From sequence record MN536026.1: a stretch of DNA of 57,567 nt, one strand, 5' to 3'. This DNA is from Pseudomonas phage vB_Pae-SS2019XI. Shown here in pieces: positions 1 through 57,567 of this stretch; the stretch's first letter is position 1, and every line of letters begins with the position of its first letter. The translations under genes and the position numbers were made by a program. The notes under the pieces were generated by a model. The model saw only the letters and a list, made by a program, of their open reading frames with translations, was not told the origin of the DNA and did no database searches.

Positions 1-576
1 ATGGCTGGCAGGCCAGATAGCAAGGTCATGGACGAGGGGACAAAAGAGATCCTCTTTGAGGGAGCGAGCATTTCGCAGCTCGGACGGCTCTTCGGCATGG
101 ACAACCGGACGGTGACCAGCAAGCTCGCCACCAACGTACAACCAGTGGGGCGCCGCGCTGGCCACTCAATCTATGCAGTCAAGGATGCGGCGCCGTACCT
201 CGTTGAGCAGAACCTCGACCTCAGCGACCTGGAGAAGATCGCCGCGTATGTGCAGCGGCTGGACCCTTCCCGCTTGCCGCGTCAGCTGACCAAAGATTTC
301 TGGCAAGCGATGTTGAACAAGCAGAAGTTCGAAGAACAGGCCGGTGATCTATGGCGGACCGCGAAGGTCGTTGAAGTCTATGCGGACTTGGTGAAAGCCA
401 TCCGTACACCCCTGATCCTGGCGGGTGACACCGTCAACAACCAGACCGAGTTGAGCCCGCGGCAGCGGCAGATCCTCAACGAGGTCATCGATGACCTATT
501 GGAGATGCTGCATGAGGCAGTCGTTAAACAGTTCGGCGAAGATGAACAGCCGCCGGAGGCGGACGACGACCTATAG
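1..576 (+). CDS. terminase small subunit (possibly 5' complete at window edge)
   Basis: First gene of the head operon. HTH-like segment ISQLGRLFGMDNRTVTSKL. Its 3' end overlaps the large-terminase gene as in lambda Nu1/A. Acidic C-terminus ...PPEADDDL. Confidence 0.55.
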   Translation: MAGRPDSKVMDEGTKEILFEGASISQLGRLFGMDNRTVTSKLATNVQPVGRRAGHSIYAVKDAAPYLVEQNLDLSDLEKIAAYVQRLDPSRLPRQLTKDFWQAMLNKQKFEEQAGDLWRTAKVVEVYADLVKAIRTPLILAGDTVNNQTELSPRQRQILNEVIDDLLEMLHEAVVKQFGEDEQPPEADDDL

Positions 577-2650
577 ACGGGTCGAGGACATCGCTCTTGG
601 CGTCGCAGCCATGTTCAATCCGCCCGAGCGCCTGTCCGTCGCTGAAGCGGCTGCGAAGTACCGCTACCTGAATAACCCCGGCTCGTTCCGAGGTTACTGG
701 CGCAACGATAAAGCTCCATACCTAGTTGAACCGATGAACGAGCTTGACTCTCGGTTCTTCGAAGGGGTGATTTTCGTAGGGCCTGCGCAGTCAGGGAAAA
801 CTGACGCCTTGATTTTGAACTGGGTATTGCACTCAGCGAAGTGCGACCCAATGGACATGATCCTCTATAACCCGTCGACAGCTGCGGCGCGGGACTTCTC
901 GATGCGGCGTATCGACCGCTTGCACCGGCATAGCCCGGTAATGGAAGAGCTGCTGCTGAAGAAGCGGGACGCCGATAATACGTTCGACAAGCACTACGTC
1001 AACGGCATGATGCTGACGATGTCGTGGCCCTCCGTGGTCGAGTTTGCAGGCAAGCCCGTCCCACGCGTGGGGTTAACAGACTTCGACCGGATGGACATGG
1101 ACATCGAAGGTGATGGTAATCCGTATGATCTGGCAGCGAAGCGAACGACCACGTACGGGAGTTACCGCATGGCGCTGGCGGAGTCATCGCCGTCGAAGCC
1201 TCTACTGAATCCGCGGTGGATCCGCACCAGCCCTCATGAAGCGCCTCCCGCTGATGGAATACTCGCTCTTTACAACCGTGGGGACCGGAGACGTTGGTAT
1301 TGGCCGTGCCCACACTGCAACGGCTACTTCGAGGGCGCCTTCGAGCTACTTGAGTGGGACGGGAAAAATCGTCAGGGCCAGAAGCTAGACCCAATTAGCG
1401 CGTCAGAATCGGTGTTCATGCGTTGCTCCCACTGCGGGCATCCGATTCGCCCGGACTGGCGCCACGAGATGCAGCAGTGGGGTATGTGGCTGAAAGAAGG
1501 CGAAGGGATCGACGCGAAGGGTAGGCGCTTCGGGCAACCCCGGCGAACGAAGATCGCCAGTTTCTGGTTAAACGGAGTCGCCGCGGCGTTCACCAACTGG
1601 GCGGAACTGGTGCGTCTCTGCTTAACGGCGGAGGAGGAGTACGCGAGTACAGGGAGCGAGGAGGCGCTGAAGAAGTTCTACAACACCGATTTGGGTGTCC
1701 CGTACATGCCGAAGGCTGTTGATTCAGAACGTCTCCCTGAACATCTGCATGCTCGCGCCGAAGAGCTGGGCGAGAAGGTTGTCCCGCTCGGTACGCGCTT
1801 CCTAGTTGCCAACGTGGACGTGCAGAAAAACATGTTTGTGGTCCAGGTTCACGGTATTGCTCCTGGGAGCCCCTTCGACATGTGCCTGGTCGACCGCTTC
1901 CAAATCCGGAAGTCGAAGCGCCTGGACGATGCTGGGGACCATCTCTGGGTGAAGCCTGCCACGTATTTGGACGACTGGGACCTGTTGATCGAGGACGTTA
2001 TGGACCGGAGTTACCCTCTTGCTGATGGCTCCGGTCGCCGGATGGCGATCAAGTTGACTACCTGCGACTCAGGCGGCTACTCGAAGGACAAGGGAGAGTC
2101 TGTCACGTCAATGGCCTATGACTTCTATCGCAGGCTGAAGCGCGAAAACCGCCACGGCCGGTTCCACTTGGTCAAGGGTGACCCCAGCCCCGGAGTCCCT
2201 CGGGCTCGGATATCGTTCCCGGACGCGCCGAAGAAGGACCGCCATTCGGCTGCTCGCGGCGATGTCCCTGTGCTCCTTCTGAATTCCAATGTTCTCAAGG
2301 ACGCGCTGCACGCCCGTCTGGATTGCATCACGCCAGGGCATGGGATGTACCGTTTCCCGGATTGGCTCCCGGACTGGTGGTATCAGGAGATGTGCGCGGA
2401 GGACCGAACAGCGAAAGGTTGGTTGAAGCGGCCGCATACCAAGAACGAAGCGTGGGACCTCTCGTACTACTGCATCGGAGTCTGCGTCTCTTCGTTACTC
2501 CTTGTTGAGAAAATGGACTGGCAAAAACCACCAGCGTGGGCCGATGAGTGGGACAGGAACTCTCTAGTGAGTGCGCCGGAAGAGGCCCCTCGCTTTGCTC
2601 CGCAAAAAGAGACTTACGACTTCGGCAAGTTCGCGCAAGCCATGGCTTAG
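512..2650 (+). CDS. terminase large subunit, lambda gpA-like
   Basis: Walker A motif VGPAQSGKT; about 700 aa; followed by W-portal-protease-D-E gene order. Start ambiguous: ATG at 491, 512, 542 or 611. The 512 ATG has GGAG 7 nt upstream and overlaps terS like lambda Nu1/A. Confidence 0.85.
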   Translation: MRQSLNSSAKMNSRRRRTTTYRRVEDIALGVAAMFNPPERLSVAEAAAKYRYLNNPGSFRGYWRNDKAPYLVEPMNELDSRFFEGVIFVGPAQSGKTDALILNWVLHSAKCDPMDMILYNPSTAAARDFSMRRIDRLHRHSPVMEELLLKKRDADNTFDKHYVNGMMLTMSWPSVVEFAGKPVPRVGLTDFDRMDMDIEGDGNPYDLAAKRTTTYGSYRMALAESSPSKPLLNPRWIRTSPHEAPPADGILALYNRGDRRRWYWPCPHCNGYFEGAFELLEWDGKNRQGQKLDPISASESVFMRCSHCGHPIRPDWRHEMQQWGMWLKEGEGIDAKGRRFGQPRRTKIASFWLNGVAAAFTNWAELVRLCLTAEEEYASTGSEEALKKFYNTDLGVPYMPKAVDSERLPEHLHARAEELGEKVVPLGTRFLVANVDVQKNMFVVQVHGIAPGSPFDMCLVDRFQIRKSKRLDDAGDHLWVKPATYLDDWDLLIEDVMDRSYPLADGSGRRMAIKLTTCDSGGYSKDKGESVTSMAYDFYRRLKRENRHGRFHLVKGDPSPGVPRARISFPDAPKKDRHSAARGDVPVLLLNSNVLKDALHARLDCITPGHGMYRFPDWLPDWWYQEMCAEDRTAKGWLKRPHTKNEAWDLSYYCIGVCVSSLLLVEKMDWQKPPAWADEWDRNSLVSAPEEAPRFAPQKETYDFGKFAQAMA

Positions 2651-2742
2651 TTTTGTCCATTAAATCAACTGTGAGTTGTATAATCGACAAAATGTTGTAA
2701 AGTTCGCTGCATGGAGAAATCCTCTCACCCGAGGCGCAGCAA

Positions 2743-2973
2743 ATGTCGTGTGGAACCGAACCAACCCTGCAAGACCTGGAAGAGGCCCGTCGGGCCTACC
2801 AGGCGCTCATCCAAGGCAACAAGCCTCGCGTGATCGTTGACCAGAATGGTGAGCGGGTCGAGTTCACTGCTGCAAACGCAGCGCGCCTTTATCTGTACAT
2901 ACAGGAGTTGGAGCGGAAGCTCTGCCCCGCTGGCGTGCGGCGCCCGAATGGACCGATGAGGTTCGTTTTCTGA
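2743..2973 (+). CDS. head-tail joining protein, gpW-like
   Basis: 76 aa, position between terminase and portal, GAGG 8 nt upstream. Residues AARLYLYIQELERKL resemble the W family. Confidence 0.6.
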   Translation: MSCGTEPTLQDLEEARRAYQALIQGNKPRVIVDQNGERVEFTAANAARLYLYIQELERKLCPAGVRRPNGPMRFVF

Positions 2974-4619
2974 TGGGCAGCATCCAGCAGTCGAGTCTAC
3001 TGCTCGACGCGGCACCACCTTCCCACCGAGCAATTGGCGGAGGTTTGGAGGGGGCTGATCGAACCTCTCGCGAGACCATGCTTTGGTATCCGCCTGTGCG
3101 CTCTCCGGACCAAGCGATCAATGGCGGTAAACCGCTTGCAGACGCTCGCGGGCGCGACATTGTCCAGAACGACGGGTATGCCTCCGGTGCAGTCGCGCTC
3201 AATCAAGACAACATCGTTGGCGCACAGTACCGGCTGAATGCCCAGCCGAACTACCGTGCCCTCGGCGTGAGCGAGGGGTGGGCTGAAGACTTCCAAGAGG
3301 TCGTCGAGGCGCGCTTCAACGTACTCGCCGATTCACAGGATTGCTGGCTGGACGCATCTCGCCGCAACACGCTGACCGGGATGGTGCGCCTGGCCGTCGC
3401 GAGTTTCGTAATGACGGGCGAAGACCTGGCTTCTGCGGAGTGGATCAGGGAAGCGCGTAGGCCATGTCGCACCGCCGTGCAGCTTCTTTCTCCGGATCGC
3501 CTGTGTAACCCCGACGGCCGCTCGGACGACAAGTATCTGCGCCGGGGCGTGGCGATCAGTGAGCGAGGTCAACACAGGGGGTACTGGATCCGGAACGGAT
3601 ACCCCAACGACCCCTGGAATGACTCGTACACCTGGAGCTACATCCCTGCGGAGAAACCCTGGGGGCGCAAGCAGATGTTGCACATCGTCGAGCAGCGGCT
3701 GCCGGACCAAACCAGGGGCGTGGCCGACATGGTCGCTGTGCTTAAGCAGATGCGGATGACGAAGCGCTTCCAGGACGTGACGCTTCAACAGGCCGTCGTC
3801 GCAGCTACGTACGCAGCAGCCGTTGAGTCGGAGCTGCCGCCGAACATGGTCTTCGAACAACTCGGCGGCGGTTCTCTCGATTTCGGGCCTATGGCGGGAT
3901 ACCTGAACTCGTACATGGGAGCGCTCAGCTCCTACCTGGATGAGTCGAAAAGCATCCAGGTGGATGGAGTCAAGATGCCGCATCTGTTCCCCGGCACCAA
4001 GCTGAAGATCCAGAGCTTGGCGCAACCGGGGGGTATCGGCGATGGGTTCGAGCAGTCGCTGCTTCGCCACATTGCCGCCTGCTTGGGGCTCTCCTACGAG
4101 CAGTTCACTCGTGACTACACGAAGACGAACTACAGCTCGGCCAGGGCAAGCATGACCGAGACCTGGAAGTTCATGCAGTCCAGGAAGAAGGCGGTCGCTG
4201 ACCGATTCGCCACCTTCGTTTACCTGCTCTGGCTCGAAGAGGAAATCAACGCCGGGAACATCCCGCTGCCACGCGGGAAAAAGGCGTCCTGGTTCTACGA
4301 GCCCCTGGTGAAAGACGCCTTGGGCGCTTGCAGCTGGATCGGCGCCAGCCGCGGGCAGATCGACGAGCTGAAAGAGACACAAGCGGCACTTCTCCGCATC
4401 AAGTCGGGGCTTTCTACATACGAGATCGAGGCCGCCAAACTCGGAATGGACTGGCGTGATCTGTTCGCGCAGCGCGCTCGCGAGGAACGCCTGGCCGCTA
4501 AGTACAAGCTGGTGTTCTCGATGAACGCGCAGCAGAGCGACACGAACGAGGCTCAGCGCACCTTGGCTGATGACCCGGATAACACGAAATCGAACGACGA
4601 AGAGGACGAGGCAGCATGA
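2973..4619 (+). CDS. portal protein, lambda gpB-like
   Basis: 548 aa; conserved blocks (QNDGYASGAVALNQDNIVG; QSLLRHIAACLGLSYEQFTRDY...SSARAS) match the lambda B family; start overlaps W stop (TGATG). Confidence 0.9.
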   Translation: MGSIQQSSLLLDAAPPSHRAIGGGLEGADRTSRETMLWYPPVRSPDQAINGGKPLADARGRDIVQNDGYASGAVALNQDNIVGAQYRLNAQPNYRALGVSEGWAEDFQEVVEARFNVLADSQDCWLDASRRNTLTGMVRLAVASFVMTGEDLASAEWIREARRPCRTAVQLLSPDRLCNPDGRSDDKYLRRGVAISERGQHRGYWIRNGYPNDPWNDSYTWSYIPAEKPWGRKQMLHIVEQRLPDQTRGVADMVAVLKQMRMTKRFQDVTLQQAVVAATYAAAVESELPPNMVFEQLGGGSLDFGPMAGYLNSYMGALSSYLDESKSIQVDGVKMPHLFPGTKLKIQSLAQPGGIGDGFEQSLLRHIAACLGLSYEQFTRDYTKTNYSSARASMTETWKFMQSRKKAVADRFATFVYLLWLEEEINAGNIPLPRGKKASWFYEPLVKDALGACSWIGASRGQIDELKETQAALLRIKSGLSTYEIEAAKLGMDWRDLFAQRAREERLAAKYKLVFSMNAQQSDTNEAQRTLADDPDNTKSNDEEDEAA

Positions 4620-5902
4620 GCGAACTGATCGCCCGCCAAGTGCTCGGGCGCCTGAATATGACCGAGGCGCTGGTTAGCGTCCATGGCATCCCGGAAGTGG
4701 CTGCGGATCTCCGTGCGCTCTCTCTGGCAGACGCTCGACAGGAGAACGCCAAAGCGGAGGAGAGCAAGGCCAGTCTCCTTGCAGCCTATGGCTTTGAGGA
4801 GACCGGAGCCCAAAAGCCATTCGCATTTGCAGCTGGTATCGCTGTGATACCTGTCCACGGCAGCCTCATAAACCGTTTTGGTGCGAGCTGGGGGTATGTC
4901 ACTGGGTACAACTTCATTCGCTCGCAACTGAACGCAGCGTTAGCCGATGACGATGTAAAGGCTGTTGTTTTCGACTGCAACAGCTACGGCGGCGAGGCTG
5001 CAGGGTGCTTCGAGCTTGCGGATGAAATCTACGCAGCACGGGGGCGGAAGCCCCTGACAGCCGTGGTCGACTCCAACTGCTATTCGGCCTGTTACGCCAT
5101 CGCGAGTGCATGCGACCGGGTTCACGTAACCCCGACAGGTGGCGCCGCGAGCATCGGCGTGGTTGCGATGCATATCAGCTTCGAACGCGCCCTGGAAAAC
5201 ATCGGCTTGAAAGTCGAGCTGATCTACGCCGGGGCACACAAAGTCGACGGCAATCCGTTCAGCGATTTGCCCGACAACGTGAGGGCGAACATCCAACGCG
5301 GGGTCGACAAGTCCCGCGACGACTTCGTGGCGGCGGTTGCCCGTAATCGCGGCCTCGATAAGCAGGTAGTCCGGGATACCGAGGCGGCGTGCTATCGCGC
5401 CGACGAAGCCCTGGCTATCGGCCTCATCGACGCAGTATCGACCCCTACACAGGCGGTAGCTGCGTTGCTGTCCGAGCTTTCTGGCTCAACCGACAACCAG
5501 GAGAACACCATGTCTGTACAAACCACCAAGCCGGAGGCCGAAAGCGCGGATCAGCCTGCAGTCACTCCGGTCGACGCTGCGGCCGAGCGCAAGGCTGAGC
5601 AGGATCGCTGCAAAGGGATCCTCAATTGCGAAGAGGCCAAGCGCAACCCCTCCCTCGCCAACCACCTGGCCTTCGAAACCGACATGTCGGTCGAAGCTGC
5701 ACGCAAGGCTCTCAGCGCGTCTGCGCCGAGCACCGACGACTCCTCGTCCGCGGCGAACCCGTTCCAGCAAGCCATGGACAACGACAAGCACCCCAACCTC
5801 GGCGCCGGCGGTGAGGGGGGCGCACCTCAGCTCTCCAAGGCTGACCGGATCCTCCAGGCCCATGGCGCCGCTTCTGGCCGCACCTACGGCGACAACAAGT
5901 AA
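4616..5902 (+). CDS. prohead protease / scaffold, S49 (ClpP-like) family, gpC-like
   Basis: 428 aa; S49 peptidase-like N-terminal two thirds, Ala/Glu-rich scaffold-like C-terminus; position after portal. Confidence 0.8.
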   Translation: MSELIARQVLGRLNMTEALVSVHGIPEVAADLRALSLADARQENAKAEESKASLLAAYGFEETGAQKPFAFAAGIAVIPVHGSLINRFGASWGYVTGYNFIRSQLNAALADDDVKAVVFDCNSYGGEAAGCFELADEIYAARGRKPLTAVVDSNCYSACYAIASACDRVHVTPTGGAASIGVVAMHISFERALENIGLKVELIYAGAHKVDGNPFSDLPDNVRANIQRGVDKSRDDFVAAVARNRGLDKQVVRDTEAACYRADEALAIGLIDAVSTPTQAVAALLSELSGSTDNQENTMSVQTTKPEAESADQPAVTPVDAAAERKAEQDRCKGILNCEEAKRNPSLANHLAFETDMSVEAARKALSASAPSTDDSSSAANPFQQAMDNDKHPNLGAGGEGGAPQLSKADRILQAHGAASGRTYGDNK

Positions 5903-5914
5903 CAGGAGAAGACC

Positions 5915-6298
5915 ATGACAGAGTTTCTCGCAGGCAGCGGTCGGATGAACTTCCCGCAGGCCCCTCAGCTTTTCGCTGGGAGCTTGGAGGTAACCACCAA
6001 CCGGCGCCCCGTGAAAGACGGCCTCAAGTTCGCGCAGTACGAGGTGATCGCTATCGTCGGCGACGAGATCGTCAAGTTCGACCCGGCTGGCACCGACGGC
6101 AGCGAAAAGGCCGCAGGCATTTTGCTGAACTCGGTGGATACCAGCGCGACCGGCACCACGGGCCAGGATTCCGCGTTCTATACCGGGGGCGACTTCAACC
6201 ATGAAGCCCTGATCTGGCCGGCGACCGTAACCACGCTGGCGCAGCGTCGAGCGGTATTCGCCACCACTGCCACCATCGCCATTTCTTCCGTGCTCTGA
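5915..6298 (+). CDS. head decoration protein, gpD-like
   Basis: 127 aa, between protease and major capsid gene, GGAG upstream. Confidence 0.6.
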   Translation: MTEFLAGSGRMNFPQAPQLFAGSLEVTTNRRPVKDGLKFAQYEVIAIVGDEIVKFDPAGTDGSEKAAGILLNSVDTSATGTTGQDSAFYTGGDFNHEALIWPATVTTLAQRRAVFATTATIAISSVL

Positions 6299-6313
6299 GG
6301 AGGAGCCGCCATT

Positions 6314-7369
6314 ATGGAATTTGAACTGTATGACCTGGCGACCCTGCTGCAGGTACGCCGCCGCGTCGATGACGCGCCGGTCTTCTGGCTGAACTTCTTC
6401 GGTCGGCAGATCAACTTCGAAACGCCGTACATCGACTTCGAGAACGTAAACCGGCGCTATCGCAAGCTGGCACCGTTCGTTGCACCGACCGCACAAGGGC
6501 GGGTGATCTCCAGCCAGGGGTCGCGTTTGACCCGGTACGCCCCGGCGTATGTCAAGCCGAAGTCGGTGATCGACCCGAACAAAGTGATCGCCCGTCAACC
6601 CGGCGAAGCCCCGTACCAGCCGCTCAGCAACGAGCAGCGCCGAGACGCTGTTATCGCCGAAGAGACTCGCGACCACAAGGCTCGGCTGACCAACCGCAAC
6701 GAGTGGCTGGCCGCTAATGCCGTTATCTACGGATCGGTGACCATCGCCGGCGAGGACTACCCGACCAAGTTCGTCGATTTCGGCCGCGACCCTTCTCTCA
6801 CCATCACGCTGACTGGCGCCGCGAAGTGGGACCAGACCACCGCGAAACCCTTGGTCGACCTGAAGGCGGCCCGCCGCAAGTCTGCGGACCTCTCGGGGAT
6901 CCGCATTCGCCGCTTGATCTTCGGCGAAAACGCCTGGGACCTGTTCAGCCAGCGCATGGGCTTCGACGATCCCAAGGCCGGCAATCTTCTCGACACCACG
7001 TTCCGTGGCAGTGAAACCAGCGTCTCGCGCCTGCTGGACGGCTTCGAGGGCGCCGAGTTCGCTGGCACCCTGACCGGCGTGAACGGTCAGGGGCGGTTCG
7101 AGTGCTGGGTCTACAGCGGCAGCTACGACGACGACAACGGGGTTCAGGTCCCGTATCTCGACACCAATGATGTCGTGGGTGTCGGCGACTTCGACGGGGT
7201 TCGCTGCTTCGGCGCGATCCATGACGCCCGTGTCGGGTATCGCTCGGTCGAAGTGTTCATGAAGAACTGGGAAAACCAGGACCCGAGTGTCGAGTACCTG
7301 CTGAGCCAGTCCGCGCCGCTGATGGTCCCCGGTGAACCCAACGCGACCTTCCGTATCCGCGTCGCTTAA
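6314..7369 (+). CDS. major capsid protein, lambda gpE-like
   Basis: 351 aa; N-terminal MEFELYDLATLLQ...FWLNFF typical of the lambda E family; followed by a strong stem-loop. Confidence 0.85.
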   Translation: MEFELYDLATLLQVRRRVDDAPVFWLNFFGRQINFETPYIDFENVNRRYRKLAPFVAPTAQGRVISSQGSRLTRYAPAYVKPKSVIDPNKVIARQPGEAPYQPLSNEQRRDAVIAEETRDHKARLTNRNEWLAANAVIYGSVTIAGEDYPTKFVDFGRDPSLTITLTGAAKWDQTTAKPLVDLKAARRKSADLSGIRIRRLIFGENAWDLFSQRMGFDDPKAGNLLDTTFRGSETSVSRLLDGFEGAEFAGTLTGVNGQGRFECWVYSGSYDDDNGVQVPYLDTNDVVGVGDFDGVRCFGAIHDARVGYRSVEVFMKNWENQDPSVEYLLSQSAPLMVPGEPNATFRIRVA

Positions 7370-7378
7370 CCCAACCAG

Positions 7379-7399
7379 GCGGGGCGGTGGTCGCCCCGC
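7379..7399 (+). terminator. GC-rich stem-loop after capsid gene (attenuator or mRNA stabiliser)
   Basis: GCGGGGCG-gtggt-CGCCCCGC 8-bp perfect stem directly after the capsid stop; only a short U tract follows, so probably a partial terminator. Confidence 0.4.
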
Positions 7400-7415
7400 T
7401 TCACAGGAGAAAAAC

Positions 7416-7808
7416 ATGCCGAAGCGCATCCCCCTCAGCACCATCGTCGTGTATCGCGACGGTAAACGCGTCGTGCCGGAAATCGGCAAGCCGTTCGACT
7501 TCACCTCGGAAGAAGTGGCGGATGTCAACGCCCTGGAGAAGAAGCTGAAGGACCAGGGCAACCCGCAGTTGCTCTTCCGCAAGGTGATCAACGAAGACCC
7601 GGAAACCCTGGCCGCCGCGAACACTGCAGAGCAGAACCGCAGTGGTAGCGCACCCGCTGAGGGCGCCGACTACGACAGCATGACCGTGCCTCAGCTGAAG
7701 GAACTGGCCGAGGCACGCGAGATCGACCTGGGCGACGCGACCAAGAAAGTCGACATCATCGCCAAGCTCAAGGGTGCCACCGCTGGTGAAGGGGACGAGG
7801 ACCTGTAA
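7416..7808 (+). CDS. gpFI-like DNA-packaging accessory protein with SAP/HeH-like motif
   Basis: 130 aa, acidic, after the capsid gene as lambda FI. C-terminal MTVPQLKELAEAREIDLGDATKKVDIIAKLK resembles a SAP/Rho-N DNA-binding motif. Ends GEGDEDL. Confidence 0.4.
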   Translation: MPKRIPLSTIVVYRDGKRVVPEIGKPFDFTSEEVADVNALEKKLKDQGNPQLLFRKVINEDPETLAAANTAEQNRSGSAPAEGADYDSMTVPQLKELAEAREIDLGDATKKVDIIAKLKGATAGEGDEDL

Positions 7809-8152
7809 TGGCCTTCTCTTTCGCAGAAGCGAAAGCGCAGCTGCGTCGAGCGGTGCATAGCACCCTCGGCGTCGCCGCGTTCTATCAGGATGACTCGATG
7901 AGTACACCTCAACCGATCCGTGTGCGGTGGCACTCGAAGATTGCCCGGTTCGGCGATCTCGAAAGCTCCGGCTGGGCGGAGCGGATCGAGGGTATTGATC
8001 GAGTGATCTTTGCCGCTGCTGACGCTCGTCAGCTCAACGTGCGCTATGCGGGGCGAGTGACCATTCCGGAATATGGGATCGAACTCATCCTTGACGCGAT
8101 GGAACCCGCAGATGGGCCAGAGGAGGAAATCTGGTTGGTGGCTCGCCCATGA
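7808..8152 (+). CDS. head-tail connector / head completion protein, gpFII-like
   Basis: 114 aa, synteny with lambda FII, start overlaps upstream stop. Confidence 0.45.
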   Translation: MAFSFAEAKAQLRRAVHSTLGVAAFYQDDSMSTPQPIRVRWHSKIARFGDLESSGWAERIEGIDRVIFAAADARQLNVRYAGRVTIPEYGIELILDAMEPADGPEEEIWLVARP

Positions 8153-8766
8153 TTATCAACATGGAGGGGTCGTTCGATATACCCGCCGATTACTTCGAGC
8201 GCATGCCCGAGGACGTTACGCAGGCTGCGAGGATGGCGATCAACGATGTCGCCAAGGGGCCTGCACTACGGCGCGCCCGCGAGGAAGTGGGCGACCAGGT
8301 GAACTTCCCTGCCGGCTATCTCACCGGGGACCGCCTGGGTGTGAGCAAGCTCGCAAGGAACCACGATCTCGAAGCGGTGATCACCGGCCGTGATCGCCCC
8401 ACATCGCTCGCACGTTTCGTGCGTAACCCGAGGCCTGGGCAGCGCGGGGTCATGGTTGAGGTCCACAAAGGCAGCGCGCAGTACATGAAGAAGGCCTTCC
8501 TGCTCAGGCTCCGCTCGGGTCGAGTTATGGACGGCCAGACGTTCAACATCGGCCTCGCGATACGGCTTGCGCCAGGCGAGAAGATCCACAATCGAAGGGA
8601 GGCGGCCAATGTGAACTACTCATCCTTGGGGAATGGTGTGGTGCTGCTCTACGGCCCGTCCGTTGATCAGGTTTTCCGGTCGGTCAGCGATGACATCGCA
8701 CCGGAGGTTGGCGACATGGCCGTCGCTGAATTCTGGCGGCAGTTTGCGAGGCTGACCAATGGCTGA
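8149..8766 (+). CDS. tail completion protein, gpZ-like
   Basis: 205 aa, synteny (FII-Z-U-V order), start overlaps upstream stop (ATGA). Confidence 0.4.
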   Translation: MIINMEGSFDIPADYFERMPEDVTQAARMAINDVAKGPALRRAREEVGDQVNFPAGYLTGDRLGVSKLARNHDLEAVITGRDRPTSLARFVRNPRPGQRGVMVEVHKGSAQYMKKAFLLRLRSGRVMDGQTFNIGLAIRLAPGEKIHNRREAANVNYSSLGNGVVLLYGPSVDQVFRSVSDDIAPEVGDMAVAEFWRQFARLTNG

Positions 8767-9292
8767 CTTTCCTCTGCGGCTGCTCGTATTGAAGCGGCTG
8801 ACCGAACACCTGGAAGGCGTCTACGGCCATGACGAGAACGGGAACCCGTACGACCTCCGTGGGCGCGTATTCCGTGGTCGCACGGTTTTCGGTGCCGACA
8901 CCCCGCTGCCGGCGCTGTCGATACTTGAAGCCCCCAGACCCGACACGCCGATCTACGGCGGCGAAGAAGAGGCCCAGCACGAACGTAACTGGGCTCTCTA
9001 CCTGCAGGGTTGGGTGGACGAGGACAAGGCGAACCCGACTGACCCGGCGCACTGGCTGATGGCAGCTGTCGACGAGCGCCTGGGGTTGATTGTCCGTGAA
9101 ACCAAGGGCGGAGGGCGACCGAAGCCAGTCGACCCGGTCGCTCACCATCTCGGCGGCTTGATTTCCGGCTTTCGCTACGGCCCAGGGGTCGTGCGTCCCG
9201 CCGACAATCAGGTGTCGAGCAAGGCGTACTTCTACATGCCTGTGCAAGTAGGTCTTGCCACTTATGTCGGCGAACCGTATCGTTCCGCCTAA
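8759..9292 (+). CDS. tail terminator protein, gpU-like
   Basis: 177 aa, immediately upstream of the major tail gene. Confidence 0.4.
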   Translation: MADFPLRLLVLKRLTEHLEGVYGHDENGNPYDLRGRVFRGRTVFGADTPLPALSILEAPRPDTPIYGGEEEAQHERNWALYLQGWVDEDKANPTDPAHWLMAAVDERLGLIVRETKGGGRPKPVDPVAHHLGGLISGFRYGPGVVRPADNQVSSKAYFYMPVQVGLATYVGEPYRSA

Positions 9293-9330
9293 ATACAACA
9301 TTTGGTTGATAAAACAACTGGAGAGACATC

Positions 9331-10119
9331 ATGCCGATTCAAGGCGAAAACGGGCGTAACTACGCGCTCACCCGCGGTGAGGTCTGGTTCGATAAGTTCG
9401 CACCGGGAACAACTGTCGGGACCGGGGAACGCTATCTCGGCAATACCCCGGAGATCACGTCCTCGACCGACAGCGAGAACCTGGACCACTTCGACAGTGA
9501 CCACGGCGTCAACGAGAAGGACGACAGCGTCACTCTTTCCCAGAACGATACTGGGCAGGTGACCACCGACAACATCGTTGTCGAGAACCTTGCGCTGTAC
9601 TTCCGTGGCATCACCGAGAGCCTCACCCAAACGGCGCAAACTGCCCTGACCCAGACCTTCAAGGTCAAACGCGGTCGTCGCTACCAACTTGGTGTGAGTG
9701 AGACTTCCCCGCAAGGGCTGCGGCATCTCGACAACGTGACGCTCAAGAAGGGCGCCACCGATGTCGCGGCGGCGGGCAATTACGAGGTCGATCTCGACAT
9801 GGGGGCCATCTACATCGAAGTCGACGCCACGGGCCTGGCTGACGACGACGAGGTGACCGCCACTTACGACGTCAAGGCTTACACCCAGACCGTCGTTCTG
9901 TCCGGCACGGACGAGATCGAAGGGGCGCTGCGTTACATCGGCTTCAACCCGAAAGGCGAGCAGATGGACTATTACTGGCCGAGGGTGAAACTCTCTCCCA
10001 ACGGGGATTTCGCGCTGAAGTCGGGCGACGACTGGCAGACCATCCCGTACAACATCGAGTTCCTGAAAAAGGGCAACCTGCGGAAGTTGTACATCACCAA
10101 CCGCGGCACGCCTGCTTGA
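9331..10119 (+). CDS. major tail protein, gpV-like
   Basis: 262 aa, GGAGAG RBS, precedes the G/GT chaperone pair and the tape measure gene. Confidence 0.7.
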   Translation: MPIQGENGRNYALTRGEVWFDKFAPGTTVGTGERYLGNTPEITSSTDSENLDHFDSDHGVNEKDDSVTLSQNDTGQVTTDNIVVENLALYFRGITESLTQTAQTALTQTFKVKRGRRYQLGVSETSPQGLRHLDNVTLKKGATDVAAAGNYEVDLDMGAIYIEVDATGLADDDEVTATYDVKAYTQTVVLSGTDEIEGALRYIGFNPKGEQMDYYWPRVKLSPNGDFALKSGDDWQTIPYNIEFLKKGNLRKLYITNRGTPA

Positions 10120-10128
10120 GGATGACCC

Positions 10129-10614
10129 ATGGCACTTTCGGACTACACACCGGAGCGCCGTGAGGTCTGTGTCAATGGGAAGCCCCTTTTCTACGTGGAG
10201 GGGCTTTCTCTTGAGACTCTCGCGCTTCTCATCAGAACTCACATGCCTGACTTCGAGGCGGTTTTCGCCATCCTGATCAACAGTGAGCAGGCCGGCGGGG
10301 ATTTCAATGGGCAGTTGCAACGCGCAGCGCTAGGGATCGCGCAACAGGCTCCTGGGCTCGCCGCGAACATCATTGCGGCCTGCAGTGGCGAGGAGCTGAG
10401 CGCAGACCTGGTGAGAAGTGCCAGCCGCCTGCCGTTCACCGCGCAAGTCGAGGCGTTGACCCAGATCGGCGAACTGACCTTCCGAGAGGCCGGCGGAATA
10501 AAAAAGGCGATGGAGTCCCTGATCACTCTGCTCGCGAGAATGCGGGCAGGCTTGCCGGACGAGACTCGGACTCCAGCTTCCTCCGCTATTACCAGGGAAT
10601 CAGGCGCGACGTAA
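10129..10614 (+). CDS. tail assembly chaperone G
   Basis: 161 aa directly upstream of the tape measure gene; contains slippery AAAAAAG. Confidence 0.75.
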   Translation: MALSDYTPERREVCVNGKPLFYVEGLSLETLALLIRTHMPDFEAVFAILINSEQAGGDFNGQLQRAALGIAQQAPGLAANIIAACSGEELSADLVRSASRLPFTAQVEALTQIGELTFREAGGIKKAMESLITLLARMRAGLPDETRTPASSAITRESGAT

Positions 10615-10823
10615 GCCTACTCCTTTCAGAGGGGCACGCTGATGCTCGGCGATACCCCCTCGCGGTTCTGTGGTCGGAAGCGCGGATCGTTCGGCAACGG
10701 CACAACGCCAGGGCAGTACAAGATGCCGCAGTCATGGAAGCGGTAATTGGCGCGGTTATCAGCCGAAGAAAAGGGCAGACCACCCTGAACACCCTCCTGA
10801 AACGGATCCTGAACAGTGACTGA
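10129..10823 (+). CDS. tail assembly chaperone GT fusion made by programmed -1 frameshift at 10500-10506
   Basis: Heptamer A AAA AAG is in the 0 frame of G. The -1 frame was translated by hand from 10506 to TGA at 10821-10823 with no stop, a 106-codon extension. It ends 8 nt inside the tape measure start (GTG 10816). Confidence 0.7.
10500..10506 (+). other. -1 ribosomal frameshift slippery site AAAAAAG
   Basis: X XXY YYZ heptamer in codon phase A-AAA-AAG of gene G. Confidence 0.65.
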
Positions 10824-13800
10824 TCAAACGCGCAACGTCGAGCTTGTCATCAGGGCGAAGAACCTCAGCAAGAAGACCCTGGACGACGTTCGAAAAGAGA
10901 TCGAGGCCGTCAACGCGGCTATCGATGCGCAGGTTGACGCGTCCAAGCGGGGCCAGGGATCACTGAAGGACCTGGACGCTGTCTATCGACGCCTGGAAGA
11001 CGCGATGAAGTCGCTCGTCCAGCAGCAGGCGCTGATCAAGCAGTTCGAGGCGCAAAGCGCTCGACTCAAGGAGTTGCAGGACCGCCTCGGCGCAGCGAGC
11101 ACTCGGCTGCGGGACCACCAGGCTGCGATGGAAGCCGCCGAGAAAGTGACTGCGCGCCAGACCAGCACTCAGGTCCGGTTGACGAAAGCCGTCGAACGCG
11201 CCGAACAGGCAGTCGCGAACCAGTCCAAGCGCCTCGCTGACCTTCGTGCGCAAGGCGAGGCCGCAGGTCTCGCGATGGGGGATCTGGAGCGAGCGCAGGA
11301 TCAATTACTGGCTACCGGGCGCGAGCTGGCGAATGTCAACGCCCGGCAGGCTCAAACGTCGGACCTTGTTGCCGCCAATATGGCCAACGCAGAGCGCGCA
11401 GCACGGGATCTAGCAGCAGCGCAGGCATTCGAGGCGAAGGCGGCGGTTGCAGCGCGTCAAGTAGCGGAGAGTGAGTACAGCCAATTCTGGCTTCGGGAGC
11501 TTGCAAAGCGCGAGGCGGAAGAGCGGCGCTTCCAGCAGGTAAGCGTACAGATGGCAGAGCGTGCTGCCCGTGAAAAGGCAGAGGCGGACGCGTTCCAGAG
11601 TAAAGCGGCACAGGCGGCACAGGCAAACCGTAGGCAGCAGGCTGAACGTGAATATGCGGCACTATTCGACGCCGCTGAGCAGCGACGCACGCAGGCTGCG
11701 GCTGTTGCACAGCTCAACGAGATGGCCGACAAGGCCACCGCAGCTGCACGAGGCTATACAACCCTCGGCGCAGCCGGCGAACGGTTGGTGCAGAACAATC
11801 GGGCGCTCAAGAACTCGTTGCAGCAGATCCTGGACCCGGCGGGTGCTGCTCGCTCGACTCTCGGCGGGGTGGAGGAGGAGGTCAATGCTCTCGCGTCGGC
11901 CATCGGCCGGATTGAAGGGCCTGTGCAGGACGCTCGCGGCCAGCTGCGGCAACTGGCCGAGGCACAGCGTGCACTGACCACGCAGGCGTCTGGGATCGAA
12001 GCGTACCAGCGGCAGCTGCAGTCGCTTCGCGACGCACGCGCCGCGTTCTCAGCGGCTCGCGGCCAGGTCTTGCAGTACGCCGCCGCGATGCGGCAGGCGG
12101 AGGCGCCCACGGCGGAGATGGAGAGCGAGTTGCGCCGGCTCCAGTCGAACCTCGCGAGCGCCTCTGGGCAGATGCAGCAACAGGTCGCTCGCACGCGGCA
12201 GATGCGCTCTGAGTTACAACAAGCTGGTGTAGACACAAAGAATCTTGCCGGCGCGCAGGAACGCCTAACTCAGGCAGCTAAGACCAGCGTGCAAGCCGTG
12301 GGGCAACTATCGGCAGCGGTTAAGAAGTACGGCAACGCTGCAGAGGACGCAGCGCAGGACACCAACTTCTTCGAGTCGAACGGCAGGACAACGCTGAGCT
12401 TCTTCCAGCGTATGCGCGGTGAACTGCTCGCCTTGGTTGCCGCGTACGGCGGTCTCCAGGGCGCCATCAACTTGGCCGATCAGTCGGTCGATGCCTTCAA
12501 CACGAAGCAAGGCGTGCAGAACCAATTGGCTCTCTCGGTCGGCAACGACGCGAAAGCTATCGGGGCTGAGTACGAGTACATCCGGCAGCAAGCTGATCGG
12601 ATCGGGATCGCGTTCGAAGGGGCCGCGAAGGGGTACGCGAAGTTCGCTGCCGCAGCCACCCTCGCCGGACGTAGCCGCCAAGAAGTGCGCTACGTGGCCG
12701 AGACGTTCATGGAGGTCGGTCGGGTTGCGAACTTGACTGCGGATGACATGAACGGGGTCTTCAAGGCTCTTGAGCAGATTTACTCGAAAGGGAAGATCCA
12801 GGCAGAAGAGCTGCGCGGGCAGTTGGGTGACCGTTTGTTTGGCGCGTTTGAACTGGCCGCCGCGGCGCTCAAAGACCAGTTTCCGCAGCTCGACAAGGCG
12901 ATGAAGGATGGCTTGATCACGAGCGAGCAACTGGTCCTTATCGCCGAGAAGTACAAAGAGACCGTGGCGGGGCAACTGCCCACTGCAATGCAGTCCTTGG
13001 CTGCGAACCAAGCCAGGCTGAACAGCGCTGTCTTCGACTTCAAAGTGCTGATCGCGGAGTCGGGGTTCGCCGACGAGTACGGGAAGCTCATTACCAAGCT
13101 GTCCGCGTTCTTCCGCAGCGACGACGGCAAGAAATTCGCTCAGGACCTCAGCTCGCTATTCGGAACTGTGGTTCAGGTGCTGAGTGTGCTGCTCGACCAC
13201 CTTGACGAAGTCAAGCTGGCGGTGGAGCTGGCGTTCGGGGCGAAGGCGGCGCAACTTGTTGCCGGCTTGGCCACCAGTATCACCTCGCGCCTGTTGCCGG
13301 CGCTCGTTGCGTTGCAGACCGAGCTGACCGCGACGGGGTTAAAAGGTAAGGGTGCCGCTGGGTTGATCCAGGGCGCGTTCGGCGTGCTGATGGCCGCCAT
13401 GGTCGGCTGGCAGATCGGCACCTATCTGAGCAACGAGTTCGCGGTGGTGCGGAAGGCCGGCGTGGTTATGGTTACCGCGTTGGACGAGTATTTCACCAAA
13501 CTGAAATACAGCTTCAAGCTCCTCTGGTCGGGCTTCTCCGGATCCGCCGCCGACGCGCTGAAGCAGTCGTTTAACGATGTTGTCGAGTTCTTCCAGAAGA
13601 CCCTTCGAATGTTCGAGTCCGGCTACAAGCTCGCCGGGTTGGATGATGCGGCCAAGAGTGCGGCGTCCGTCGCCGAGAAGCTCGGGAAGATCAAGCTCAA
13701 CGTTGGCGGGAAGCCCGCGGAGCTGAAGAAGCAACTGGAGGAGGAGCTGGCTGTCATCCGGCAGGTCCGCGCCGAGATGCTTGCCGACATCGACAAGCCG

Positions 13801-15063
13801 GCGAAGGGCTCTACGACCCCAGGGGCTGCGAGCGCAACGCCACGGCCGGATATCGCGACGAGTAAAGTGGTCGGCGGCGGCGGCAAGGACAAGGAATTCG
13901 AGAAGCTCGTCAAGAAGCGGATCGCCTTGGCTGAAGAACTCACCCGTGCCCTGGAGAGCGCGGAGGCGAAGATCCAGCGCAATGAGAAGCTCTCGCTTGA
14001 ACAGCGTTTGGCCGCTATCGACACCGAATACCAGAAAGTCTTCCGAAAGATCGAACAGCTTTCGAAGCTTCCTGGCGGCGCGCAGATTGCGTCCGAGATG
14101 CGTAACACGCTCAGCGGCTATGTTGAGGTGCTGAAGAAGCAGGAGACGTTGAAGTTCAACCAAGAGGAGATGGCCCGCCGTGAGCAGCGGATCAACTCCC
14201 TCCTGGCGCTCCGGCAGCAGATGCTGACGACCATTGCTGCACAGCAGAAAGCCGGTCAGATCCCCCAAAACAAACTGAAGGACGCCATCGCTGGCGTGGA
14301 CGCTCAGGTCAACCCGCAGATCGAGCAGGCCGTATCTGCTGCTCAGCAGTTCGCGCTCGCCAACAAAGAGGTTTTCTCTGACCAGACGGCGATGGATACC
14401 TACCTCTCCAAGCTCAAGGCGATCAGCGCCGGCTTGGTTACGGTCAGCACCGACCTTTACTCCGTTGATCAAGTGAACCAGGACATCGCCAGCGGGCTGA
14501 CGCAGGGCTTCGATAGCTTCGCGGAGGCTATCGCGAACGGCGACGATGCCGTCAAGGCGCTGAAGAACGCATTCCTGCAGTTCGCAGCAGACTTCCTCAA
14601 AAAAATCGCCCTGATGATCGTGCAGCAGATGATCCTCAACGCGCTGCAAGCCAGCCCGATAGGGGGTGTTGTTTCTGGCTTCGTGAACGGCGCGGTCAAG
14701 CATTCAGGCGGGCTCGTAGGGGGCACCGAGGGGCGGACCAGGAGTGCCCCGGCATCTTGGTTCGCCTCTGCCCCGCGCTATCACACAGGGGGTGTGGCAG
14801 GCCTGGCTCCGGATGAGTACCCGACGATCCTCAAGAAGAACGAGGAAGTTCTCACCGACGACGACCCTCGCAACGTACTGAACGGCGGCCTATCTGGCGG
14901 GAAAGGAGGCTCTGTATCGGCGCCGCAAGACGTAACGGTCATCAACACCGTCGATGCGGAGTCGTTCGTCCGGCAGGCCCTGGCTACCGATTCGGGCAAG
15001 AAACTGATCATGAATGTGCTCTCGGCCAATCGGTCGGAGCTGAAGACTCTCGTAGGGAGATGA
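10816..15063 (+). CDS. tail tape measure protein
   Basis: 1415 aa, long coiled-coil Ala/Gln/Arg-rich N-terminal half, position after G/GT. Confidence 0.9.
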   Translation: MTDQTRNVELVIRAKNLSKKTLDDVRKEIEAVNAAIDAQVDASKRGQGSLKDLDAVYRRLEDAMKSLVQQQALIKQFEAQSARLKELQDRLGAASTRLRDHQAAMEAAEKVTARQTSTQVRLTKAVERAEQAVANQSKRLADLRAQGEAAGLAMGDLERAQDQLLATGRELANVNARQAQTSDLVAANMANAERAARDLAAAQAFEAKAAVAARQVAESEYSQFWLRELAKREAEERRFQQVSVQMAERAAREKAEADAFQSKAAQAAQANRRQQAEREYAALFDAAEQRRTQAAAVAQLNEMADKATAAARGYTTLGAAGERLVQNNRALKNSLQQILDPAGAARSTLGGVEEEVNALASAIGRIEGPVQDARGQLRQLAEAQRALTTQASGIEAYQRQLQSLRDARAAFSAARGQVLQYAAAMRQAEAPTAEMESELRRLQSNLASASGQMQQQVARTRQMRSELQQAGVDTKNLAGAQERLTQAAKTSVQAVGQLSAAVKKYGNAAEDAAQDTNFFESNGRTTLSFFQRMRGELLALVAAYGGLQGAINLADQSVDAFNTKQGVQNQLALSVGNDAKAIGAEYEYIRQQADRIGIAFEGAAKGYAKFAAAATLAGRSRQEVRYVAETFMEVGRVANLTADDMNGVFKALEQIYSKGKIQAEELRGQLGDRLFGAFELAAAALKDQFPQLDKAMKDGLITSEQLVLIAEKYKETVAGQLPTAMQSLAANQARLNSAVFDFKVLIAESGFADEYGKLITKLSAFFRSDDGKKFAQDLSSLFGTVVQVLSVLLDHLDEVKLAVELAFGAKAAQLVAGLATSITSRLLPALVALQTELTATGLKGKGAAGLIQGAFGVLMAAMVGWQIGTYLSNEFAVVRKAGVVMVTALDEYFTKLKYSFKLLWSGFSGSAADALKQSFNDVVEFFQKTLRMFESGYKLAGLDDAAKSAASVAEKLGKIKLNVGGKPAELKKQLEEELAVIRQVRAEMLADIDKPAKGSTTPGAASATPRPDIATSKVVGGGGKDKEFEKLVKKRIALAEELTRALESAEAKIQRNEKLSLEQRLAAIDTEYQKVFRKIEQLSKLPGGAQIASEMRNTLSGYVEVLKKQETLKFNQEEMARREQRINSLLALRQQMLTTIAAQQKAGQIPQNKLKDAIAGVDAQVNPQIEQAVSAAQQFALANKEVFSDQTAMDTYLSKLKAISAGLVTVSTDLYSVDQVNQDIASGLTQGFDSFAEAIANGDDAVKALKNAFLQFAADFLKKIALMIVQQMILNALQASPIGGVVSGFVNGAVKHSGGLVGGTEGRTRSAPASWFASAPRYHTGGVAGLAPDEYPTILKKNEEVLTDDDPRNVLNGGLSGGKGGSVSAPQDVTVINTVDAESFVRQALATDSGKKLIMNVLSANRSELKTLVGR

Positions 15064-16430
15064 CAATGGCCGTCGAGACCGGCACCGCAAACGGGAACAT
15101 CGACTTGATGAACAAGCTGATGACCTTCCTATCCACCCACCCGGACCTGGTTAGCAGCGACCAGCAGTGGGAGGTACTGCGCAACGAAGACTATCCGATC
15201 AGCTTCCCGTTCCCCGGACGAATCGCTTTCGCGAACTATGGCAGCTCGCGCTCGACAATGCCGGACGTGTTCCCTACAGCACTCCCGGTGCAGAACTGTA
15301 AGGCTCGCTTCCAGGGTAAGCTCAACGCTCCGAGTGCTGGAACCTATGTCTTTTCGATCATCGTCAACAAGCAGTGCCGAGTGCTGATTGATGGAGCGCT
15401 CGCCGGAGGCGTGTTCTCGCCAAATTGGTCGACCAGTAACACCCCCTTCACTCAGACGTTCACTATCAACCTGACTGCGGGGCTGCACGACATAGTCGTC
15501 GACGCAGTGTTTAGCGATACCAGCTACTCGGGACTCAGCCTCGGATGGAAGACTCCAGGCGACAGCGCCTTCTCGATCATTCCGGCATCAGCATTCAGCA
15601 GCATGACGGCGCGGTACGGCTGGACCCAATACTGGAACCCTTCAGCGGCAGACATGGCCGCGACCTCTGCGGATCGGGAGTATGTTCTGAAAGGTCCCGG
15701 CTTGGCTGGCCAGGATGAGATCTTCTTAGCGATCCGTACCGCCAGCTCTGCGCAGGCCGACGTCTACAACGCGATGATCACCTACGCAGTAGGGTTCGAG
15801 CCGAGCGCCCTCTACAGCGCGCAACCGGGGGTGGGTAATAGCAGCTTCATGCTGTTGTGGAACCAAGCCATCAAGTACTGGTTTATAGCCAATGGCCGCC
15901 GCTTTATCGTGATCGCAAAGGTCTCGACGACCTACGCCAGCATGTACGGCGGCTTCATCCTGCCGTACGGCCTGCCGACCGAGATCCCGTACCCGGTAGC
16001 CAGTGGAGCGAATGCAGGGGCTGACCGCCGATGGTCGGATCAGACCGAGGAGAACTCGTCGTTCTGGAACCCCGCAAGCTACAACCCCAACGACGGTGTG
16101 ACCTCGCTGACGATGCGGCGCCCTAACGGCACAATCGAATCGTTCGCCAACATCCACTACTCGCCGACCCCGGACGCTCGGACGTATCCGTATTACAACC
16201 GCATCGCGTTCAGGCCATCCCCGGACAATCAGTACGCGTTGCAGCCGGTAGTCCTTTACTCCGTTGCCGCGGGCAAGAACGTGTGGGGAGAGCTGCAGGG
16301 GGTGTTTCACATCTCGGGCTACAACAACGCGTCCGAAAACACACTGCCAATCGGCGGCAAGACCTACCTGGTCGTCCAGAGCGCGTTTCGGACCACGGCT
16401 AGCGACTACGCAGCCATTCTGCTGGAGTAA
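15060..16430 (+). CDS. tail tip protein with PA14-like carbohydrate-binding domain
   Basis: 456 aa. Residues about 95-190 (FQGKLNAPSAGTYVFSIIVNKQCRVLIDGALAGG...TFTINLTAGLHDIVVDAVFSD...LGWKTPGD) fit the PA14 pattern. Start overlaps TMP stop. Confidence 0.55.
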   Translation: MTMAVETGTANGNIDLMNKLMTFLSTHPDLVSSDQQWEVLRNEDYPISFPFPGRIAFANYGSSRSTMPDVFPTALPVQNCKARFQGKLNAPSAGTYVFSIIVNKQCRVLIDGALAGGVFSPNWSTSNTPFTQTFTINLTAGLHDIVVDAVFSDTSYSGLSLGWKTPGDSAFSIIPASAFSSMTARYGWTQYWNPSAADMAATSADREYVLKGPGLAGQDEIFLAIRTASSAQADVYNAMITYAVGFEPSALYSAQPGVGNSSFMLLWNQAIKYWFIANGRRFIVIAKVSTTYASMYGGFILPYGLPTEIPYPVASGANAGADRRWSDQTEENSSFWNPASYNPNDGVTSLTMRRPNGTIESFANIHYSPTPDARTYPYYNRIAFRPSPDNQYALQPVVLYSVAAGKNVWGELQGVFHISGYNNASENTLPIGGKTYLVVQSAFRTTASDYAAILLE

Positions 16431-16434
16431 ACAA

Positions 16435-17376
16435 ATGGCCTATCAAACGGGCGTAGCCAGTGGGCTCGCCGACCTCATTTCCGCGTTGCAGACCTTCTGT
16501 GCAGCCAACGGCTTCACCGTCGGCCCTTCGTGGACCTTCTCGTCCGGTAGCGGTACGACGCTCACCAACTGGCAAGTACGTTCGCTTGTGAAGAATGGCG
16601 TCTACTTCACGATGCATTACGGTGTCAGCGGAGGCTCAGCCTACAGTCGAGACGTCCTTCTCATGAACACGAGCACAGCGGTTTCGTCCAGTGGCGACCC
16701 GAACACGCAAGTGGGGGCTTGTCCAGCGAACTGCAGAACGGACATGCTCGGCGGCCCCTATGTGGGTTACCACTTCTTCAGCGATGGCTACGGCGTCAAC
16801 GTGGCGGTGGAAGTTGTCACAAACGTCTTCGTGCACTTCAACTTCGGGGAGCTGCAGAAGAACGGGGCGTGGACTGGAAGCCAGTACGTGATGGGGACAG
16901 CTCTGTACACACGCAGCGGTTCTGGGCCGTACGACCTGTTCAACAGCTACAACTTCATCCCGTTTTTCAACGGGAACATCGGCGATGCTTTTAGCGATTA
17001 TGGCTCCCTCGGCGGGCACATCAGGACACCTATTGGTGATCCGACCGCGTATTGCCGGCGCGCTTACACCAGCACTACGTCCTTCTGGACGCCGTTGGCT
17101 GACAACCACGGGCGGCAGCTAGTCGACTGCTCCCCGAACTCGCAGAACGGCCGGTCGGTGATTGTCCCTGCGAACGCACTGGTAGCGTCGTCCGGGCAAT
17201 CGGGGCCCTTCTACCAGCTCGGCTACGTCGCCAATGCTGGCGTGATCAACATTACCAACTTGAACCCGAAGGAGGTCGTCAACACCGACTGGATGGTGTT
17301 CCCGATACAGCAGAAAAACGGCCCGAGCACCAACTACATCAACTCCCAGAACTACGGATTGGCGTACCGGAAATGA
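16435..17376 (+). CDS. tail-associated protein, Gly/Ser/Asn-rich, possible lectin-like
   Basis: 313 aa, ATG 16435 five nt after upstream stop, between the PA14 protein and the tail tip module. Confidence 0.45.
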   Translation: MAYQTGVASGLADLISALQTFCAANGFTVGPSWTFSSGSGTTLTNWQVRSLVKNGVYFTMHYGVSGGSAYSRDVLLMNTSTAVSSSGDPNTQVGACPANCRTDMLGGPYVGYHFFSDGYGVNVAVEVVTNVFVHFNFGELQKNGAWTGSQYVMGTALYTRSGSGPYDLFNSYNFIPFFNGNIGDAFSDYGSLGGHIRTPIGDPTAYCRRAYTSTTSFWTPLADNHGRQLVDCSPNSQNGRSVIVPANALVASSGQSGPFYQLGYVANAGVINITNLNPKEVVNTDWMVFPIQQKNGPSTNYINSQNYGLAYRK

Positions 17377-19049
17377 GCACTCTATGGCCGTCACTGCTCT
17401 ATGACGCTCAAGGGCCACACGCGCACAATGCGTATGACCAGGAGCTGCCGGCGTACCTGGAAGTCGAGGAGATCAGCTCGCAGCTACAGCCAGGACCGCT
17501 TGCCGGAAGTGGGGCCGTCCCCGAGATCCCTCGGCAGATCGCCGGCAATAGATGGCGCGGTGTCAACGACACCTTCTACAACCGACTGCTGGTAGAGCCG
17601 TCGCTGCTTGAACTGGGCAATCTGCTGAGCAACCAGACTCGTACGATCAGCGTCTGGAACGGCTTCCTGGAAAACAAGACGATCTCCGCCTTCCAGCGCG
17701 TGAATGACGCTGGTATAAGCGTCACCGAGCCAGTGGCGGTGCCTTACGTCCTGCGCCCCCTGGAGCAGCTCACCTACATCCTGAATGTCTCAACTGATGG
17801 TCCGGCTGTGATCGACGCACAGTACGTGTGGACTGTCGACGGCACGGATTATTCCGCCGAGGTCACTGGGCGTCGTGTTGTGGTTTTCCCTTTCGGCCCC
17901 AACTGGAATACCCCGGTAACGGAGCCGCTGGAATGGCTCACGAACGTCCTACGATCCTACGCAGGTAACGAGCAGCGCCGCTCTTTGCGCGTTGAAGCCA
18001 GGCGGGAACTGAGCTACAGCCTGCGGCTCACCCGGCAACAGTCTGCGCGCCTGGAGAATTTGCTGTGGGGCTGGCAGAACCGCATATACGCAATGCCGAT
18101 ATGGACGGACAAACCCCGCCTCACCGCGCATGCCCAACGGGGCGACCTGGAGCTGCTTCTACCGACCGACACGTACTCGTTTGCGGCGGGTGCCCTCGCT
18201 GTGCTGTATCAGAACGCGGAGACGATGGAGGTCGTAGAGATCGACACGGTGGCGGCAGGCAGGCTCGCGCTTCGGCGCCCCTTGGAAAGCGATTGGGGGA
18301 TCGATACGGCGGTGATGCCAATGGTCTTGGGGCATCTCCCCACGTCCGTCCCGCTGATGCGCTACACGAACAACACGTTGACCGGATCCATCTCGTTCAC
18401 ATGTGACCCGAACACCACGGACCCATACACGCCGGCTGGAACTCCCCCTGTCCAGTACGAAGGCCTGGAGGTGATCACTCGGCAACCGAACTGGGTGAGC
18501 CCTCTAGATAACTCGTTCGCGTATGAGTTTCAGACTCTCGACCAGCAAGCGGGCGCTGTGCTGTGGAACCCCACCGAGGAGTTCCCCCGAATCATCAGGC
18601 GGTACACATGGCTTTTGAACGGGAGGCAGCAGATCAAGGCATTCCGGCAGGCGTTGGGGCGCTGGCGCGGGCAAGCCAGGGCGCTCTATGTCCCGAGCTG
18701 GCACGAGGACTTCAAAGTCACCAGAGCCATTGGTGCCTCCGACGTCGGCATCGCTGTCGAGGAGAACGAGTTCCGAGGCATGGTTGGCGTCGATCCGGCG
18801 CGGAACCGACTGATGCTGCGCCTGGAGAACGGCCAGATGTTCTTCCGAAAGATCGTGGGCGTGTCCACCGATGGAACTTACACGCTTCTGACGATCGACG
18901 CTCCGTTCAACCTGCAGATCGAGGTCAACCAGGTTCGTGCTCTGCACCTGCTGATGCGCTGCAGGCTCGCTACCGACCGCGTCGAGCTGGTTTGGCGTAC
19001 CAGCCAGGTAGCGACTGTAGATACCACATTCACAACGATCCTGGAGTGA
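17373..19049 (+). CDS. tail tip / distal tail protein
   Basis: 558 aa, start overlaps upstream stop, part of a tightly coupled tail-tip gene block. Confidence 0.5.
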   Translation: MSTLWPSLLYDAQGPHAHNAYDQELPAYLEVEEISSQLQPGPLAGSGAVPEIPRQIAGNRWRGVNDTFYNRLLVEPSLLELGNLLSNQTRTISVWNGFLENKTISAFQRVNDAGISVTEPVAVPYVLRPLEQLTYILNVSTDGPAVIDAQYVWTVDGTDYSAEVTGRRVVVFPFGPNWNTPVTEPLEWLTNVLRSYAGNEQRRSLRVEARRELSYSLRLTRQQSARLENLLWGWQNRIYAMPIWTDKPRLTAHAQRGDLELLLPTDTYSFAAGALAVLYQNAETMEVVEIDTVAAGRLALRRPLESDWGIDTAVMPMVLGHLPTSVPLMRYTNNTLTGSISFTCDPNTTDPYTPAGTPPVQYEGLEVITRQPNWVSPLDNSFAYEFQTLDQQAGAVLWNPTEEFPRIIRRYTWLLNGRQQIKAFRQALGRWRGQARALYVPSWHEDFKVTRAIGASDVGIAVEENEFRGMVGVDPARNRLMLRLENGQMFFRKIVGVSTDGTYTLLTIDAPFNLQIEVNQVRALHLLMRCRLATDRVELVWRTSQVATVDTTFTTILE

Positions 19050-19052
19050 ACC

Positions 19053-19880
19053 ATGTCCATCGGAGACAACGAACTTAGCGTGCAGGACGCTCGACCCATT
19101 GAGCTTTTCGAAGTCAGCTACACCGGCAACTACTGGTACTACAACACCTCTAGCAAGGACATCGTGCTCGATGGGAGGCGCTACATTGCCGCGCCGTGTT
19201 CACACGAAGACATCATCCCTACAGTCGATGCCGAGAAGACTGGCAATACGGCGGTCTTTCCCGCGGATGCTGGGTTCGGTGAGGTCTTCCGAGTGCAACC
19301 ACCCAGTGAAGTAGTTTCGATGTCGATCCGCATGCAGAACTACCTGGTCCCGAGCGAGCTGGTTACGATCTGGAAAGGGCGCATCATCAACGTCGCCTGG
19401 AATGGGGAAGGGATGCTCGAAGCGGTCGTGGAGAACGTGTTCTCCTCCCTTCAGCGACCGGGGCTGCGCCGCCGATTCTCCATAACATGCCCCTACGTCC
19501 TGTATAACGACAGTTGCGGCGTGAACCGCGACGACTTCCGCGATGACACCCCAGTGCTCGCGGTGGCTGGCTTGGGGCTAGTGCTACAGGCCGCCATCGG
19601 TAAGCCTGACGACTACTACGCAGGCGGGTACGTCACCTGGGAGAACAATATTCATGGGAACCAGGAGAAGCGCATGGTACGCCAGTCCGTCGGCGCCACC
19701 GGCACGCTCATCCTCGCGTCTCCACCAATCGCCTTGAGCGGCGGCCAAGTGGTGTCGGCGTACGCTGGCTGCGACCACCTGATCGCAACGTGCGACTCGA
19801 AGTTCGACAACTCCGACAACTGCGGCGCGACACCCTACATCCCGAAAAAGAATCCGTTTGGCGGCTCGACTATTTATTGA
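19053..19880 (+). CDS. tail tip protein, possibly DUF2163/BR0599-like
   Basis: 275 aa, Cys-rich C-terminus, synteny. Family assignment is a recollection, not verified. Confidence 0.4.
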   Translation: MSIGDNELSVQDARPIELFEVSYTGNYWYYNTSSKDIVLDGRRYIAAPCSHEDIIPTVDAEKTGNTAVFPADAGFGEVFRVQPPSEVVSMSIRMQNYLVPSELVTIWKGRIINVAWNGEGMLEAVVENVFSSLQRPGLRRRFSITCPYVLYNDSCGVNRDDFRDDTPVLAVAGLGLVLQAAIGKPDDYYAGGYVTWENNIHGNQEKRMVRQSVGATGTLILASPPIALSGGQVVSAYAGCDHLIATCDSKFDNSDNCGATPYIPKKNPFGGSTIY

Positions 19881-19912
19881 GAGAATCAACTAATAGTTGT
19901 GGATAAAACAAG

Positions 19913-20152
19913 ATGACCGGACTTGAATACCTATTCGTAGCCCTGGTCATGGCAGTCGTGAGCTACGCGATCACGCTGTCGATGGCCCCAAAGCCAGAGA
20001 AGCCCGTTGCGGGCCAGCTCGACGTGCCTACAGCGGAAGAGGGCGGCTGCATCCCCGTTTGCTTTGGCAAGAACATCATCAAGCAGTCGAACGTGATTTG
20101 GTACGGGGCCCCATCAGTCGAACCGATCAAGACGAAAGGTGGCAAGAAATGA
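19913..20152 (+). CDS. small tail-module protein with N-terminal TM helix
   Basis: 79 aa, LFVALVMAVVSYAITLSMA hydrophobic segment. Confidence 0.4.
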   Translation: MTGLEYLFVALVMAVVSYAITLSMAPKPEKPVAGQLDVPTAEEGGCIPVCFGKNIIKQSNVIWYGAPSVEPIKTKGGKK

Positions 20153-20358
20153 CAGAACCTCGCCTGACTCTCGCAGACTGCCATGCGATGGAGCCTCGGT
20201 ACTGCAATCAAGGTATCCGGGCAGTGCTCGGGCGCCTGGGACTGAGCTGGCCAGAGTTTCGGGACCGTGGTTTGCCCTTCAGCGCGTTCGAAGGGGTGGA
20301 CGACGCAATGGTTCAAGCCGTCCTCGACAAAGCGCGTGAGCGCCTGGGGGCCCGATAA
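20149..20358 (+). CDS. small tail-module protein
   Basis: 69 aa, ATG 20149 overlaps upstream stop (ATGA); chosen over the TTG-initiated 20059 ORF. Confidence 0.35.
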   Translation: MTEPRLTLADCHAMEPRYCNQGIRAVLGRLGLSWPEFRDRGLPFSAFEGVDDAMVQAVLDKARERLGAR

Positions 20359-22565
20359 TGGGAGGTCGCAGCAAGTCAGTCACTACGGGCTACCGCTATC
20401 GGATGGGCGTGCAACTCGCGCTCACCCATGGGCCTATTGATGCAGTCCACCGCTTTATCTACGGGGAGCGCGAGGCTTGGTCAGGTAATGTCACCGACAA
20501 TGCGCAGATATTCGTCAATGCCCCGGAACTGCTCGGAGGTGACAAGCGCGAGGGCGGTGTATCTGGCTACGTCGACCTCATGTTCGGGGGGAAACAGCAG
20601 GGGAAGAACCCCTATCTCCAGCAGTGGATCAACGGCCCACTCCCGGCGTTTCGCGGGATCGTGACGGCTGTTTTCCGGGATTTCCTGTGGTCATCTGGCA
20701 ACCCTTACTTCAAGTCCCCCTGGTTGGAAATCTCGCGGTACACGAAAGGGTGGAGCAGGGATACACCCTGGTATCCCCAGAAAGCCAAGATCGGTGAGGA
20801 CATGAACGGCGTACACATCGTGTACGAGTGCTTGACGAACCTCGAATGGGGGATGGGGTACTCGCCCGACGACATCGACGACGCATCGTTTCGCGCTGCG
20901 GCCGACAAGCTCTACGACGAGAAGTTTGGCCTGTCGCTACTCTGGATGGAGCAGACCTCGATCCTTGAGTTCGTCAAGCTCGTCCTCACCCACTTCGACG
21001 GCTCAATACGTAACGACCCGAAGACCGGTCGTTTCCAGATTCGGTTGATCAGAAACGATTACGACGTCGCCACGCTCGATAAAGAGCTGAGCCCCGCGAA
21101 CGTGATCAAGCTGTCATCCTTCCAGCGCACTGCGTGGGGCGACACCGCGAACGAAGTCATCGTCAAGTACACCGACCGGGACCAGAACGAAACGACGGTG
21201 ACTGTTCACGACCTTGCGAGCATCCAGGCTCAGGGTGCCGTTGTTTCGGTGACCCGGACGTACCCCGGTATTCGCGAACCGACACTGGCGAGGCGTGTCG
21301 CAATGCGCGATCTGAATAACGCCTCCACCCCGCTCGCCAAGATCACGGTCATGGTCAACCGCGTCGCGTGGGACTGGGACGTGACCGATGTCTTCAAGTT
21401 CACATGGCCGAAGCTCGGCCTCAACGGGGTGCCATTCAGGATCATCAAGATCAACAAGGGCAACCTGCTCGACGGGACGATCACTATCGAGGCCCTGGAG
21501 GACATTTTCGGGCTGCCAGCTAACGCATACGTCGCGCAGCAACCGTCAGGCTGGGAGGACCCCATCAACGATCCTCTGCCAGTTGTCGCGCCGCGGGCAA
21601 TCGAGGCACCGTACTGGGACGTGGTCCAGAACCTGGATCCCGCTGACATCGCCTACCTACCCGACGACTATGCGTTTGGTGAAACCCTGGCCGTAAAGCC
21701 GACTGCGGACGCGTACGACTACGACCTCCACGCGAGCGCAAACAACTCTGCGTTCACCGACGTGGGCGACGGGGACTTCACGCCGAGCGGGACGATCACT
21801 GCCGACATCCCCCTCGGTGGCGCCCCGATATCGGTGACGATCAACAACATGAACGGCGTGGATCGAGTCGGCCTGCAGAGCTACGCATACATCGACAACG
21901 AAGCGTTCATCGTCACTGCGGTCAACCCGAGTACCGGGGTGCTCGCCCTTCAGCGCGGCACCCTAGACACCGTCCCAGCTCGGCACTTAGCTGGGGCGCG
22001 CATCTACTTTGCGGACAACGGTTTCGCAGGGTACGACCAGACGCAGCGCACTATCAGTGAGCGGACCTACTACAAAGCGCTGACGCGTACCGGTAAAGGC
22101 ACCTTGAAGCTCGCGCAGACCACCTCGTTCGACGTTGTGTTCTCTGGACGCGCCCAGCGACCTTACCCGCCCGGCAACTGGACGATCAACGGCGCCTACT
22201 TCCCCACTGCGATCTACGGCCCGCTGGCGTCGTCCTGGGCTCACCGAGACCGCACTCAGCAGACCGTGAGCCTGGTGCCTTTCACTACGAGCAGCATCGG
22301 ACCTGAGACCGGAACGACCTACACGTTCCAGGTGTACAGCGGGTCAGTGTTGAAGCGCACTTACTCGGGTCTCACCAGTACGAGCTGGAACTACCCACTA
22401 GCCGACGACACCGCCGACGGCGTCCTGCAGGACCTAAGACTCGTTCTGCAGACCGTTCGAGGTACGGGCGCCACTTCGACGTCCTGGCAGCGGCATGACC
22501 ATGTGATTGACAGACACGGCCTGGGCTTCCACCTGGGCGAAGAACTTGGAGGCGTTTCCGCATGA
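20358..22565 (+). CDS. tail tip / central fibre (host specificity) protein
   Basis: 735 aa, largest tail-tip gene, N-terminal TTGYRYRMGVQLALTHGPID conserved-looking block. Confidence 0.55.
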   Translation: MGGRSKSVTTGYRYRMGVQLALTHGPIDAVHRFIYGEREAWSGNVTDNAQIFVNAPELLGGDKREGGVSGYVDLMFGGKQQGKNPYLQQWINGPLPAFRGIVTAVFRDFLWSSGNPYFKSPWLEISRYTKGWSRDTPWYPQKAKIGEDMNGVHIVYECLTNLEWGMGYSPDDIDDASFRAAADKLYDEKFGLSLLWMEQTSILEFVKLVLTHFDGSIRNDPKTGRFQIRLIRNDYDVATLDKELSPANVIKLSSFQRTAWGDTANEVIVKYTDRDQNETTVTVHDLASIQAQGAVVSVTRTYPGIREPTLARRVAMRDLNNASTPLAKITVMVNRVAWDWDVTDVFKFTWPKLGLNGVPFRIIKINKGNLLDGTITIEALEDIFGLPANAYVAQQPSGWEDPINDPLPVVAPRAIEAPYWDVVQNLDPADIAYLPDDYAFGETLAVKPTADAYDYDLHASANNSAFTDVGDGDFTPSGTITADIPLGGAPISVTINNMNGVDRVGLQSYAYIDNEAFIVTAVNPSTGVLALQRGTLDTVPARHLAGARIYFADNGFAGYDQTQRTISERTYYKALTRTGKGTLKLAQTTSFDVVFSGRAQRPYPPGNWTINGAYFPTAIYGPLASSWAHRDRTQQTVSLVPFTTSSIGPETGTTYTFQVYSGSVLKRTYSGLTSTSWNYPLADDTADGVLQDLRLVLQTVRGTGATSTSWQRHDHVIDRHGLGFHLGEELGGVSA

Positions 22566-23710
22566 GTCTTACCATGGGGCCGAACACCGGCTTACTGATC
22601 AACGGCGCCCCCGGTGAGGGGCATTACAGCGAACTGATCCGCATGTTGCGCTGGGATGACTTCCTGCGCCAACCGGTCGTCAAGGGGCGCGTCGCCACGT
22701 TGCCCACAAGCGGCCAGGTCGAGGGCGACACTTACATTTTCACCGGCAGCGGCGCGAACCAGAACCGAATTGCACGCTGGTGGGCAACAGGTGCGACGAC
22801 GCCCATTTGGGAGTACATGCCGCCACGACTGGGCTGGCGGGTTCAGGTTGCGAACGAGGCCACGCCTGCTGGCCAGGTCAAGACGTATGAGTTCGGGGCC
22901 AGTGGCTGGACGGAACTGGTGGGCGGGATGGCCGACGCGCCGAGCGACGGAAAGGCATATGCCCGCGAAAGCGGCGCCTGGACGGAGCTGGGATCGGCAG
23001 CGAAATCGGCGCTCAACGTTCTGCCGTTCATGAACCTGATGCCCGACATGGGCCGCTTCGCGGGAACCGCAGCCAACCCTCTGGCTACGGTGTTCACAAC
23101 GTCATGGACTCCAAGCACCTTCATCAATGGCTGGAACGGCGCCACCCTCGCAGATGGGGGCAAGTTTGTGTTCGACAACAGCACGAACGGCGGGGCGGGG
23201 CCGGCGCTCAATGCGCGGGTGCAGGCGCTTCTCGCGGCAATGGGCCGGACGTGGACGTCAGTGTCCCGATACGGGGTCGAGTTCTTCACCACGGTGCTGA
23301 CAGCGGGATCGCAGACAACTACCGGCTCGGCCGGCGCGGATGGGGTTACGCGGTATCTGTGCTGCTCCAACGGCAGTAAGACCGTTTTCAACGCGGGCGC
23401 GTGGGCGACGGTCGTCATGTGGTTGCGGGTCGAAAGCGGCTCGGCTCATATCTCGTCGGCGCCTTATACGACCCATCGCCTTTGGATCAATGGCGCTGTC
23501 GCTGCTCCTGGCGTGGTGCTGCCTGCGAACCAATGGGTGCATCTGCGGTTCTCGATGCAGTCATACAACGGCTATGACAACGCGTGTCCGTACATCTACG
23601 CATCCTCCGGGGCTCAGATCGCGTTTGCATGCCCGGCGTGGTTCGGTGGCCTCGTCGATCCGGGTATACACGTTGCACCCATCCTGACAATCAACGGAGC
23701 AAGCGCATGA
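22562..23710 (+). CDS. tail fibre / receptor-binding protein
   Basis: 382 aa, Gly/Ala/Thr/Ser-rich C-terminal half, last large gene of the tail module. Confidence 0.5.
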   Translation: MSLTMGPNTGLLINGAPGEGHYSELIRMLRWDDFLRQPVVKGRVATLPTSGQVEGDTYIFTGSGANQNRIARWWATGATTPIWEYMPPRLGWRVQVANEATPAGQVKTYEFGASGWTELVGGMADAPSDGKAYARESGAWTELGSAAKSALNVLPFMNLMPDMGRFAGTAANPLATVFTTSWTPSTFINGWNGATLADGGKFVFDNSTNGGAGPALNARVQALLAAMGRTWTSVSRYGVEFFTTVLTAGSQTTTGSAGADGVTRYLCCSNGSKTVFNAGAWATVVMWLRVESGSAHISSAPYTTHRLWINGAVAAPGVVLPANQWVHLRFSMQSYNGYDNACPYIYASSGAQIAFACPAWFGGLVDPGIHVAPILTINGASA

Positions 23711-23994
23711 CCATGAAACGAGTCCTACTGAAAGGCGAATTCTTCGCGGAATGGGATGGCACACTGGACGAGGCCGCTGCACTCGCTGGCGTCCCGGTCG
23801 GCGACCTGGCGTTCCATCCCGACGACCTCCTCGCAGAGGTCCAGGAGCTTCGCCGCCAGGCCTATCGCGCGGAGTCCGACCCGCTGCGCCTGGAGGCCGA
23901 GTTTGACGCCATCGCCGCTGGCACCGAGCCGGACCTGGCGGCATGGGTCGCAGCTGTCCAGGCTATCAAGGCGCGGTATCCACTACCTGAATAG
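23707..23994 (+). CDS. possible tail fibre assembly protein
   Basis: 95 aa, ATG 23707 overlaps fibre gene stop (ATGA), position typical of a fibre chaperone. Confidence 0.35.
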   Translation: MTMKRVLLKGEFFAEWDGTLDEAAALAGVPVGDLAFHPDDLLAEVQELRRQAYRAESDPLRLEAEFDAIAAGTEPDLAAWVAAVQAIKARYPLPE

Positions 23995-24000
23995 GTAGTT

Positions 24001-24291
24001 GTGATGGCGTTCTCGTTTTTGCCACGTTCCGAAAGTCTGATATGCGGAGTAGATAGGGCTGTTGGCATGAACGAGGTGCTTAGACGGAGGTTGCGGGCGG
24101 AGCTGCTGGAGGTGGGGCTCCTCAACCAGTGCTGCCTCGATCTGATGGAAGCAATGGAGTCCGAATTCAGCCTCTCGCAGGATCAGCAGGAATGCTTCGA
24201 ACAGCTGAGCCGATTTCTGCAGGAAGGGATTGGCAAGCTGACCGCTCTGTCTGAGCGAGTGGCGGGCGGTGAGATCGTAGTTTTGGCTTAA
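24001..24291 (+). CDS. hypothetical protein
   Basis: 96 aa ORF between the tail and lysis modules. Confidence 0.3.
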   Translation: MMAFSFLPRSESLICGVDRAVGMNEVLRRRLRAELLEVGLLNQCCLDLMEAMESEFSLSQDQQECFEQLSRFLQEGIGKLTALSERVAGGEIVVLA

Positions 24292-24381
24292 CCGGAGGGC
24301 TGACACATGGCGCTTTGCCTCGTAGTGGAGTCGCGGTTATCATCTCAACCAAATGTTGATTTAACTACAAGGAATTGCCTG

Positions 24382-24780
24382 ATGTCAGACAACCTCCGTT
24401 CGCTGGAGTCGACGCATCACCCGAATTTGCGGCTCCCGGACGGGGCGCGCTCTGGCTTCCGGATGGATCTCACAATCAACATCCCAACCATCATCACCCT
24501 GGTCACTCTCGCGACCGGGGTGATCTCTTTCGGTGTCACGACTTACAACGACTTGAACCGAGCCGACGTCGAGCAGAAGCGGGACATCAGCATGCTCCGT
24601 ACTGACGTCGACCGCATCTCGGCCGCACAGGCAAACGTCGCGGCCGAGATGCGACAGGCGACGGACAAGATCCGCGAAGAGAACCGCCAGGACTTCCGCG
24701 AGGTTCGCGCCAGCCTGGACAAGCTAAATGACCGGCTGCAACCCGCTGCCAACAACGCAATGAGAGGCTGGACGAAATGA
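24382..24780 (+). CDS. holin-like protein (single TM, coiled-coil tail)
   Basis: 133 aa from ATG 24382 (AAGGA 8 nt upstream). TM segment INIPTIITLVTLATGVISFGV. Immediately upstream of the endolysin-like gene. Confidence 0.35.
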   Translation: MSDNLRSLESTHHPNLRLPDGARSGFRMDLTINIPTIITLVTLATGVISFGVTTYNDLNRADVEQKRDISMLRTDVDRISAAQANVAAEMRQATDKIREENRQDFREVRASLDKLNDRLQPAANNAMRGWTK

Positions 24781-25484
24781 CAGCAAGACTCCCGCGCAGC
24801 GTGCGGAACAACAACCCAGGCAACATCGAACACAACCCAGCGAACAAGTGGGTCGGCATTCTCACTCCGGAAAAGCGCAACGCCGACCAGCTCGCCGAGC
24901 CGCGTTTCGAGGTGTTCGAGTCCCCTGTCTACGGCTTCCGCGCCCTGGCCATGCTGATGCAGAGCTACCAGGACCGCTACGGTTTGAACACCGTTCGCAA
25001 GATCATCAACCGTTGGGCGCCACCGACCGAGAATGACACTGGGGCTTACGTGGCGGCCGTGGCGGCAGCACTCGGGGTGCGCGGAGACGACGTGATTGAC
25101 GTCCACCAGTACGATTACATGCGCCCGCTGGTGCAGGCTATCGCGGAGCACGAAACGGGCAAGGACCCGCGCACTGGCAAGCTGTATCGCTGGGACCCCG
25201 CGATGATCGACGAGGGCTTGCGGCGTGCAGGCATCTCCAGGCCGGCTCCGCAGGTGGTGAAGGTGCCAGTGACCAAGGAGACGGTCAGCGCCACTGTGGC
25301 CGGAGGTATCGGCGTTGGCCAACTGGCCGATGTGCTACCTGCTGTGTCCTCCGCGATGAGCCAGGCCGATGCTCACATCAGCTCCGGCTCATGGGTCCGC
25401 ATCGCCTTCGGTGTTGCGACCATTGCCGTGGCGGCGTTCATCGCCTATTCGCAAGTTAAGAAGCATCAGGCGGGCCTGGTGTGA
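24777..25484 (+). CDS. endolysin-like peptidoglycan hydrolase with C-terminal TM anchor
   Basis: 235 aa in the endolysin slot. N-terminal RNNNPGNIEHNPANKW motif. C-terminal hydrophobic VRIAFGVATIAVAAFIAY. Family unverified. Confidence 0.4.
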   Translation: MTARLPRSVRNNNPGNIEHNPANKWVGILTPEKRNADQLAEPRFEVFESPVYGFRALAMLMQSYQDRYGLNTVRKIINRWAPPTENDTGAYVAAVAAALGVRGDDVIDVHQYDYMRPLVQAIAEHETGKDPRTGKLYRWDPAMIDEGLRRAGISRPAPQVVKVPVTKETVSATVAGGIGVGQLADVLPAVSSAMSQADAHISSGSWVRIAFGVATIAVAAFIAYSQVKKHQAGLV

Positions 25485-25720
25485 TTTCGAGCCTGCTGTC
25501 GCGCCTACAGAGCGCGCTGCTCACCGCTTTTGCGGTGGCGGCAGTTCTGTTCGGCGCCTACGCCCTCGGCGGGCGAGCGGCCCGCCGGGCTGTCGAACAA
25601 AAGGCCTCTCGCCGGCAGGTCGAGGCCGCGGAGGATCGTCGTGATGTGGATGTGCAGATTGACCGTATGCCTGATGGCGAGTCTGCTGAGCGGCTGCGGG
25701 ACGACTGGTCCCGAGACTGA
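25481..25720 (+). CDS. Rz: i-spanin (Rz-like)
   Basis: 79 aa, N-terminal TM LLTAFAVAAVLFGAYAL then a charged coiled-coil region. GTG start overlaps the upstream stop. Confidence 0.6.
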   Translation: MISSLLSRLQSALLTAFAVAAVLFGAYALGGRAARRAVEQKASRRQVEAAEDRRDVDVQIDRMPDGESAERLRDDWSRD

Positions 25721-25853
25721 CCTCGGCTGCACATGGGCTCGACCGATTTACGTGAGTCGAGCTGATAGCCTCACGAAGGGCACCGCTGACCAGATCCTCG
25801 CCCACAACGAGGCAGGCGCGAAGCGCTGCGGCTGGAAGCGGACGAGTAAATGA
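25644..25853 (+). CDS. Rz1: o-spanin lipoprotein (Rz1-like), starts in +1 frame inside Rz
   Basis: MWMCRLTVCLMASLLSGC with lipobox LSGC. Begins within Rz and extends past its stop (overlapped architecture). Confidence 0.65.
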   Translation: MWMCRLTVCLMASLLSGCGTTGPETDLGCTWARPIYVSRADSLTKGTADQILAHNEAGAKRCGWKRTSK

Positions 25854-26122
25854 TCATCGAGTACGCGGAGGTGCCGGCGGCGCCTTCGGTGGTACGGGCG
25901 GCCGGTCGAGCAGGCGGGTTAACCGCGCCGCCCGCAGGACTGCCATAGCCCCGGAGGGGGTTCGTGCGCAAGTACCGCAGACGTAGACGACCTTTTTACG
26001 TTTTACAATCCGCCAGCCGCACTCCCACTTAAATTCGAGTCCGCACCCCCGGCAGCGTCTCCAGGCGAAGAGAATGAAGCATCGGTGCACCCGGTGCTTT
26101 TCCGCATTGCTTGGTCCTCGCT

Positions 26123-26365
26123 TCATCGCCCGCCTCCCCGGTAATCAAGAACTTGGTTGAGCTGCTCGTGCAGTCGGACCACTTCCAGATGCATCTGCCG
26201 CAGCTTGGAGGCCACTTCGTCGCTCGTAGCACCCCGGCTCACCTCCTTCGTGCTGAACACGTCCTTCACGCGACGATAGGCGTCTTTGGGCGCTCGGATG
26301 GCTGCTTGGATGATCACGGTTTCGGTTGCTGACGGGTATGCCCGCCATTCGATCTTGGGTGTCAT
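26123..26365 (-). CDS. hypothetical small protein (last gene of ATGA-coupled operon)
   Basis: 80 aa from ATG 26365, which overlaps the upstream stop; GGAG upstream. Confidence 0.4.
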   Translation of the reverse strand: MTPKIEWRAYPSATETVIIQAAIRAPKDAYRRVKDVFSTKEVSRGATSDEVASKLRQMHLEVVRLHEQLNQVLDYRGGGR

Positions 26366-26553
26366 TCGAGGTTCTCCAACATGTGTTCTACGACCGCGAG
26401 TGGGTCGCGGCTTGAGGCGATCAGGGGGATGGCGCCGTGCTGTGCCCGCGGCATGCGCTTGAGGCACTTCTTGACGGTGGCTCGCACCCTCGCCGGGTCA
26501 CGGTGTATCCGCGCTGCGAGGGCAATACAGAGGGCGGCATCGAGATAGGTCAT
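26362..26553 (-). CDS. hypothetical small protein
   Basis: 63 aa; start and stop both in ATGA overlaps with neighbours. Confidence 0.4.
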   Translation of the reverse strand: MTYLDAALCIALAARIHRDPARVRATVKKCLKRMPRAQHGAIPLIASSRDPLAVVEHMLENLE

Positions 26554-26783
26554 CGCTTGGTCGCCAGCAGGGTGCGGATGTGTTGGAGCCAGGAGCGGCC
26601 GACCGCTGGAGTTCGCTGCTCGGTCTTCTGGCCGACGGCTGCCGCCTGGCTCGGTTTAACCAGTGTCCAGGTGCTCTCCGCGAGCTTTGGACACTGGGGT
26701 GGGTCGGGGTCGTTGACGTCCCATCCCAGGCCGCACTCGCAGAGGATCTGGTCGCTGTGCTGACGCGCTTTGCAGGTGGTCAT
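26550..26783 (-). CDS. four-Cys small protein (Zn-ribbon-like)
   Basis: 78 aa from ATG 26783 (overlaps upstream stop); Cys spacing C-x10-C-x-C-x15-C. Confidence 0.4.
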   Translation of the reverse strand: MTTCKARQHSDQILCECGLGWDVNDPDPPQCPKLAESTWTLVKPSQAAAVGQKTEQRTPAVGRSWLQHIRTLLATKR

Positions 26784-27175
26784 GTGCGCTCCCCCTTCCA
26801 CTGGAGGTACGCAGACAAACCGACGAGCAGCAGAACGACCATGGCAGAGGCCAGCGGCCAATGGGCGAAGCCGGGGCCGCTGGCGGCGAGGATCCCGGTA
26901 TCGAGCCATGTGAACCTGCGGTCGAGGACGATACGTCGATACCAGAGGTTGGTCTCCGGATGTGGGCAGGGCCCGCGGTCTGGGCAGAGCCGACCCTTCG
27001 GCGCCAGTACGAAACTGGCCTTGTACCGCCTTGGCCCTGGCCAGTCATAGGCGGGAGCCAGGTTGTGCCGCGCTGCGATGCGCCTGATCGCTCTTCGCTC
27101 GAACCAGTTTGCCCGGATATATGCGAAGACGACGGGGCGGCTGCCCAGGCGGACGAACTGCCGGTAGATCCTCAC
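26780..27175 (-). CDS. hypothetical protein with C-terminal TM anchor
   Basis: 131 aa; C-terminal LASAMVVLLLVGLSAYL; ATGA-coupled on both sides. Confidence 0.4.
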   Translation of the reverse strand: MRIYRQFVRLGSRPVVFAYIRANWFERRAIRRIAARHNLAPAYDWPGPRRYKASFVLAPKGRLCPDRGPCPHPETNLWYRRIVLDRRFTWLDTGILAASGPGFAHWPLASAMVVLLLVGLSAYLQWKGERT

Positions 27176-27624
27176 GGCGCACCCCCGATCTTCTGCAGAG
27201 AGGCTCGCGCCACTTCGAACTCGTCGTCATCGCTCGACGGTATGTGCACCTGGCGAACAGGTAGGCCCCTGCGGCGAGCCAGTGCGACCATGTGGGCGGT
27301 CCCTCGGCCGCCGGGGAACGCTACAAGCAGCTTCGCCGGAACCCATTCGAGCATCTCGGCGTTGCGGCGCGGGCCGGCAGACCGCCCGAACGTCATCCAC
27401 TCGGCCGGCACAGCAAGAGCGGCGAGACCGCAGTCCCTGGCCCAGCGTGCGGAGAGTGTGTCCGCGCCAGGGGCGGCACCGTGGACAAGGACGAAGCGGC
27501 GAGTGCCTGCCTTGTTGGATTTGCGGAACTCGCTGAGCACCGCGTTCAAAGCGCCGTAGATCACTTCCTTGTTGGTGAAGTAACGGCCTCCCGTGACCAC
27601 GACGTAATGGGGTTGGCGCGTCAT
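27172..27624 (-). CDS. SLOG/DUF2493 (YspA/DprA-like Rossmann) nucleotide-binding protein
   Basis: 150 aa from ATG 27624 (ATGA overlap with upstream gene). Motifs VVVTGGRYF...RFVLVHGAAPGADTLSARWAR match the DprA/LOG-like SLOG pattern. Confidence 0.5.
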   Translation of the reverse strand: MTRQPHYVVVTGGRYFTNKEVIYGALNAVLSEFRKSNKAGTRRFVLVHGAAPGADTLSARWARDCGLAALAVPAEWMTFGRSAGPRRNAEMLEWVPAKLLVAFPGGRGTAHMVALARRRGLPVRQVHIPSSDDDEFEVARASLQKIGGAP

Positions 27625-27992
27625 GGCTTGGGTCTCCTGGTCTCGTCGAGCCACTGCTGGACTGCACCTGGTATGTCATACGCGGGATTTCCGTAGAACA
27701 CCTGGCGGTAACGTGCACTCATCTCCTGGTGGCTGACCACTCGACCGTCGACGACGTTTGCGCTACTGCCGGGTTCGGATCCAGGGGCGTACCAACCAAG
27801 CTCCTTCTCACGGTCCGTTAGATCCCGTTCCCGGTCGTACGGCCCGATCTCGCTGGCATTACACACCTCGCAGTGGTAGGGGCCGCACTGCTCGTACCCG
27901 ACGCCGATATCTACGAAGTCGGCTCGGCATGTAGCGCCGCAGTACGGGCAACTAATCTCCGGCTCTTTCTCGCCGTACGCGTAGCCGCTCAT
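27621..27992 (-). CDS. Zn-ribbon protein
   Basis: 123 aa, CPYCGATC...CGPYHCEVC. Confidence 0.45.
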   Translation of the reverse strand: MSGYAYGEKEPEISCPYCGATCRADFVDIGVGYEQCGPYHCEVCNASEIGPYDRERDLTDREKELGWYAPGSEPGSSANVVDGRVVSHQEMSARYRQVFYGNPAYDIPGAVQQWLDETRRPKP

Positions 27993-28672
27993 TCGAACTC
28001 CCTCCCACCGTGGATACGGAGTTCAGATTCGACGCGCTCGCCGATGGCGTTGCAGCTTCCCCTTTTGGGCTCCTGCAGGTCTCCCCCTGGTTGCAGACCG
28101 AGGTACTCCCGCCAGGGAACTTTGACCCCATCGACGAGGAAGCCCCAGGTCTCGCGCCATTTCCAGGAAATGAACAGGGTGTAGACGCCGCCATCGCTCA
28201 CCTCACAGATCGAGTGGTACTGACCAGTCTTCAGGGCTGCGGTATCGCCGGCGCGTCGCCAGATAGCCTCCGTGACTTCGATTGCCCCGATTTCACAGCC
28301 GTCAAGGGCCTCCGGTACCCGAGCGATGGCCGCCTGGTAGAGCGGATTGCTCTCGTCGACCAGGCGTTTCTCGATGTACCAGCCCTTCAGGATGATCGTG
28401 CGGGCGTCCCAGGGATGGTCATGAAGGTGCCGGTCGAGGTCTTCCCGGCGAATGTGGTGCACGCGGATCGAGAACGGGATCAGTGGCGCCCAGCGCGGCA
28501 CATTGGTGACGCGGTCGTAGGGGTTGAAGACCCAGTAGCGCTCCATGTACACCGAGCCGTCAGGACTCCGCAGGTGCAAGTACGGCGTGCGCTTTGCGAA
28601 CCGGATGAGGGCGTCTGCGATGCGCGGTTTGGTCAGCAGACGGGCCAGATAACTCCATGCAAAATCAACCAT
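27989..28672 (-). CDS. hypothetical protein with His-rich metal-site-like motif
   Basis: 227 aa from ATG 28672 (GGAGA 9 nt upstream). Motif VHHIRREDLDRHLHDHPWD. Function unknown. Confidence 0.45.
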   Translation of the reverse strand: MVDFAWSYLARLLTKPRIADALIRFAKRTPYLHLRSPDGSVYMERYWVFNPYDRVTNVPRWAPLIPFSIRVHHIRREDLDRHLHDHPWDARTIILKGWYIEKRLVDESNPLYQAAIARVPEALDGCEIGAIEVTEAIWRRAGDTAALKTGQYHSICEVSDGGVYTLFISWKWRETWGFLVDGVKVPWREYLGLQPGGDLQEPKRGSCNAIGERVESELRIHGGREFE

Positions 28673-28698
28673 TTGTTGTATCTCCAGGCGTGATTTAT

Positions 28699-28959
28699 CT
28701 AGTCGGAACCGGGGCCGAGAGACCCGGCATCCCAGATGTTCTTTGCGTCTGCCATGAGCCGGTGGTAGCCGCTTGGCGTGAACTGGTAGCGCTTGGGTGG
28801 CGCTTCGAGCAGCTCGCGCACGATGTTCCTCAGCCCTGGCCGGCGCCCTTCGTCGACCCAACTTAAATCTGCTAAATCAAAGGTTTGTTGTATCTGAGGG
28901 CGAAGAACGCCCTCCGGGGTGATCAGTGCATCCCGGCTCATGCGGATCTCTTCACTCAT
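28699..28959 (-). CDS. hypothetical protein
   Basis: 86 aa from ATG 28959, which overlaps upstream stop (ATGA). Contains the conserved 23-bp DNA motif in frame. Confidence 0.35.
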   Translation of the reverse strand: MSEEIRMSRDALITPEGVLRPQIQQTFDLADLSWVDEGRRPGLRNIVRELLEAPPKRYQFTPSGYHRLMADAKNIWDAGSLGPGSD

Positions 28960-29789
28960 AGGTCGCTCTCCTCGTAGCGCATCCAGGCGTCGTTCGCGCC
29001 GGTACGCCACATGCCGTAGTTCTGTTTGATGATGACGGCCGGCGCATTCCAGTGCTGGCAGGCCTTGTCGAGATCCGCCTCACTGGCAGTCCACTGATCG
29101 CTGTTGCTGTTGGCCGTGGTCTTGATCGGGCGTTGCGGCATCAGGCGTAGGAGACCGCCGCTGAGGTCGGACACAGCCTCTTGCAAGTCGATCTGCCGGA
29201 CGCTCAACTGCAGGCAGTCGGAGCCGCAGATCAGCGAGGTGAGCGGCATTGCGTGATAGACGAGCATCGCGCCGTCCGGCGTTAGGATGCCCTCGACCGC
29301 GGCGCCCAGCATCCAGGAGCGGTCGCCGTTGAAACGAAGGATCGAGGCCAGGTGCTCCAGCTCAGGCGTGAGTCTGTCGATAGCCGCGCCTACAAGCCCC
29401 TTGCGGTCTGTAGTCCAGGGCCAGGGTTTGCCATCGGCAGTGATGGCCGTGATAACTCGCCGGCCGGCGATCTCCGGCTCAACCCAGCAGGAGAACATCG
29501 ACACCGCCGTGCGGCTGTAGGGGACGGCGCTCATGACTTCACCTGGCCACGGGGCCTTGTTCTCGATGAAGCTGATCTGTGGGCTGGCGAGGAAGGTCTG
29601 CAGGTTCATCCGCAGCTTTACCTTGCCGTCTTCCTCTCGCCCCTGAAGCTGTGCGCGGCACATCGGGCAGTTGAACAGGCGCTGGTCATCGGGTGCGTTA
29701 CCGCAGATCTGGTACTTGCAGTAGGGGCAGGGGATGCGCACCTCGCGAGGCCACTGCGGAAACGCGAACAGTTCGAGTTTCGGGCTCAC
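28956..29789 (-). CDS. Zn-finger protein (CPYC...CPMC), acidic C-terminus ...YEESDL
   Basis: 277 aa if started at GTG 29789, which overlaps the TGA of the small upstream ORF (GTGA) and has GGGGG upstream. The table start 29855 is a GTG without RBS. Confidence 0.4.
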   Translation of the reverse strand: MSPKLELFAFPQWPREVRIPCPYCKYQICGNAPDDQRLFNCPMCRAQLQGREEDGKVKLRMNLQTFLASPQISFIENKAPWPGEVMSAVPYSRTAVSMFSCWVEPEIAGRRVITAITADGKPWPWTTDRKGLVGAAIDRLTPELEHLASILRFNGDRSWMLGAAVEGILTPDGAMLVYHAMPLTSLICGSDCLQLSVRQIDLQEAVSDLSGGLLRLMPQRPIKTTANSNSDQWTASEADLDKACQHWNAPAVIIKQNYGMWRTGANDAWMRYEESDL

Positions 29790-29899
29790 AGGTGGCACCC
29801 CCACTTCCAGCTGACGAAGCTCAGGAGCAGCGGTGCGACCGCGATAATTGCCCACCCGAATAGGACGACGATGCCGATAGGGATCAGTGCTCGCATCAT
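29786..29899 (-). CDS. possible 37-aa hydrophobic peptide
   Basis: MMRALIPIGIVVLFGWAIIAVAPLLLSFVSWKWGCHL. GAGGA 7 nt upstream. Begins right after the upstream gene's stop. Confidence 0.25.
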   Translation of the reverse strand: MMRALIPIGIVVLFGWAIIAVAPLLLSFVSWKWGCHL

Positions 29900-29901
29900 G
29901 G

Positions 29902-30720
29902 TCAGTCCTCCTCGCTGGAGGCGAGCAGGGTGCTCAGCTCTTTCATCACGGCATCGCAAACAACTCTCGCCATAGCGGCAGACTTGCAATCCACAGAAGC
30001 GCCATCAGATGGGAATACCACTACGGGATAGCGGTCTCGCACCGCCTGCACGGATGCGAAGATGTCGGCCTCACTCACCACCTTGCCGTTGAGGCGCGCC
30101 AGTTCGTCGAGGCAGGCGTTCCAGCCTCGGTTCATGTGCAGGCCTGGGATCGTGGATTGCCCGCTCTTCCGCTCCGGCACAACGACTACCCTTGCGCGCA
30201 GGGCTTCCAGCTTCTCGTCGATGCAGGTCAGACAGACATAGCCGCCCATCCAGTCGACGCGCAGCGGGGTGTGTTTGTGCTCCCCACAACCGGCGCAATT
30301 GGTTGCCTGGGTGCTGGCGTAGGTCCAACGGCTGCGCAGCTCCTTCTGCAGCTCGGCTACTTTCTCGCGTAGCTCCTGGATCTCCATTTCCATGCCGCCA
30401 GCAGCGTGGCGGACAGCATCACCCTTTGCTGCTGCGTCGAGAGCCATTGCGAGCTTGGTGGCTAGCAGCTGTTCCTGCTTCTCCGACTCGGCCAGCCTCG
30501 CCTGGAGCTTCTCGACGTCTTCCTCAGCAGCCCGCAGGCACCCTCGAATGACTTTGAGTGTGTCCTCGCTTACCTCTAAACGACACTCGATAGCTGCCGT
30601 CGCCGAGGAGGGCTGCGCCTCCAGATGTTCGATTGCGGCTTGGATCAGGGCCTTGTTGCCGATGGGGGTATTGGACCAATCGGCGGTCCGTAGAGCCTCA
30701 ATGACGTGGCTTCTGTTCAT
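29902..30720 (-). CDS. hypothetical coiled-coil protein with C-terminal Cys cluster
   Basis: 272 aa from ATG 30720 (GAGGGG upstream). Central coiled coil. CAGCGEHKH...CLTC. Confidence 0.45.
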   Translation of the reverse strand: MNRSHVIEALRTADWSNTPIGNKALIQAAIEHLEAQPSSATAAIECRLEVSEDTLKVIRGCLRAAEEDVEKLQARLAESEKQEQLLATKLAMALDAAAKGDAVRHAAGGMEMEIQELREKVAELQKELRSRWTYASTQATNCAGCGEHKHTPLRVDWMGGYVCLTCIDEKLEALRARVVVVPERKSGQSTIPGLHMNRGWNACLDELARLNGKVVSEADIFASVQAVRDRYPVVVFPSDGASVDCKSAAMARVVCDAVMKELSTLLASSEED

Positions 30721-30733
30721 GATGTGTAGCCCC

Positions 30734-30973
30734 TCAGTGCTTGGTGGTCGAGCAGGCGGGTACACGACCCTCCGCTCGTTCATGGGTCGCAACCTTGAAG
30801 AACAGCGCTCCGCAATGGGGGCAACTGGAAAGGGTGTCCCACAATTCGCCTTGTGGAGGGCGCTCCGTTTCGATCTCGAAGCCGCACCGCGGGCAGTCGA
30901 ATGCGAGAAACTGAACACCCTGTGCTTTCAGCCTGTTCGTGTACTCGGTGTACTTTTGGAAGAGGGTTTTCAC
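30734..30973 (-). CDS. Zn-ribbon protein
   Basis: 79 aa, CPRCG...CPHCG. Confidence 0.45.
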   Translation of the reverse strand: MKTLFQKYTEYTNRLKAQGVQFLAFDCPRCGFEIETERPPQGELWDTLSSCPHCGALFFKVATHERAEGRVPACSTTKH

Positions 30974-31704
30974 GCTTTTGTCTCCTCCACATGGGCCAGC
31001 AGCAGCAGATTGCCTCCGGTTTCAAGCTGCTTGGCCAGTACGTAGGTGTCCTGCACGAGGAAGTCGTGCAGCCGCTGACCAGTGGCGAGCAGGCCCTGGT
31101 AAAAGCGATTGCAGGTAGCCTCGGCCGCTTCGCTCCAGGGGATCACGGTGCAGTCGCGGGTCATGTCGTCGCCGTAGCCGCATTGGTAGAGGCGCCCGGT
31201 GTACTCGCGAGCGTAGAGCTTGCCGTTGATCCGCCAGCGGATGTCGAAATTGAAGCCGACCAGCGCGCCTTCGTAGACATCGGAGAACGACGGCAGCTTG
31301 TCGACGCGGCGCCCGTTTTCGTCTTTGGCGGCGTAGGCGGCCTTGATCACGATCACCTTCTCTTCTATGGCGGTCAGTGCCGCTTCACGGTAGGCGTTCA
31401 TGATGATCTTGAACTGCGCTTCGATGCCCTCGATGCCGCGCGTGCTGGAGATGTAGTGCGTCCCGGTTTTCGGGTCTTTCTCGACCCGGATGCGGTCGTC
31501 GATGCGGTCGCCGATCCAGACCCCCATCAGGGCGACCACGTAGTCGGGGATCGCGATCACGAGGCAGGTGTCGCCCCGAGGGTCCAGGTAGACGGCGCGC
31601 CGCTCCTGGTTGCCCTCCGGCACGCCGACCGTGTAGTCGGAGTAGACGTAGACACTGATGTCCTTGACCTTCTTGAAAATGCTAGGGAATGCTCGGGTAG
31701 CCAT
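30970..31704 (-). CDS. hypothetical protein
   Basis: 244 aa, start overlaps upstream stop; no recognisable motif. Confidence 0.45.
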   Translation of the reverse strand: MATRAFPSIFKKVKDISVYVYSDYTVGVPEGNQERRAVYLDPRGDTCLVIAIPDYVVALMGVWIGDRIDDRIRVEKDPKTGTHYISSTRGIEGIEAQFKIIMNAYREAALTAIEEKVIVIKAAYAAKDENGRRVDKLPSFSDVYEGALVGFNFDIRWRINGKLYAREYTGRLYQCGYGDDMTRDCTVIPWSEAAEATCNRFYQGLLATGQRLHDFLVQDTYVLAKQLETGGNLLLLAHVEETKA

Positions 31705-32078
31705 TAGTTACCCCCTCTGGTGCGGGGCGCGGTGATGGCTTTCTCATAGGCGGCGAGAGCCTGCGCAGCTGCGATAGGCGCTTCGTTCAGCAACTGATAG
31801 TCCTGGATGGGTATCTTCGACACTCCGGGCATCAGCATGCCGATGACTTTTTGCAGGCCCTTCAGCGCCACTGCGAGCTGTTCTTGCCGTTCTTGCCCGT
31901 CGGCAAGCTCGTCCAACAGAGTGTCGACGCCACTACCACTGAACGGCCCCAGGGCGCCGGCAGCCGGACACCAGGTATCAGCTTCGTACCCGGCCCCTTC
32001 GCTCAGGAACTCCCAACCGTTCGCAGATCTGCGTAGCCAGTGGCCGCTATCGGTCCGCATCGTTTTACTCAGTTTCAT
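31704..32078 (-). CDS. hypothetical protein
   Basis: 124 aa ORF in the leftward operon. Confidence 0.4.
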   Translation of the reverse strand: MKLSKTMRTDSGHWLRRSANGWEFLSEGAGYEADTWCPAAGALGPFSGSGVDTLLDELADGQERQEQLAVALKGLQKVIGMLMPGVSKIPIQDYQLLNEAPIAAAQALAAYEKAITAPRTRGGN

Positions 32079-32111
32079 GGTTTCCCTCTCTTTTCGTATC
32101 AGGGCGGCGCT

Positions 32112-32390
32112 TTATGCTTTGCAAAAATCCTTACGGCCTGCCAGCCAGCGGGTGAAGTCACGCGCGGCTTTGCTGACAAGTTCAGTGCTGGTGTCGCTTT
32201 CGAACTCGACGGTGTAGAAGACACTGGTCGAAGTGAAGTCGCCGCCAATTTCGTATTTGTCCGCGATCCCTTCCACCGCTTCATCGAGCGCGCGCCTGCT
32301 GGCGCATGTGCCAATCGCAGACGCACTTGGAATAAGGCGGCACGCGACTTTAGCGGTGTGCCTGGATTCCATCTTGATGTCGTATGCCAT
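32112..32390 (-). CDS. hypothetical protein
   Basis: 92 aa ORF in the leftward operon. Confidence 0.35.
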   Translation of the reverse strand: MAYDIKMESRHTAKVACRLIPSASAIGTCASRRALDEAVEGIADKYEIGGDFTSTSVFYTVEFESDTSTELVSKAARDFTRWLAGRKDFCKA

Positions 32391-32433
32391 GGTGTTGTCC
32401 TCGGTGATGCCCTGCTACCGGCAGGGCGGCGGG

Positions 32434-32655
32434 TTATGCGCCCCTGGTGTTCATCAGCTCGGCTATCTTGTCGGCGCTGAAAATATCAACCGTCGCCGAG
32501 CATTCATTGCAGCCAAGCACGAACAGGCAGACAACTTCGCTGGCCTTGAGCCGACCGTTCTGCACGCCGGAGTAGGTCACGTTATTGGTGAACCACGACA
32601 GGTCTTTACTGCCGCATTCCTTACAGGAAGTTATTGCCGTCGCCTTGATATCCAT
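32434..32655 (-). CDS. Zn-ribbon protein
   Basis: 73 aa from ATG 32655 (GAGGAAAGGAC upstream), CKECG...CNEC. Confidence 0.45.
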   Translation of the reverse strand: MDIKATAITSCKECGSKDLSWFTNNVTYSGVQNGRLKASEVVCLFVLGCNECSATVDIFSADKIAELMNTRGA

Positions 32656-32754
32656 GTCCTTTCCTCGGTGATGGCCCGGTCCGCCAGGGCGTTGGCTTTG
32701 ATAGATTTTGCACACCTTTCTGGTGTAAATACAACAGAAAGTTGATTTAGCCGT

Positions 32755-32783
32755 AATTTAGATGCGCTCGAATCGTGTGTCAA
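32755..32783 (-). promoter_or_regulatory. candidate sigma70 promoter for leftward transcription
   Basis: Minus strand reads TTGACA-N17-TAAATT (-35 at 32783-32778, -10 at 32760-32755). The spacer carries the CACACGATTCG half of the recurrent operator motif. Confidence 0.35.
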
Positions 32784-32809
32784 CTAAATACGGCTAAATC
32801 GTTCTGCCG

Positions 32810-33733
32810 TTAGGCGGCGGCGAGGAGGGTTTCCAGGACCCTGTGGCCGGCGAGCGGCGGCACCGCGTTGCCTGCCATGTGGGTGCAAAGCTTCAGGTTG
32901 GTGGGCCTGAGCGTGTCCTTGCTGAACGACATGGCTTGCAGGGTTTCGTCGTCGGTGAGCATTCGCATGTGGTCACCATCGACAACAGCCCATCGAGCAC
33001 GGGTCGTGATGGTCCCTATCGGGCGCTCAATGCTTCGGCCGGTGAGACCGGAGCCGGATCCGTAGTAGGGCATCACGAACCTGTCACCGAAGTCCTTCCG
33101 CCCATTGCGTACCCGGCGCAGCGTAGCGTCGGCGCGACCTGGCTTCTCGATCAACGTCCAGTTGCCGGAGTCGAAGTCGATGAAAGACGCAGCCGGCACA
33201 TGGTCGTACTTTGGCAACTTGAGCTGGAGAGGGGTCTTGCTGCGAGTGCAGACCAGGAAGAGCCTCACCCTGTTCTGTGGGACGCCGAGGTCTGCGCAAT
33301 CAACGACATGGGGCGAAACAGCATACCCGAGGGCCTTCACGGCGTACTCCCAAGCAGGGTACAGGGACCAGGTGAGGAACTCCGGCACGTTCTCGACTAC
33401 CGCGCCGTCTGGTTTGTGATATTCCAGTGCGTCGATTACAGCCCAGGCTGTGCTGCGGGCGGCGTCGTGCTCCGGATTCCCTTCCGGCCTACCTCGCGCC
33501 TTGGTGAAGCCGGTACAACACGGCGACGCGAGGAGTAGGTTGTGCCAAGGGACCTTGGACCAGTTTGCCTGCTGCAGATCCTGGCAGACGTGGACCGTCT
33601 CGGGGTGGTTCGCTGCGTGCCAGTGGACGGCTGTGGGCCAGTGGTTGGCGGCCCACACCACATTCACTCCAGCAGCACGCGCCCCGGTGGTCCAGCCGCC
33701 CATGCCAGCGAAGAGGTCGACTGCAGTATCCAT
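32810..33733 (-). CDS. DNA cytosine-5 methyltransferase (orphan)
   Basis: 307 aa; motif I DLFAGMGG, PC motif LLASPCCTGFT, ENV motif VVENVPEF; no adjacent restriction endonuclease. Confidence 0.8.
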   Translation of the reverse strand: MDTAVDLFAGMGGWTTGARAAGVNVVWAANHWPTAVHWHAANHPETVHVCQDLQQANWSKVPWHNLLLASPCCTGFTKARGRPEGNPEHDAARSTAWAVIDALEYHKPDGAVVENVPEFLTWSLYPAWEYAVKALGYAVSPHVVDCADLGVPQNRVRLFLVCTRSKTPLQLKLPKYDHVPAASFIDFDSGNWTLIEKPGRADATLRRVRNGRKDFGDRFVMPYYGSGSGLTGRSIERPIGTITTRARWAVVDGDHMRMLTDDETLQAMSFSKDTLRPTNLKLCTHMAGNAVPPLAGHRVLETLLAAA

Positions 33734-33747
33734 CTGCGCCTCCCCGT

Positions 33748-34278
33748 TTAAAGATCGTCGTACTCGGCCGAGAGGCGGATGTACTCAGCCTCGTCGATCT
33801 CCATGAGCGTCTGGGCTTCATCGAAATCAGGTCCACTCGGGTGACCTTTGCCCGTGCCGGGTCCGGTGCGGAACACACACTCAGACTCGGGGTGGTGCCA
33901 GTACCGCACGGAGCCCTTGAGGAACGCGCTCTTGTCGACGGTCAGCGTCTGCTTCTCGGCCTCGATCTGGGCCTTGGTGCGGCGTGTACGCACCTCGCTT
34001 TCGTCGATGCGCCACACACGGACCCCGGCCTTCTTGTAGATCTCGTCCAGTTCAACGTCGCGTGCGATTAGCGGGACGTTCACCTTCTTGCCCAGGTCGA
34101 GCAACGGGCGGACGTCCTTCTTGGTGGCATCGGCGAGGAAGAAGCTATCGCCTACCCTCATGGAGACCAGGGTCTTGACCTTCGGGTCGTTCATGTCCAC
34201 GCCGCGTTTACGTCGGGTTCCGGGTTGCTCCACGTCTTGCTCCACGATGATCACTGCTGTGTTGATGTCGAAGGTCAT
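33748..34278 (-). CDS. hypothetical protein, acidic C-terminus ...AEYDDL
   Basis: 176 aa; ATG overlaps rdgC stop (ATGA). Confidence 0.45.
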   Translation of the reverse strand: MTFDINTAVIIVEQDVEQPGTRRKRGVDMNDPKVKTLVSMRVGDSFFLADATKKDVRPLLDLGKKVNVPLIARDVELDEIYKKAGVRVWRIDESEVRTRRTKAQIEAEKQTLTVDKSAFLKGSVRYWHHPESECVFRTGPGTGKGHPSGPDFDEAQTLMEIDEAEYIRLSAEYDDL

Positions 34279-35381
34279 AGGTCGTCATCCTCGGTTTGCC
34301 GGCGGGCCTGCTCGAACTCGTCATCGTCGCCGTCCTCGCCGTCGATCACGCCCTTCAGACGCTCCTTCGAGATCTCGGGGGAGCGATAGACTTCGACGCC
34401 GTTGATGGAAATGGATCCGCCGTTCTTGATCGGAGCGATAACAGCGGCGACGTCGTTCGCCAGCTTGCTCGGCAGGTCTTCCCCCAACTGGTCAGCCAGA
34501 GTGCCGACCAAGCGCTGGATCGTCCCGACCAGGATCGCAAGGGACGCATCCAGGGTAGTGGCCGGGTCTCCATCCGAGTCCTTGCCGATCTCCCCGAGAA
34601 CCAGGTCGTCGAATTTGATGCTTTTGAAAATGAGCTGGTCGCTGACCTTGAAGTACATCTGGTCCTCACCCTCCCAACTGAACGCAACCAGCAGCTCGGC
34701 GACGCGGAAGGCGTTGTTGAGGTAGGACTGAGGCTCCTCGTCGTCCAGGTTGACCCCCTTGAACGTGACCACGTCCTTTTCGCTGTTGACCAGCTTGGCT
34801 GCGTCCAGGCGCTTGAGGTTGTCGTACGCGTTGGAGCGCATGATCTCGGTGAGCCATGCAGAGGGCTCGACCTTGAAGGTGAGGGGGCGAACAGACAGTG
34901 AGTCCATGGCGCGCCGCAGGGCGTCCAGGGCGTCCTCCGCCTTCTTGGCGCTGCTGCTTTCGACGACCAGGAGGTTGCCTATCACCAGCATGTTGATGAC
35001 GCTGTGCTTGATGAATGCCCGCGGCAGAAGCTCGGCTTCGACCTCGTCGCGGATCTGCGCCAGCTCCTTGCGGTAGCACTTCCGCTGCTCGCGACTCTCG
35101 ATCTTCTCGACTCTCGCGGCGACGTGTTCGCGGATGGTGGCGCCGGTCAGTTGGCGCTCATGGACATACAGGGTGAAGAGGTTGGCGCCGGACGGTGCAC
35201 TCCAGACCAGCTCGTCGCTCAACCGCGGCGCCGGCAGGTCGAAGCCGAGTGCCCGCCACTGGCTGCCTGTGGGCTCGCGTGCCGGCAGTTCGGCCAGCAG
35301 CGCACCGAGGCCTTCCCAGTCGTTGAGCGTGGCGACATGGTCGGGGTTGGTGACTCGGTAGAACATCATGTTCTTGAACAT
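34275..35381 (-). CDS. rdgC: recombination-associated protein RdgC-like
   Basis: N-terminal MFKNMMFYRV and the LLPRAF...SSAKKAEDALDALRRAMDSL block parallel E. coli RdgC. An extra acidic tail ends TEDDDL. Confidence 0.8.
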   Translation of the reverse strand: MFKNMMFYRVTNPDHVATLNDWEGLGALLAELPAREPTGSQWRALGFDLPAPRLSDELVWSAPSGANLFTLYVHERQLTGATIREHVAARVEKIESREQRKCYRKELAQIRDEVEAELLPRAFIKHSVINMLVIGNLLVVESSSAKKAEDALDALRRAMDSLSVRPLTFKVEPSAWLTEIMRSNAYDNLKRLDAAKLVNSEKDVVTFKGVNLDDEEPQSYLNNAFRVAELLVAFSWEGEDQMYFKVSDQLIFKSIKFDDLVLGEIGKDSDGDPATTLDASLAILVGTIQRLVGTLADQLGEDLPSKLANDVAAVIAPIKNGGSISINGVEVYRSPEISKERLKGVIDGEDGDDDEFEQARRQTEDDDL

Positions 35382-35384
35382 GAT

Positions 35385-35636
35385 CTAACCCTCCTGTGAG
35401 GCCGGCTGAGGCCGCTGGGTGAGACGGTAGGTGAAGCCCCCGCCGACCAGTTCTTCGACGGTCACTTTCTCCCCCGGCAGCAGCTTGGCGAAGTCTTCGG
35501 GCCCGACGCTGATTTCGTCGATGCCGACCTTCTTCATCACCACGCCGATGGCGAGTACGGTCGCTTGGGTGAACTGCTCCTGCTGCCGCTGGTTCATCGC
35601 GGTCAGCGTTTCGAGCGCCATGTTGTGTTTGCGCAT
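35385..35636 (-). CDS. hypothetical protein
   Basis: 83 aa ORF directly upstream of rdgC. Confidence 0.4.
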   Translation of the reverse strand: MRKHNMALETLTAMNQRQQEQFTQATVLAIGVVMKKVGIDEISVGPEDFAKLLPGEKVTVEELVGGGFTYRLTQRPQPASQEG

Positions 35637-35651
35637 TGCGTGTTCCTCTGG

Positions 35652-36005
35652 TTAAAAATCGAGTTCGTTCAGGGCGCCGCCTCGTTGACCCTCCAGAATG
35701 GCGGCTTTGATCTTCACCTCGCCGTGCACAGCGGCTAGATGGCGCAGGGCGTACCCGCCCATAACGCATAGGGAGTGTGGGGCGTGTTCTCGCGGGTCGA
35801 TCTCGTCGCCGCGCTCGTCCAGGAGGCGGTAGACGGCCCTCAAACCGCTGAGGTACTCAGTGACGGCGACTCCGGTGTTGCCGTGCATCTGAGTGAGGGC
35901 GAACAGGAACCGGTCCCCGTCTAGGGGGAACCAGAACGTCTCGAACACTTCTGCGGGGGCGGGGCCTTCCGCCGAGGCAACTTGGATCGTCGGCATGGCG
36001 GTCAC
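35652..36005 (-). CDS. hypothetical protein
   Basis: 117 aa, starts at the stop of the ParB-like gene. Confidence 0.4.
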   Translation of the reverse strand: MTAMPTIQVASAEGPAPAEVFETFWFPLDGDRFLFALTQMHGNTGVAVTEYLSGLRAVYRLLDERGDEIDPREHAPHSLCVMGGYALRHLAAVHGEVKIKAAILEGQRGGALNELDF

Positions 36006-37018
36006 AGATCGTCGTCGTCGGTCTTGGCGGCCTCGGCAGCTTTGGCCGCTTTTGCCTCGGCGCGTTTACGTTGCTCCTCCTGCACGGCTTCAACGTTCCC
36101 GTGGGCTGCGAGCAGCGCCATCAACGGTACGACGTCGATGGTGACCTGCCCTCCGTCGATGCGTCCTTCACGGAAGTCGTTGACGACGGCCTCCGCTTCG
36201 GGGCTGAGGCTGCGGCGGAACTTGGCGACATTGCCGACCAGGTCGTTCACGACGGGGCGGGGTAGGGGGCTCCCCTTCATCGTGCCGGCCGTAACTTTCT
36301 TGCTGCCCTGCTTGACTGCCTTGGCGTACTCCTTCTCGATGACTTCAACGGCGTCGCTGCCGTGCTCCTTGGCGATCTTGACCGCCTCGGTGACGGCGAT
36401 CTTGCCGGTCTTGACGGCTTCCTGAACGCCGTGGTCCGCATTCGCTAAGGCGAGGTGGCGGTCAACATGGTCGCGGGGCTTGTTGAACGCTTTGGCGATC
36501 TCCGTCGCGTTCAGGCCGAACTCGACCTGAGCCCGCTTGTAGAGTCGGGCGGTCTCCACTTCCGTGAGCGCGAGGTGCTCGTTGCCTGTGCCGATGCGCA
36601 CGAGCTTTTGCAGATCGTTGCCCTGGAACGGGATGCATTCGATGAACTCCAGGTCGTCAACTTTTTCGAGCAGCTTCGCCTTGTCCGCCGCAGCCATGTC
36701 CTCCCGGATCAGCGACCGGAGCTGCTCTTGCTTGGCCGGGATGACGCGGCCGAAGGCCTCGTGGCGGCGGTGCCCTTGGACGATCTCAATGGCCCCAGTC
36801 TTCGGGTTGACCTCGACCTCCAAGGGGGCCACTTGACCTCCACCCAGGAGGAACTTCTCCAGGGCGTTGATGCTGTGCCAGTAGCGCTCGTCCTTGTCGC
36901 GCTCGTTGTTGCCTGGGACGACCACCAGGTCGGAGTAGCGCACCCGGTAGAGGTCTCGCGACTTGATTGCTTTGTCGCGGCGGAGGCTCTTGAACGAATA
37001 TGCTTTTTCTTGAGTCAT
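36002..37018 (-). CDS. ParB-like nuclease domain protein
   Basis: 338 aa from ATG 37018; GHRRHEA motif (ParB/Srx GxRRxxA); ends TDDDDL. Confidence 0.6.
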   Translation of the reverse strand: MTQEKAYSFKSLRRDKAIKSRDLYRVRYSDLVVVPGNNERDKDERYWHSINALEKFLLGGGQVAPLEVEVNPKTGAIEIVQGHRRHEAFGRVIPAKQEQLRSLIREDMAAADKAKLLEKVDDLEFIECIPFQGNDLQKLVRIGTGNEHLALTEVETARLYKRAQVEFGLNATEIAKAFNKPRDHVDRHLALANADHGVQEAVKTGKIAVTEAVKIAKEHGSDAVEVIEKEYAKAVKQGSKKVTAGTMKGSPLPRPVVNDLVGNVAKFRRSLSPEAEAVVNDFREGRIDGGQVTIDVVPLMALLAAHGNVEAVQEEQRKRAEAKAAKAAEAAKTDDDDL

Positions 37019-37068
37019 GGTTGCTTTCTCAATGGTTTGTTGTTTCTGCAGACGCACCTATCCCGTGG

Positions 37069-37611
37069 TCAGGCGCTTTCCGTTCTCACGCCGACCTGCT
37101 GGACGAAACGTACGCTTTCAGGTAGGTAGTGCTCGCGGTCATAGGAAGTGGCCTGCTTACTAGCCTTTCGGCCGAGCACAATCACTTCAGAGCCTATGCC
37201 GATCACCATCCTGCGGCGCAAACGAGGCTCTCCGCCGATGCTGACCATCCAGGTTTCGCCTGGCTTCGCAGTGGGGGCCGTGCTTGGGTCGTAGACCTCG
37301 ATATCCGTCTCTTCTTCGACCACTCCTAGGCCTTCACCGATGACTCGACGACGGCGCAAGCGGCGCACGGGCAGGCCTCCCTCGTTCACCGCGCCTTCGA
37401 CCAGTGGCTGTATGAGAGCGTGTATCGCTTGCCCAACCGCCAGGTTGATCACCGTTTTGCCTCTCGGGGAAGGTACGTCTTTTGCCAAGCCTTTCCAGTT
37501 GAGCAGGCCGGCGGCTCGGAGTTGCGCGATAGCGGTCTCTTCCGAGAGAGCGGACGTGTCGTATTCAAGGTGGTCGAGAAGGACCTTGAGGTGCATGTGC
37601 TTGAATTCCAC
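37069..37611 (-). CDS. hypothetical protein
   Basis: 180 aa, GTG start with GAGGGG 7 nt upstream. Confidence 0.4.
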   Translation of the reverse strand: MEFKHMHLKVLLDHLEYDTSALSEETAIAQLRAAGLLNWKGLAKDVPSPRGKTVINLAVGQAIHALIQPLVEGAVNEGGLPVRRLRRRRVIGEGLGVVEEETDIEVYDPSTAPTAKPGETWMVSIGGEPRLRRRMVIGIGSEVIVLGRKASKQATSYDREHYLPESVRFVQQVGVRTESA

Positions 37612-37621
37612 GGTTGTCCCC

Positions 37622-38536
37622 TCAGATCTTCTTGCCGTTCGGTGCCAGGCGGGCTTCGCGTGTGTGGTCCTGGCGGGTCTGGTTGAACGCCATCTTCTCG
37701 ATCAGCGCTCGGCCCACGTCCAGGTTGCGGCCGCCAGCGTAGTCGGCGATGCGAATCAGCGCGTCTGCCAGCTCCACCTCGATCATCTTGCGGTGAGGAA
37801 GCTTGTCGTCCATCAGGTTCTTGCGGACCCCCTCGAAGCCCTCGATCACTTCGCTGATGATCAGGCAGAGCAGCTCGCCGTCGTTGCGCTCCTTGGGTTC
37901 GCCGGTCTCCAGGTCGCTCCACCAACCGGCGTAGCGGTTGAGGGCGTGCGACATGTCGCTGAGCCGGTTGATGGAAGTGGCGATGCTCGCCACGTACTCG
38001 GGGTCCACCAGCAAGGCGGGGTGTTCCGCGAGGCGGTCGCACGCCTCTTCGAAACTCATGGGTTCCGACTTCAGCGAGTTCCAGGCGATGCGGCAGCGCT
38101 CTTCGTGGTTCTCGGGCACCCCATTAGGCGCCAGTTCCTGGGCCGACCACTGCCGGAATACCTTGAATCCGTCCTCGTTGCCGCGGTAGGCCGCGTAGAC
38201 GGTCTGGAGGCCGAGCAGCCAGTCCTTGTAGTAGGTGCCCTGCAGATCGCAGTTACCCGCATCGACGATCCGGACGCTTAGGTCTTCCTCGTAGCTGGAC
38301 CACTCGACAATCAAGCGTAGGCCTCCTTCTTTCACGTCGAGCAGGGTATTGCGAGCCTCGGCCAAGTCTTCCTTCCGTGCCGCTTCGAACAGCGTTGGAA
38401 GTGTCGAATCAACCGTTTGTTGTTTCTGCGGGCGAGCGGAAGACCCTTGGTCGAGAAGGGTGGTAGGCATTTCCGCAAGGGCCATTTCCGTTGAGCGCGC
38501 CCCCAAGCTGGGGAGGCCGGTTGCTTTGTCATTCAT
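37622..38536 (-). CDS. protein with C-terminal MazG-like NTP pyrophosphohydrolase domain
   Basis: 304 aa from ATG 38536 (GGAGAAAAACC upstream). C-terminal LLCLIISEVIEGFEG...EVELADALIRIADYAGGRNLDVGRALIEKMAFNQTR resembles the MazG/HisE EExxE helices. Confidence 0.5.
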   Translation of the reverse strand: MNDKATGLPSLGARSTEMALAEMPTTLLDQGSSARPQKQQTVDSTLPTLFEAARKEDLAEARNTLLDVKEGGLRLIVEWSSYEEDLSVRIVDAGNCDLQGTYYKDWLLGLQTVYAAYRGNEDGFKVFRQWSAQELAPNGVPENHEERCRIAWNSLKSEPMSFEEACDRLAEHPALLVDPEYVASIATSINRLSDMSHALNRYAGWWSDLETGEPKERNDGELLCLIISEVIEGFEGVRKNLMDDKLPHRKMIEVELADALIRIADYAGGRNLDVGRALIEKMAFNQTRQDHTREARLAPNGKKI

Positions 38537-38621
38537 GGTTTTTCTCCAGGGGTGATCTATCATCGTTGTGTTGTTTATACTACATTTAGTTGAGTTAAAC
38601 ACAACAAATAAGGCCGAGGCC

Positions 38622-38969
38622 CTATTCGATGCGAGTCACCGTCGCGATGACCATGGTGTCGCCGTTCGGCGCTCGGAAGTCGCCCATGGCGAGGGTGTAC
38701 CGAGCGTCCGGCAGGCGTTTCCTTGCGTTCCGCACCTGGCCGGTGACTGTCGACTTGAGCTGCTCTTTGGCCGCCTGGATGTCGGGCCAGGGGTGTGCGC
38801 AGTCGGGGAAGCGGACAGCGCGTGCTTCCGTCTCGCCGAGGTCCAGCTCGACGAGCCGGCTGGTGAAACTGTCAGCCTGCGGCCGGCGCTTCGGTGGCAC
38901 GGCAACACCCGAGTCGACGTCGGGTAGATCCAGGTCATCGGAGGTATGGGTCGGTGTCGATTTCGCCAT
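38622..38969 (-). CDS. hypothetical protein (first gene of leftward early operon)
   Basis: 115 aa from ATG 38969. The longer 38622..39137 ORF is extended by iteron-derived KNLAG repeats and was trimmed. Confidence 0.4.
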   Translation of the reverse strand: MAKSTPTHTSDDLDLPDVDSGVAVPPKRRPQADSFTSRLVELDLGETEARAVRFPDCAHPWPDIQAAKEQLKSTVTGQVRNARKRLPDARYTLAMGDFRAPNGDTMVIATVTRIE

Positions 38970-39006
38970 AGGGAGGTTTCCGGGTTCGGTCTGCGCAGTA
39001 GCGTGG

Positions 39007-39034
39007 AATATAAGACATACGAATCGGCTGTCAA
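39007..39034 (-). promoter_or_regulatory. candidate leftward early promoter (PL-like)
   Basis: Minus strand reads TTGACA (39034-39029)-N16-TATATT (39012-39007); spacer contains the CGATTCG operator-like core. Confidence 0.4.
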
Positions 39035-39080
39035 CTCTGTTTTGCGCTTCTGGAGCTGAACGGTCGAAGAAAGGGCCAGG

Positions 39081-39254
39081 GATCCGGCGAGGTTTTTCAA
39101 GTAAGCGGAGCCGCGGGGATCCGGCGAGGTTTTTCAAGTAAGCCAGGGGTTCCGCGCCGGGGAACGGGCCAGGTTTTTCAAGTAAGGACGAGAAGGAATC
39201 CGGCCAGGTTTTTCAAGTAAGAAAAATCTGTAGCGGCGGGGTCGGCGAAGTAAG
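39081..39254. repeat. iteron array: 4.5 direct copies of CCGGC(G/C)AGGTTTTTCAAGTAAG
   Basis: 25-bp units at 39081-39105 and 39118-39142 are identical. Further cores at 39171-39186 and 39206-39221, with a partial copy at 39247-39254. Spacing 33-44 bp. Lies between the divergent PL-like and PR-like promoters. Confidence 0.8.
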
Positions 39255-39400
39255 GGGGCTGGCGCAAGGAGGGGCGCGAAGCGGTACAGGCCGCCGGAGT
39301 GATAGGCCTGAACAGAGCGCGCCAGGTTGATACCGGCGCCGGCCAGGCGGGGCGGCCAGGTGGCGGGGAATAAAGAAAGGGGGAGTGGCTGGCGCTGCTG

Positions 39401-39430
39401 TTGACACATGGTTCATGTGCTGAGATAAAT
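39401..39430 (+). promoter_or_regulatory. rightward early promoter (PR-like) with embedded operator
   Basis: TTGACA (39401-39406)-N18-ATAAAT (39425-39430). Inverted repeat CACATG-gtt-CATGTG at 39405-39419 lies in the spacer. Confidence 0.5.
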
Positions 39431-39495
39431 ACGCCGTCGGTTTTCAACGGGCGGCATTCGACCCGCCGAACAACAAACGGTTGAGGATTCAACAG

Positions 39496-40005
39496 ATGGC
39501 TAAGAAATTGACCGAGCAACAGCAAGCAGTCGCCGACTTTCTGGCGGCCGCTGGCGTAGAGTTTTCCGTTATTCCGCGCTGTGCGACGAAGCGCGACGAC
39601 TGGGAATGCGACGAATGGGCGCCGCTGTTCCGTCGCGGTTCGGACCGTGAAGGCCACCAGATAGCGCACGCCTATTTCACGGGGATCGGGCACCGTAAAT
39701 CCGAACGGCCGATGCCGCCGGACATCGCCCGACTGGCGCCCCGCATTCTCGCCCGCGTGGAGTGGGAAAAGCGCCACCTTAAGCCGGTAGCGCCGTGCGC
39801 CGCTGACGTTCTTTACTGCCTGCTGTCGGACGCCAACGGCGCCGACCAGAATTTCAACGATTGGTGCGCCGACTTCGGTTATGACCCGGACAGCCGGAAG
39901 GCCCTGGCAACCTATGACGAATGCTCCAAAGTCCTGGCGGACGTGCGGGCGTTTTTCAGCGCCGCCGAACGCGAAAAGCTGGCCGAACTGCTGGAGGGCT
40001 ATTAA
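39496..40005 (+). CDS. hypothetical protein
   Basis: 170 aa from ATG 39496; GAGG 12 nt upstream; first gene of the rightward small-gene operon. Confidence 0.45.
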   Translation: MAKKLTEQQQAVADFLAAAGVEFSVIPRCATKRDDWECDEWAPLFRRGSDREGHQIAHAYFTGIGHRKSERPMPPDIARLAPRILARVEWEKRHLKPVAPCAADVLYCLLSDANGADQNFNDWCADFGYDPDSRKALATYDECSKVLADVRAFFSAAEREKLAELLEGY

Positions 40006-40007
40006 TC

Positions 40008-40217
40008 ATGGCGATTTTCACTGTTCGGTTCGACACGGATAACGAAGCCTTCGACGGCGCCGGTCGTGACTATGAGATTGCACGGATTTTGCGCGCTATC
40101 GCCGATAAGGTGGAGGGCTTCGGCTGTTCCGGATTCTTCGAAACCATACGCGACATCAACGGGAACGACGTCGGCCGCTTCGCCCTGAAGAACGCCGACG
40201 GCACCAACGGGGAGTAG
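40008..40217 (+). CDS. hypothetical protein
   Basis: 69 aa from ATG 40008, three nt after upstream stop. Confidence 0.35.
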   Translation: MAIFTVRFDTDNEAFDGAGRDYEIARILRAIADKVEGFGCSGFFETIRDINGNDVGRFALKNADGTNGE

Positions 40218-40222
40218 CCGCA

Positions 40223-40468
40223 ATGCCTTTCACTTTCGACGCAGCCGCCACCTTGCTTATTTACGTTTGCACGACTGCTGCCTTGGATGACTGCCAGATT
40301 TACGCAGTCGCCCAAGCGGACGGCCCCCGCGCCGCTGTGACCTGTTCCCGTGAATTGACGGCAGAGGCCGACCGCTGGCGGGCCGATGGGTTTAAACACG
40401 TCGCCGCCGTATGCGTGGACCAGCAGGGGCGGGACGTGACCGACATTGACGAAGTGCAGCGATTTTAG
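40223..40468 (+). CDS. hypothetical protein
   Basis: 81 aa ORF in the rightward small-gene operon. Confidence 0.35.
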   Translation: MPFTFDAAATLLIYVCTTAALDDCQIYAVAQADGPRAAVTCSRELTAEADRWRADGFKHVAAVCVDQQGRDVTDIDEVQRF

Positions 40469-40504
40469 TGCCCTCGAATCAACTTTCTATTGAGGTGACA
40501 ACAA

Positions 40505-40786
40505 ATGGAACTAACCGCATATCTCCAGCACGGCAAAGCCGGCGGCCCGTATCGGACCGAGCGTGTCCCGGTAATGGAACAGCCGGCCGAAATTGTCCCC
40601 GCTGCTCGCTCCCGCACCGGCTACGGCAAAGACTTGCCGACCCCGTACCTGATCGACTGGGAAGGGCTGCGCCGCCGGGTCTATGCCGTCTGCTATTCGA
40701 ACGTCGCCAGCTTCTACATCCGTACGAATCGCGACACGGACAACGGCGGCCGGATCTTCGTCACTATCGACCGGGAGGGCGCGTAA
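40505..40786 (+). CDS. hypothetical protein
   Basis: 93 aa; GAGGTGA RBS; preceded by the 21-bp repeat. Confidence 0.4.
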   Translation: MELTAYLQHGKAGGPYRTERVPVMEQPAEIVPAARSRTGYGKDLPTPYLIDWEGLRRRVYAVCYSNVASFYIRTNRDTDNGGRIFVTIDREGA

Positions 40787-41230
40787 ATGTCCATTCACGA
40801 CGAAATCAAGCGGCATATGGCCCTGGCGTTCTTCGGGTCCGCCTATGCTGATCAGGCCGAAGAATGCGGCCAGCCCCTGGCCGGTGAAATCATGGACCAG
40901 TTACCGGAAGCGATCGACCCGGCGGCCCTTCACGCGGCCGACACTCTGGCCGCGAGCATGTTGCACGCTAACGGCCTGAAGTCGGCGCCCTTCGACCTGG
41001 AATCGCTGTTCCTGCGCGCCGTCGAAATCGCCGAAAACAGCGACGACAAGGGCGACCGGGAACACTCGCCGGAAATGTTCGGGCACTACTGCGCCATGCA
41101 AGCTATGGGACACGGAGTCGGGCTTTCCGATGCCTTCGGGCGGCAGGTCTATGACGCCATCCGCGTGCCCTATACCGAGTTCGGGAGCTATTCCCTGGAG
41201 CGCGATTATTTCGCACAGGAGGGGGCTTGA
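40787..41230 (+). CDS. hypothetical protein
   Basis: 147 aa; start abuts upstream stop. Confidence 0.4.
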   Translation: MSIHDEIKRHMALAFFGSAYADQAEECGQPLAGEIMDQLPEAIDPAALHAADTLAASMLHANGLKSAPFDLESLFLRAVEIAENSDDKGDREHSPEMFGHYCAMQAMGHGVGLSDAFGRQVYDAIRVPYTEFGSYSLERDYFAQEGA

Positions 41231-41233
41231 GCT

Positions 41234-41431
41234 ATGGCCGCGAAAAAACTCGCCTACGTGACCGGCACAAGCCGCTGGGGTTACCAACTGAAGGTCGACC
41301 CGGACAAGTGCGCTGCAGAGTTTCAGCACATGTGCGGCCTGATGTTCACCTCATACCGCGCCGCCCAAGACATCGCCAATGCGATTAACGACAACATCCG
41401 CCGCAAAAGGAGTGCGCCCAATGGCCGTTGA
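41234..41431 (+). CDS. hypothetical protein
   Basis: 65 aa ORF in the rightward small-gene operon. Confidence 0.35.
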   Translation: MAAKKLAYVTGTSRWGYQLKVDPDKCAAEFQHMCGLMFTSYRAAQDIANAINDNIRRKRSAPNGR

Positions 41432-41720
41432 ACTGATGCGCCGCGCCGGCACCGAAGGGTGCAAAACCTATTGGCTAGACGTGCGTGGGCGGGGCGGTTT
41501 CCTGCGCGTGCATACGGCCTCTATCACGAATCCGCGCCAGGTCGATCCGGAGCTTGAACGCCTGGCCGCCATGGTTGAGGCGGCGCCCCAGCTGGCGCAG
41601 GCGCTGGCCGATCTGGCCGCCGCTTCCTGGCTGGAGCCGGACCCGTCCGATTCTGAGGAACTGGCGCAGGCAAAGCTCGCCGCTCTGGCCGCCCTGGCCG
41701 CCGCTACTGGGGGGAAATGA
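41421..41720 (+). CDS. hypothetical Ala-rich protein
   Basis: 99 aa from ATG 41421 (overlaps upstream gene). Confidence 0.35.
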   Translation: MAVELMRRAGTEGCKTYWLDVRGRGGFLRVHTASITNPRQVDPELERLAAMVEAAPQLAQALADLAAASWLEPDPSDSEELAQAKLAALAALAAATGGK

Positions 41721-42034
41721 TCATGCCTATTCGAGTTTCCCAGACCTACGAAATTGTCACGCCCGAAAGCGCCGAGGCCGGCGACGCGGGAGAAAGCGGC
41801 TTTGACTTCGAAAACGCGGAGTTCGGGCTTCGCGAACTGGTCGACTATATCGAAAGCAACGGGTTTACCGAGCCTAGCTGTTCGCAAGGCTGCCCGGATT
41901 GGGTCACTCAAGCGGATGGCGACTTGGACTATCAGACCGGCGCCGAAGAACGCAAATCCTTGCATCCTGGCCGTGACGACAGGTCTCGCCGCTACTGGGA
42001 AAAGGCGCTGCGTGCCGCCGGGGTGATCCAATGA
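41717..42034 (+). CDS. hypothetical acidic protein
   Basis: 105 aa; ATGA overlap with upstream gene. Confidence 0.4.
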   Translation: MIMPIRVSQTYEIVTPESAEAGDAGESGFDFENAEFGLRELVDYIESNGFTEPSCSQGCPDWVTQADGDLDYQTGAEERKSLHPGRDDRSRRYWEKALRAAGVIQ

Positions 42035-42237
42035 AAACCGGGAGCCGTAGCGATTTAACCAACATCTGGCGTTGGAATGCGCAGGCCGGCTACTGGGCCC
42101 TTGTGCGGGATGCATACCGGGAGAATGTGGCGCGCTGGCTTGAGATTTTCCGGTCCGATGAACCTGGAGTCGTGTTCAAAGCCAGTAAAAAGCGACCGCA
42201 CAAATCGCCGGGGGTAACGCATGGCGAAGAACGATAA
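42031..42237 (+). CDS. hypothetical protein
   Basis: 68 aa; ATGA overlap. Confidence 0.35.
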   Translation: MKTGSRSDLTNIWRWNAQAGYWALVRDAYRENVARWLEIFRSDEPGVVFKASKKRPHKSPGVTHGEER

Positions 42238-42445
42238 GTCGCCGCACCTGGCCGTGCCGCCGTGGTGGCCGTTCGTGCGCCTGGCGCTGGTCCTGCTGAC
42301 CCTAGGCGCCGCTATGTGGGCGTGCGGGGCGCTGTTGCTGGCGGCGCAACGGTTCGCCGCTGCAATGGTTGTCGCGGCCGCACTCGGCGTGCTGGGGGCG
42401 CTCTATCCGACCGAACTAAAGGAGGCCGAACGGAAAGACGAATAG
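42221..42445 (+). CDS. small membrane protein (two TM)
   Basis: 74 aa; WWPFVRLALVLLTLGAAMWACGALLLAA. Confidence 0.4.
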   Translation: MAKNDKSPHLAVPPWWPFVRLALVLLTLGAAMWACGALLLAAQRFAAAMVVAAALGVLGALYPTELKEAERKDE

Positions 42446-42451
42446 AATTAG

Positions 42452-42480
42452 TTGACACACGAATCATGTGTTTCTATATT
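42452..42480 (+). promoter_or_regulatory. internal sigma70 promoter with operator
   Basis: TTGACA (42452-42457)-N17-TATATT (42475-42480); CACA-cgaatca-TGTG at 42456-42471 in the spacer. Confidence 0.5.
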
Positions 42481-42523
42481 GTGCCTGTCGGCGATTCTGC
42501 CGCACAGATACGGAGCAAAAACC

Positions 42524-42904
42524 ATGAAAACTCAAGGCTTTTCGATCCACGCGAAAGAGCCGGACGGATGGCTTAAGGCGTGGGAAGTTCGCAAAGACGG
42601 CAAGCCGGTCGCACACTTCCGCTATCGCGACTGCGCGGAAAGCTACGTTGAAGACGCCCGCGCCATGCAAACCCCGGCGGCAAGCTATCGTTTCATTCCC
42701 GGCTTAGGCATGGTTGGCGCCGTCGTGGACGTGAAGGAAATACAGGTCCGCCCGTTCTACGGTCGCGCCATGCTGGCGTGGTTGTTCGAGGAATACGCCC
42801 ATTGGGCCCAGCAACCGGATCACGCCGCCACCCTGCGCGCCGAGCTGCGCAACGGCCGGCAAATGGTCCGCATGGTCGCCTTTGAACTCCGGCAGGGGGC
42901 ATGA
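42524..42904 (+). CDS. hypothetical protein
   Basis: 126 aa from ATG 42524 downstream of the promoter; GGAG upstream. Confidence 0.45.
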   Translation: MKTQGFSIHAKEPDGWLKAWEVRKDGKPVAHFRYRDCAESYVEDARAMQTPAASYRFIPGLGMVGAVVDVKEIQVRPFYGRAMLAWLFEEYAHWAQQPDHAATLRAELRNGRQMVRMVAFELRQGA

Positions 42905-43185
42905 CCATGCTGAACAAAACTGCCCTTCGATCCACCGCTTATCTTGTCCGCGTCAAGGCTGCAATCGTCGCTGCTGTGCGCTGCGCACATGCCCCCCATC
43001 GCTCGGCGCTGGGCATCGGCCATGGCGCCGTGACGGACAGGAAAGGTCGCTTTTCCCTGCGCGTGGTATGGCGCCGGGGTCACGGTCTGGAGATTTTCGA
43101 CCGCCAGGACCGTGACGTCACCGACGTCGTGTTGACCGCCCTGAAGGCGTTCCACATGACGGAAACGCGGGCAAGTGCTGCCTGA
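42901..43185 (+). CDS. hypothetical protein
   Basis: 94 aa; ATGA overlap. Confidence 0.35.
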   Translation: MTMLNKTALRSTAYLVRVKAAIVAAVRCAHAPHRSALGIGHGAVTDRKGRFSLRVVWRRGHGLEIFDRQDRDVTDVVLTALKAFHMTETRASAA

Positions 43186-43214
43186 CGAATCAACTTTCTA
43201 TTGAGGAAACAACT

Positions 43215-43472
43215 GTGCAGGTTCAATTTCTGTTGACGGTCTACCGGCCGGAGCCGAACGAAAACGCGGCAGAGGTGCGCAAGGCGCTAGCGAAAGCCGG
43301 CATTGCCGCCGCTGTTGAGCGGGTCGACTTCGACGCCCTGTTGACGGCGGCGCGAGCGGCGGCCGCGTCGCTACGCTGGCACCGCGACCAAGGTCACTTC
43401 GCCGGAATGGATGGCGTTTATCTGGAGAATCTGGAAGCGGCGATAAAAGGCGCCGAAGGGGGCGCCCCGTGA
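43215..43472 (+). CDS. hypothetical protein
   Basis: 85 aa, GTG start; GAGGAAACAACT RBS region; preceded by the second copy of the 21-bp repeat. Confidence 0.4.
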   Translation: MQVQFLLTVYRPEPNENAAEVRKALAKAGIAAAVERVDFDALLTAARAAAASLRWHRDQGHFAGMDGVYLENLEAAIKGAEGGAP

Positions 43473-43629
43473 ACCGTTCCGACCGTGAGGGCGCCGCCGT
43501 GGTCGCCGTGGTAGTGCTGGGGGCCGTCGCTGTCGCTGCTGTGCTGCTCGCCGTGGTAGGCCTCAACCTGCCGCATGTGGTCGCCGGATTCGCCCAAGGG
43601 CCGTAGTCGGCGGCCGGAACGCTAGGTTG

Positions 43630-44187
43630 TCAGCGGGAGCCCCACGGGAGCCCGTCCGCTTTGAACTCAACAGGAACCGCCCCAAAGTCGAAGAATGGTA
43701 GCTCAAGGGTTACCGTCTTCGACTTTTGCATTTGGGCGATGAACCGAGCGGCGCCGACAATGTGCAGGGCCCCGGTTTCGTAATTCTTCAGCTCCCCGCC
43801 CCATCGCTCGGCGGCGCCTTCGTCGAAGCGCACGCGAATATCACACGTCCCCATGCACCCGAACTGCCCACGCGGCACGCCCACGAAAGCCAGGGCCTTG
43901 CCGCTGGAGTCCTTGCCTACGGTCAACGTCAAGCGCTGCGCCCCCTCATAGGGCGGCGGCAGGGTAACCGCGTCACGCGACCATATGGTGGCGCTATAGG
44001 CTGTGCGGCCACTCATGCGGTCGGGCGCAGCCTGGAATATCCATGTGTCGGGCGACCCGTCGCGCAGGCTCAAGCCTTGATTGCCGCCTGGCCGCGTGTC
44101 CGTCGCATGGTCCGGCGGCGAGCTGGCGCAGCCGCTTAGCGCTGCCACCAGTCCCACCACGGCCAGGGAAAACCGCATAGTTCGCAT
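43630..44187 (-). CDS. lipoprotein (moron; superinfection-exclusion candidate)
   Basis: Signal peptide plus lipobox MRTMRFSLAVVGLVAALSGC; 185 aa; convergent with the rightward operon. Confidence 0.5.
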   Translation of the reverse strand: MRTMRFSLAVVGLVAALSGCASSPPDHATDTRPGGNQGLSLRDGSPDTWIFQAAPDRMSGRTAYSATIWSRDAVTLPPPYEGAQRLTLTVGKDSSGKALAFVGVPRGQFGCMGTCDIRVRFDEGAAERWGGELKNYETGALHIVGAARFIAQMQKSKTVTLELPFFDFGAVPVEFKADGLPWGSR

Positions 44188-44283
44188 TGATCCTTTCTCC
44201 CGTTCGGCGTGCTGTGCCGGCGACCATAGCCGCACCTGGCACAAAATGCCACGGCCGAACGCGGAACTGTGACGCGGGGCGGC

Positions 44284-44466
44284 CTAGTCGCGGGCGACCT
44301 GCTTCAGCCTGGCGGGCCTTGCTTGCTGCACACGTTCACGGAGTCGCTCTAGCTCCAGGTCCTGTTCTACCACGACAGCCCATAGCTCCCGAATGGCGGC
44401 GCGGCACTCGGCCAGTTCATCCCCAAGGCGTGCCGCTGTAGTGCGTCCCATTGCCTGACTCATCAC
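44284..44466 (-). CDS. hypothetical small coiled-coil protein
   Basis: 60 aa ORF immediately left of the AT-rich island. Confidence 0.3.
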   Translation of the reverse strand: MMSQAMGRTTAARLGDELAECRAAIRELWAVVVEQDLELERLRERVQQARPARLKQVARD

Positions 44467-44853
44467 TCACCCCTGCTGAGTACTGGTTATCCATACAGTA
44501 TATTCAGGACCGCATGCGTCGGCCTGTCAAGCTCCAGGGCGCAGGGATGCCGGCCGCCGTATGTGCAATGCATATAGGCGTGTTTCGTCGTGCCAGGTCG
44601 CCGCGTCGCCGTGTTTCGGCGTGCCTGTTTAACTAGAACGTTTATTTAAACCGTATATCTATCACTACCGTTCGTCGGTTTATCGGCCCGTTTACAGGCG
44701 TCGATTAACTGCCCGCCTAAGTGACCGGGTCCCTCCAGGGCCTTTTTTCGGCTGGGCGGGGGCGCTGAGCCGCGATCACGCATTTTGTCGATTTTCCGCA
44801 ACGCCACCTTTGGATTTCGGCGCGTACCCCGTCAAAAGGGCTGGACCCGGAAA

Positions 44854-45129
44854 CCCGGATAATCTGCTCATTCTCTATTTGGACAAAAAATATTTTTCTC
44901 TCCTTTTCCGAATCACTATTTTTTCCGGGACTATCCGGGACAGACTTTTCAGGGAAAATAAAAAGTATAGAGAAATCAACGTTTTGCGGAGTTGAGGAGG
45001 GGGAGGCACTTTGGCTGATTCAACGCAGGTAATTCCGCTGTCCCGGAAAAATGTGAAATTATCCGGGACATCTCAGGAAAATCATCAAAATGGCACACGG
45101 TTCATGTGTCTATAAACACGATTCGTGTG
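44854..45129. repeat. AT-rich island with (T)TATCCGGGAC(A) repeats and two CACA-N7-TGTG sites
   Basis: TCCGGGAC at 44924, 44934 and 45062, inverted at 45040. The 11-mer TATCCGGGACA is at 44932-44942 and 45060-45070, with an inverted ATTATCCGGG at 44854-44863. Operator-like sites at 45094-45108 and 45115-45129. Local GC is far below the genome average. Confidence 0.55.
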
Positions 45130-45230
45130 TCATTTATGTACGGGGAATGGGTCAGTTTTCGATGACTTTTATGCTGCGTCATACACAGAGTCGTAAACGG
45201 CACGATAAACCGATCTTCTGCCCAGCATTT

Positions 45231-45266
45231 AGCGAGCAAAAATAAACCCGCCATGTAGGCGGGTTT
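45231..45266 (-). terminator. rho-independent terminator downstream of primase-helicase gene
   Basis: AAACCCGCC-atgta-GGCGGGTTT 9-bp perfect stem (45244-45266), followed on the minus strand by AUUUUUG. Confidence 0.6.
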
Positions 45267-45284
45267 CGGGGGTGAAAGGGGAGG

Positions 45285-47828
45285 CTACAAGTCGTCGTCC
45301 TCATCATCGTCTTGCTCGCCTTCCATGTACTTGCGGATCTTCTCGGTATCCGGGATCAAATCACCTTCGGCGTTTCTCCAGGTGAACTTCTCGGGGTTTC
45401 GCGAGTAGAAGCGATACCGCTCCTGCCCGATCCGGACGCGCCCGATTGGAATGAACCCGTGGTTCTCCAGGATGTAGTTGAGGGTCTTTGGTGCCGGCAG
45501 CTCGAAATCGTAGTCGTCGTTCATCGTTAGGCTTTCGAGCCGGGTGATGTTCAATAGGTCATCCGAGATGTCAGGGAATTCCTTCGACTCGATTATTTCG
45601 CGGATGCCTCGTAGTTCCTTCGGCTGGGACACCCGCACCATGTAGCGGAATGCCGGGGTAATGGGTGCATTGCCATCCGGGTGGAAATCGGGACTCTGCT
45701 CTAGCTGCAGCATCCACTGCCGAAGTGCCGGTGCTGACTCGTCCAACGCGGCGTACAGATCGTTGTAGTAGTCCGGGTTCTCCTCCATGAACTCCGCGAG
45801 CTTTTCGCGCTGTTGCCATTGTGAGAAGAGGACGCAGTAGCGCCGCTCGTTGTCTTGCAGTGGCAGGGCCTTGCGGTAGTTACTGAAGAGTAGGTAGGAG
45901 GTCGTGTTCTCGACGTTGTAAGGGTCGCGGCCCTTCGCATGGATCTCGATCACCCGGTTCGTCACCAGCGGCTTGAACCTGTTCAGCACGTCGTAGCGGT
46001 TGTGGCCGACCATGTGGACTTCTTCGAAAGCGAGCACGCATTGACCCTGGGCCCAGGCGGTGAAGCTGGACTCCAGGATGTGGGCGTTGGCCATCGTCAC
46101 GTTGCCGATCCCCATGACGGCGCGGAGCAGGAAGGCGAAGAACGATTTACCGTCACCTGGGACGCCTTGCAGCAGGATCGCCCAGTTGACCCTTTTACCT
46201 GGGTTCTGCACGACGTACGACAGCCAGTCGAGCAGGATGCGCTGCTCCTTCGGGTCCTCCAACATGTGGGCAATGTGGGCTCGCACCCGCTTTATGTTGA
46301 TCTTGTCGATGGGCCGGATGTTCTTCGGCTTCGGCGGGATGTGGTGCTCGGGGTAGGTGTTGGCCCATTGAGTGCCGTTGTAGATGAAGACCCCGTCACG
46401 ACCAGGTGCGTACATGCGTCCGTGCACAGTCGGGATTTTGTAGACGTTCAGCGCGAGGTGGCAGGCGGTACTGACTGGCGCCGACTTCCCATCCAGAACG
46501 TCCTTTTTGGTCATTGCGTGCCGATCGTTGATCGCGTTGAAGCCTTGGGCTGAGACCGCATGCTTGTGGACGGTGTGGTAGAACCGGTCCTCGCTGGCGT
46601 CATAAACCCAGTCGCGGCACCACCGCGGTAGCTCTTTGGTATTGATCTCGTAGGCCAGAGATTTCTTCACTTCCGCCAGCGGGACCTTGTTGCCCGTCAA
46701 AGCCACCAGTCGGTCTCTTGCGATCTCGGCGAGGCTAGCTCGGGAGAGGTGGTCGATTTCGGCCCGCCGGGTGATCTTCGCTGCCTCGTTCCATTCAGCT
46801 CGGTCTTTCGCCATCGCGAACTGGTTGCGGAGTTCGACGGCGGTTTCAATCGCCTTCGTCTCCGCAGCCTCCTTCGCGAGTTGCAGGATCAGTCGGGCAG
46901 TAACTGGGGCGCGGCCCTTGTCGCTGATATCGAAGGTGTCCCACTTCCGGTTCAGCGCATCGGCGTCGTAGTTGTCTGCGGACTCCGACCATTCGTGCCA
47001 CATCTCTCGGCCGATGTCCTCTCCATCGTACTGGTGGTAGAGCGCCATCCCGATCTGGAGCCAGGTGTCGTAGTCTTCTGCACCTGGAACGAGCATTAGG
47101 CGCTGCTGCAACTCGGCCTGCGACAGATTCACAGGCTGGGCGTCGGCCGCAAACGGATCGTCCTTGTCTATCGCTGCAGAGCCGGGTTGCCTGTTGATGC
47201 GAGAGCCTCGGACCAGCGTCCAGCCCCGTTTCTCTGCTTCTGATTCGAATAAACGAACAAGCCCTCCAAGCTTTTCCGGCTCAATCAGCGGGAGGTCGTC
47301 AGCTGACGTGTTGAGCGGGCTCTCCTCACTGGTCCAGCGGTACGGCCGGTGCGTTTCGGGGTGCTTGTGGAAGGCTACGAATTGCTGGCCATCGCCGAGA
47401 ATCTCGATTCGGCAGCGCTCTTGCCACTCGTTGAGGTAAGTCTTCGAGGTGATTTTTCGGAAGGGCTCGTCTGTGCGGTAGAGCAAAAGGCGCTTGGGCG
47501 GCAACCCAATACGGACGGGGGCTCGTCCTAAATTCTCATGGCACCAGTCTTCAAGCAGATCCGCCAACTCGTCATCGAGCACGTCGATGTCTACGGCTGG
47601 GGTATGCGCGGCGAGGATCCCCACGCCGTGGTTCTCCAGACCTGACTCCATCCAACGCGCCAACTGAGCTTGGCTCGCACGGGTTTTCTGCCAGTCGTCG
47701 AACCCCGGTGCCTTTTTGCCAGGGGCAATAGGGACGATGTTGTACCCGTGGTCGATCAGTGTCTTGCCGTGCTGCGCCAGGTAGCCGCCCTTTATCACCT
47801 GGGTGCGGTCTTTCGTGGCTCGGTCCAT
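45285..47828 (-). CDS. primase-helicase (prim-pol N-terminal domain + D5_N + P4-type SF3 helicase)
   Basis: About 847 aa. N-terminal GYNIVPIAPGKKAPGFDDWQ fits a prim-pol domain. Walker A GVPGDGKSFF. ATG 47828 has GAGGTGG upstream (the table's GTG 47834 is the alternative). Ends DDDEDDDL. Confidence 0.8.
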   Translation of the reverse strand: MDRATKDRTQVIKGGYLAQHGKTLIDHGYNIVPIAPGKKAPGFDDWQKTRASQAQLARWMESGLENHGVGILAAHTPAVDIDVLDDELADLLEDWCHENLGRAPVRIGLPPKRLLLYRTDEPFRKITSKTYLNEWQERCRIEILGDGQQFVAFHKHPETHRPYRWTSEESPLNTSADDLPLIEPEKLGGLVRLFESEAEKRGWTLVRGSRINRQPGSAAIDKDDPFAADAQPVNLSQAELQQRLMLVPGAEDYDTWLQIGMALYHQYDGEDIGREMWHEWSESADNYDADALNRKWDTFDISDKGRAPVTARLILQLAKEAAETKAIETAVELRNQFAMAKDRAEWNEAAKITRRAEIDHLSRASLAEIARDRLVALTGNKVPLAEVKKSLAYEINTKELPRWCRDWVYDASEDRFYHTVHKHAVSAQGFNAINDRHAMTKKDVLDGKSAPVSTACHLALNVYKIPTVHGRMYAPGRDGVFIYNGTQWANTYPEHHIPPKPKNIRPIDKINIKRVRAHIAHMLEDPKEQRILLDWLSYVVQNPGKRVNWAILLQGVPGDGKSFFAFLLRAVMGIGNVTMANAHILESSFTAWAQGQCVLAFEEVHMVGHNRYDVLNRFKPLVTNRVIEIHAKGRDPYNVENTTSYLLFSNYRKALPLQDNERRYCVLFSQWQQREKLAEFMEENPDYYNDLYAALDESAPALRQWMLQLEQSPDFHPDGNAPITPAFRYMVRVSQPKELRGIREIIESKEFPDISDDLLNITRLESLTMNDDYDFELPAPKTLNYILENHGFIPIGRVRIGQERYRFYSRNPEKFTWRNAEGDLIPDTEKIRKYMEGEQDDDEDDDL

Positions 47829-47836
47829 GCCCACCT

Positions 47837-48100
47837 CTACGCTTCAGCGGACTGAGGGGTTTCTGTCCATGCACTGCCGACCAAGGCCTTGAGCGCCAAA
47901 TCGACCTTCAGGCTGAGGCGGCCCCTGGACATAGCGACGTGCAGGTGATTGGGGTGGCATCCGACGGCTTTACTCAGCACAGGTAACGAGCCGCTGGCGT
48001 TGTGGAAGAGGGCTGCTCTACGCAGGCGATAGATCAGGAGCATTCTGCGTCGCTCTTCGTCGCTGAGCGCGGGATCTGTCACCCAGGAAGGGAGATTCAT
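47837..48100 (-). CDS. Cro/YdaS-like HTH regulator
   Basis: 87 aa from ATG 48100 (GAGG 9 nt upstream). HTH-like LSKAVGCHPNHLHVAMSRGRLS. Divergent from the replication operon. Confidence 0.45.
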   Translation of the reverse strand: MNLPSWVTDPALSDEERRRMLLIYRLRRAALFHNASGSLPVLSKAVGCHPNHLHVAMSRGRLSLKVDLALKALVGSAWTETPQSAEA

Positions 48101-48181
48101 AGTTACAACCTCTGGTAGAGTGGACAATCTCAAGTTGATAGCCTACAGTCGGCCCTGTTAGAGATCAATCGATAATGAGTG

Positions 48182-48210
48182 TTGACCAAAACAACTGTTT
48201 GTTGTTTTAT
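48182..48210 (+). promoter_or_regulatory. candidate replication-operon promoter with perfect palindromic operator
   Basis: TTGACC (48182-48187)-N17-TTTTAT. The spacer is AAAACAAC-tgttt-GTTGTTTT, a perfect 8-bp inverted repeat at 48188-48208. Confidence 0.45.
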
Positions 48211-48276
48211 CAATAGGCGATTGAGCATAACCCGCCAACACCTTTCGGCGGAAATTCAACCCCCTGGAGACATGCA

Positions 48277-48687
48277 ATGAGTAGCGAAATGACCCTCAAC
48301 CAATTCGGCGCTGAGCTGATTCGTCACCTGGCCCGCCTGGCCAACGCCGTGGAAGGTATCGAGTCGAAAGTCGGGGCTGCCGGCGCCGGCTCGGCCGGTA
48401 GCACCAGCGCCTCCACCACTACTGGCGGCAGCAAGGGCTCTTCCGGTCGCAGCACCAAGCAGAAGGAAGAACCGTCCAAGCCGAAGCACGACAGAGCCGA
48501 GGTCGACAAGGCCCTGATCGCGCTGAAGGACGCCCATGGCAAGGACGAGGCCGTCGCGGTCTACAAGGGTTTCGGTTACGCGAAGATGGCCGAGATCGCC
48601 GAGAAAGATTTCGACGCTGTCTACGAAAAAGCGGTTGCTCGCCTGGAAGAGCTGAACAGCGACGGCGGCGAAGGCGAAGATCTGTAG
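48277..48687 (+). CDS. hypothetical protein with Gly/Ser/Ala-rich linker, ends GEGEDL
   Basis: 136 aa, GGAG upstream, first gene of the rightward replication operon. Confidence 0.4.
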   Translation: MSSEMTLNQFGAELIRHLARLANAVEGIESKVGAAGAGSAGSTSASTTTGGSKGSSGRSTKQKEEPSKPKHDRAEVDKALIALKDAHGKDEAVAVYKGFGYAKMAEIAEKDFDAVYEKAVARLEELNSDGGEGEDL

Positions 48688-48689
48688 CC

Positions 48690-50009
48690 ATGGCTGACCA
48701 CGGCTTCGATCTCGCTGCCGTGCAGCGGAAGCTGGGAGGGCATAGCGTATTTGCCCCCTCGGCTTCCGCCATGTGGTTGCTGTGCTCAGGCTCGCTTATC
48801 CCAAATCTTCTTGCCGAAGATGAGGTGGGGGAGGACGCAGCCTACGGCACAGTGGCTCATGGGGTCGCCGAGAGGTGGCTGAAGACCGGCATCAAGCCGG
48901 TAGACCTTGTCGGGACCGTTGAACTGGTTGCCGAACACACCCAGACATTCGAGATCGAGATCGACCATTCGATGCTCGATTACGTGCAGCAGTACGTCGA
49001 TTGGTGCACGGCGCTGCCGGGGGACCACTTTGTCGAGCAGCGCGTCGACTTCTCTCGCTTGACGCCGATCCCCGATCAAGGTGGGACCGCCGACCACATC
49101 GCCTGTCTTCCCGGCCTCCTGGTCATTACCGACCTCAAAATGGGGAAGGGCGTCCAAGTTTTTGCCAAACGGAATACTCAGGCGCTTCTGTATGCGCTCG
49201 GCTCGTTCTACCGCTGGGACTGGGAGTACGGGTTCCAGCGCGTGATTATCCGAATCGCGCAGCCCCGTCTCGATCACTTCGACGAGTGGGAAGTAAGCCG
49301 CGATGAGCTGTTGCAGTTTGCCGAATACGCTAAAGAGCGAGCCCACGCCGCGTGGGCGCCGAATGCGCCGCGGACTCCCGGCGAGAAGCAGTGCCAGTGG
49401 TGTCGAGTGAAAGCTTCGTGCACAGCCTTCGCCGCTCACATGGAGTCGCTATTGGCAGGCGTGTTTGACGACCTGGACGACGCGTGCAGCGAAGAGCAGG
49501 TGCACCAGTTCATCGAGCGTTTGGAAGACGAGTTCGATGAATTCACGTTGGCTCCTGCGCCTCTGCAAACCCTGTCGACAAGCCAGAAAGCCAAGATCTA
49601 CCGCTGGAGAAAGGCGGTAGAGAACTGGTTCAAAAGCCTCGAAGACGACCTTGAAAAGACCCTCCAGGCCGGGAATCCGGTCCCTGGTTACAAGGTCGTG
49701 GAGGGGCGGTCCAACCGATTCTTTAGAGATCCGTCCTCGGTCCCCGAGACGCTGGAGATGTTAACTGGCGTCCCTGCGGAAAAGTTCATTGCGACCTCGG
49801 TGCGGACCCCCGCACAGGTCGAAGAGATCCTGAAAAAAGAGGGCGGCTATCGGGCTGCCCAACTCCCCGAATTACTGGAGCGCGAGGTCCTCGGTGTAAC
49901 GAAGCCTCGCGGTAAGCCGGTAATGGCCCCAGCGCACGACAAGCGCGCTGAGCTAACCCTGACGGTCGATGACGTTTTCGATGATCTCGAAGGCGAAGAC
50001 GACCTTTGA
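48690..50009 (+). CDS. DUF2800-type PD-(D/E)XK (Cas4-like) nuclease
   Basis: 439 aa. Central ITDLKMGKG...QALLYA block. Synteny with the DUF2815/PolA module. Ends GEDDL. Confidence 0.5.
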   Translation: MADHGFDLAAVQRKLGGHSVFAPSASAMWLLCSGSLIPNLLAEDEVGEDAAYGTVAHGVAERWLKTGIKPVDLVGTVELVAEHTQTFEIEIDHSMLDYVQQYVDWCTALPGDHFVEQRVDFSRLTPIPDQGGTADHIACLPGLLVITDLKMGKGVQVFAKRNTQALLYALGSFYRWDWEYGFQRVIIRIAQPRLDHFDEWEVSRDELLQFAEYAKERAHAAWAPNAPRTPGEKQCQWCRVKASCTAFAAHMESLLAGVFDDLDDACSEEQVHQFIERLEDEFDEFTLAPAPLQTLSTSQKAKIYRWRKAVENWFKSLEDDLEKTLQAGNPVPGYKVVEGRSNRFFRDPSSVPETLEMLTGVPAEKFIATSVRTPAQVEEILKKEGGYRAAQLPELLEREVLGVTKPRGKPVMAPAHDKRAELTLTVDDVFDDLEGEDDL

Positions 50010-50045
50010 CCCGTAAATCGAGTAAATCTGAAATAGGTGAATCGC

Positions 50046-50663
50046 ATGGCTCGTGAGATCGTCAAAAAGGTAAAGAATGCCGTTCTGTACTCCGATGGTT
50101 GCATCCGTATCGATAACGTTCGGGCGTCGTATCCGCACTTGGATAAAGCTTGGGCGAAAAACGAGAGTGACCGGCCGAAGTTCAGCATCACCGGCCTGGC
50201 ACCCAAGGAAACGCACGAAGAAGCCAAGAAGCTCCTGGTGGAAGAGATCAATAAGCTGCTGACCTCCAGCAAGATCGGCAAGCTGGCTTCCGAACACAAA
50301 TTCGTTCGGAACGGCGACGACTCTGGCAAAGAAGAAGCGGAAGGCCACTGGATTATCAAGGCTTCGGAGAACCCGGATCGCCGCCCCTCCTGCAGGACGC
50401 CTCGCGGGACTGTGATGACCCCGGAAGAAACCGCCAAGAAGATCTACCCTGGCTGCTGGGTGAACATCCTTGTGCGCCCTTGGGCCCAGAACAATCAACA
50501 TGGCAAGAAAATCAACGCTAACCTGATCGCGGTCCAGTTCGTTCGCGACGGCGAACGGTTCGGTGAAGGCGCTATCGATGATGAGGATGTCTGGGACGAA
50601 CTCGACGACGCCGCGGATGATGGATACGACTTCGGGGACGAGGGCGGCGACGACGACCTCTGA
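50046..50663 (+). CDS. DUF2815-type phage ssDNA-binding protein
   Basis: About 205 aa from ATG 50046 (GGTGA upstream; GTG 50037 is the table start). N-terminal VKNAVLYSDGCIRI...YPHL. Acidic tail GGDDDL. Confidence 0.5.
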   Translation: MAREIVKKVKNAVLYSDGCIRIDNVRASYPHLDKAWAKNESDRPKFSITGLAPKETHEEAKKLLVEEINKLLTSSKIGKLASEHKFVRNGDDSGKEEAEGHWIIKASENPDRRPSCRTPRGTVMTPEETAKKIYPGCWVNILVRPWAQNNQHGKKINANLIAVQFVRDGERFGEGAIDDEDVWDELDDAADDGYDFGDEGGDDDL

Positions 50664-50717
50664 TACAACATACTGGTGTTATAACTACAGGGCGTCGTAA
50701 TTGACGCTCCAGGGTTT

Positions 50718-50746
50718 CGCCCGACTCCGGTCGGGCGCCTTTTCTT
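50718..50746 (+). terminator. intra-operon terminator/attenuator between SSB-like and polymerase genes
   Basis: CGCCCGAC-tccg-GTCGGGCG 8-bp perfect stem followed by CCTTTTCTT. Confidence 0.5.
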
Positions 50747-50756
50747 GGAGGCTTGC

Positions 50757-52805
50757 ATGACTACCCTCCGCCTCGACTGGGAAACAGCCAGCGAGATCGA
50801 TTTACCAAAATACGGACTCGACGTTTACTCAGCGCACCCTTCGACACGGATCCTCATGGGTGCGTACCAGTTCGATAGTGGTCGCGTTCAGCATTGGGAC
50901 ACCGCCGACACGGATCGCATGCCCGCCGAGTTGCGCGAGGCCTTGGAAGATCCCCACGTCATCAAAAAGGCTTTCAATGCGCAGTTCGAACGCGTCATCG
51001 CTCGGCGCGTAGCAGGGTTGAAAGTCCCTTACCAGAACTGGCGTTGCACCATGGCCCTCGCATACCAGCATTCGTTTGTCGGCACCTTGGGCGACATTGG
51101 CCAACAAATGGGGTTGCCGGATGAGATGCTCAAGTCGAAAGAGGGAGACAGGCTCATCCAACTGTTCTCCAAACCCCAGCGCATAACCAAGAACCAGCCG
51201 CACCGATGGCGCGACTCATTCACCGACCCGGACGAGTGGGAACGATTTGGAGCTTACAACGTCCAGGACGTCGTATCTGAAGGGTTCATGGAGGAGGTGC
51301 TGTCACGCTACGAAATGCTTGCCTCCGAATGGCAGCTCTACGAGCTGGACCAGCGCATCAACGACAGAGGCCTTCCAGTCGACATGGAGTATGTGGAGAG
51401 CGCAATCCACATGGCTGCGAGGCGGAAAGCCGAGTTGTTAGAGGAAATGGCGGAACTGACTGGGCTCGCCAACCCCAACTCGACCTCTCAACTCCTACCG
51501 TGGCTGCAGGATAGGGGCTATCCCTTCTCTGACCTGGTCAAGGACACGGTGAAAAAGGTACTGCGCGAGGACAAACAGGCACGAGACGACGAGGCAGAAG
51601 GTTTCTTGGATGACGATGCAGTCAAGTGCTTGAGGCTGCGGTTGAATGCGAGTCGTACAAGTACCTCGAAGTACACAGCCTTGAAGGTAGCTGTGGGCCG
51701 AAAGAGCCGGATCCGGTTTTGCTTTCAGTTTGGCGGGGCCAGTCGGACGAACCGATGGTCGGGGCGACGGTTCCAGCCTCAGAACCTTACTCGTACCCCC
51801 AAGGATATTGAGCCCAACGGCGGCGATCACTATCAACTTGCGTTTACGACCGAACTGATTCGCCGCGGGGATTATGACGGGCTATCGATGATGATCGGTG
51901 AGCCAATGGATGCCCTCGCTGGTTGCATCAGGTCTGCTATTCGCGCGCCTCGCGGATACGAACTACGCGTTTGCGATCTTTCGTCTATCGAAACCTGCGT
52001 GATTGCGTGGCTGGCTGGCTGCGTGCGCCTCCTCAATGTGATCCGTGGAGGGAAAGACCCGTACAAGGACTTCGGGACCGTCCTTTTCCGCAAACCCTAC
52101 GAAGAGGTGACGAAGAAGGAGCGAGGGGACAGTAAACCTGCCGTTCTTGGCTCCGGCTATCGATTGGGTGGGGGAGACCTCAAGGAAGGTAAGCGCACAG
52201 GGCTATGGGGTTATGCCGAGAATATGGGCGTCGACATGAGTCGTGAAATGGCGCACCAGGCTACCAAGCTATTCCGAGACACCTATCACGAAATCCCCAA
52301 ACTTTGGTTTGCGCTGGAGAGAGCGGTTGAGCGCTGTTTGAAGACATCACAGGAACAGGTATGCGGCCCACTTCGGTTTATCCATAGGCCTCCGTACTTG
52401 TTGGTACGACTGCCGTCGGGGCGTTTCATGCACTACTTCAAGCCCAAGATCGTTATGCGTACGCCACCGTGGGGCGGCGAAAAGAAAAAGAACTTCAGCT
52501 ACATGGCCCAACCGCAAGGCAAGAAAACCTGGGTGCGCATCACAAGCCATGGCGGAAAGCTGGTGGAGAACTTCGTCCAGGCAATCGCTCGCGACATCCT
52601 CAAAGAGGGTTTGCTGGCGGCGCATGCCGCTGGTTTCAACATCGTGGGGCATGTGCATGACGAGATAATCACTCTGCAGCCTGTCGATGACCAAGAGCAC
52701 ACCCTGGACGCCTTGAAAACCTGCATGACCCGAAAATTGGACTGGTGCCCTGATCTGCCACTCGGAGCCGCCGGTTGGTGTGGACCTTTTTACATGAAGG
52801 ATTGA
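50757..52805 (+). CDS. DNA polymerase, family A (no 5'-3' exonuclease domain)
   Basis: 682 aa from ATG 50757 (GGAGG 6 nt upstream). Motif A RVCDLSSIE, motif B around KDPYKDFG...K, motif C VGHVHDEI. Confidence 0.85.
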   Translation: MTTLRLDWETASEIDLPKYGLDVYSAHPSTRILMGAYQFDSGRVQHWDTADTDRMPAELREALEDPHVIKKAFNAQFERVIARRVAGLKVPYQNWRCTMALAYQHSFVGTLGDIGQQMGLPDEMLKSKEGDRLIQLFSKPQRITKNQPHRWRDSFTDPDEWERFGAYNVQDVVSEGFMEEVLSRYEMLASEWQLYELDQRINDRGLPVDMEYVESAIHMAARRKAELLEEMAELTGLANPNSTSQLLPWLQDRGYPFSDLVKDTVKKVLREDKQARDDEAEGFLDDDAVKCLRLRLNASRTSTSKYTALKVAVGRKSRIRFCFQFGGASRTNRWSGRRFQPQNLTRTPKDIEPNGGDHYQLAFTTELIRRGDYDGLSMMIGEPMDALAGCIRSAIRAPRGYELRVCDLSSIETCVIAWLAGCVRLLNVIRGGKDPYKDFGTVLFRKPYEEVTKKERGDSKPAVLGSGYRLGGGDLKEGKRTGLWGYAENMGVDMSREMAHQATKLFRDTYHEIPKLWFALERAVERCLKTSQEQVCGPLRFIHRPPYLLVRLPSGRFMHYFKPKIVMRTPPWGGEKKKNFSYMAQPQGKKTWVRITSHGGKLVENFVQAIARDILKEGLLAAHAAGFNIVGHVHDEIITLQPVDDQEHTLDALKTCMTRKLDWCPDLPLGAAGWCGPFYMKD

Positions 52806-52806
52806 T

Positions 52807-53094
52807 ATGAACGAGTACGAATTTCCGAACGAACTTGAGGTGGATGTAGAGCGACCGGCTAAGGAATTCGCGAAAAAGCGTGGGTGGTTTGTTGTAAAGC
52901 TCATGCGGTGCGACATCGACTCTATGCCGGACGACCTTTTTCACCGCCGTGGCGTGACGATGTACATCGAGTTCAAGCGGCCAGGGGAGCAGCCCTCCAA
53001 GAAGCAGCGTAGTCGACATCGAGAGCTGCGGGCCCATGGAATCCCGGTTCACGTTTGCGACAATTTGGACACAGCGTATGACCTCTTGGCATGA
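52807..53094 (+). CDS. VRR-NUC domain nuclease
   Basis: 95 aa; D...EFK PD-(D/E)XK core (RCDIDSMPDD...MYIEFKRPGE). Confidence 0.6.
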   Translation: MNEYEFPNELEVDVERPAKEFAKKRGWFVVKLMRCDIDSMPDDLFHRRGVTMYIEFKRPGEQPSKKQRSRHRELRAHGIPVHVCDNLDTAYDLLA

Positions 53095-54787
53095 GTGGAT
53101 ACAAGCTGCTTTCGCCAACTGCGAACGGGACCGGGACTCCCTGCACGACTACCAAGAGCACGCCGTCGAGTTCCTCAAGCTCAACCCCTTCAGCGCTTTG
53201 TTCATCGACCTGGGTCTCGGGAAGACGGTTATTTCGCTCACAACTGTGTTGGACCTTGTCTGCGCGCTTGAAACGGATTGCACCCTGGTCATTGGACCCT
53301 TGAGGGTCGTGAACGAGACTTGGCCCACTGAGATTGGGCTGTGGCGCCATACCTCCGCCTTGTCGATGCACCGTATTCGAGAGGAACCCTTGGTGGAACA
53401 TGTCAGGGCGGCTGGCGCGAAGGCCAGGGCGCTCATCAAGGAGCAAGGATCTTCTTCGGAAGAAGTCAGGGCATTCCTCATTCGTCACCGCACCCTTGAA
53501 CTGCGTCGAAGAGCGAAGAACTTAGGCTACAGCAGAGGCGACATCAGAAAGTACGCCCTGGCGCGGATCGGGGAGGCAATGCTCAAGCCGGTGTCTGAGC
53601 AAGAGAAGAAGCTTTTCGTCGTAGCAGCCCGCCAGAAAGCGGCAGCAGAAGCGGTACGGGAGCAGAAGCGCCTTAACCCGGCGAGCATCTACATCATCAA
53701 CCGTGAACAGGTGGAGTTCCTGGTGAATGCTTGGGGCAAAGACTGGCCTTACGACACCGTAGTAGTGGATGAGTCGAGCAGCTTGAAGGATCACCGGACT
53801 AACCGCTGGAAGGCCCTACGTAAGGTTCGGCCGTTCATCAAGCGCATGCACCAACTGACGGCGACACCTGCCGCAGAGAGCTATCTACACCTATTCGGGC
53901 AAATTGGTTTGCTTGATCTCGGTGAGCGCCTCGGCAGAACTTACACCGAGTTCACCGAAAAGTACTTTAAACACAACAAGTACGACTACAGCTATAAGCT
54001 GCTCCCCGGCGCGGCCGAGGAGATCGCCAGGGCGATTTCCGATATCTGCTTAACCATGAAGGCTGAGGACTACCTATCGCTCGAAAAGCCAGTATTCGAA
54101 GTTCGCAGGATCGATCTGCCGGAAAATGCAGCTGCTATCTATCGTTCAATGGAGCAGGACTCTATCGTGGAGCTGGAAGAGCGGGAGATCACGGCAGACA
54201 CCGCCGCGGCTCTGTCCAGCAAGCTCTTGCAGATCGCATCGGGTGTACTGTACGAAACCTTCTTACTCGAAGACGCCGATACCCACGACTTCAACAAGGT
54301 CAAGCGTGTTCACCAGGTGCATGACAAGAAGGTCGAAGATCTGAAAGACCTGGTCGCAGAACTCGGCGAAGAGAGCGTCCTCGTGTCATACCACTTCAAG
54401 GCGTCACTTGACCGTCTGCGGAAAGCCTTCCCCCACGCCGTGGTCATGGATAAGGAAGGGGCGTGCGTGAAGAGGTGGAATGATGGCAAGATCAAAATGC
54501 TGTTGGTCCACCCGCAAAGCGCTGGGCATGGGCTTAACCTCCAGAGGGGAGGGCGGCACATAGCTTTCTTCGACATCCCCTGGTCGCTCGAACTCTACCT
54601 TCAGTTGATCGGACGACTGGCGAGGCAGGGACAGAAGTATGTCGTCTACGTGCACCATCTCGTAGCGAAAGGGACGCTAGACGAGGCGGTTATGCAGTGT
54701 TTGCTGGAAAAGCGCAACGGCCAGGAGGAGTTGTTCAAAATGCTCAAAGCCCTTCGGCGTCGGTCCAGAATCCACAAAAAGTTGTAA
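53078..54787 (+). CDS. SNF2-family helicase
   Basis: About 569 aa. DYQEHAV...LGLGKT motif I, DESSSL motif II, and C-terminal helicase motifs (QRGGRHIAFFD...GRLARQGQ). The start could instead be ATG 53036. Confidence 0.8.
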   Translation: MTSWHEWIQAAFANCERDRDSLHDYQEHAVEFLKLNPFSALFIDLGLGKTVISLTTVLDLVCALETDCTLVIGPLRVVNETWPTEIGLWRHTSALSMHRIREEPLVEHVRAAGAKARALIKEQGSSSEEVRAFLIRHRTLELRRRAKNLGYSRGDIRKYALARIGEAMLKPVSEQEKKLFVVAARQKAAAEAVREQKRLNPASIYIINREQVEFLVNAWGKDWPYDTVVVDESSSLKDHRTNRWKALRKVRPFIKRMHQLTATPAAESYLHLFGQIGLLDLGERLGRTYTEFTEKYFKHNKYDYSYKLLPGAAEEIARAISDICLTMKAEDYLSLEKPVFEVRRIDLPENAAAIYRSMEQDSIVELEEREITADTAAALSSKLLQIASGVLYETFLLEDADTHDFNKVKRVHQVHDKKVEDLKDLVAELGEESVLVSYHFKASLDRLRKAFPHAVVMDKEGACVKRWNDGKIKMLLVHPQSAGHGLNLQRGGRHIAFFDIPWSLELYLQLIGRLARQGQKYVVYVHHLVAKGTLDEAVMQCLLEKRNGQEELFKMLKALRRRSRIHKKL

Positions 54788-54851
54788 ATTCCCCTTGTTA
54801 TTGATCCCGCATGCCTTAGAATGCCAGAAAACCACCAACGAGGAGGTCGGT

Positions 54852-55517
54852 GTGGATACTACTTTCAGGGCACGTCTTGATCAGGCGTGCGACGACTCGC
54901 CGAGCGTCCCCGAGAAAGGTAAGGGGCGGCAGGTCGTGATCGCGAACGCGATCAATGTGACGCAGGAGGCCGTTCGCAAATGGTTTGCGGGCGAGTCGAC
55001 TCCGCGACCGAGCAAAATGCGTGAGCTGGCCAAGTTCCTTGAAGTCGATGAAGGCTGGCTGGCACTGGGAATCAAGCCGGAGCTTGACCGCAAAGAGAAG
55101 CGTCGCGCCGCGATGAACCGTGATGGCGCAGTCTACCTGGTGGCAGGCCTCATCCTTCTTGAGGGCGGAAGTTGCGCGTTCCCTGCGGAGAATGATAAAC
55201 GCGGGTCCTGGGTCGACCTGTACTCGATCATCCGCGGGCAGCAGGTCGCGCTTCACATCAGCTTGGCGCGGGCAGTATCAGACAACTTATTTGAAGTTAT
55301 CGTCCCTCGCCAGTATGACGATGTCACCTGCATAGCCGTTATCCCGATTGGCGTGGGTGAGTTCAAGTTCATTCAACTGCCGGCAGAACAGATAGAGCAG
55401 CTTAAAACCAAGAAGGCGGGTGACTTCGCACTCACCATCGAGCGGGCCGGCACGAAGTTCCTTTCCAATGGCCATCCGTGGCCGCGATTCAAGACATTCG
55501 GAGAGATCCATGGCTAA
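54852..55517 (+). CDS. HTH (Cro/CI-type) regulator with non-peptidase C-terminal domain
   Basis: 221 aa from GTG 54852 (AGGAGG 5 nt upstream; the table start is a TTG). HTH RQVVIANAINVTQEAVRKWF. No S24 Ser/Lys dyad is recognisable. Confidence 0.45.
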   Translation: MDTTFRARLDQACDDSPSVPEKGKGRQVVIANAINVTQEAVRKWFAGESTPRPSKMRELAKFLEVDEGWLALGIKPELDRKEKRRAAMNRDGAVYLVAGLILLEGGSCAFPAENDKRGSWVDLYSIIRGQQVALHISLARAVSDNLFEVIVPRQYDDVTCIAVIPIGVGEFKFIQLPAEQIEQLKTKKAGDFALTIERAGTKFLSNGHPWPRFKTFGEIHG

Positions 55518-55740
55518 CACACTCGAAACCTCTGACCTGGAAACCCCTTGGGTGCTGCTGAAAGACGTTTGCCACTGCTACGGGGTGAACTTCGAAAGCG
55601 CGAAGAATAAAGTCGCTTTGGGGACCTTCGAAGTCCCCACTTACAAAGTAGGCCGGCAAATCGTTATCGCAAAAGAAGTTCATCGGGAGCACTTCCGCCG
55701 CAAAGCGGAGGAAGGTTTGCGGGCCTTAAAATCAACTTAG
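55510..55740 (+). CDS. PrtN-like (pyocin activator family) DNA-binding protein
   Basis: 76 aa; KDVCHCYGVNFESAKNKVALGTFEVPTYKVGRQIVIAKEV matches the PrtN/AlpA-like pattern. Confidence 0.5.
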   Translation: MANTLETSDLETPWVLLKDVCHCYGVNFESAKNKVALGTFEVPTYKVGRQIVIAKEVHREHFRRKAEEGLRALKST

Positions 55741-55806
55741 TGTTGTAACTGTAATCGAAAGTTGATTTTATCTGTTGGGATATCAGTCTGCTGCGAGGGT
55801 TTTAGA

Positions 55807-55983
55807 ATGAGCATCGAAGAATACTTGAAGAGCTGCCTAGAGGACGGGCTGGACACGCATCGGTTGAGGGTCTCTCTCACCGTTGACGGCAAGGTCCAGT
55901 TCTATATCCATCCGGAGGGCGAAGAAGAGGAGGCCGTAGATTTCGAGGTCGACGGCAGCACGTTGATCCATGTGACGGATTAG
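55807..55983 (+). CDS. hypothetical small acidic protein
   Basis: 58 aa from ATG 55807, followed by a strong terminator. Confidence 0.3.
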   Translation: MSIEEYLKSCLEDGLDTHRLRVSLTVDGKVQFYIHPEGEEEEAVDFEVDGSTLIHVTD

Positions 55984-56000
55984 CTCATGGGGCGAAAGCA

Positions 56001-56032
56001 AAAACCCGCTTACTCGGCGGGTTTTTTGTTTT
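56001..56032. terminator. bidirectional rho-independent terminator
   Basis: AAAACCCGC-ttactcg-GCGGGTTTT followed by TTTGTTTT on the plus strand; the minus-strand reading also gives a hairpin plus U tract. Overlaps the integrase stop. Confidence 0.7.
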
Positions 56033-57044
56033 CGAGAGGTGCCCTCGACACGGGCCCCGCGTGCAGGCTTTCAGCTTTGAGGTTGGTGTACCGTCGCAAC
56101 TGGTTCCAGTCTTTGTGGCCGGACACCAGAGCGACCTCCTGAATCGCGTAGCCCTGCTCAAATAACAAGCTGATCCCGTGGTGACGGAGATCGTGAAAGT
56201 GCAAGTCTTCTACCTCAGCACGCTTGCACGCCTTACGGAACGCAGCCTCTACAGAGCGCGGGTTGAACGGGAAAATCCTATCGTCCCCCTCGACGGCGAC
56301 CTGGCGTTTGGCAATATCGAATGCGCCGTTGAGCAGCGGCACCTCTTGATCGTTTCCAATCTTCTCGGTAGGGTGCTTGCGGTCCCGAACTATCACAGTT
56401 CGCTTTTTTTCGTCCAGATCCGATCTTGTGATTCGGGTTATCTCGCTTGACCTCATAGCGGACGCAACAGCGAAGTCGATAAGGTCTCCCATTGGGAGGC
56501 TGCTGATGATCTCCGCCTTGATTCGGTCAAGGTCGCCGGCTTCGGGCCGCCGGTCGCGTTCTTGGCTTCGCCCGACCATACCAAGCCTACGCAAAGCGGT
56601 TCGGCCTTTTGCAAACTCAGCCCACGGTACGGTGATACCCCAAAATGCTTCAGCAGTCCTGAGCACCGAGCTGATCATCGACACGTCTATCGCGAGAGTC
56701 CCCCGCGAGACGCCTTGCCTCTTGGTTTGAACCCATTTGAGGAGGCCAGGGGCAGATAGGTGCTCCAGGTACAGGCCGCGAGTAACCTTGGCAAGAGCTT
56801 TGTAATTGCGTTGGTTCTGTCGGCGCCCTGGGCGCAGCGGTTCGATTTCCTCAAGGTACTTTTCAATCAGCTTCGAGATCTCGACGTTGGAACTGGCCAG
56901 CTCCTGTTTCTCCATCGCGAGTTCGATCTCTTTGACCCACTGGCTGGCTTGAGCCTTCTTAGACCAGACCTTCGTTTTCGTCGGGTAACCTTTCTTTCGA
57001 ACGACCGCCCGCCACTTGTCCCCGTGACGGATGATGCTGCCCAT
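56010..57044 (-). CDS. int: tyrosine integrase
   Basis: 344 aa; catalytic-region pattern R...HDLRHHGISLL...GH...LRRYTNL with a C-terminal Tyr. Confidence 0.9.
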   Translation of the reverse strand: MGSIIRHGDKWRAVVRKKGYPTKTKVWSKKAQASQWVKEIELAMEKQELASSNVEISKLIEKYLEEIEPLRPGRRQNQRNYKALAKVTRGLYLEHLSAPGLLKWVQTKRQGVSRGTLAIDVSMISSVLRTAEAFWGITVPWAEFAKGRTALRRLGMVGRSQERDRRPEAGDLDRIKAEIISSLPMGDLIDFAVASAMRSSEITRITRSDLDEKKRTVIVRDRKHPTEKIGNDQEVPLLNGAFDIAKRQVAVEGDDRIFPFNPRSVEAAFRKACKRAEVEDLHFHDLRHHGISLLFEQGYAIQEVALVSGHKDWNQLRRYTNLKAESLHAGPVSRAPLENKKPAE

Positions 57045-57064
57045 GCTTCCTCCTTGTAACAGAT

Positions 57065-57291
57065 ACGTGTAACACCCGCAGAATTGTAGAGAATGCCAGA
57101 GCCTGATTCTACGGGCTTTTGACGGGCACTCTCGGGCATTCTAAGTCATTGAAAACTATAGATCTGTCCTATGCGCAATTGGAAGCTCTGGATTTTCTAT
57201 TGAAAAAATATATATAAATCAAATAGATAAACCAGAAAAAATCCTATGTAACGCATCGTGTAACACACGTTCGGGCACGCTCAGGCATTCT
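57065..57291. repeat. integrase-proximal repeats (candidate arm-type Int sites in an attP/attL region)
   Basis: CGTGTAACAC at 57066-57075 and 57257-57266. GGGCAC(T/G)CTC(G/A)GGCATTCT at 57124-57142 and 57273-57291. Inverted GAGAATGCCAGAGCC at 57089-57103. An AT-rich tract at 57180-57240 sits between them. Confidence 0.45.
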
Positions 57292-57353
57292 CAACGATTG
57301 AGATCGCATGTGCATCGCGCATATCTTCACTGCATCTATGCGCGGAGAGCCCG

Positions 57354-57567
57354 GTGAAAGCGACCAATCGCCTACTGGCTGATTTCGAAAAGCACACTCG
57401 CTTGGGGCCTACGTTCGCCGCCGAGCTGCTCGGTGTCGCCTATTCGACGTACAACCAGTACCGCAATTTCAGTCGAGCTACCCCAAAGTACCTCCAGCGC
57501 CATATCCAGGCCGTCCAGCTACTGCCGGAGTCGGCTCTCCAATCTTTGATAAAGGAGCATGTGCGCG
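57354..57567 (+). CDS. partial CDS (3' truncated by window), possible HTH protein
   Basis: GTG 57354 open to the window end; ELLGVAYSTYNQY resembles an HTH; may be phage or flanking host. Confidence 0.25.
   Translation, partial: MKATNRLLADFEKHTRLGPTFAAELLGVAYSTYNQYRNFSRATPKYLQRHIQAVQLLPESALQSLIKEHVR

Follow-up and report, generated by a model that had tools for sequence, protein, structure and literature searches.

Palindromic candidate operators set in a fixed register within sigma70 promoters of a Pseudomonas aeruginosa prophage and its relatives

The window analysed here is the whole 57,567-nucleotide stretch of Pseudomonas phage vB_Pae-SS2019XI (MN536026.1), a P. aeruginosa prophage and Casjensviridae-like siphovirus. 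It carries a 15-bp palindrome, with consensus CACAYG-NNT-CRTGTG over four strong copies (39405, 42456, 45094 and 45115, named S1 to S4); the leftward promoters at 32783 and 39034 (sequences TTGACAcacgattcgagcgcatcTAAATT and TTGACAgccgattcgtatgtctTATATT) each contain one more copy, of degenerate sequence. All six copies are non-coding. The promoters concerned head several operons, P39034 being that of a DUF7609, MazG-like, ParB-like, RdgC and methylase operon, and two genes for helix-turn-helix (HTH) proteins lie elsewhere in the window (Table 1).

Table 1. Palindromes, promoters, candidate regulators and neighbouring features, with the palindromes of related phage groups
Feature	Position	Strand	Sequence	Remarks
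S1	39405-39419		CACATGGTTCATGTG	CACA-N7-TGTG, inside promoter P39400
S2	42456-42470		CACACGAATCATGTG	CACA-N7-TGTG, inside promoter P42452
S3	45094-45108		CACACGGTTCATGTG	inside weak leftward promoter-like site
S4	45115-45129		AACACGATTCGTGTG; minus strand CACACGAATCGTGTT	one mismatch to CACA-N7-TGTG
P39400, rightward early promoter	39400-39429	+	TTGACA-N17-GATAAA	holds S1; heads small-gene operon 39496-42445
P42452, rightward promoter	42452-42480	+	TTGACA-N17-TATATT	11/12 to consensus; holds S2; heads genes 42524-43472
P39034, leftward promoter	39007-39034	-	TTGACA-N16-TATATT	11/12; degenerate putative operator ACAGCCGATTCGTATGT, 12/17 symmetric
P32783, leftward promoter	32755-32783	-	TTGACA-N17-TAAATT	putative half-operator CACACGATTCG
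S3 promoter-like site	45084-45112	-	TAGACA-N17-TTTGAT	weak; points towards cos; S3 in usual register
S4 with upstream hexamer	45115-45133	-		ATGACA precedes S4 on minus strand
Candidate regulator 1, 87-aa Cro/YdaS-type HTH	47837-48100	-		first gene of primase operon
Candidate regulator 2, CI-like	54852-55517	+		N-terminal XRE HTH, C-terminal domain of roughly 130 aa
cos (cohesive-end) motif	44750-44770		GGCTGGGCGGGGGCGCTGAGC	also in PMC3483164
LexA-box-like sequence	44481-44500		TACTGGTTATCCATACAGTA	CTG-N10-CAG; upstream of 60-aa coiled-coil ORF 44466-44284 (-)
Group B palindrome			ACACCT-N5-AGGTGT	
Group C palindrome			ACACTCGCGGCGGGTGT	
Group D palindrome			ACACCTACGGCGGGTGT	
Group E palindrome			GACACTGTTWAACAGTGTC	

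The motif is clearly over-represented. The window contains four exact copies of CACA-N7-TGTG where 0.75 would be expected, a count reached by 0 of 100 shuffles; one of these matches, at 14782 (CACACAGGGGGTGTG), lies in the structural-gene region and is unrelated. The initial annotation had described four strong sites of this form, and its quoted sequences stand, with S2 ending at 42470 instead of 42471 and S4 departing from the pattern at one position. With a symmetrised weight matrix, S1 to S4 score 22.9-25.7 bits, the 95th percentile of the shuffle maximum being 15.7. The half-sites that it had also seen in the two leftward promoters were recovered in the same register after TTGACA, scoring 12.4 (32765-32779) and 7.2 (39016-39030). 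Between 12 and 14 of 17 positions are self-complementary in the palindromes, and an in-register 17-mer with at least 12 such positions follows 5 of the 52 WWGACA hexamers in the window (shuffle mean 0.25, maximum 2). The CACA and TGTG blocks lie 11 bp apart, centre to centre, about one helical turn, and this dyad symmetry is what would be predicted of binding sites for a dimeric phage-encoded HTH regulator. A literature search on the motif gave no match. The six loci resemble each other in the promoter and palindrome core only, with no shared similarity in their flanks, and therefore do not represent a longer duplicated or mobile segment.

The position of the palindrome relative to the promoter is constant. 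The main promoters match the consensus at 10-11 of 12 positions with spacers of 16-17 bp, and base 5 of the -35 hexamer is the first base of the palindrome in P39400, P42452, P39034, P32783 and the weak S3 site alike. The sites behave like the operator family joined to sigma70-type promoters that had been proposed earlier. The centre of the palindrome falls in the spacer, 12 bp past the first base of the hexamer, or at about -24 if the hexamer is set as -35 to -30; a dimer bound there would exclude RNA polymerase. S3 and S4, whose centres are 21 bp or two helical turns apart, had been recorded as a pair in an AT-rich island. Neither is devoid of promoter sequence: on the minus strand a -35-like hexamer precedes each, in the usual register. 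The island itself corresponds to the cos and genome-end region, S3 and S4 being 325-360 bp away from the cos motif, and not to an immunity region. Nearby, the 60-aa ORF behind the LexA-like box is a possible SOS-controlled antirepressor, with no similarity to Tum of phage 186. The box and a homologous small ORF are kept in group B; they go together with the CI-like gene in both A and B, and the combination was not found in groups C or D.

Relatives were gathered through the primase gene and include the Burkholderia phages AH2 and BcepNazgul. The frame TTGAC(A/C)-N9-G(T)GTC is kept at homologous promoters throughout, these two phages included. Close relatives L008 and L009 retain all of S1 to S4; L001 retains S1, the P32783 half-site (CACACGATTCGAGTG) and S2, whose palindrome is perfect there owing to a C>T change. 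P39400 is conserved in all three, and the counterpart of P39034 in L015 and L055 reads TTGACAcccgtggcgtatgtctTATCAT. In groups at 43-72% primase identity, another palindrome occupies this register and recurs inside each genome; the observed count is reached by 0 of 100 shuffles for groups D and E and by 1 of 100 for group B. The outer arms are constant across operator classes (ACAC/GTGT; GACAC/GTGTC). Homologues of the 94-aa protein encoded at 42901-43185 directly follow a palindromic promoter in groups A to D, and in groups B, C and D this promoter bears the lineage-specific palindrome. AH2 has five TTGACAC-N9-GTGTC promoters, and BcepNazgul has GACAAGGCTTAACGTTGTC, with the fifth base altered on both arms. 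Within each of these two genomes the inner bases differ among promoters, which weakens a strictly sequence-specific reading. An inner sequence proper to each lineage has the look of co-evolving operators and regulators.

No regulator gene adjoins any site, as had been recognised from the start: the closest gene for an HTH protein (47837-48100) lies 2.7 kb away from S4 and that of the CI-like protein 9.7 kb, and nowhere is a repressor gene found next to and divergent from the palindromes in the lambdoid manner. A repressor encoded at a distance is the sensible explanation. The candidates named in the initial annotation missed the best-placed one, the 87-aa Cro/YdaS-type protein. Its gene lies directly upstream of the primase gene, in synteny, in every relative searched. 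The protein has no Pfam match; a profile search links it to Xfaso 1 Cro (PDB 3bd1, E=6e-5), PF15943 is present in 5 of its 95 homologues, and its AH2 and FoX4 counterparts are annotated Cro. An AF2 model (pLDDT 88.7, four helices) superposes best in Foldseek on the same Xfaso 1 Cro (rmsd 1.4 Å over 53 columns, probability 0.92), with E-values that are all weak (at least 0.56 among the matches listed). By profile and model, it is of the Cro/XRE fold and family (all-alpha HTH). Its recognition helix varies by class (A NHLHVAM, B KQLYIEI, C QHITNCI, D QHLTNCM, E NSLNAML), and classes C and D combine near-identical helices with a common half-site; this correspondence follows phylogeny and is therefore not independent evidence. 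The divergent promoter region of the gene itself (48134-48276) holds no copy of the motif and carries other palindromes, which could be the real sites of the protein.

The second candidate is the CI-like protein. Pfam HTH_3 is its sole family at E<=0.01, so that no S24 peptidase is detected, and its C-terminal domain is without Pfam match. One explanation, possible though unlikely, is that this protein alone binds the palindromes as immunity operators, silencing early operons in the lysogen, with induction through a LexA-controlled antirepressor, given the missing peptidase match. Its XRE HTH followed by a large C-terminal domain, its full-length match to phrog_2967 ('transcriptional regulator') and its 45% identity to AH2 gp70, annotated 'repressor' and reported to match phage 186 CI (HHpred 99.87%; PMC3483164), all fit such a role. 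So does the co-occurrence of its gene with the LexA box and small ORF; scattered sites, two of them 21 bp apart, would be in keeping with an oligomeric repressor of the 186 type, and the constant outer arms would suit a protein whose recognition helix is nearly invariant. The same invariance leaves unexplained the inner bases that differ between lineages and are conserved within each genome. Moreover, the gene is missing in groups C and D as well as in BcepNazgul and FoX4, and yet groups C, D and BcepNazgul keep palindromic promoters in the same register, the BcepNazgul change being symmetric on both arms; no integrase was found in the stretches fetched from these three. Homologues also occur in phages with no integrase annotated (AH2, regions fetched) or found near the gene (group B). 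An hhalign comparison of an 8-sequence CI-like profile with 186 CI found nothing (probability 0.2), a PDB profile search returned HTH domains only, and a single-sequence AF2 model (pLDDT 36) was unusable. The "immunity repressor" first proposed is thus not established, since the palindromic promoters persist without the CI-like gene and its helix hardly changes where operators do.

The palindrome is very probably a binding site for a phage repressor. We rank the Cro/YdaS-type protein above the CI-like protein as predicted binder: the former occurs in all relatives searched and its helix is lineage-specific, the latter is absent from lineages with palindromic promoters and its helix is near-constant. 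The motif, its enrichment, its register, its lineage-specific replacement and the fold and distribution of the two HTH proteins are observed; binding by a protein, the identity of the binder and a repressive effect are inferred. Our favoured interpretation, with a probability of about 0.5, is that the elements are operators of a dimeric phage HTH regulator, most likely the 87-aa Cro/YdaS-type protein, possibly shared with the CI-like protein. A dimer on the palindrome would block access of RNA polymerase to the near-consensus sigma70 promoters of accessory and early operons, thereby silencing these promoters. Strong repression is expected at P39400 and P42452, and a weaker effect at P39034 and P32783 with their degenerate copies. 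The Cro/YdaS-type protein would then provide the shut-off of early transcription. Temperate lineages, this prophage among them, may in addition employ the CI-like protein at these sites to keep the operons silent in the lysogen.

It is decidedly unlikely that the binder is another, unrecognised phage protein, for example an operon product with Aca-like negative feedback such as that of 42901-43185. The constant placement of its homologues behind a palindromic promoter in groups A to D would agree with this, and most proteins of these operons match no Pfam, PHROG or NCBIfam family, so that DNA-binding folds could hide among them. However, no homologue of the 42901-43185 protein was detectable in group E, where the operators are present, and in no protein of these operons was a DNA-binding signature found.

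Still less credible, in our view, is an origin without any dedicated trans-factor, as a promoter-family signature (descent or gene conversion) or a DNA or RNA structure (cruciform, hairpin, terminator). The left arm is indeed partly dictated by the -35 hexamer TTGACA, but the right arm mirrors it, down to the A/T change of BcepNazgul, and RNA polymerase needs no such mirroring; the dissimilar flanks and the retention of one sequence at several promoters per lineage also argue against it. S3 and S4 do appear in a terminator scan, as weak hairpins of terminator-like form. An intrinsic terminator or structured RNA was nonetheless rejected: the hairpins are weak (-0.5 to -4.2 kcal/mol), no Rfam family matched, and the sites lie upstream of their own transcription starts.

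We give very little credence to a host transcription factor coupling early phage transcription to host physiology. Outer arms constant across Pseudomonas and Burkholderia phages would be in line with it, but the inner bases differ within a single host genus (P. aeruginosa for group A, P. citronellolis for group B), the literature search was unproductive, and we know of no Pseudomonas regulator whose consensus is recognised in the motif. Finally, a MerR-type activator sitting in the spacer and remodelling the promoter is barely tenable: the symmetry centre is in the spacer, a placement shared with MerR-family promoters, but those need over-long spacers of 19-20 bp, and the 16-17 bp spacers with near-consensus hexamers found here need no activator. 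In its favour, a small excisionase-like gene lies at 55510-55740, its homologue AH2 gp69 being annotated excisionase, and AH2 gp30 and gp31 are reported as MerR-superfamily and pyocin-activator-superfamily proteins (PMC3483164).

The candidate operators share features with several known systems. As in OR and OL of the lambdoid phages (lambda, 434, P22), strong early sigma70 promoters have dyad-symmetric operators of 14-17 bp across their core, related phages differ in specificity with position kept, and both Cro-type and CI-type HTH proteins are encoded; 434 has constant outer bases (ACAA) and variable inner ones, as is the case for ACAC here. Unlike the lambdoid case, there is one operator per promoter without tripartite array, S3 and S4 forming the only pair, the sites are spread over 12.4 kb and four or five promoters, the divergent cI-cro pair is absent with no regulator gene adjoining a site, and the CI-like protein lacks a detectable S24 peptidase domain. 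The repressor of coliphage 186 (CI, Apl, LexA-controlled Tum) likewise has an HTH domain at its N-terminus and lacks any detectable peptidase domain. Phage 186 also has distributed CI sites (pR, FL and FR in the 186 record) and a small SOS-box-controlled gene near the genome end, far from the repressor gene, to which the putative SOS-controlled ORF here would correspond. Phage 186 is P2-like, however, its operator sequences and the fusion to the -35 hexamer have no parallel between the two phages, the SOS-box ORF is unlike Tum, and the CI homology was not reproduced by hhalign.

In the conserved inverted repeats of phiC31 and the stoperators of mycobacteriophage L5, one repressor-type motif occupies many genome positions near early promoters; here only 4-6 copies exist, all promoter-embedded in a fixed register, and they are palindromic where L5 sites are asymmetric. 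The KorA-KorB system of IncP/RK2 similarly places identical short palindromes in or beside several strong sigma70 promoters of one replicon, silencing multiple operons, and a ParB-family protein is also encoded here (36002-37057); RK2 is a plasmid with unrelated operator sequences, and no ParB-like gene was detected in the fetched stretches of operator-bearing relatives. Aca regulators of anti-CRISPR promoters also combine very strong early promoters, small accessory genes and inverted repeats for shut-off by an HTH protein. The operons here differ in having no HTH gene, and the search, made outside padloc, brought up no homology to acr or aca genes.

On the favoured interpretation, these promoters and their regulator would form a repressor-operator switch of an ordinary kind, but one not described before in this phage family.

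The four palindromes quoted in the initial annotation (S1 to S4) read in the window as given and constitute a strong family, although they are not all CACA-N7-TGTG, the site at 45115 having one mismatch. Exact matches to this pattern number four in the window against 0.75 expected, a count reached in 0 of 100 shuffles, and the match at 14782 is unrelated to the family. With a symmetrised matrix, the four sites score 23-26 bits and are set apart from all else (95th percentile of the shuffle maximum, 15.7), with CACAYG-NNT-CRTGTG as consensus. The leftward promoters described as carrying half-sites (P39034 and P32783) proved real, and so did the fusion of the operator to the -35 element, since the palindrome starts at base 5 of the hexamer in all cases. 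An in-register 17-mer that is at least 12/17 self-complementary follows five of the 52 WWGACA hexamers in the window, where shuffles averaged 0.25 and never exceeded 2. On the minus strand, S3 and S4, whose centres are 21 bp apart, are preceded by the -35-like hexamers TAGACA and ATGACA, and S3 lies inside a weak TAGACA-N17-TTTGAT site. The six loci have no similarity outside the core. We consider it probable (about 0.85) that these sites are operators for a phage regulator. Between the divergent P39034 and P39400 lie four 28-nt direct repeats, 86-100% identical and spaced 35-44 bp, a further array that likely binds protein.

The symmetry centre falls 12 bp after the first -35 base, within a spacer of 16-17 bp, and the promoters hosting the palindromes match the consensus at 10-11 of 12 positions, so that they should need no activator. 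A protein seated on the spacer palindrome would exclude RNA polymerase, which, at promoters independent of an activator, makes repression the likely function. Full sites at the rightward promoters P39400 and P42452 would give strong repression, and the degenerate ones at P39034 and P32783 a weaker one.

Comparison with relatives extends this promoter pattern beyond the window. In the close relatives (L001, L003, L007, L008 and L009, 93-100% identical), the sites are kept wherever the fetched regions cover them, and in L001 a C>T change turns S2 into a perfect palindrome; these genomes are otherwise too similar to be informative. An IMG/VR scan with TTGACACAYGNNTCRTGTG returned three close relatives only, besides two chance matches (L004, L005), and the window motif had no match in relatives fetched by their primase (43-72% primase identity). 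These same relatives have sigma70-like promoters at homologous places, upstream of the DUF7609 and 42901-43185 homologues, with a different palindrome in exactly the register of the window's. Taking the window and its P. aeruginosa relatives as group A, we found ACACCT-N5-AGGTGT in group B (a P. citronellolis prophage and relatives), ACACTCGCGGCGGGTGT twice in group C, ACACCTACGGCGGGTGT twice with a degenerate copy in group D, and GACACTGTTWAACAGTGTC four times per locus in group E (L106, L125). The observed operator count was reached by 0 of 100 shuffles for groups D and E and by 1 of 100 for group B. Among isolates, Burkholderia phage AH2 has five TTGACAC-N9-GTGTC-NCC-TAnnnT promoters and BcepNazgul has promoters of the TTGACAAGG(C/T)TTAAC type, the most symmetric being GACAAGGCTTAACGTTGTC, with the fifth base altered on both arms; in both phages, the inner palindrome bases differ among promoters. 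No comparable promoters appeared in the scan of FoX4 and of relatives further removed (primase identity up to 47%, other hosts).

Primase-profile scans of species-representative genomes and metagenomes yielded many loci. Most contigs lack the operator-bearing operons because they end at cos, some 0.5 kb beyond the primase gene, and the co-variation test thus covers only about eight lineages. Across relatives, the palindrome keeps a fixed position, its outer arms hardly vary (the -35 hexamer dictates part of the left one) and each lineage has inner bases of its own, repeated within a genome. This is the pattern expected of operators co-evolving with a phage-encoded dimeric regulator.

As to the identity of this regulator, we give roughly even odds to an 87-aa Cro-type protein, which the candidate list of the initial annotation had overlooked, as the main binder, with a CI-like protein possibly sharing the sites as in lambda. 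In all relatives searched, its gene directly precedes that of the primase. A profile built from 19 homologues matched the Xfaso 1 Cro structure (3bd1, E=6e-5), PF15943 was found in 5 of 95 homologues, and the AH2 and FoX4 annotations name the homologue Cro. The AlphaFold model (pLDDT 88.7) adopts a four-helix XRE/Cro fold; Foldseek E-values were all weak, the best superposition being on 3bd1 (1.4 A over 53 columns). The putative recognition helix varies by operator class and is nearly identical in groups C and D, which have a half-site in common. Three caveats apply: the helix/operator correspondence follows phylogeny, the promoter region of the Cro-type gene (48134-48276) has other palindromes instead of the motif, and inner bases differ between promoters in AH2 and BcepNazgul. 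The replication-operon promoter, TTGACC-N17-TTTTAT, has another palindrome in its spacer, AAAACAAC-TGTTT-GTTGTTTT, and relatives have yet others there (CACGGCGCCGTG in group D, for example); the spacer palindrome may represent a second class of operator and is possibly the site of the Cro-type protein itself.

That the CI-like protein alone binds the sites is doubtful. The initial annotation had proposed this HTH protein, and it does have the make-up of a regulator: an XRE HTH followed by a C-terminal domain without Pfam match, a full-length match to phrog_2967 and 45% identity to AH2 gp70, itself matched to phage 186 CI by HHpred at 99.87% (Lynch et al. 2012, PMC3483164). With a shallow profile, hhalign against 186 CI was negative and a PDB profile search returned HTH domains only; a single-sequence AF2 model was unusable (pLDDT 36). 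Groups A, B and E, four further loci (L012, L020, L061, L084) and AH2 have homologues. Groups C and D, BcepNazgul and FoX4 lack the gene, the helicase gene there being followed directly by a small gene and TerS, yet palindromic promoters are kept in groups C and D and in BcepNazgul. Moreover, lineages with differing operators have almost the same recognition helix in this protein, (T/S)QE(A/G)VRKWF. On presence and absence as well as variability, the Cro-type protein fits better than the CI-like protein. By eye, the small protein adjoining the CI-like gene resembles excisionases or pyocin activators of the PrtN type, with no Pfam, PHROG or NCBIfam match. Proteins of this type always accompany the CI-like gene, even in group B and AH2, in which no integrase turned up close by, and this one is possibly a late-gene activator instead of an excisionase.

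Binding by another phage protein appears quite improbable, a search of some 45 non-structural proteins against Pfam, PHROG and NCBIfam having provided no further DNA-binding candidates. The ParB-like protein, considered by analogy with KorB, was rejected as the stretches fetched for groups B to D showed no sign of its gene, and the 42901-43185 product, as an autoregulator, because no homologue was found in group E. Very unlikely are palindromes acting without any trans-factor: as RNA they would form weak hairpins placed upstream of their own transcription starts, and neither a structural element nor simple common descent would readily account for a fixed position and lineage-specific, genome-repeated inner bases. 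The same lineage-specific bases, repeated in each genome, make recognition by a host factor highly improbable. MerR-type activation is likewise highly improbable because the spacers are not over-long.

Judged from its genes, defined by GC3-based gene calling, family searches and comparisons, the window is a complete, circularly permuted genome of a temperate siphovirus, the permutation following from a small HTH-like gene, upstream of TerS, that spans its end and start. Lineages without the CI-like gene have homologues of this HTH-like gene at the same place. Primases of Xanthomonas FoX4, Achromobacter phiAxp-2 and AXY1, and Burkholderia BcepNazgul and AH2 share 41-46% identity with the window's, and the 87-aa sequence recurs unchanged as a P. 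aeruginosa hypothetical protein on 560 contigs (the largest of 6.97 Mb); together, these matches identify a P. aeruginosa prophage of a Casjensviridae-like group. Against 50,697 phage records, region 38500-46000 gave nothing by megablast and short fragments only by blastn; there is no close sequenced isolate of it. Scans of the window for tRNAs and Rfam families gave no matches. The PolA-type gene has no tblastn match in L008/L009, though the flanking genes are 93-100% identical, and a 660-668-aa protein without Pfam matches occupies its position in other relatives (L133-L138); the locus appears to house one or the other of two unrelated polymerase cassettes. At least eight window proteins end in an acidic (D/E)n-L tail, with similar tails in relatives, suggestive of a common docking motif of the kind formed by the acidic tails of SSB or T7 gp2.5.

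Features of the window and their coordinates
Feature	Position	Strand	Content
S1	39405-39419		palindrome in P39400
S2	42456-42470		palindrome in P42452
S3	45094-45108		palindrome
S4	45115-45129		palindrome
P32783	32783	-	TTGACAcacgattcgagcgcatcTAAATT
P39034	39034	-	TTGACAgccgattcgtatgtctTATATT
28-nt direct repeats	39079-39222		GGGATCCGGCGAGGTTTTTCAAGTAAGC
Small terminase gene (TerS)	window start		
Structural genes	1-25.5 kb	+	
Leftward block	25.5-38.6 kb	-	C5-methylase, RdgC homologue, ParB-like protein, DUF7609 protein
Rightward block	39.5-43.5 kb	+	small genes
Leftward block	43.6-48.1 kb	-	ends in primase-polymerase, preceded by 87-aa protein
Cro-type gene	47837-48100	-	87 aa
Replication-operon promoter	48179-48207		
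Rightward replication block	48.3-55.5 kb	+	DUF2800 nuclease, Enc34-type SSB, PolA, VRR-NUC, SNF2 helicase; at its end XRE-HTH, then excisionase-like (possibly PrtN-like, by eye) protein
PolA-type gene	50745-52805		
CI-like gene	54852-55517	+	XRE-HTH protein
Adjoining small gene	55510-55740	+	excisionase/PrtN-like, by eye
Tyrosine integrase	56010-57044	-	
Small HTH-like gene	57350-57567, continuing at 1-20		
LexA-box-like sequence	44481-44500		TACTGGTTATCCATACAGTA; cos side opposite S3/S4
60-aa coiled-coil ORF	44466-44284	-	immediately downstream of LexA-box-like sequence
cos motif	44750-44770		GGCTGGGCGGGGGCGCTGAGC; matches BcepNazgul cos overhang, AH2 first bases, FoX4 last bases
cos flanks	44727-45070		hairpin, short repeats
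Inverted repeat	44675-44695 / 45193-45213		TCGGTTTATCGGCCCGTTTAC / GTAAACGGCACGATAAACCGA
Acidic-tail genes	1-576, 33748-34278, 34275-35381, 36002-37057, 45285-47834, 48277-48687, 48690-50009, 50037-50663		TerS, unknown, RdgC, ParB-like, primase, unknown, DUF2800 nuclease, SSB-like; tails EADDDL, EYDDL, TEDDDL, TDDDDL, DEDDDL, GEGEDL, GEDDL, GGDDDL

S3 and S4 do lie where the initial annotation had placed them, and its AT-rich island is itself the cos region. BcepNazgul has an annotated 12-nt cos overhang (GCTCTGCGCCCT), the AH2 record begins at cos (GCTCAGCGCCCT), the FoX4 record ends in ...GGGGGCGCTGAGC, and at least six independent relatives' contigs end inside GGCTCAGCGCCCC, about 0.45-0.5 kb beyond the primase stop. 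The position of the cos motif puts S3 and S4 325-360 bp from the virion DNA end. The flanks comprise a conserved GGAGGGACCC hairpin and, between the cos motif and S3, some six CCGGGAC/CCGGATA repeats that may be terminase-binding (cosB-like) sites; a 21-nt inverted repeat, 90% complementary with 497 nt between its arms, brackets cos. S3 and S4 are specific to group A; the group B operator was not found in the equivalent region of L071.

The LexA-like box and an ORF homologous to the 60-aa one are conserved in group B (P. citronellolis type; L071, about 13450-13640); neither was found in lineages that lack the CI-like gene. A repressor without peptidase match, together with this box and ORF, suggests a 186-like route in which a putative SOS-controlled antirepressor, the 60-aa product, would bring about induction; this product has no similarity to 186 Tum.

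Functionally, the sites are akin to lambdoid CI/Cro operators, those of 434 especially, with constant outer and variable inner bases. A lambdoid switch, however, has an adjacent, divergently transcribed repressor gene, which the window does not. The dispersed layout recalls the 186 CI sites, the conserved inverted repeats of phiC31 and the KorA/KorB regulon of RK2, any kinship of the window's CI-like system with 186 being putative. A literature search turned up no description of the motif and no study of promoters or operators in this phage group, and the AH2, FoX4 and JS26 papers do not mention promoters or operators.

A joint reading of these observations is distinctly speculative and, as a whole, unlikely. 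BcepNazgul/AH2-type siphoviruses and their Pseudomonas relatives would share one early-transcription regulon, in which the -35 element (TTGACAC) physically merges with an operator half-site, leaving evolution free to change the inner bases alone. Its master shut-off would be the Cro-type protein, which temperate and virulent members both conserve. To this, the P. aeruginosa lineage would have added a 186-like oligomeric CI looping the scattered sites, a small antirepressor under LexA control, and, about 330 bp from the cos end, an operator pair coupling repression to genome-terminus events.

Conceptually, this is a standard phage switch and no new category; it is real, coherent and testable, and would not surprise a phage geneticist. 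It provides an uncharacterised prophage with a concrete, testable regulatory map, naming the promoters that would be switched, their places and two candidate proteins. With their fixed register and lineage-specific inner bases, the relatives offer a natural series of operator/regulator pairs, which may serve the study of HTH-specificity evolution or the design of orthogonal repressible promoters for Pseudomonas and Burkholderia.
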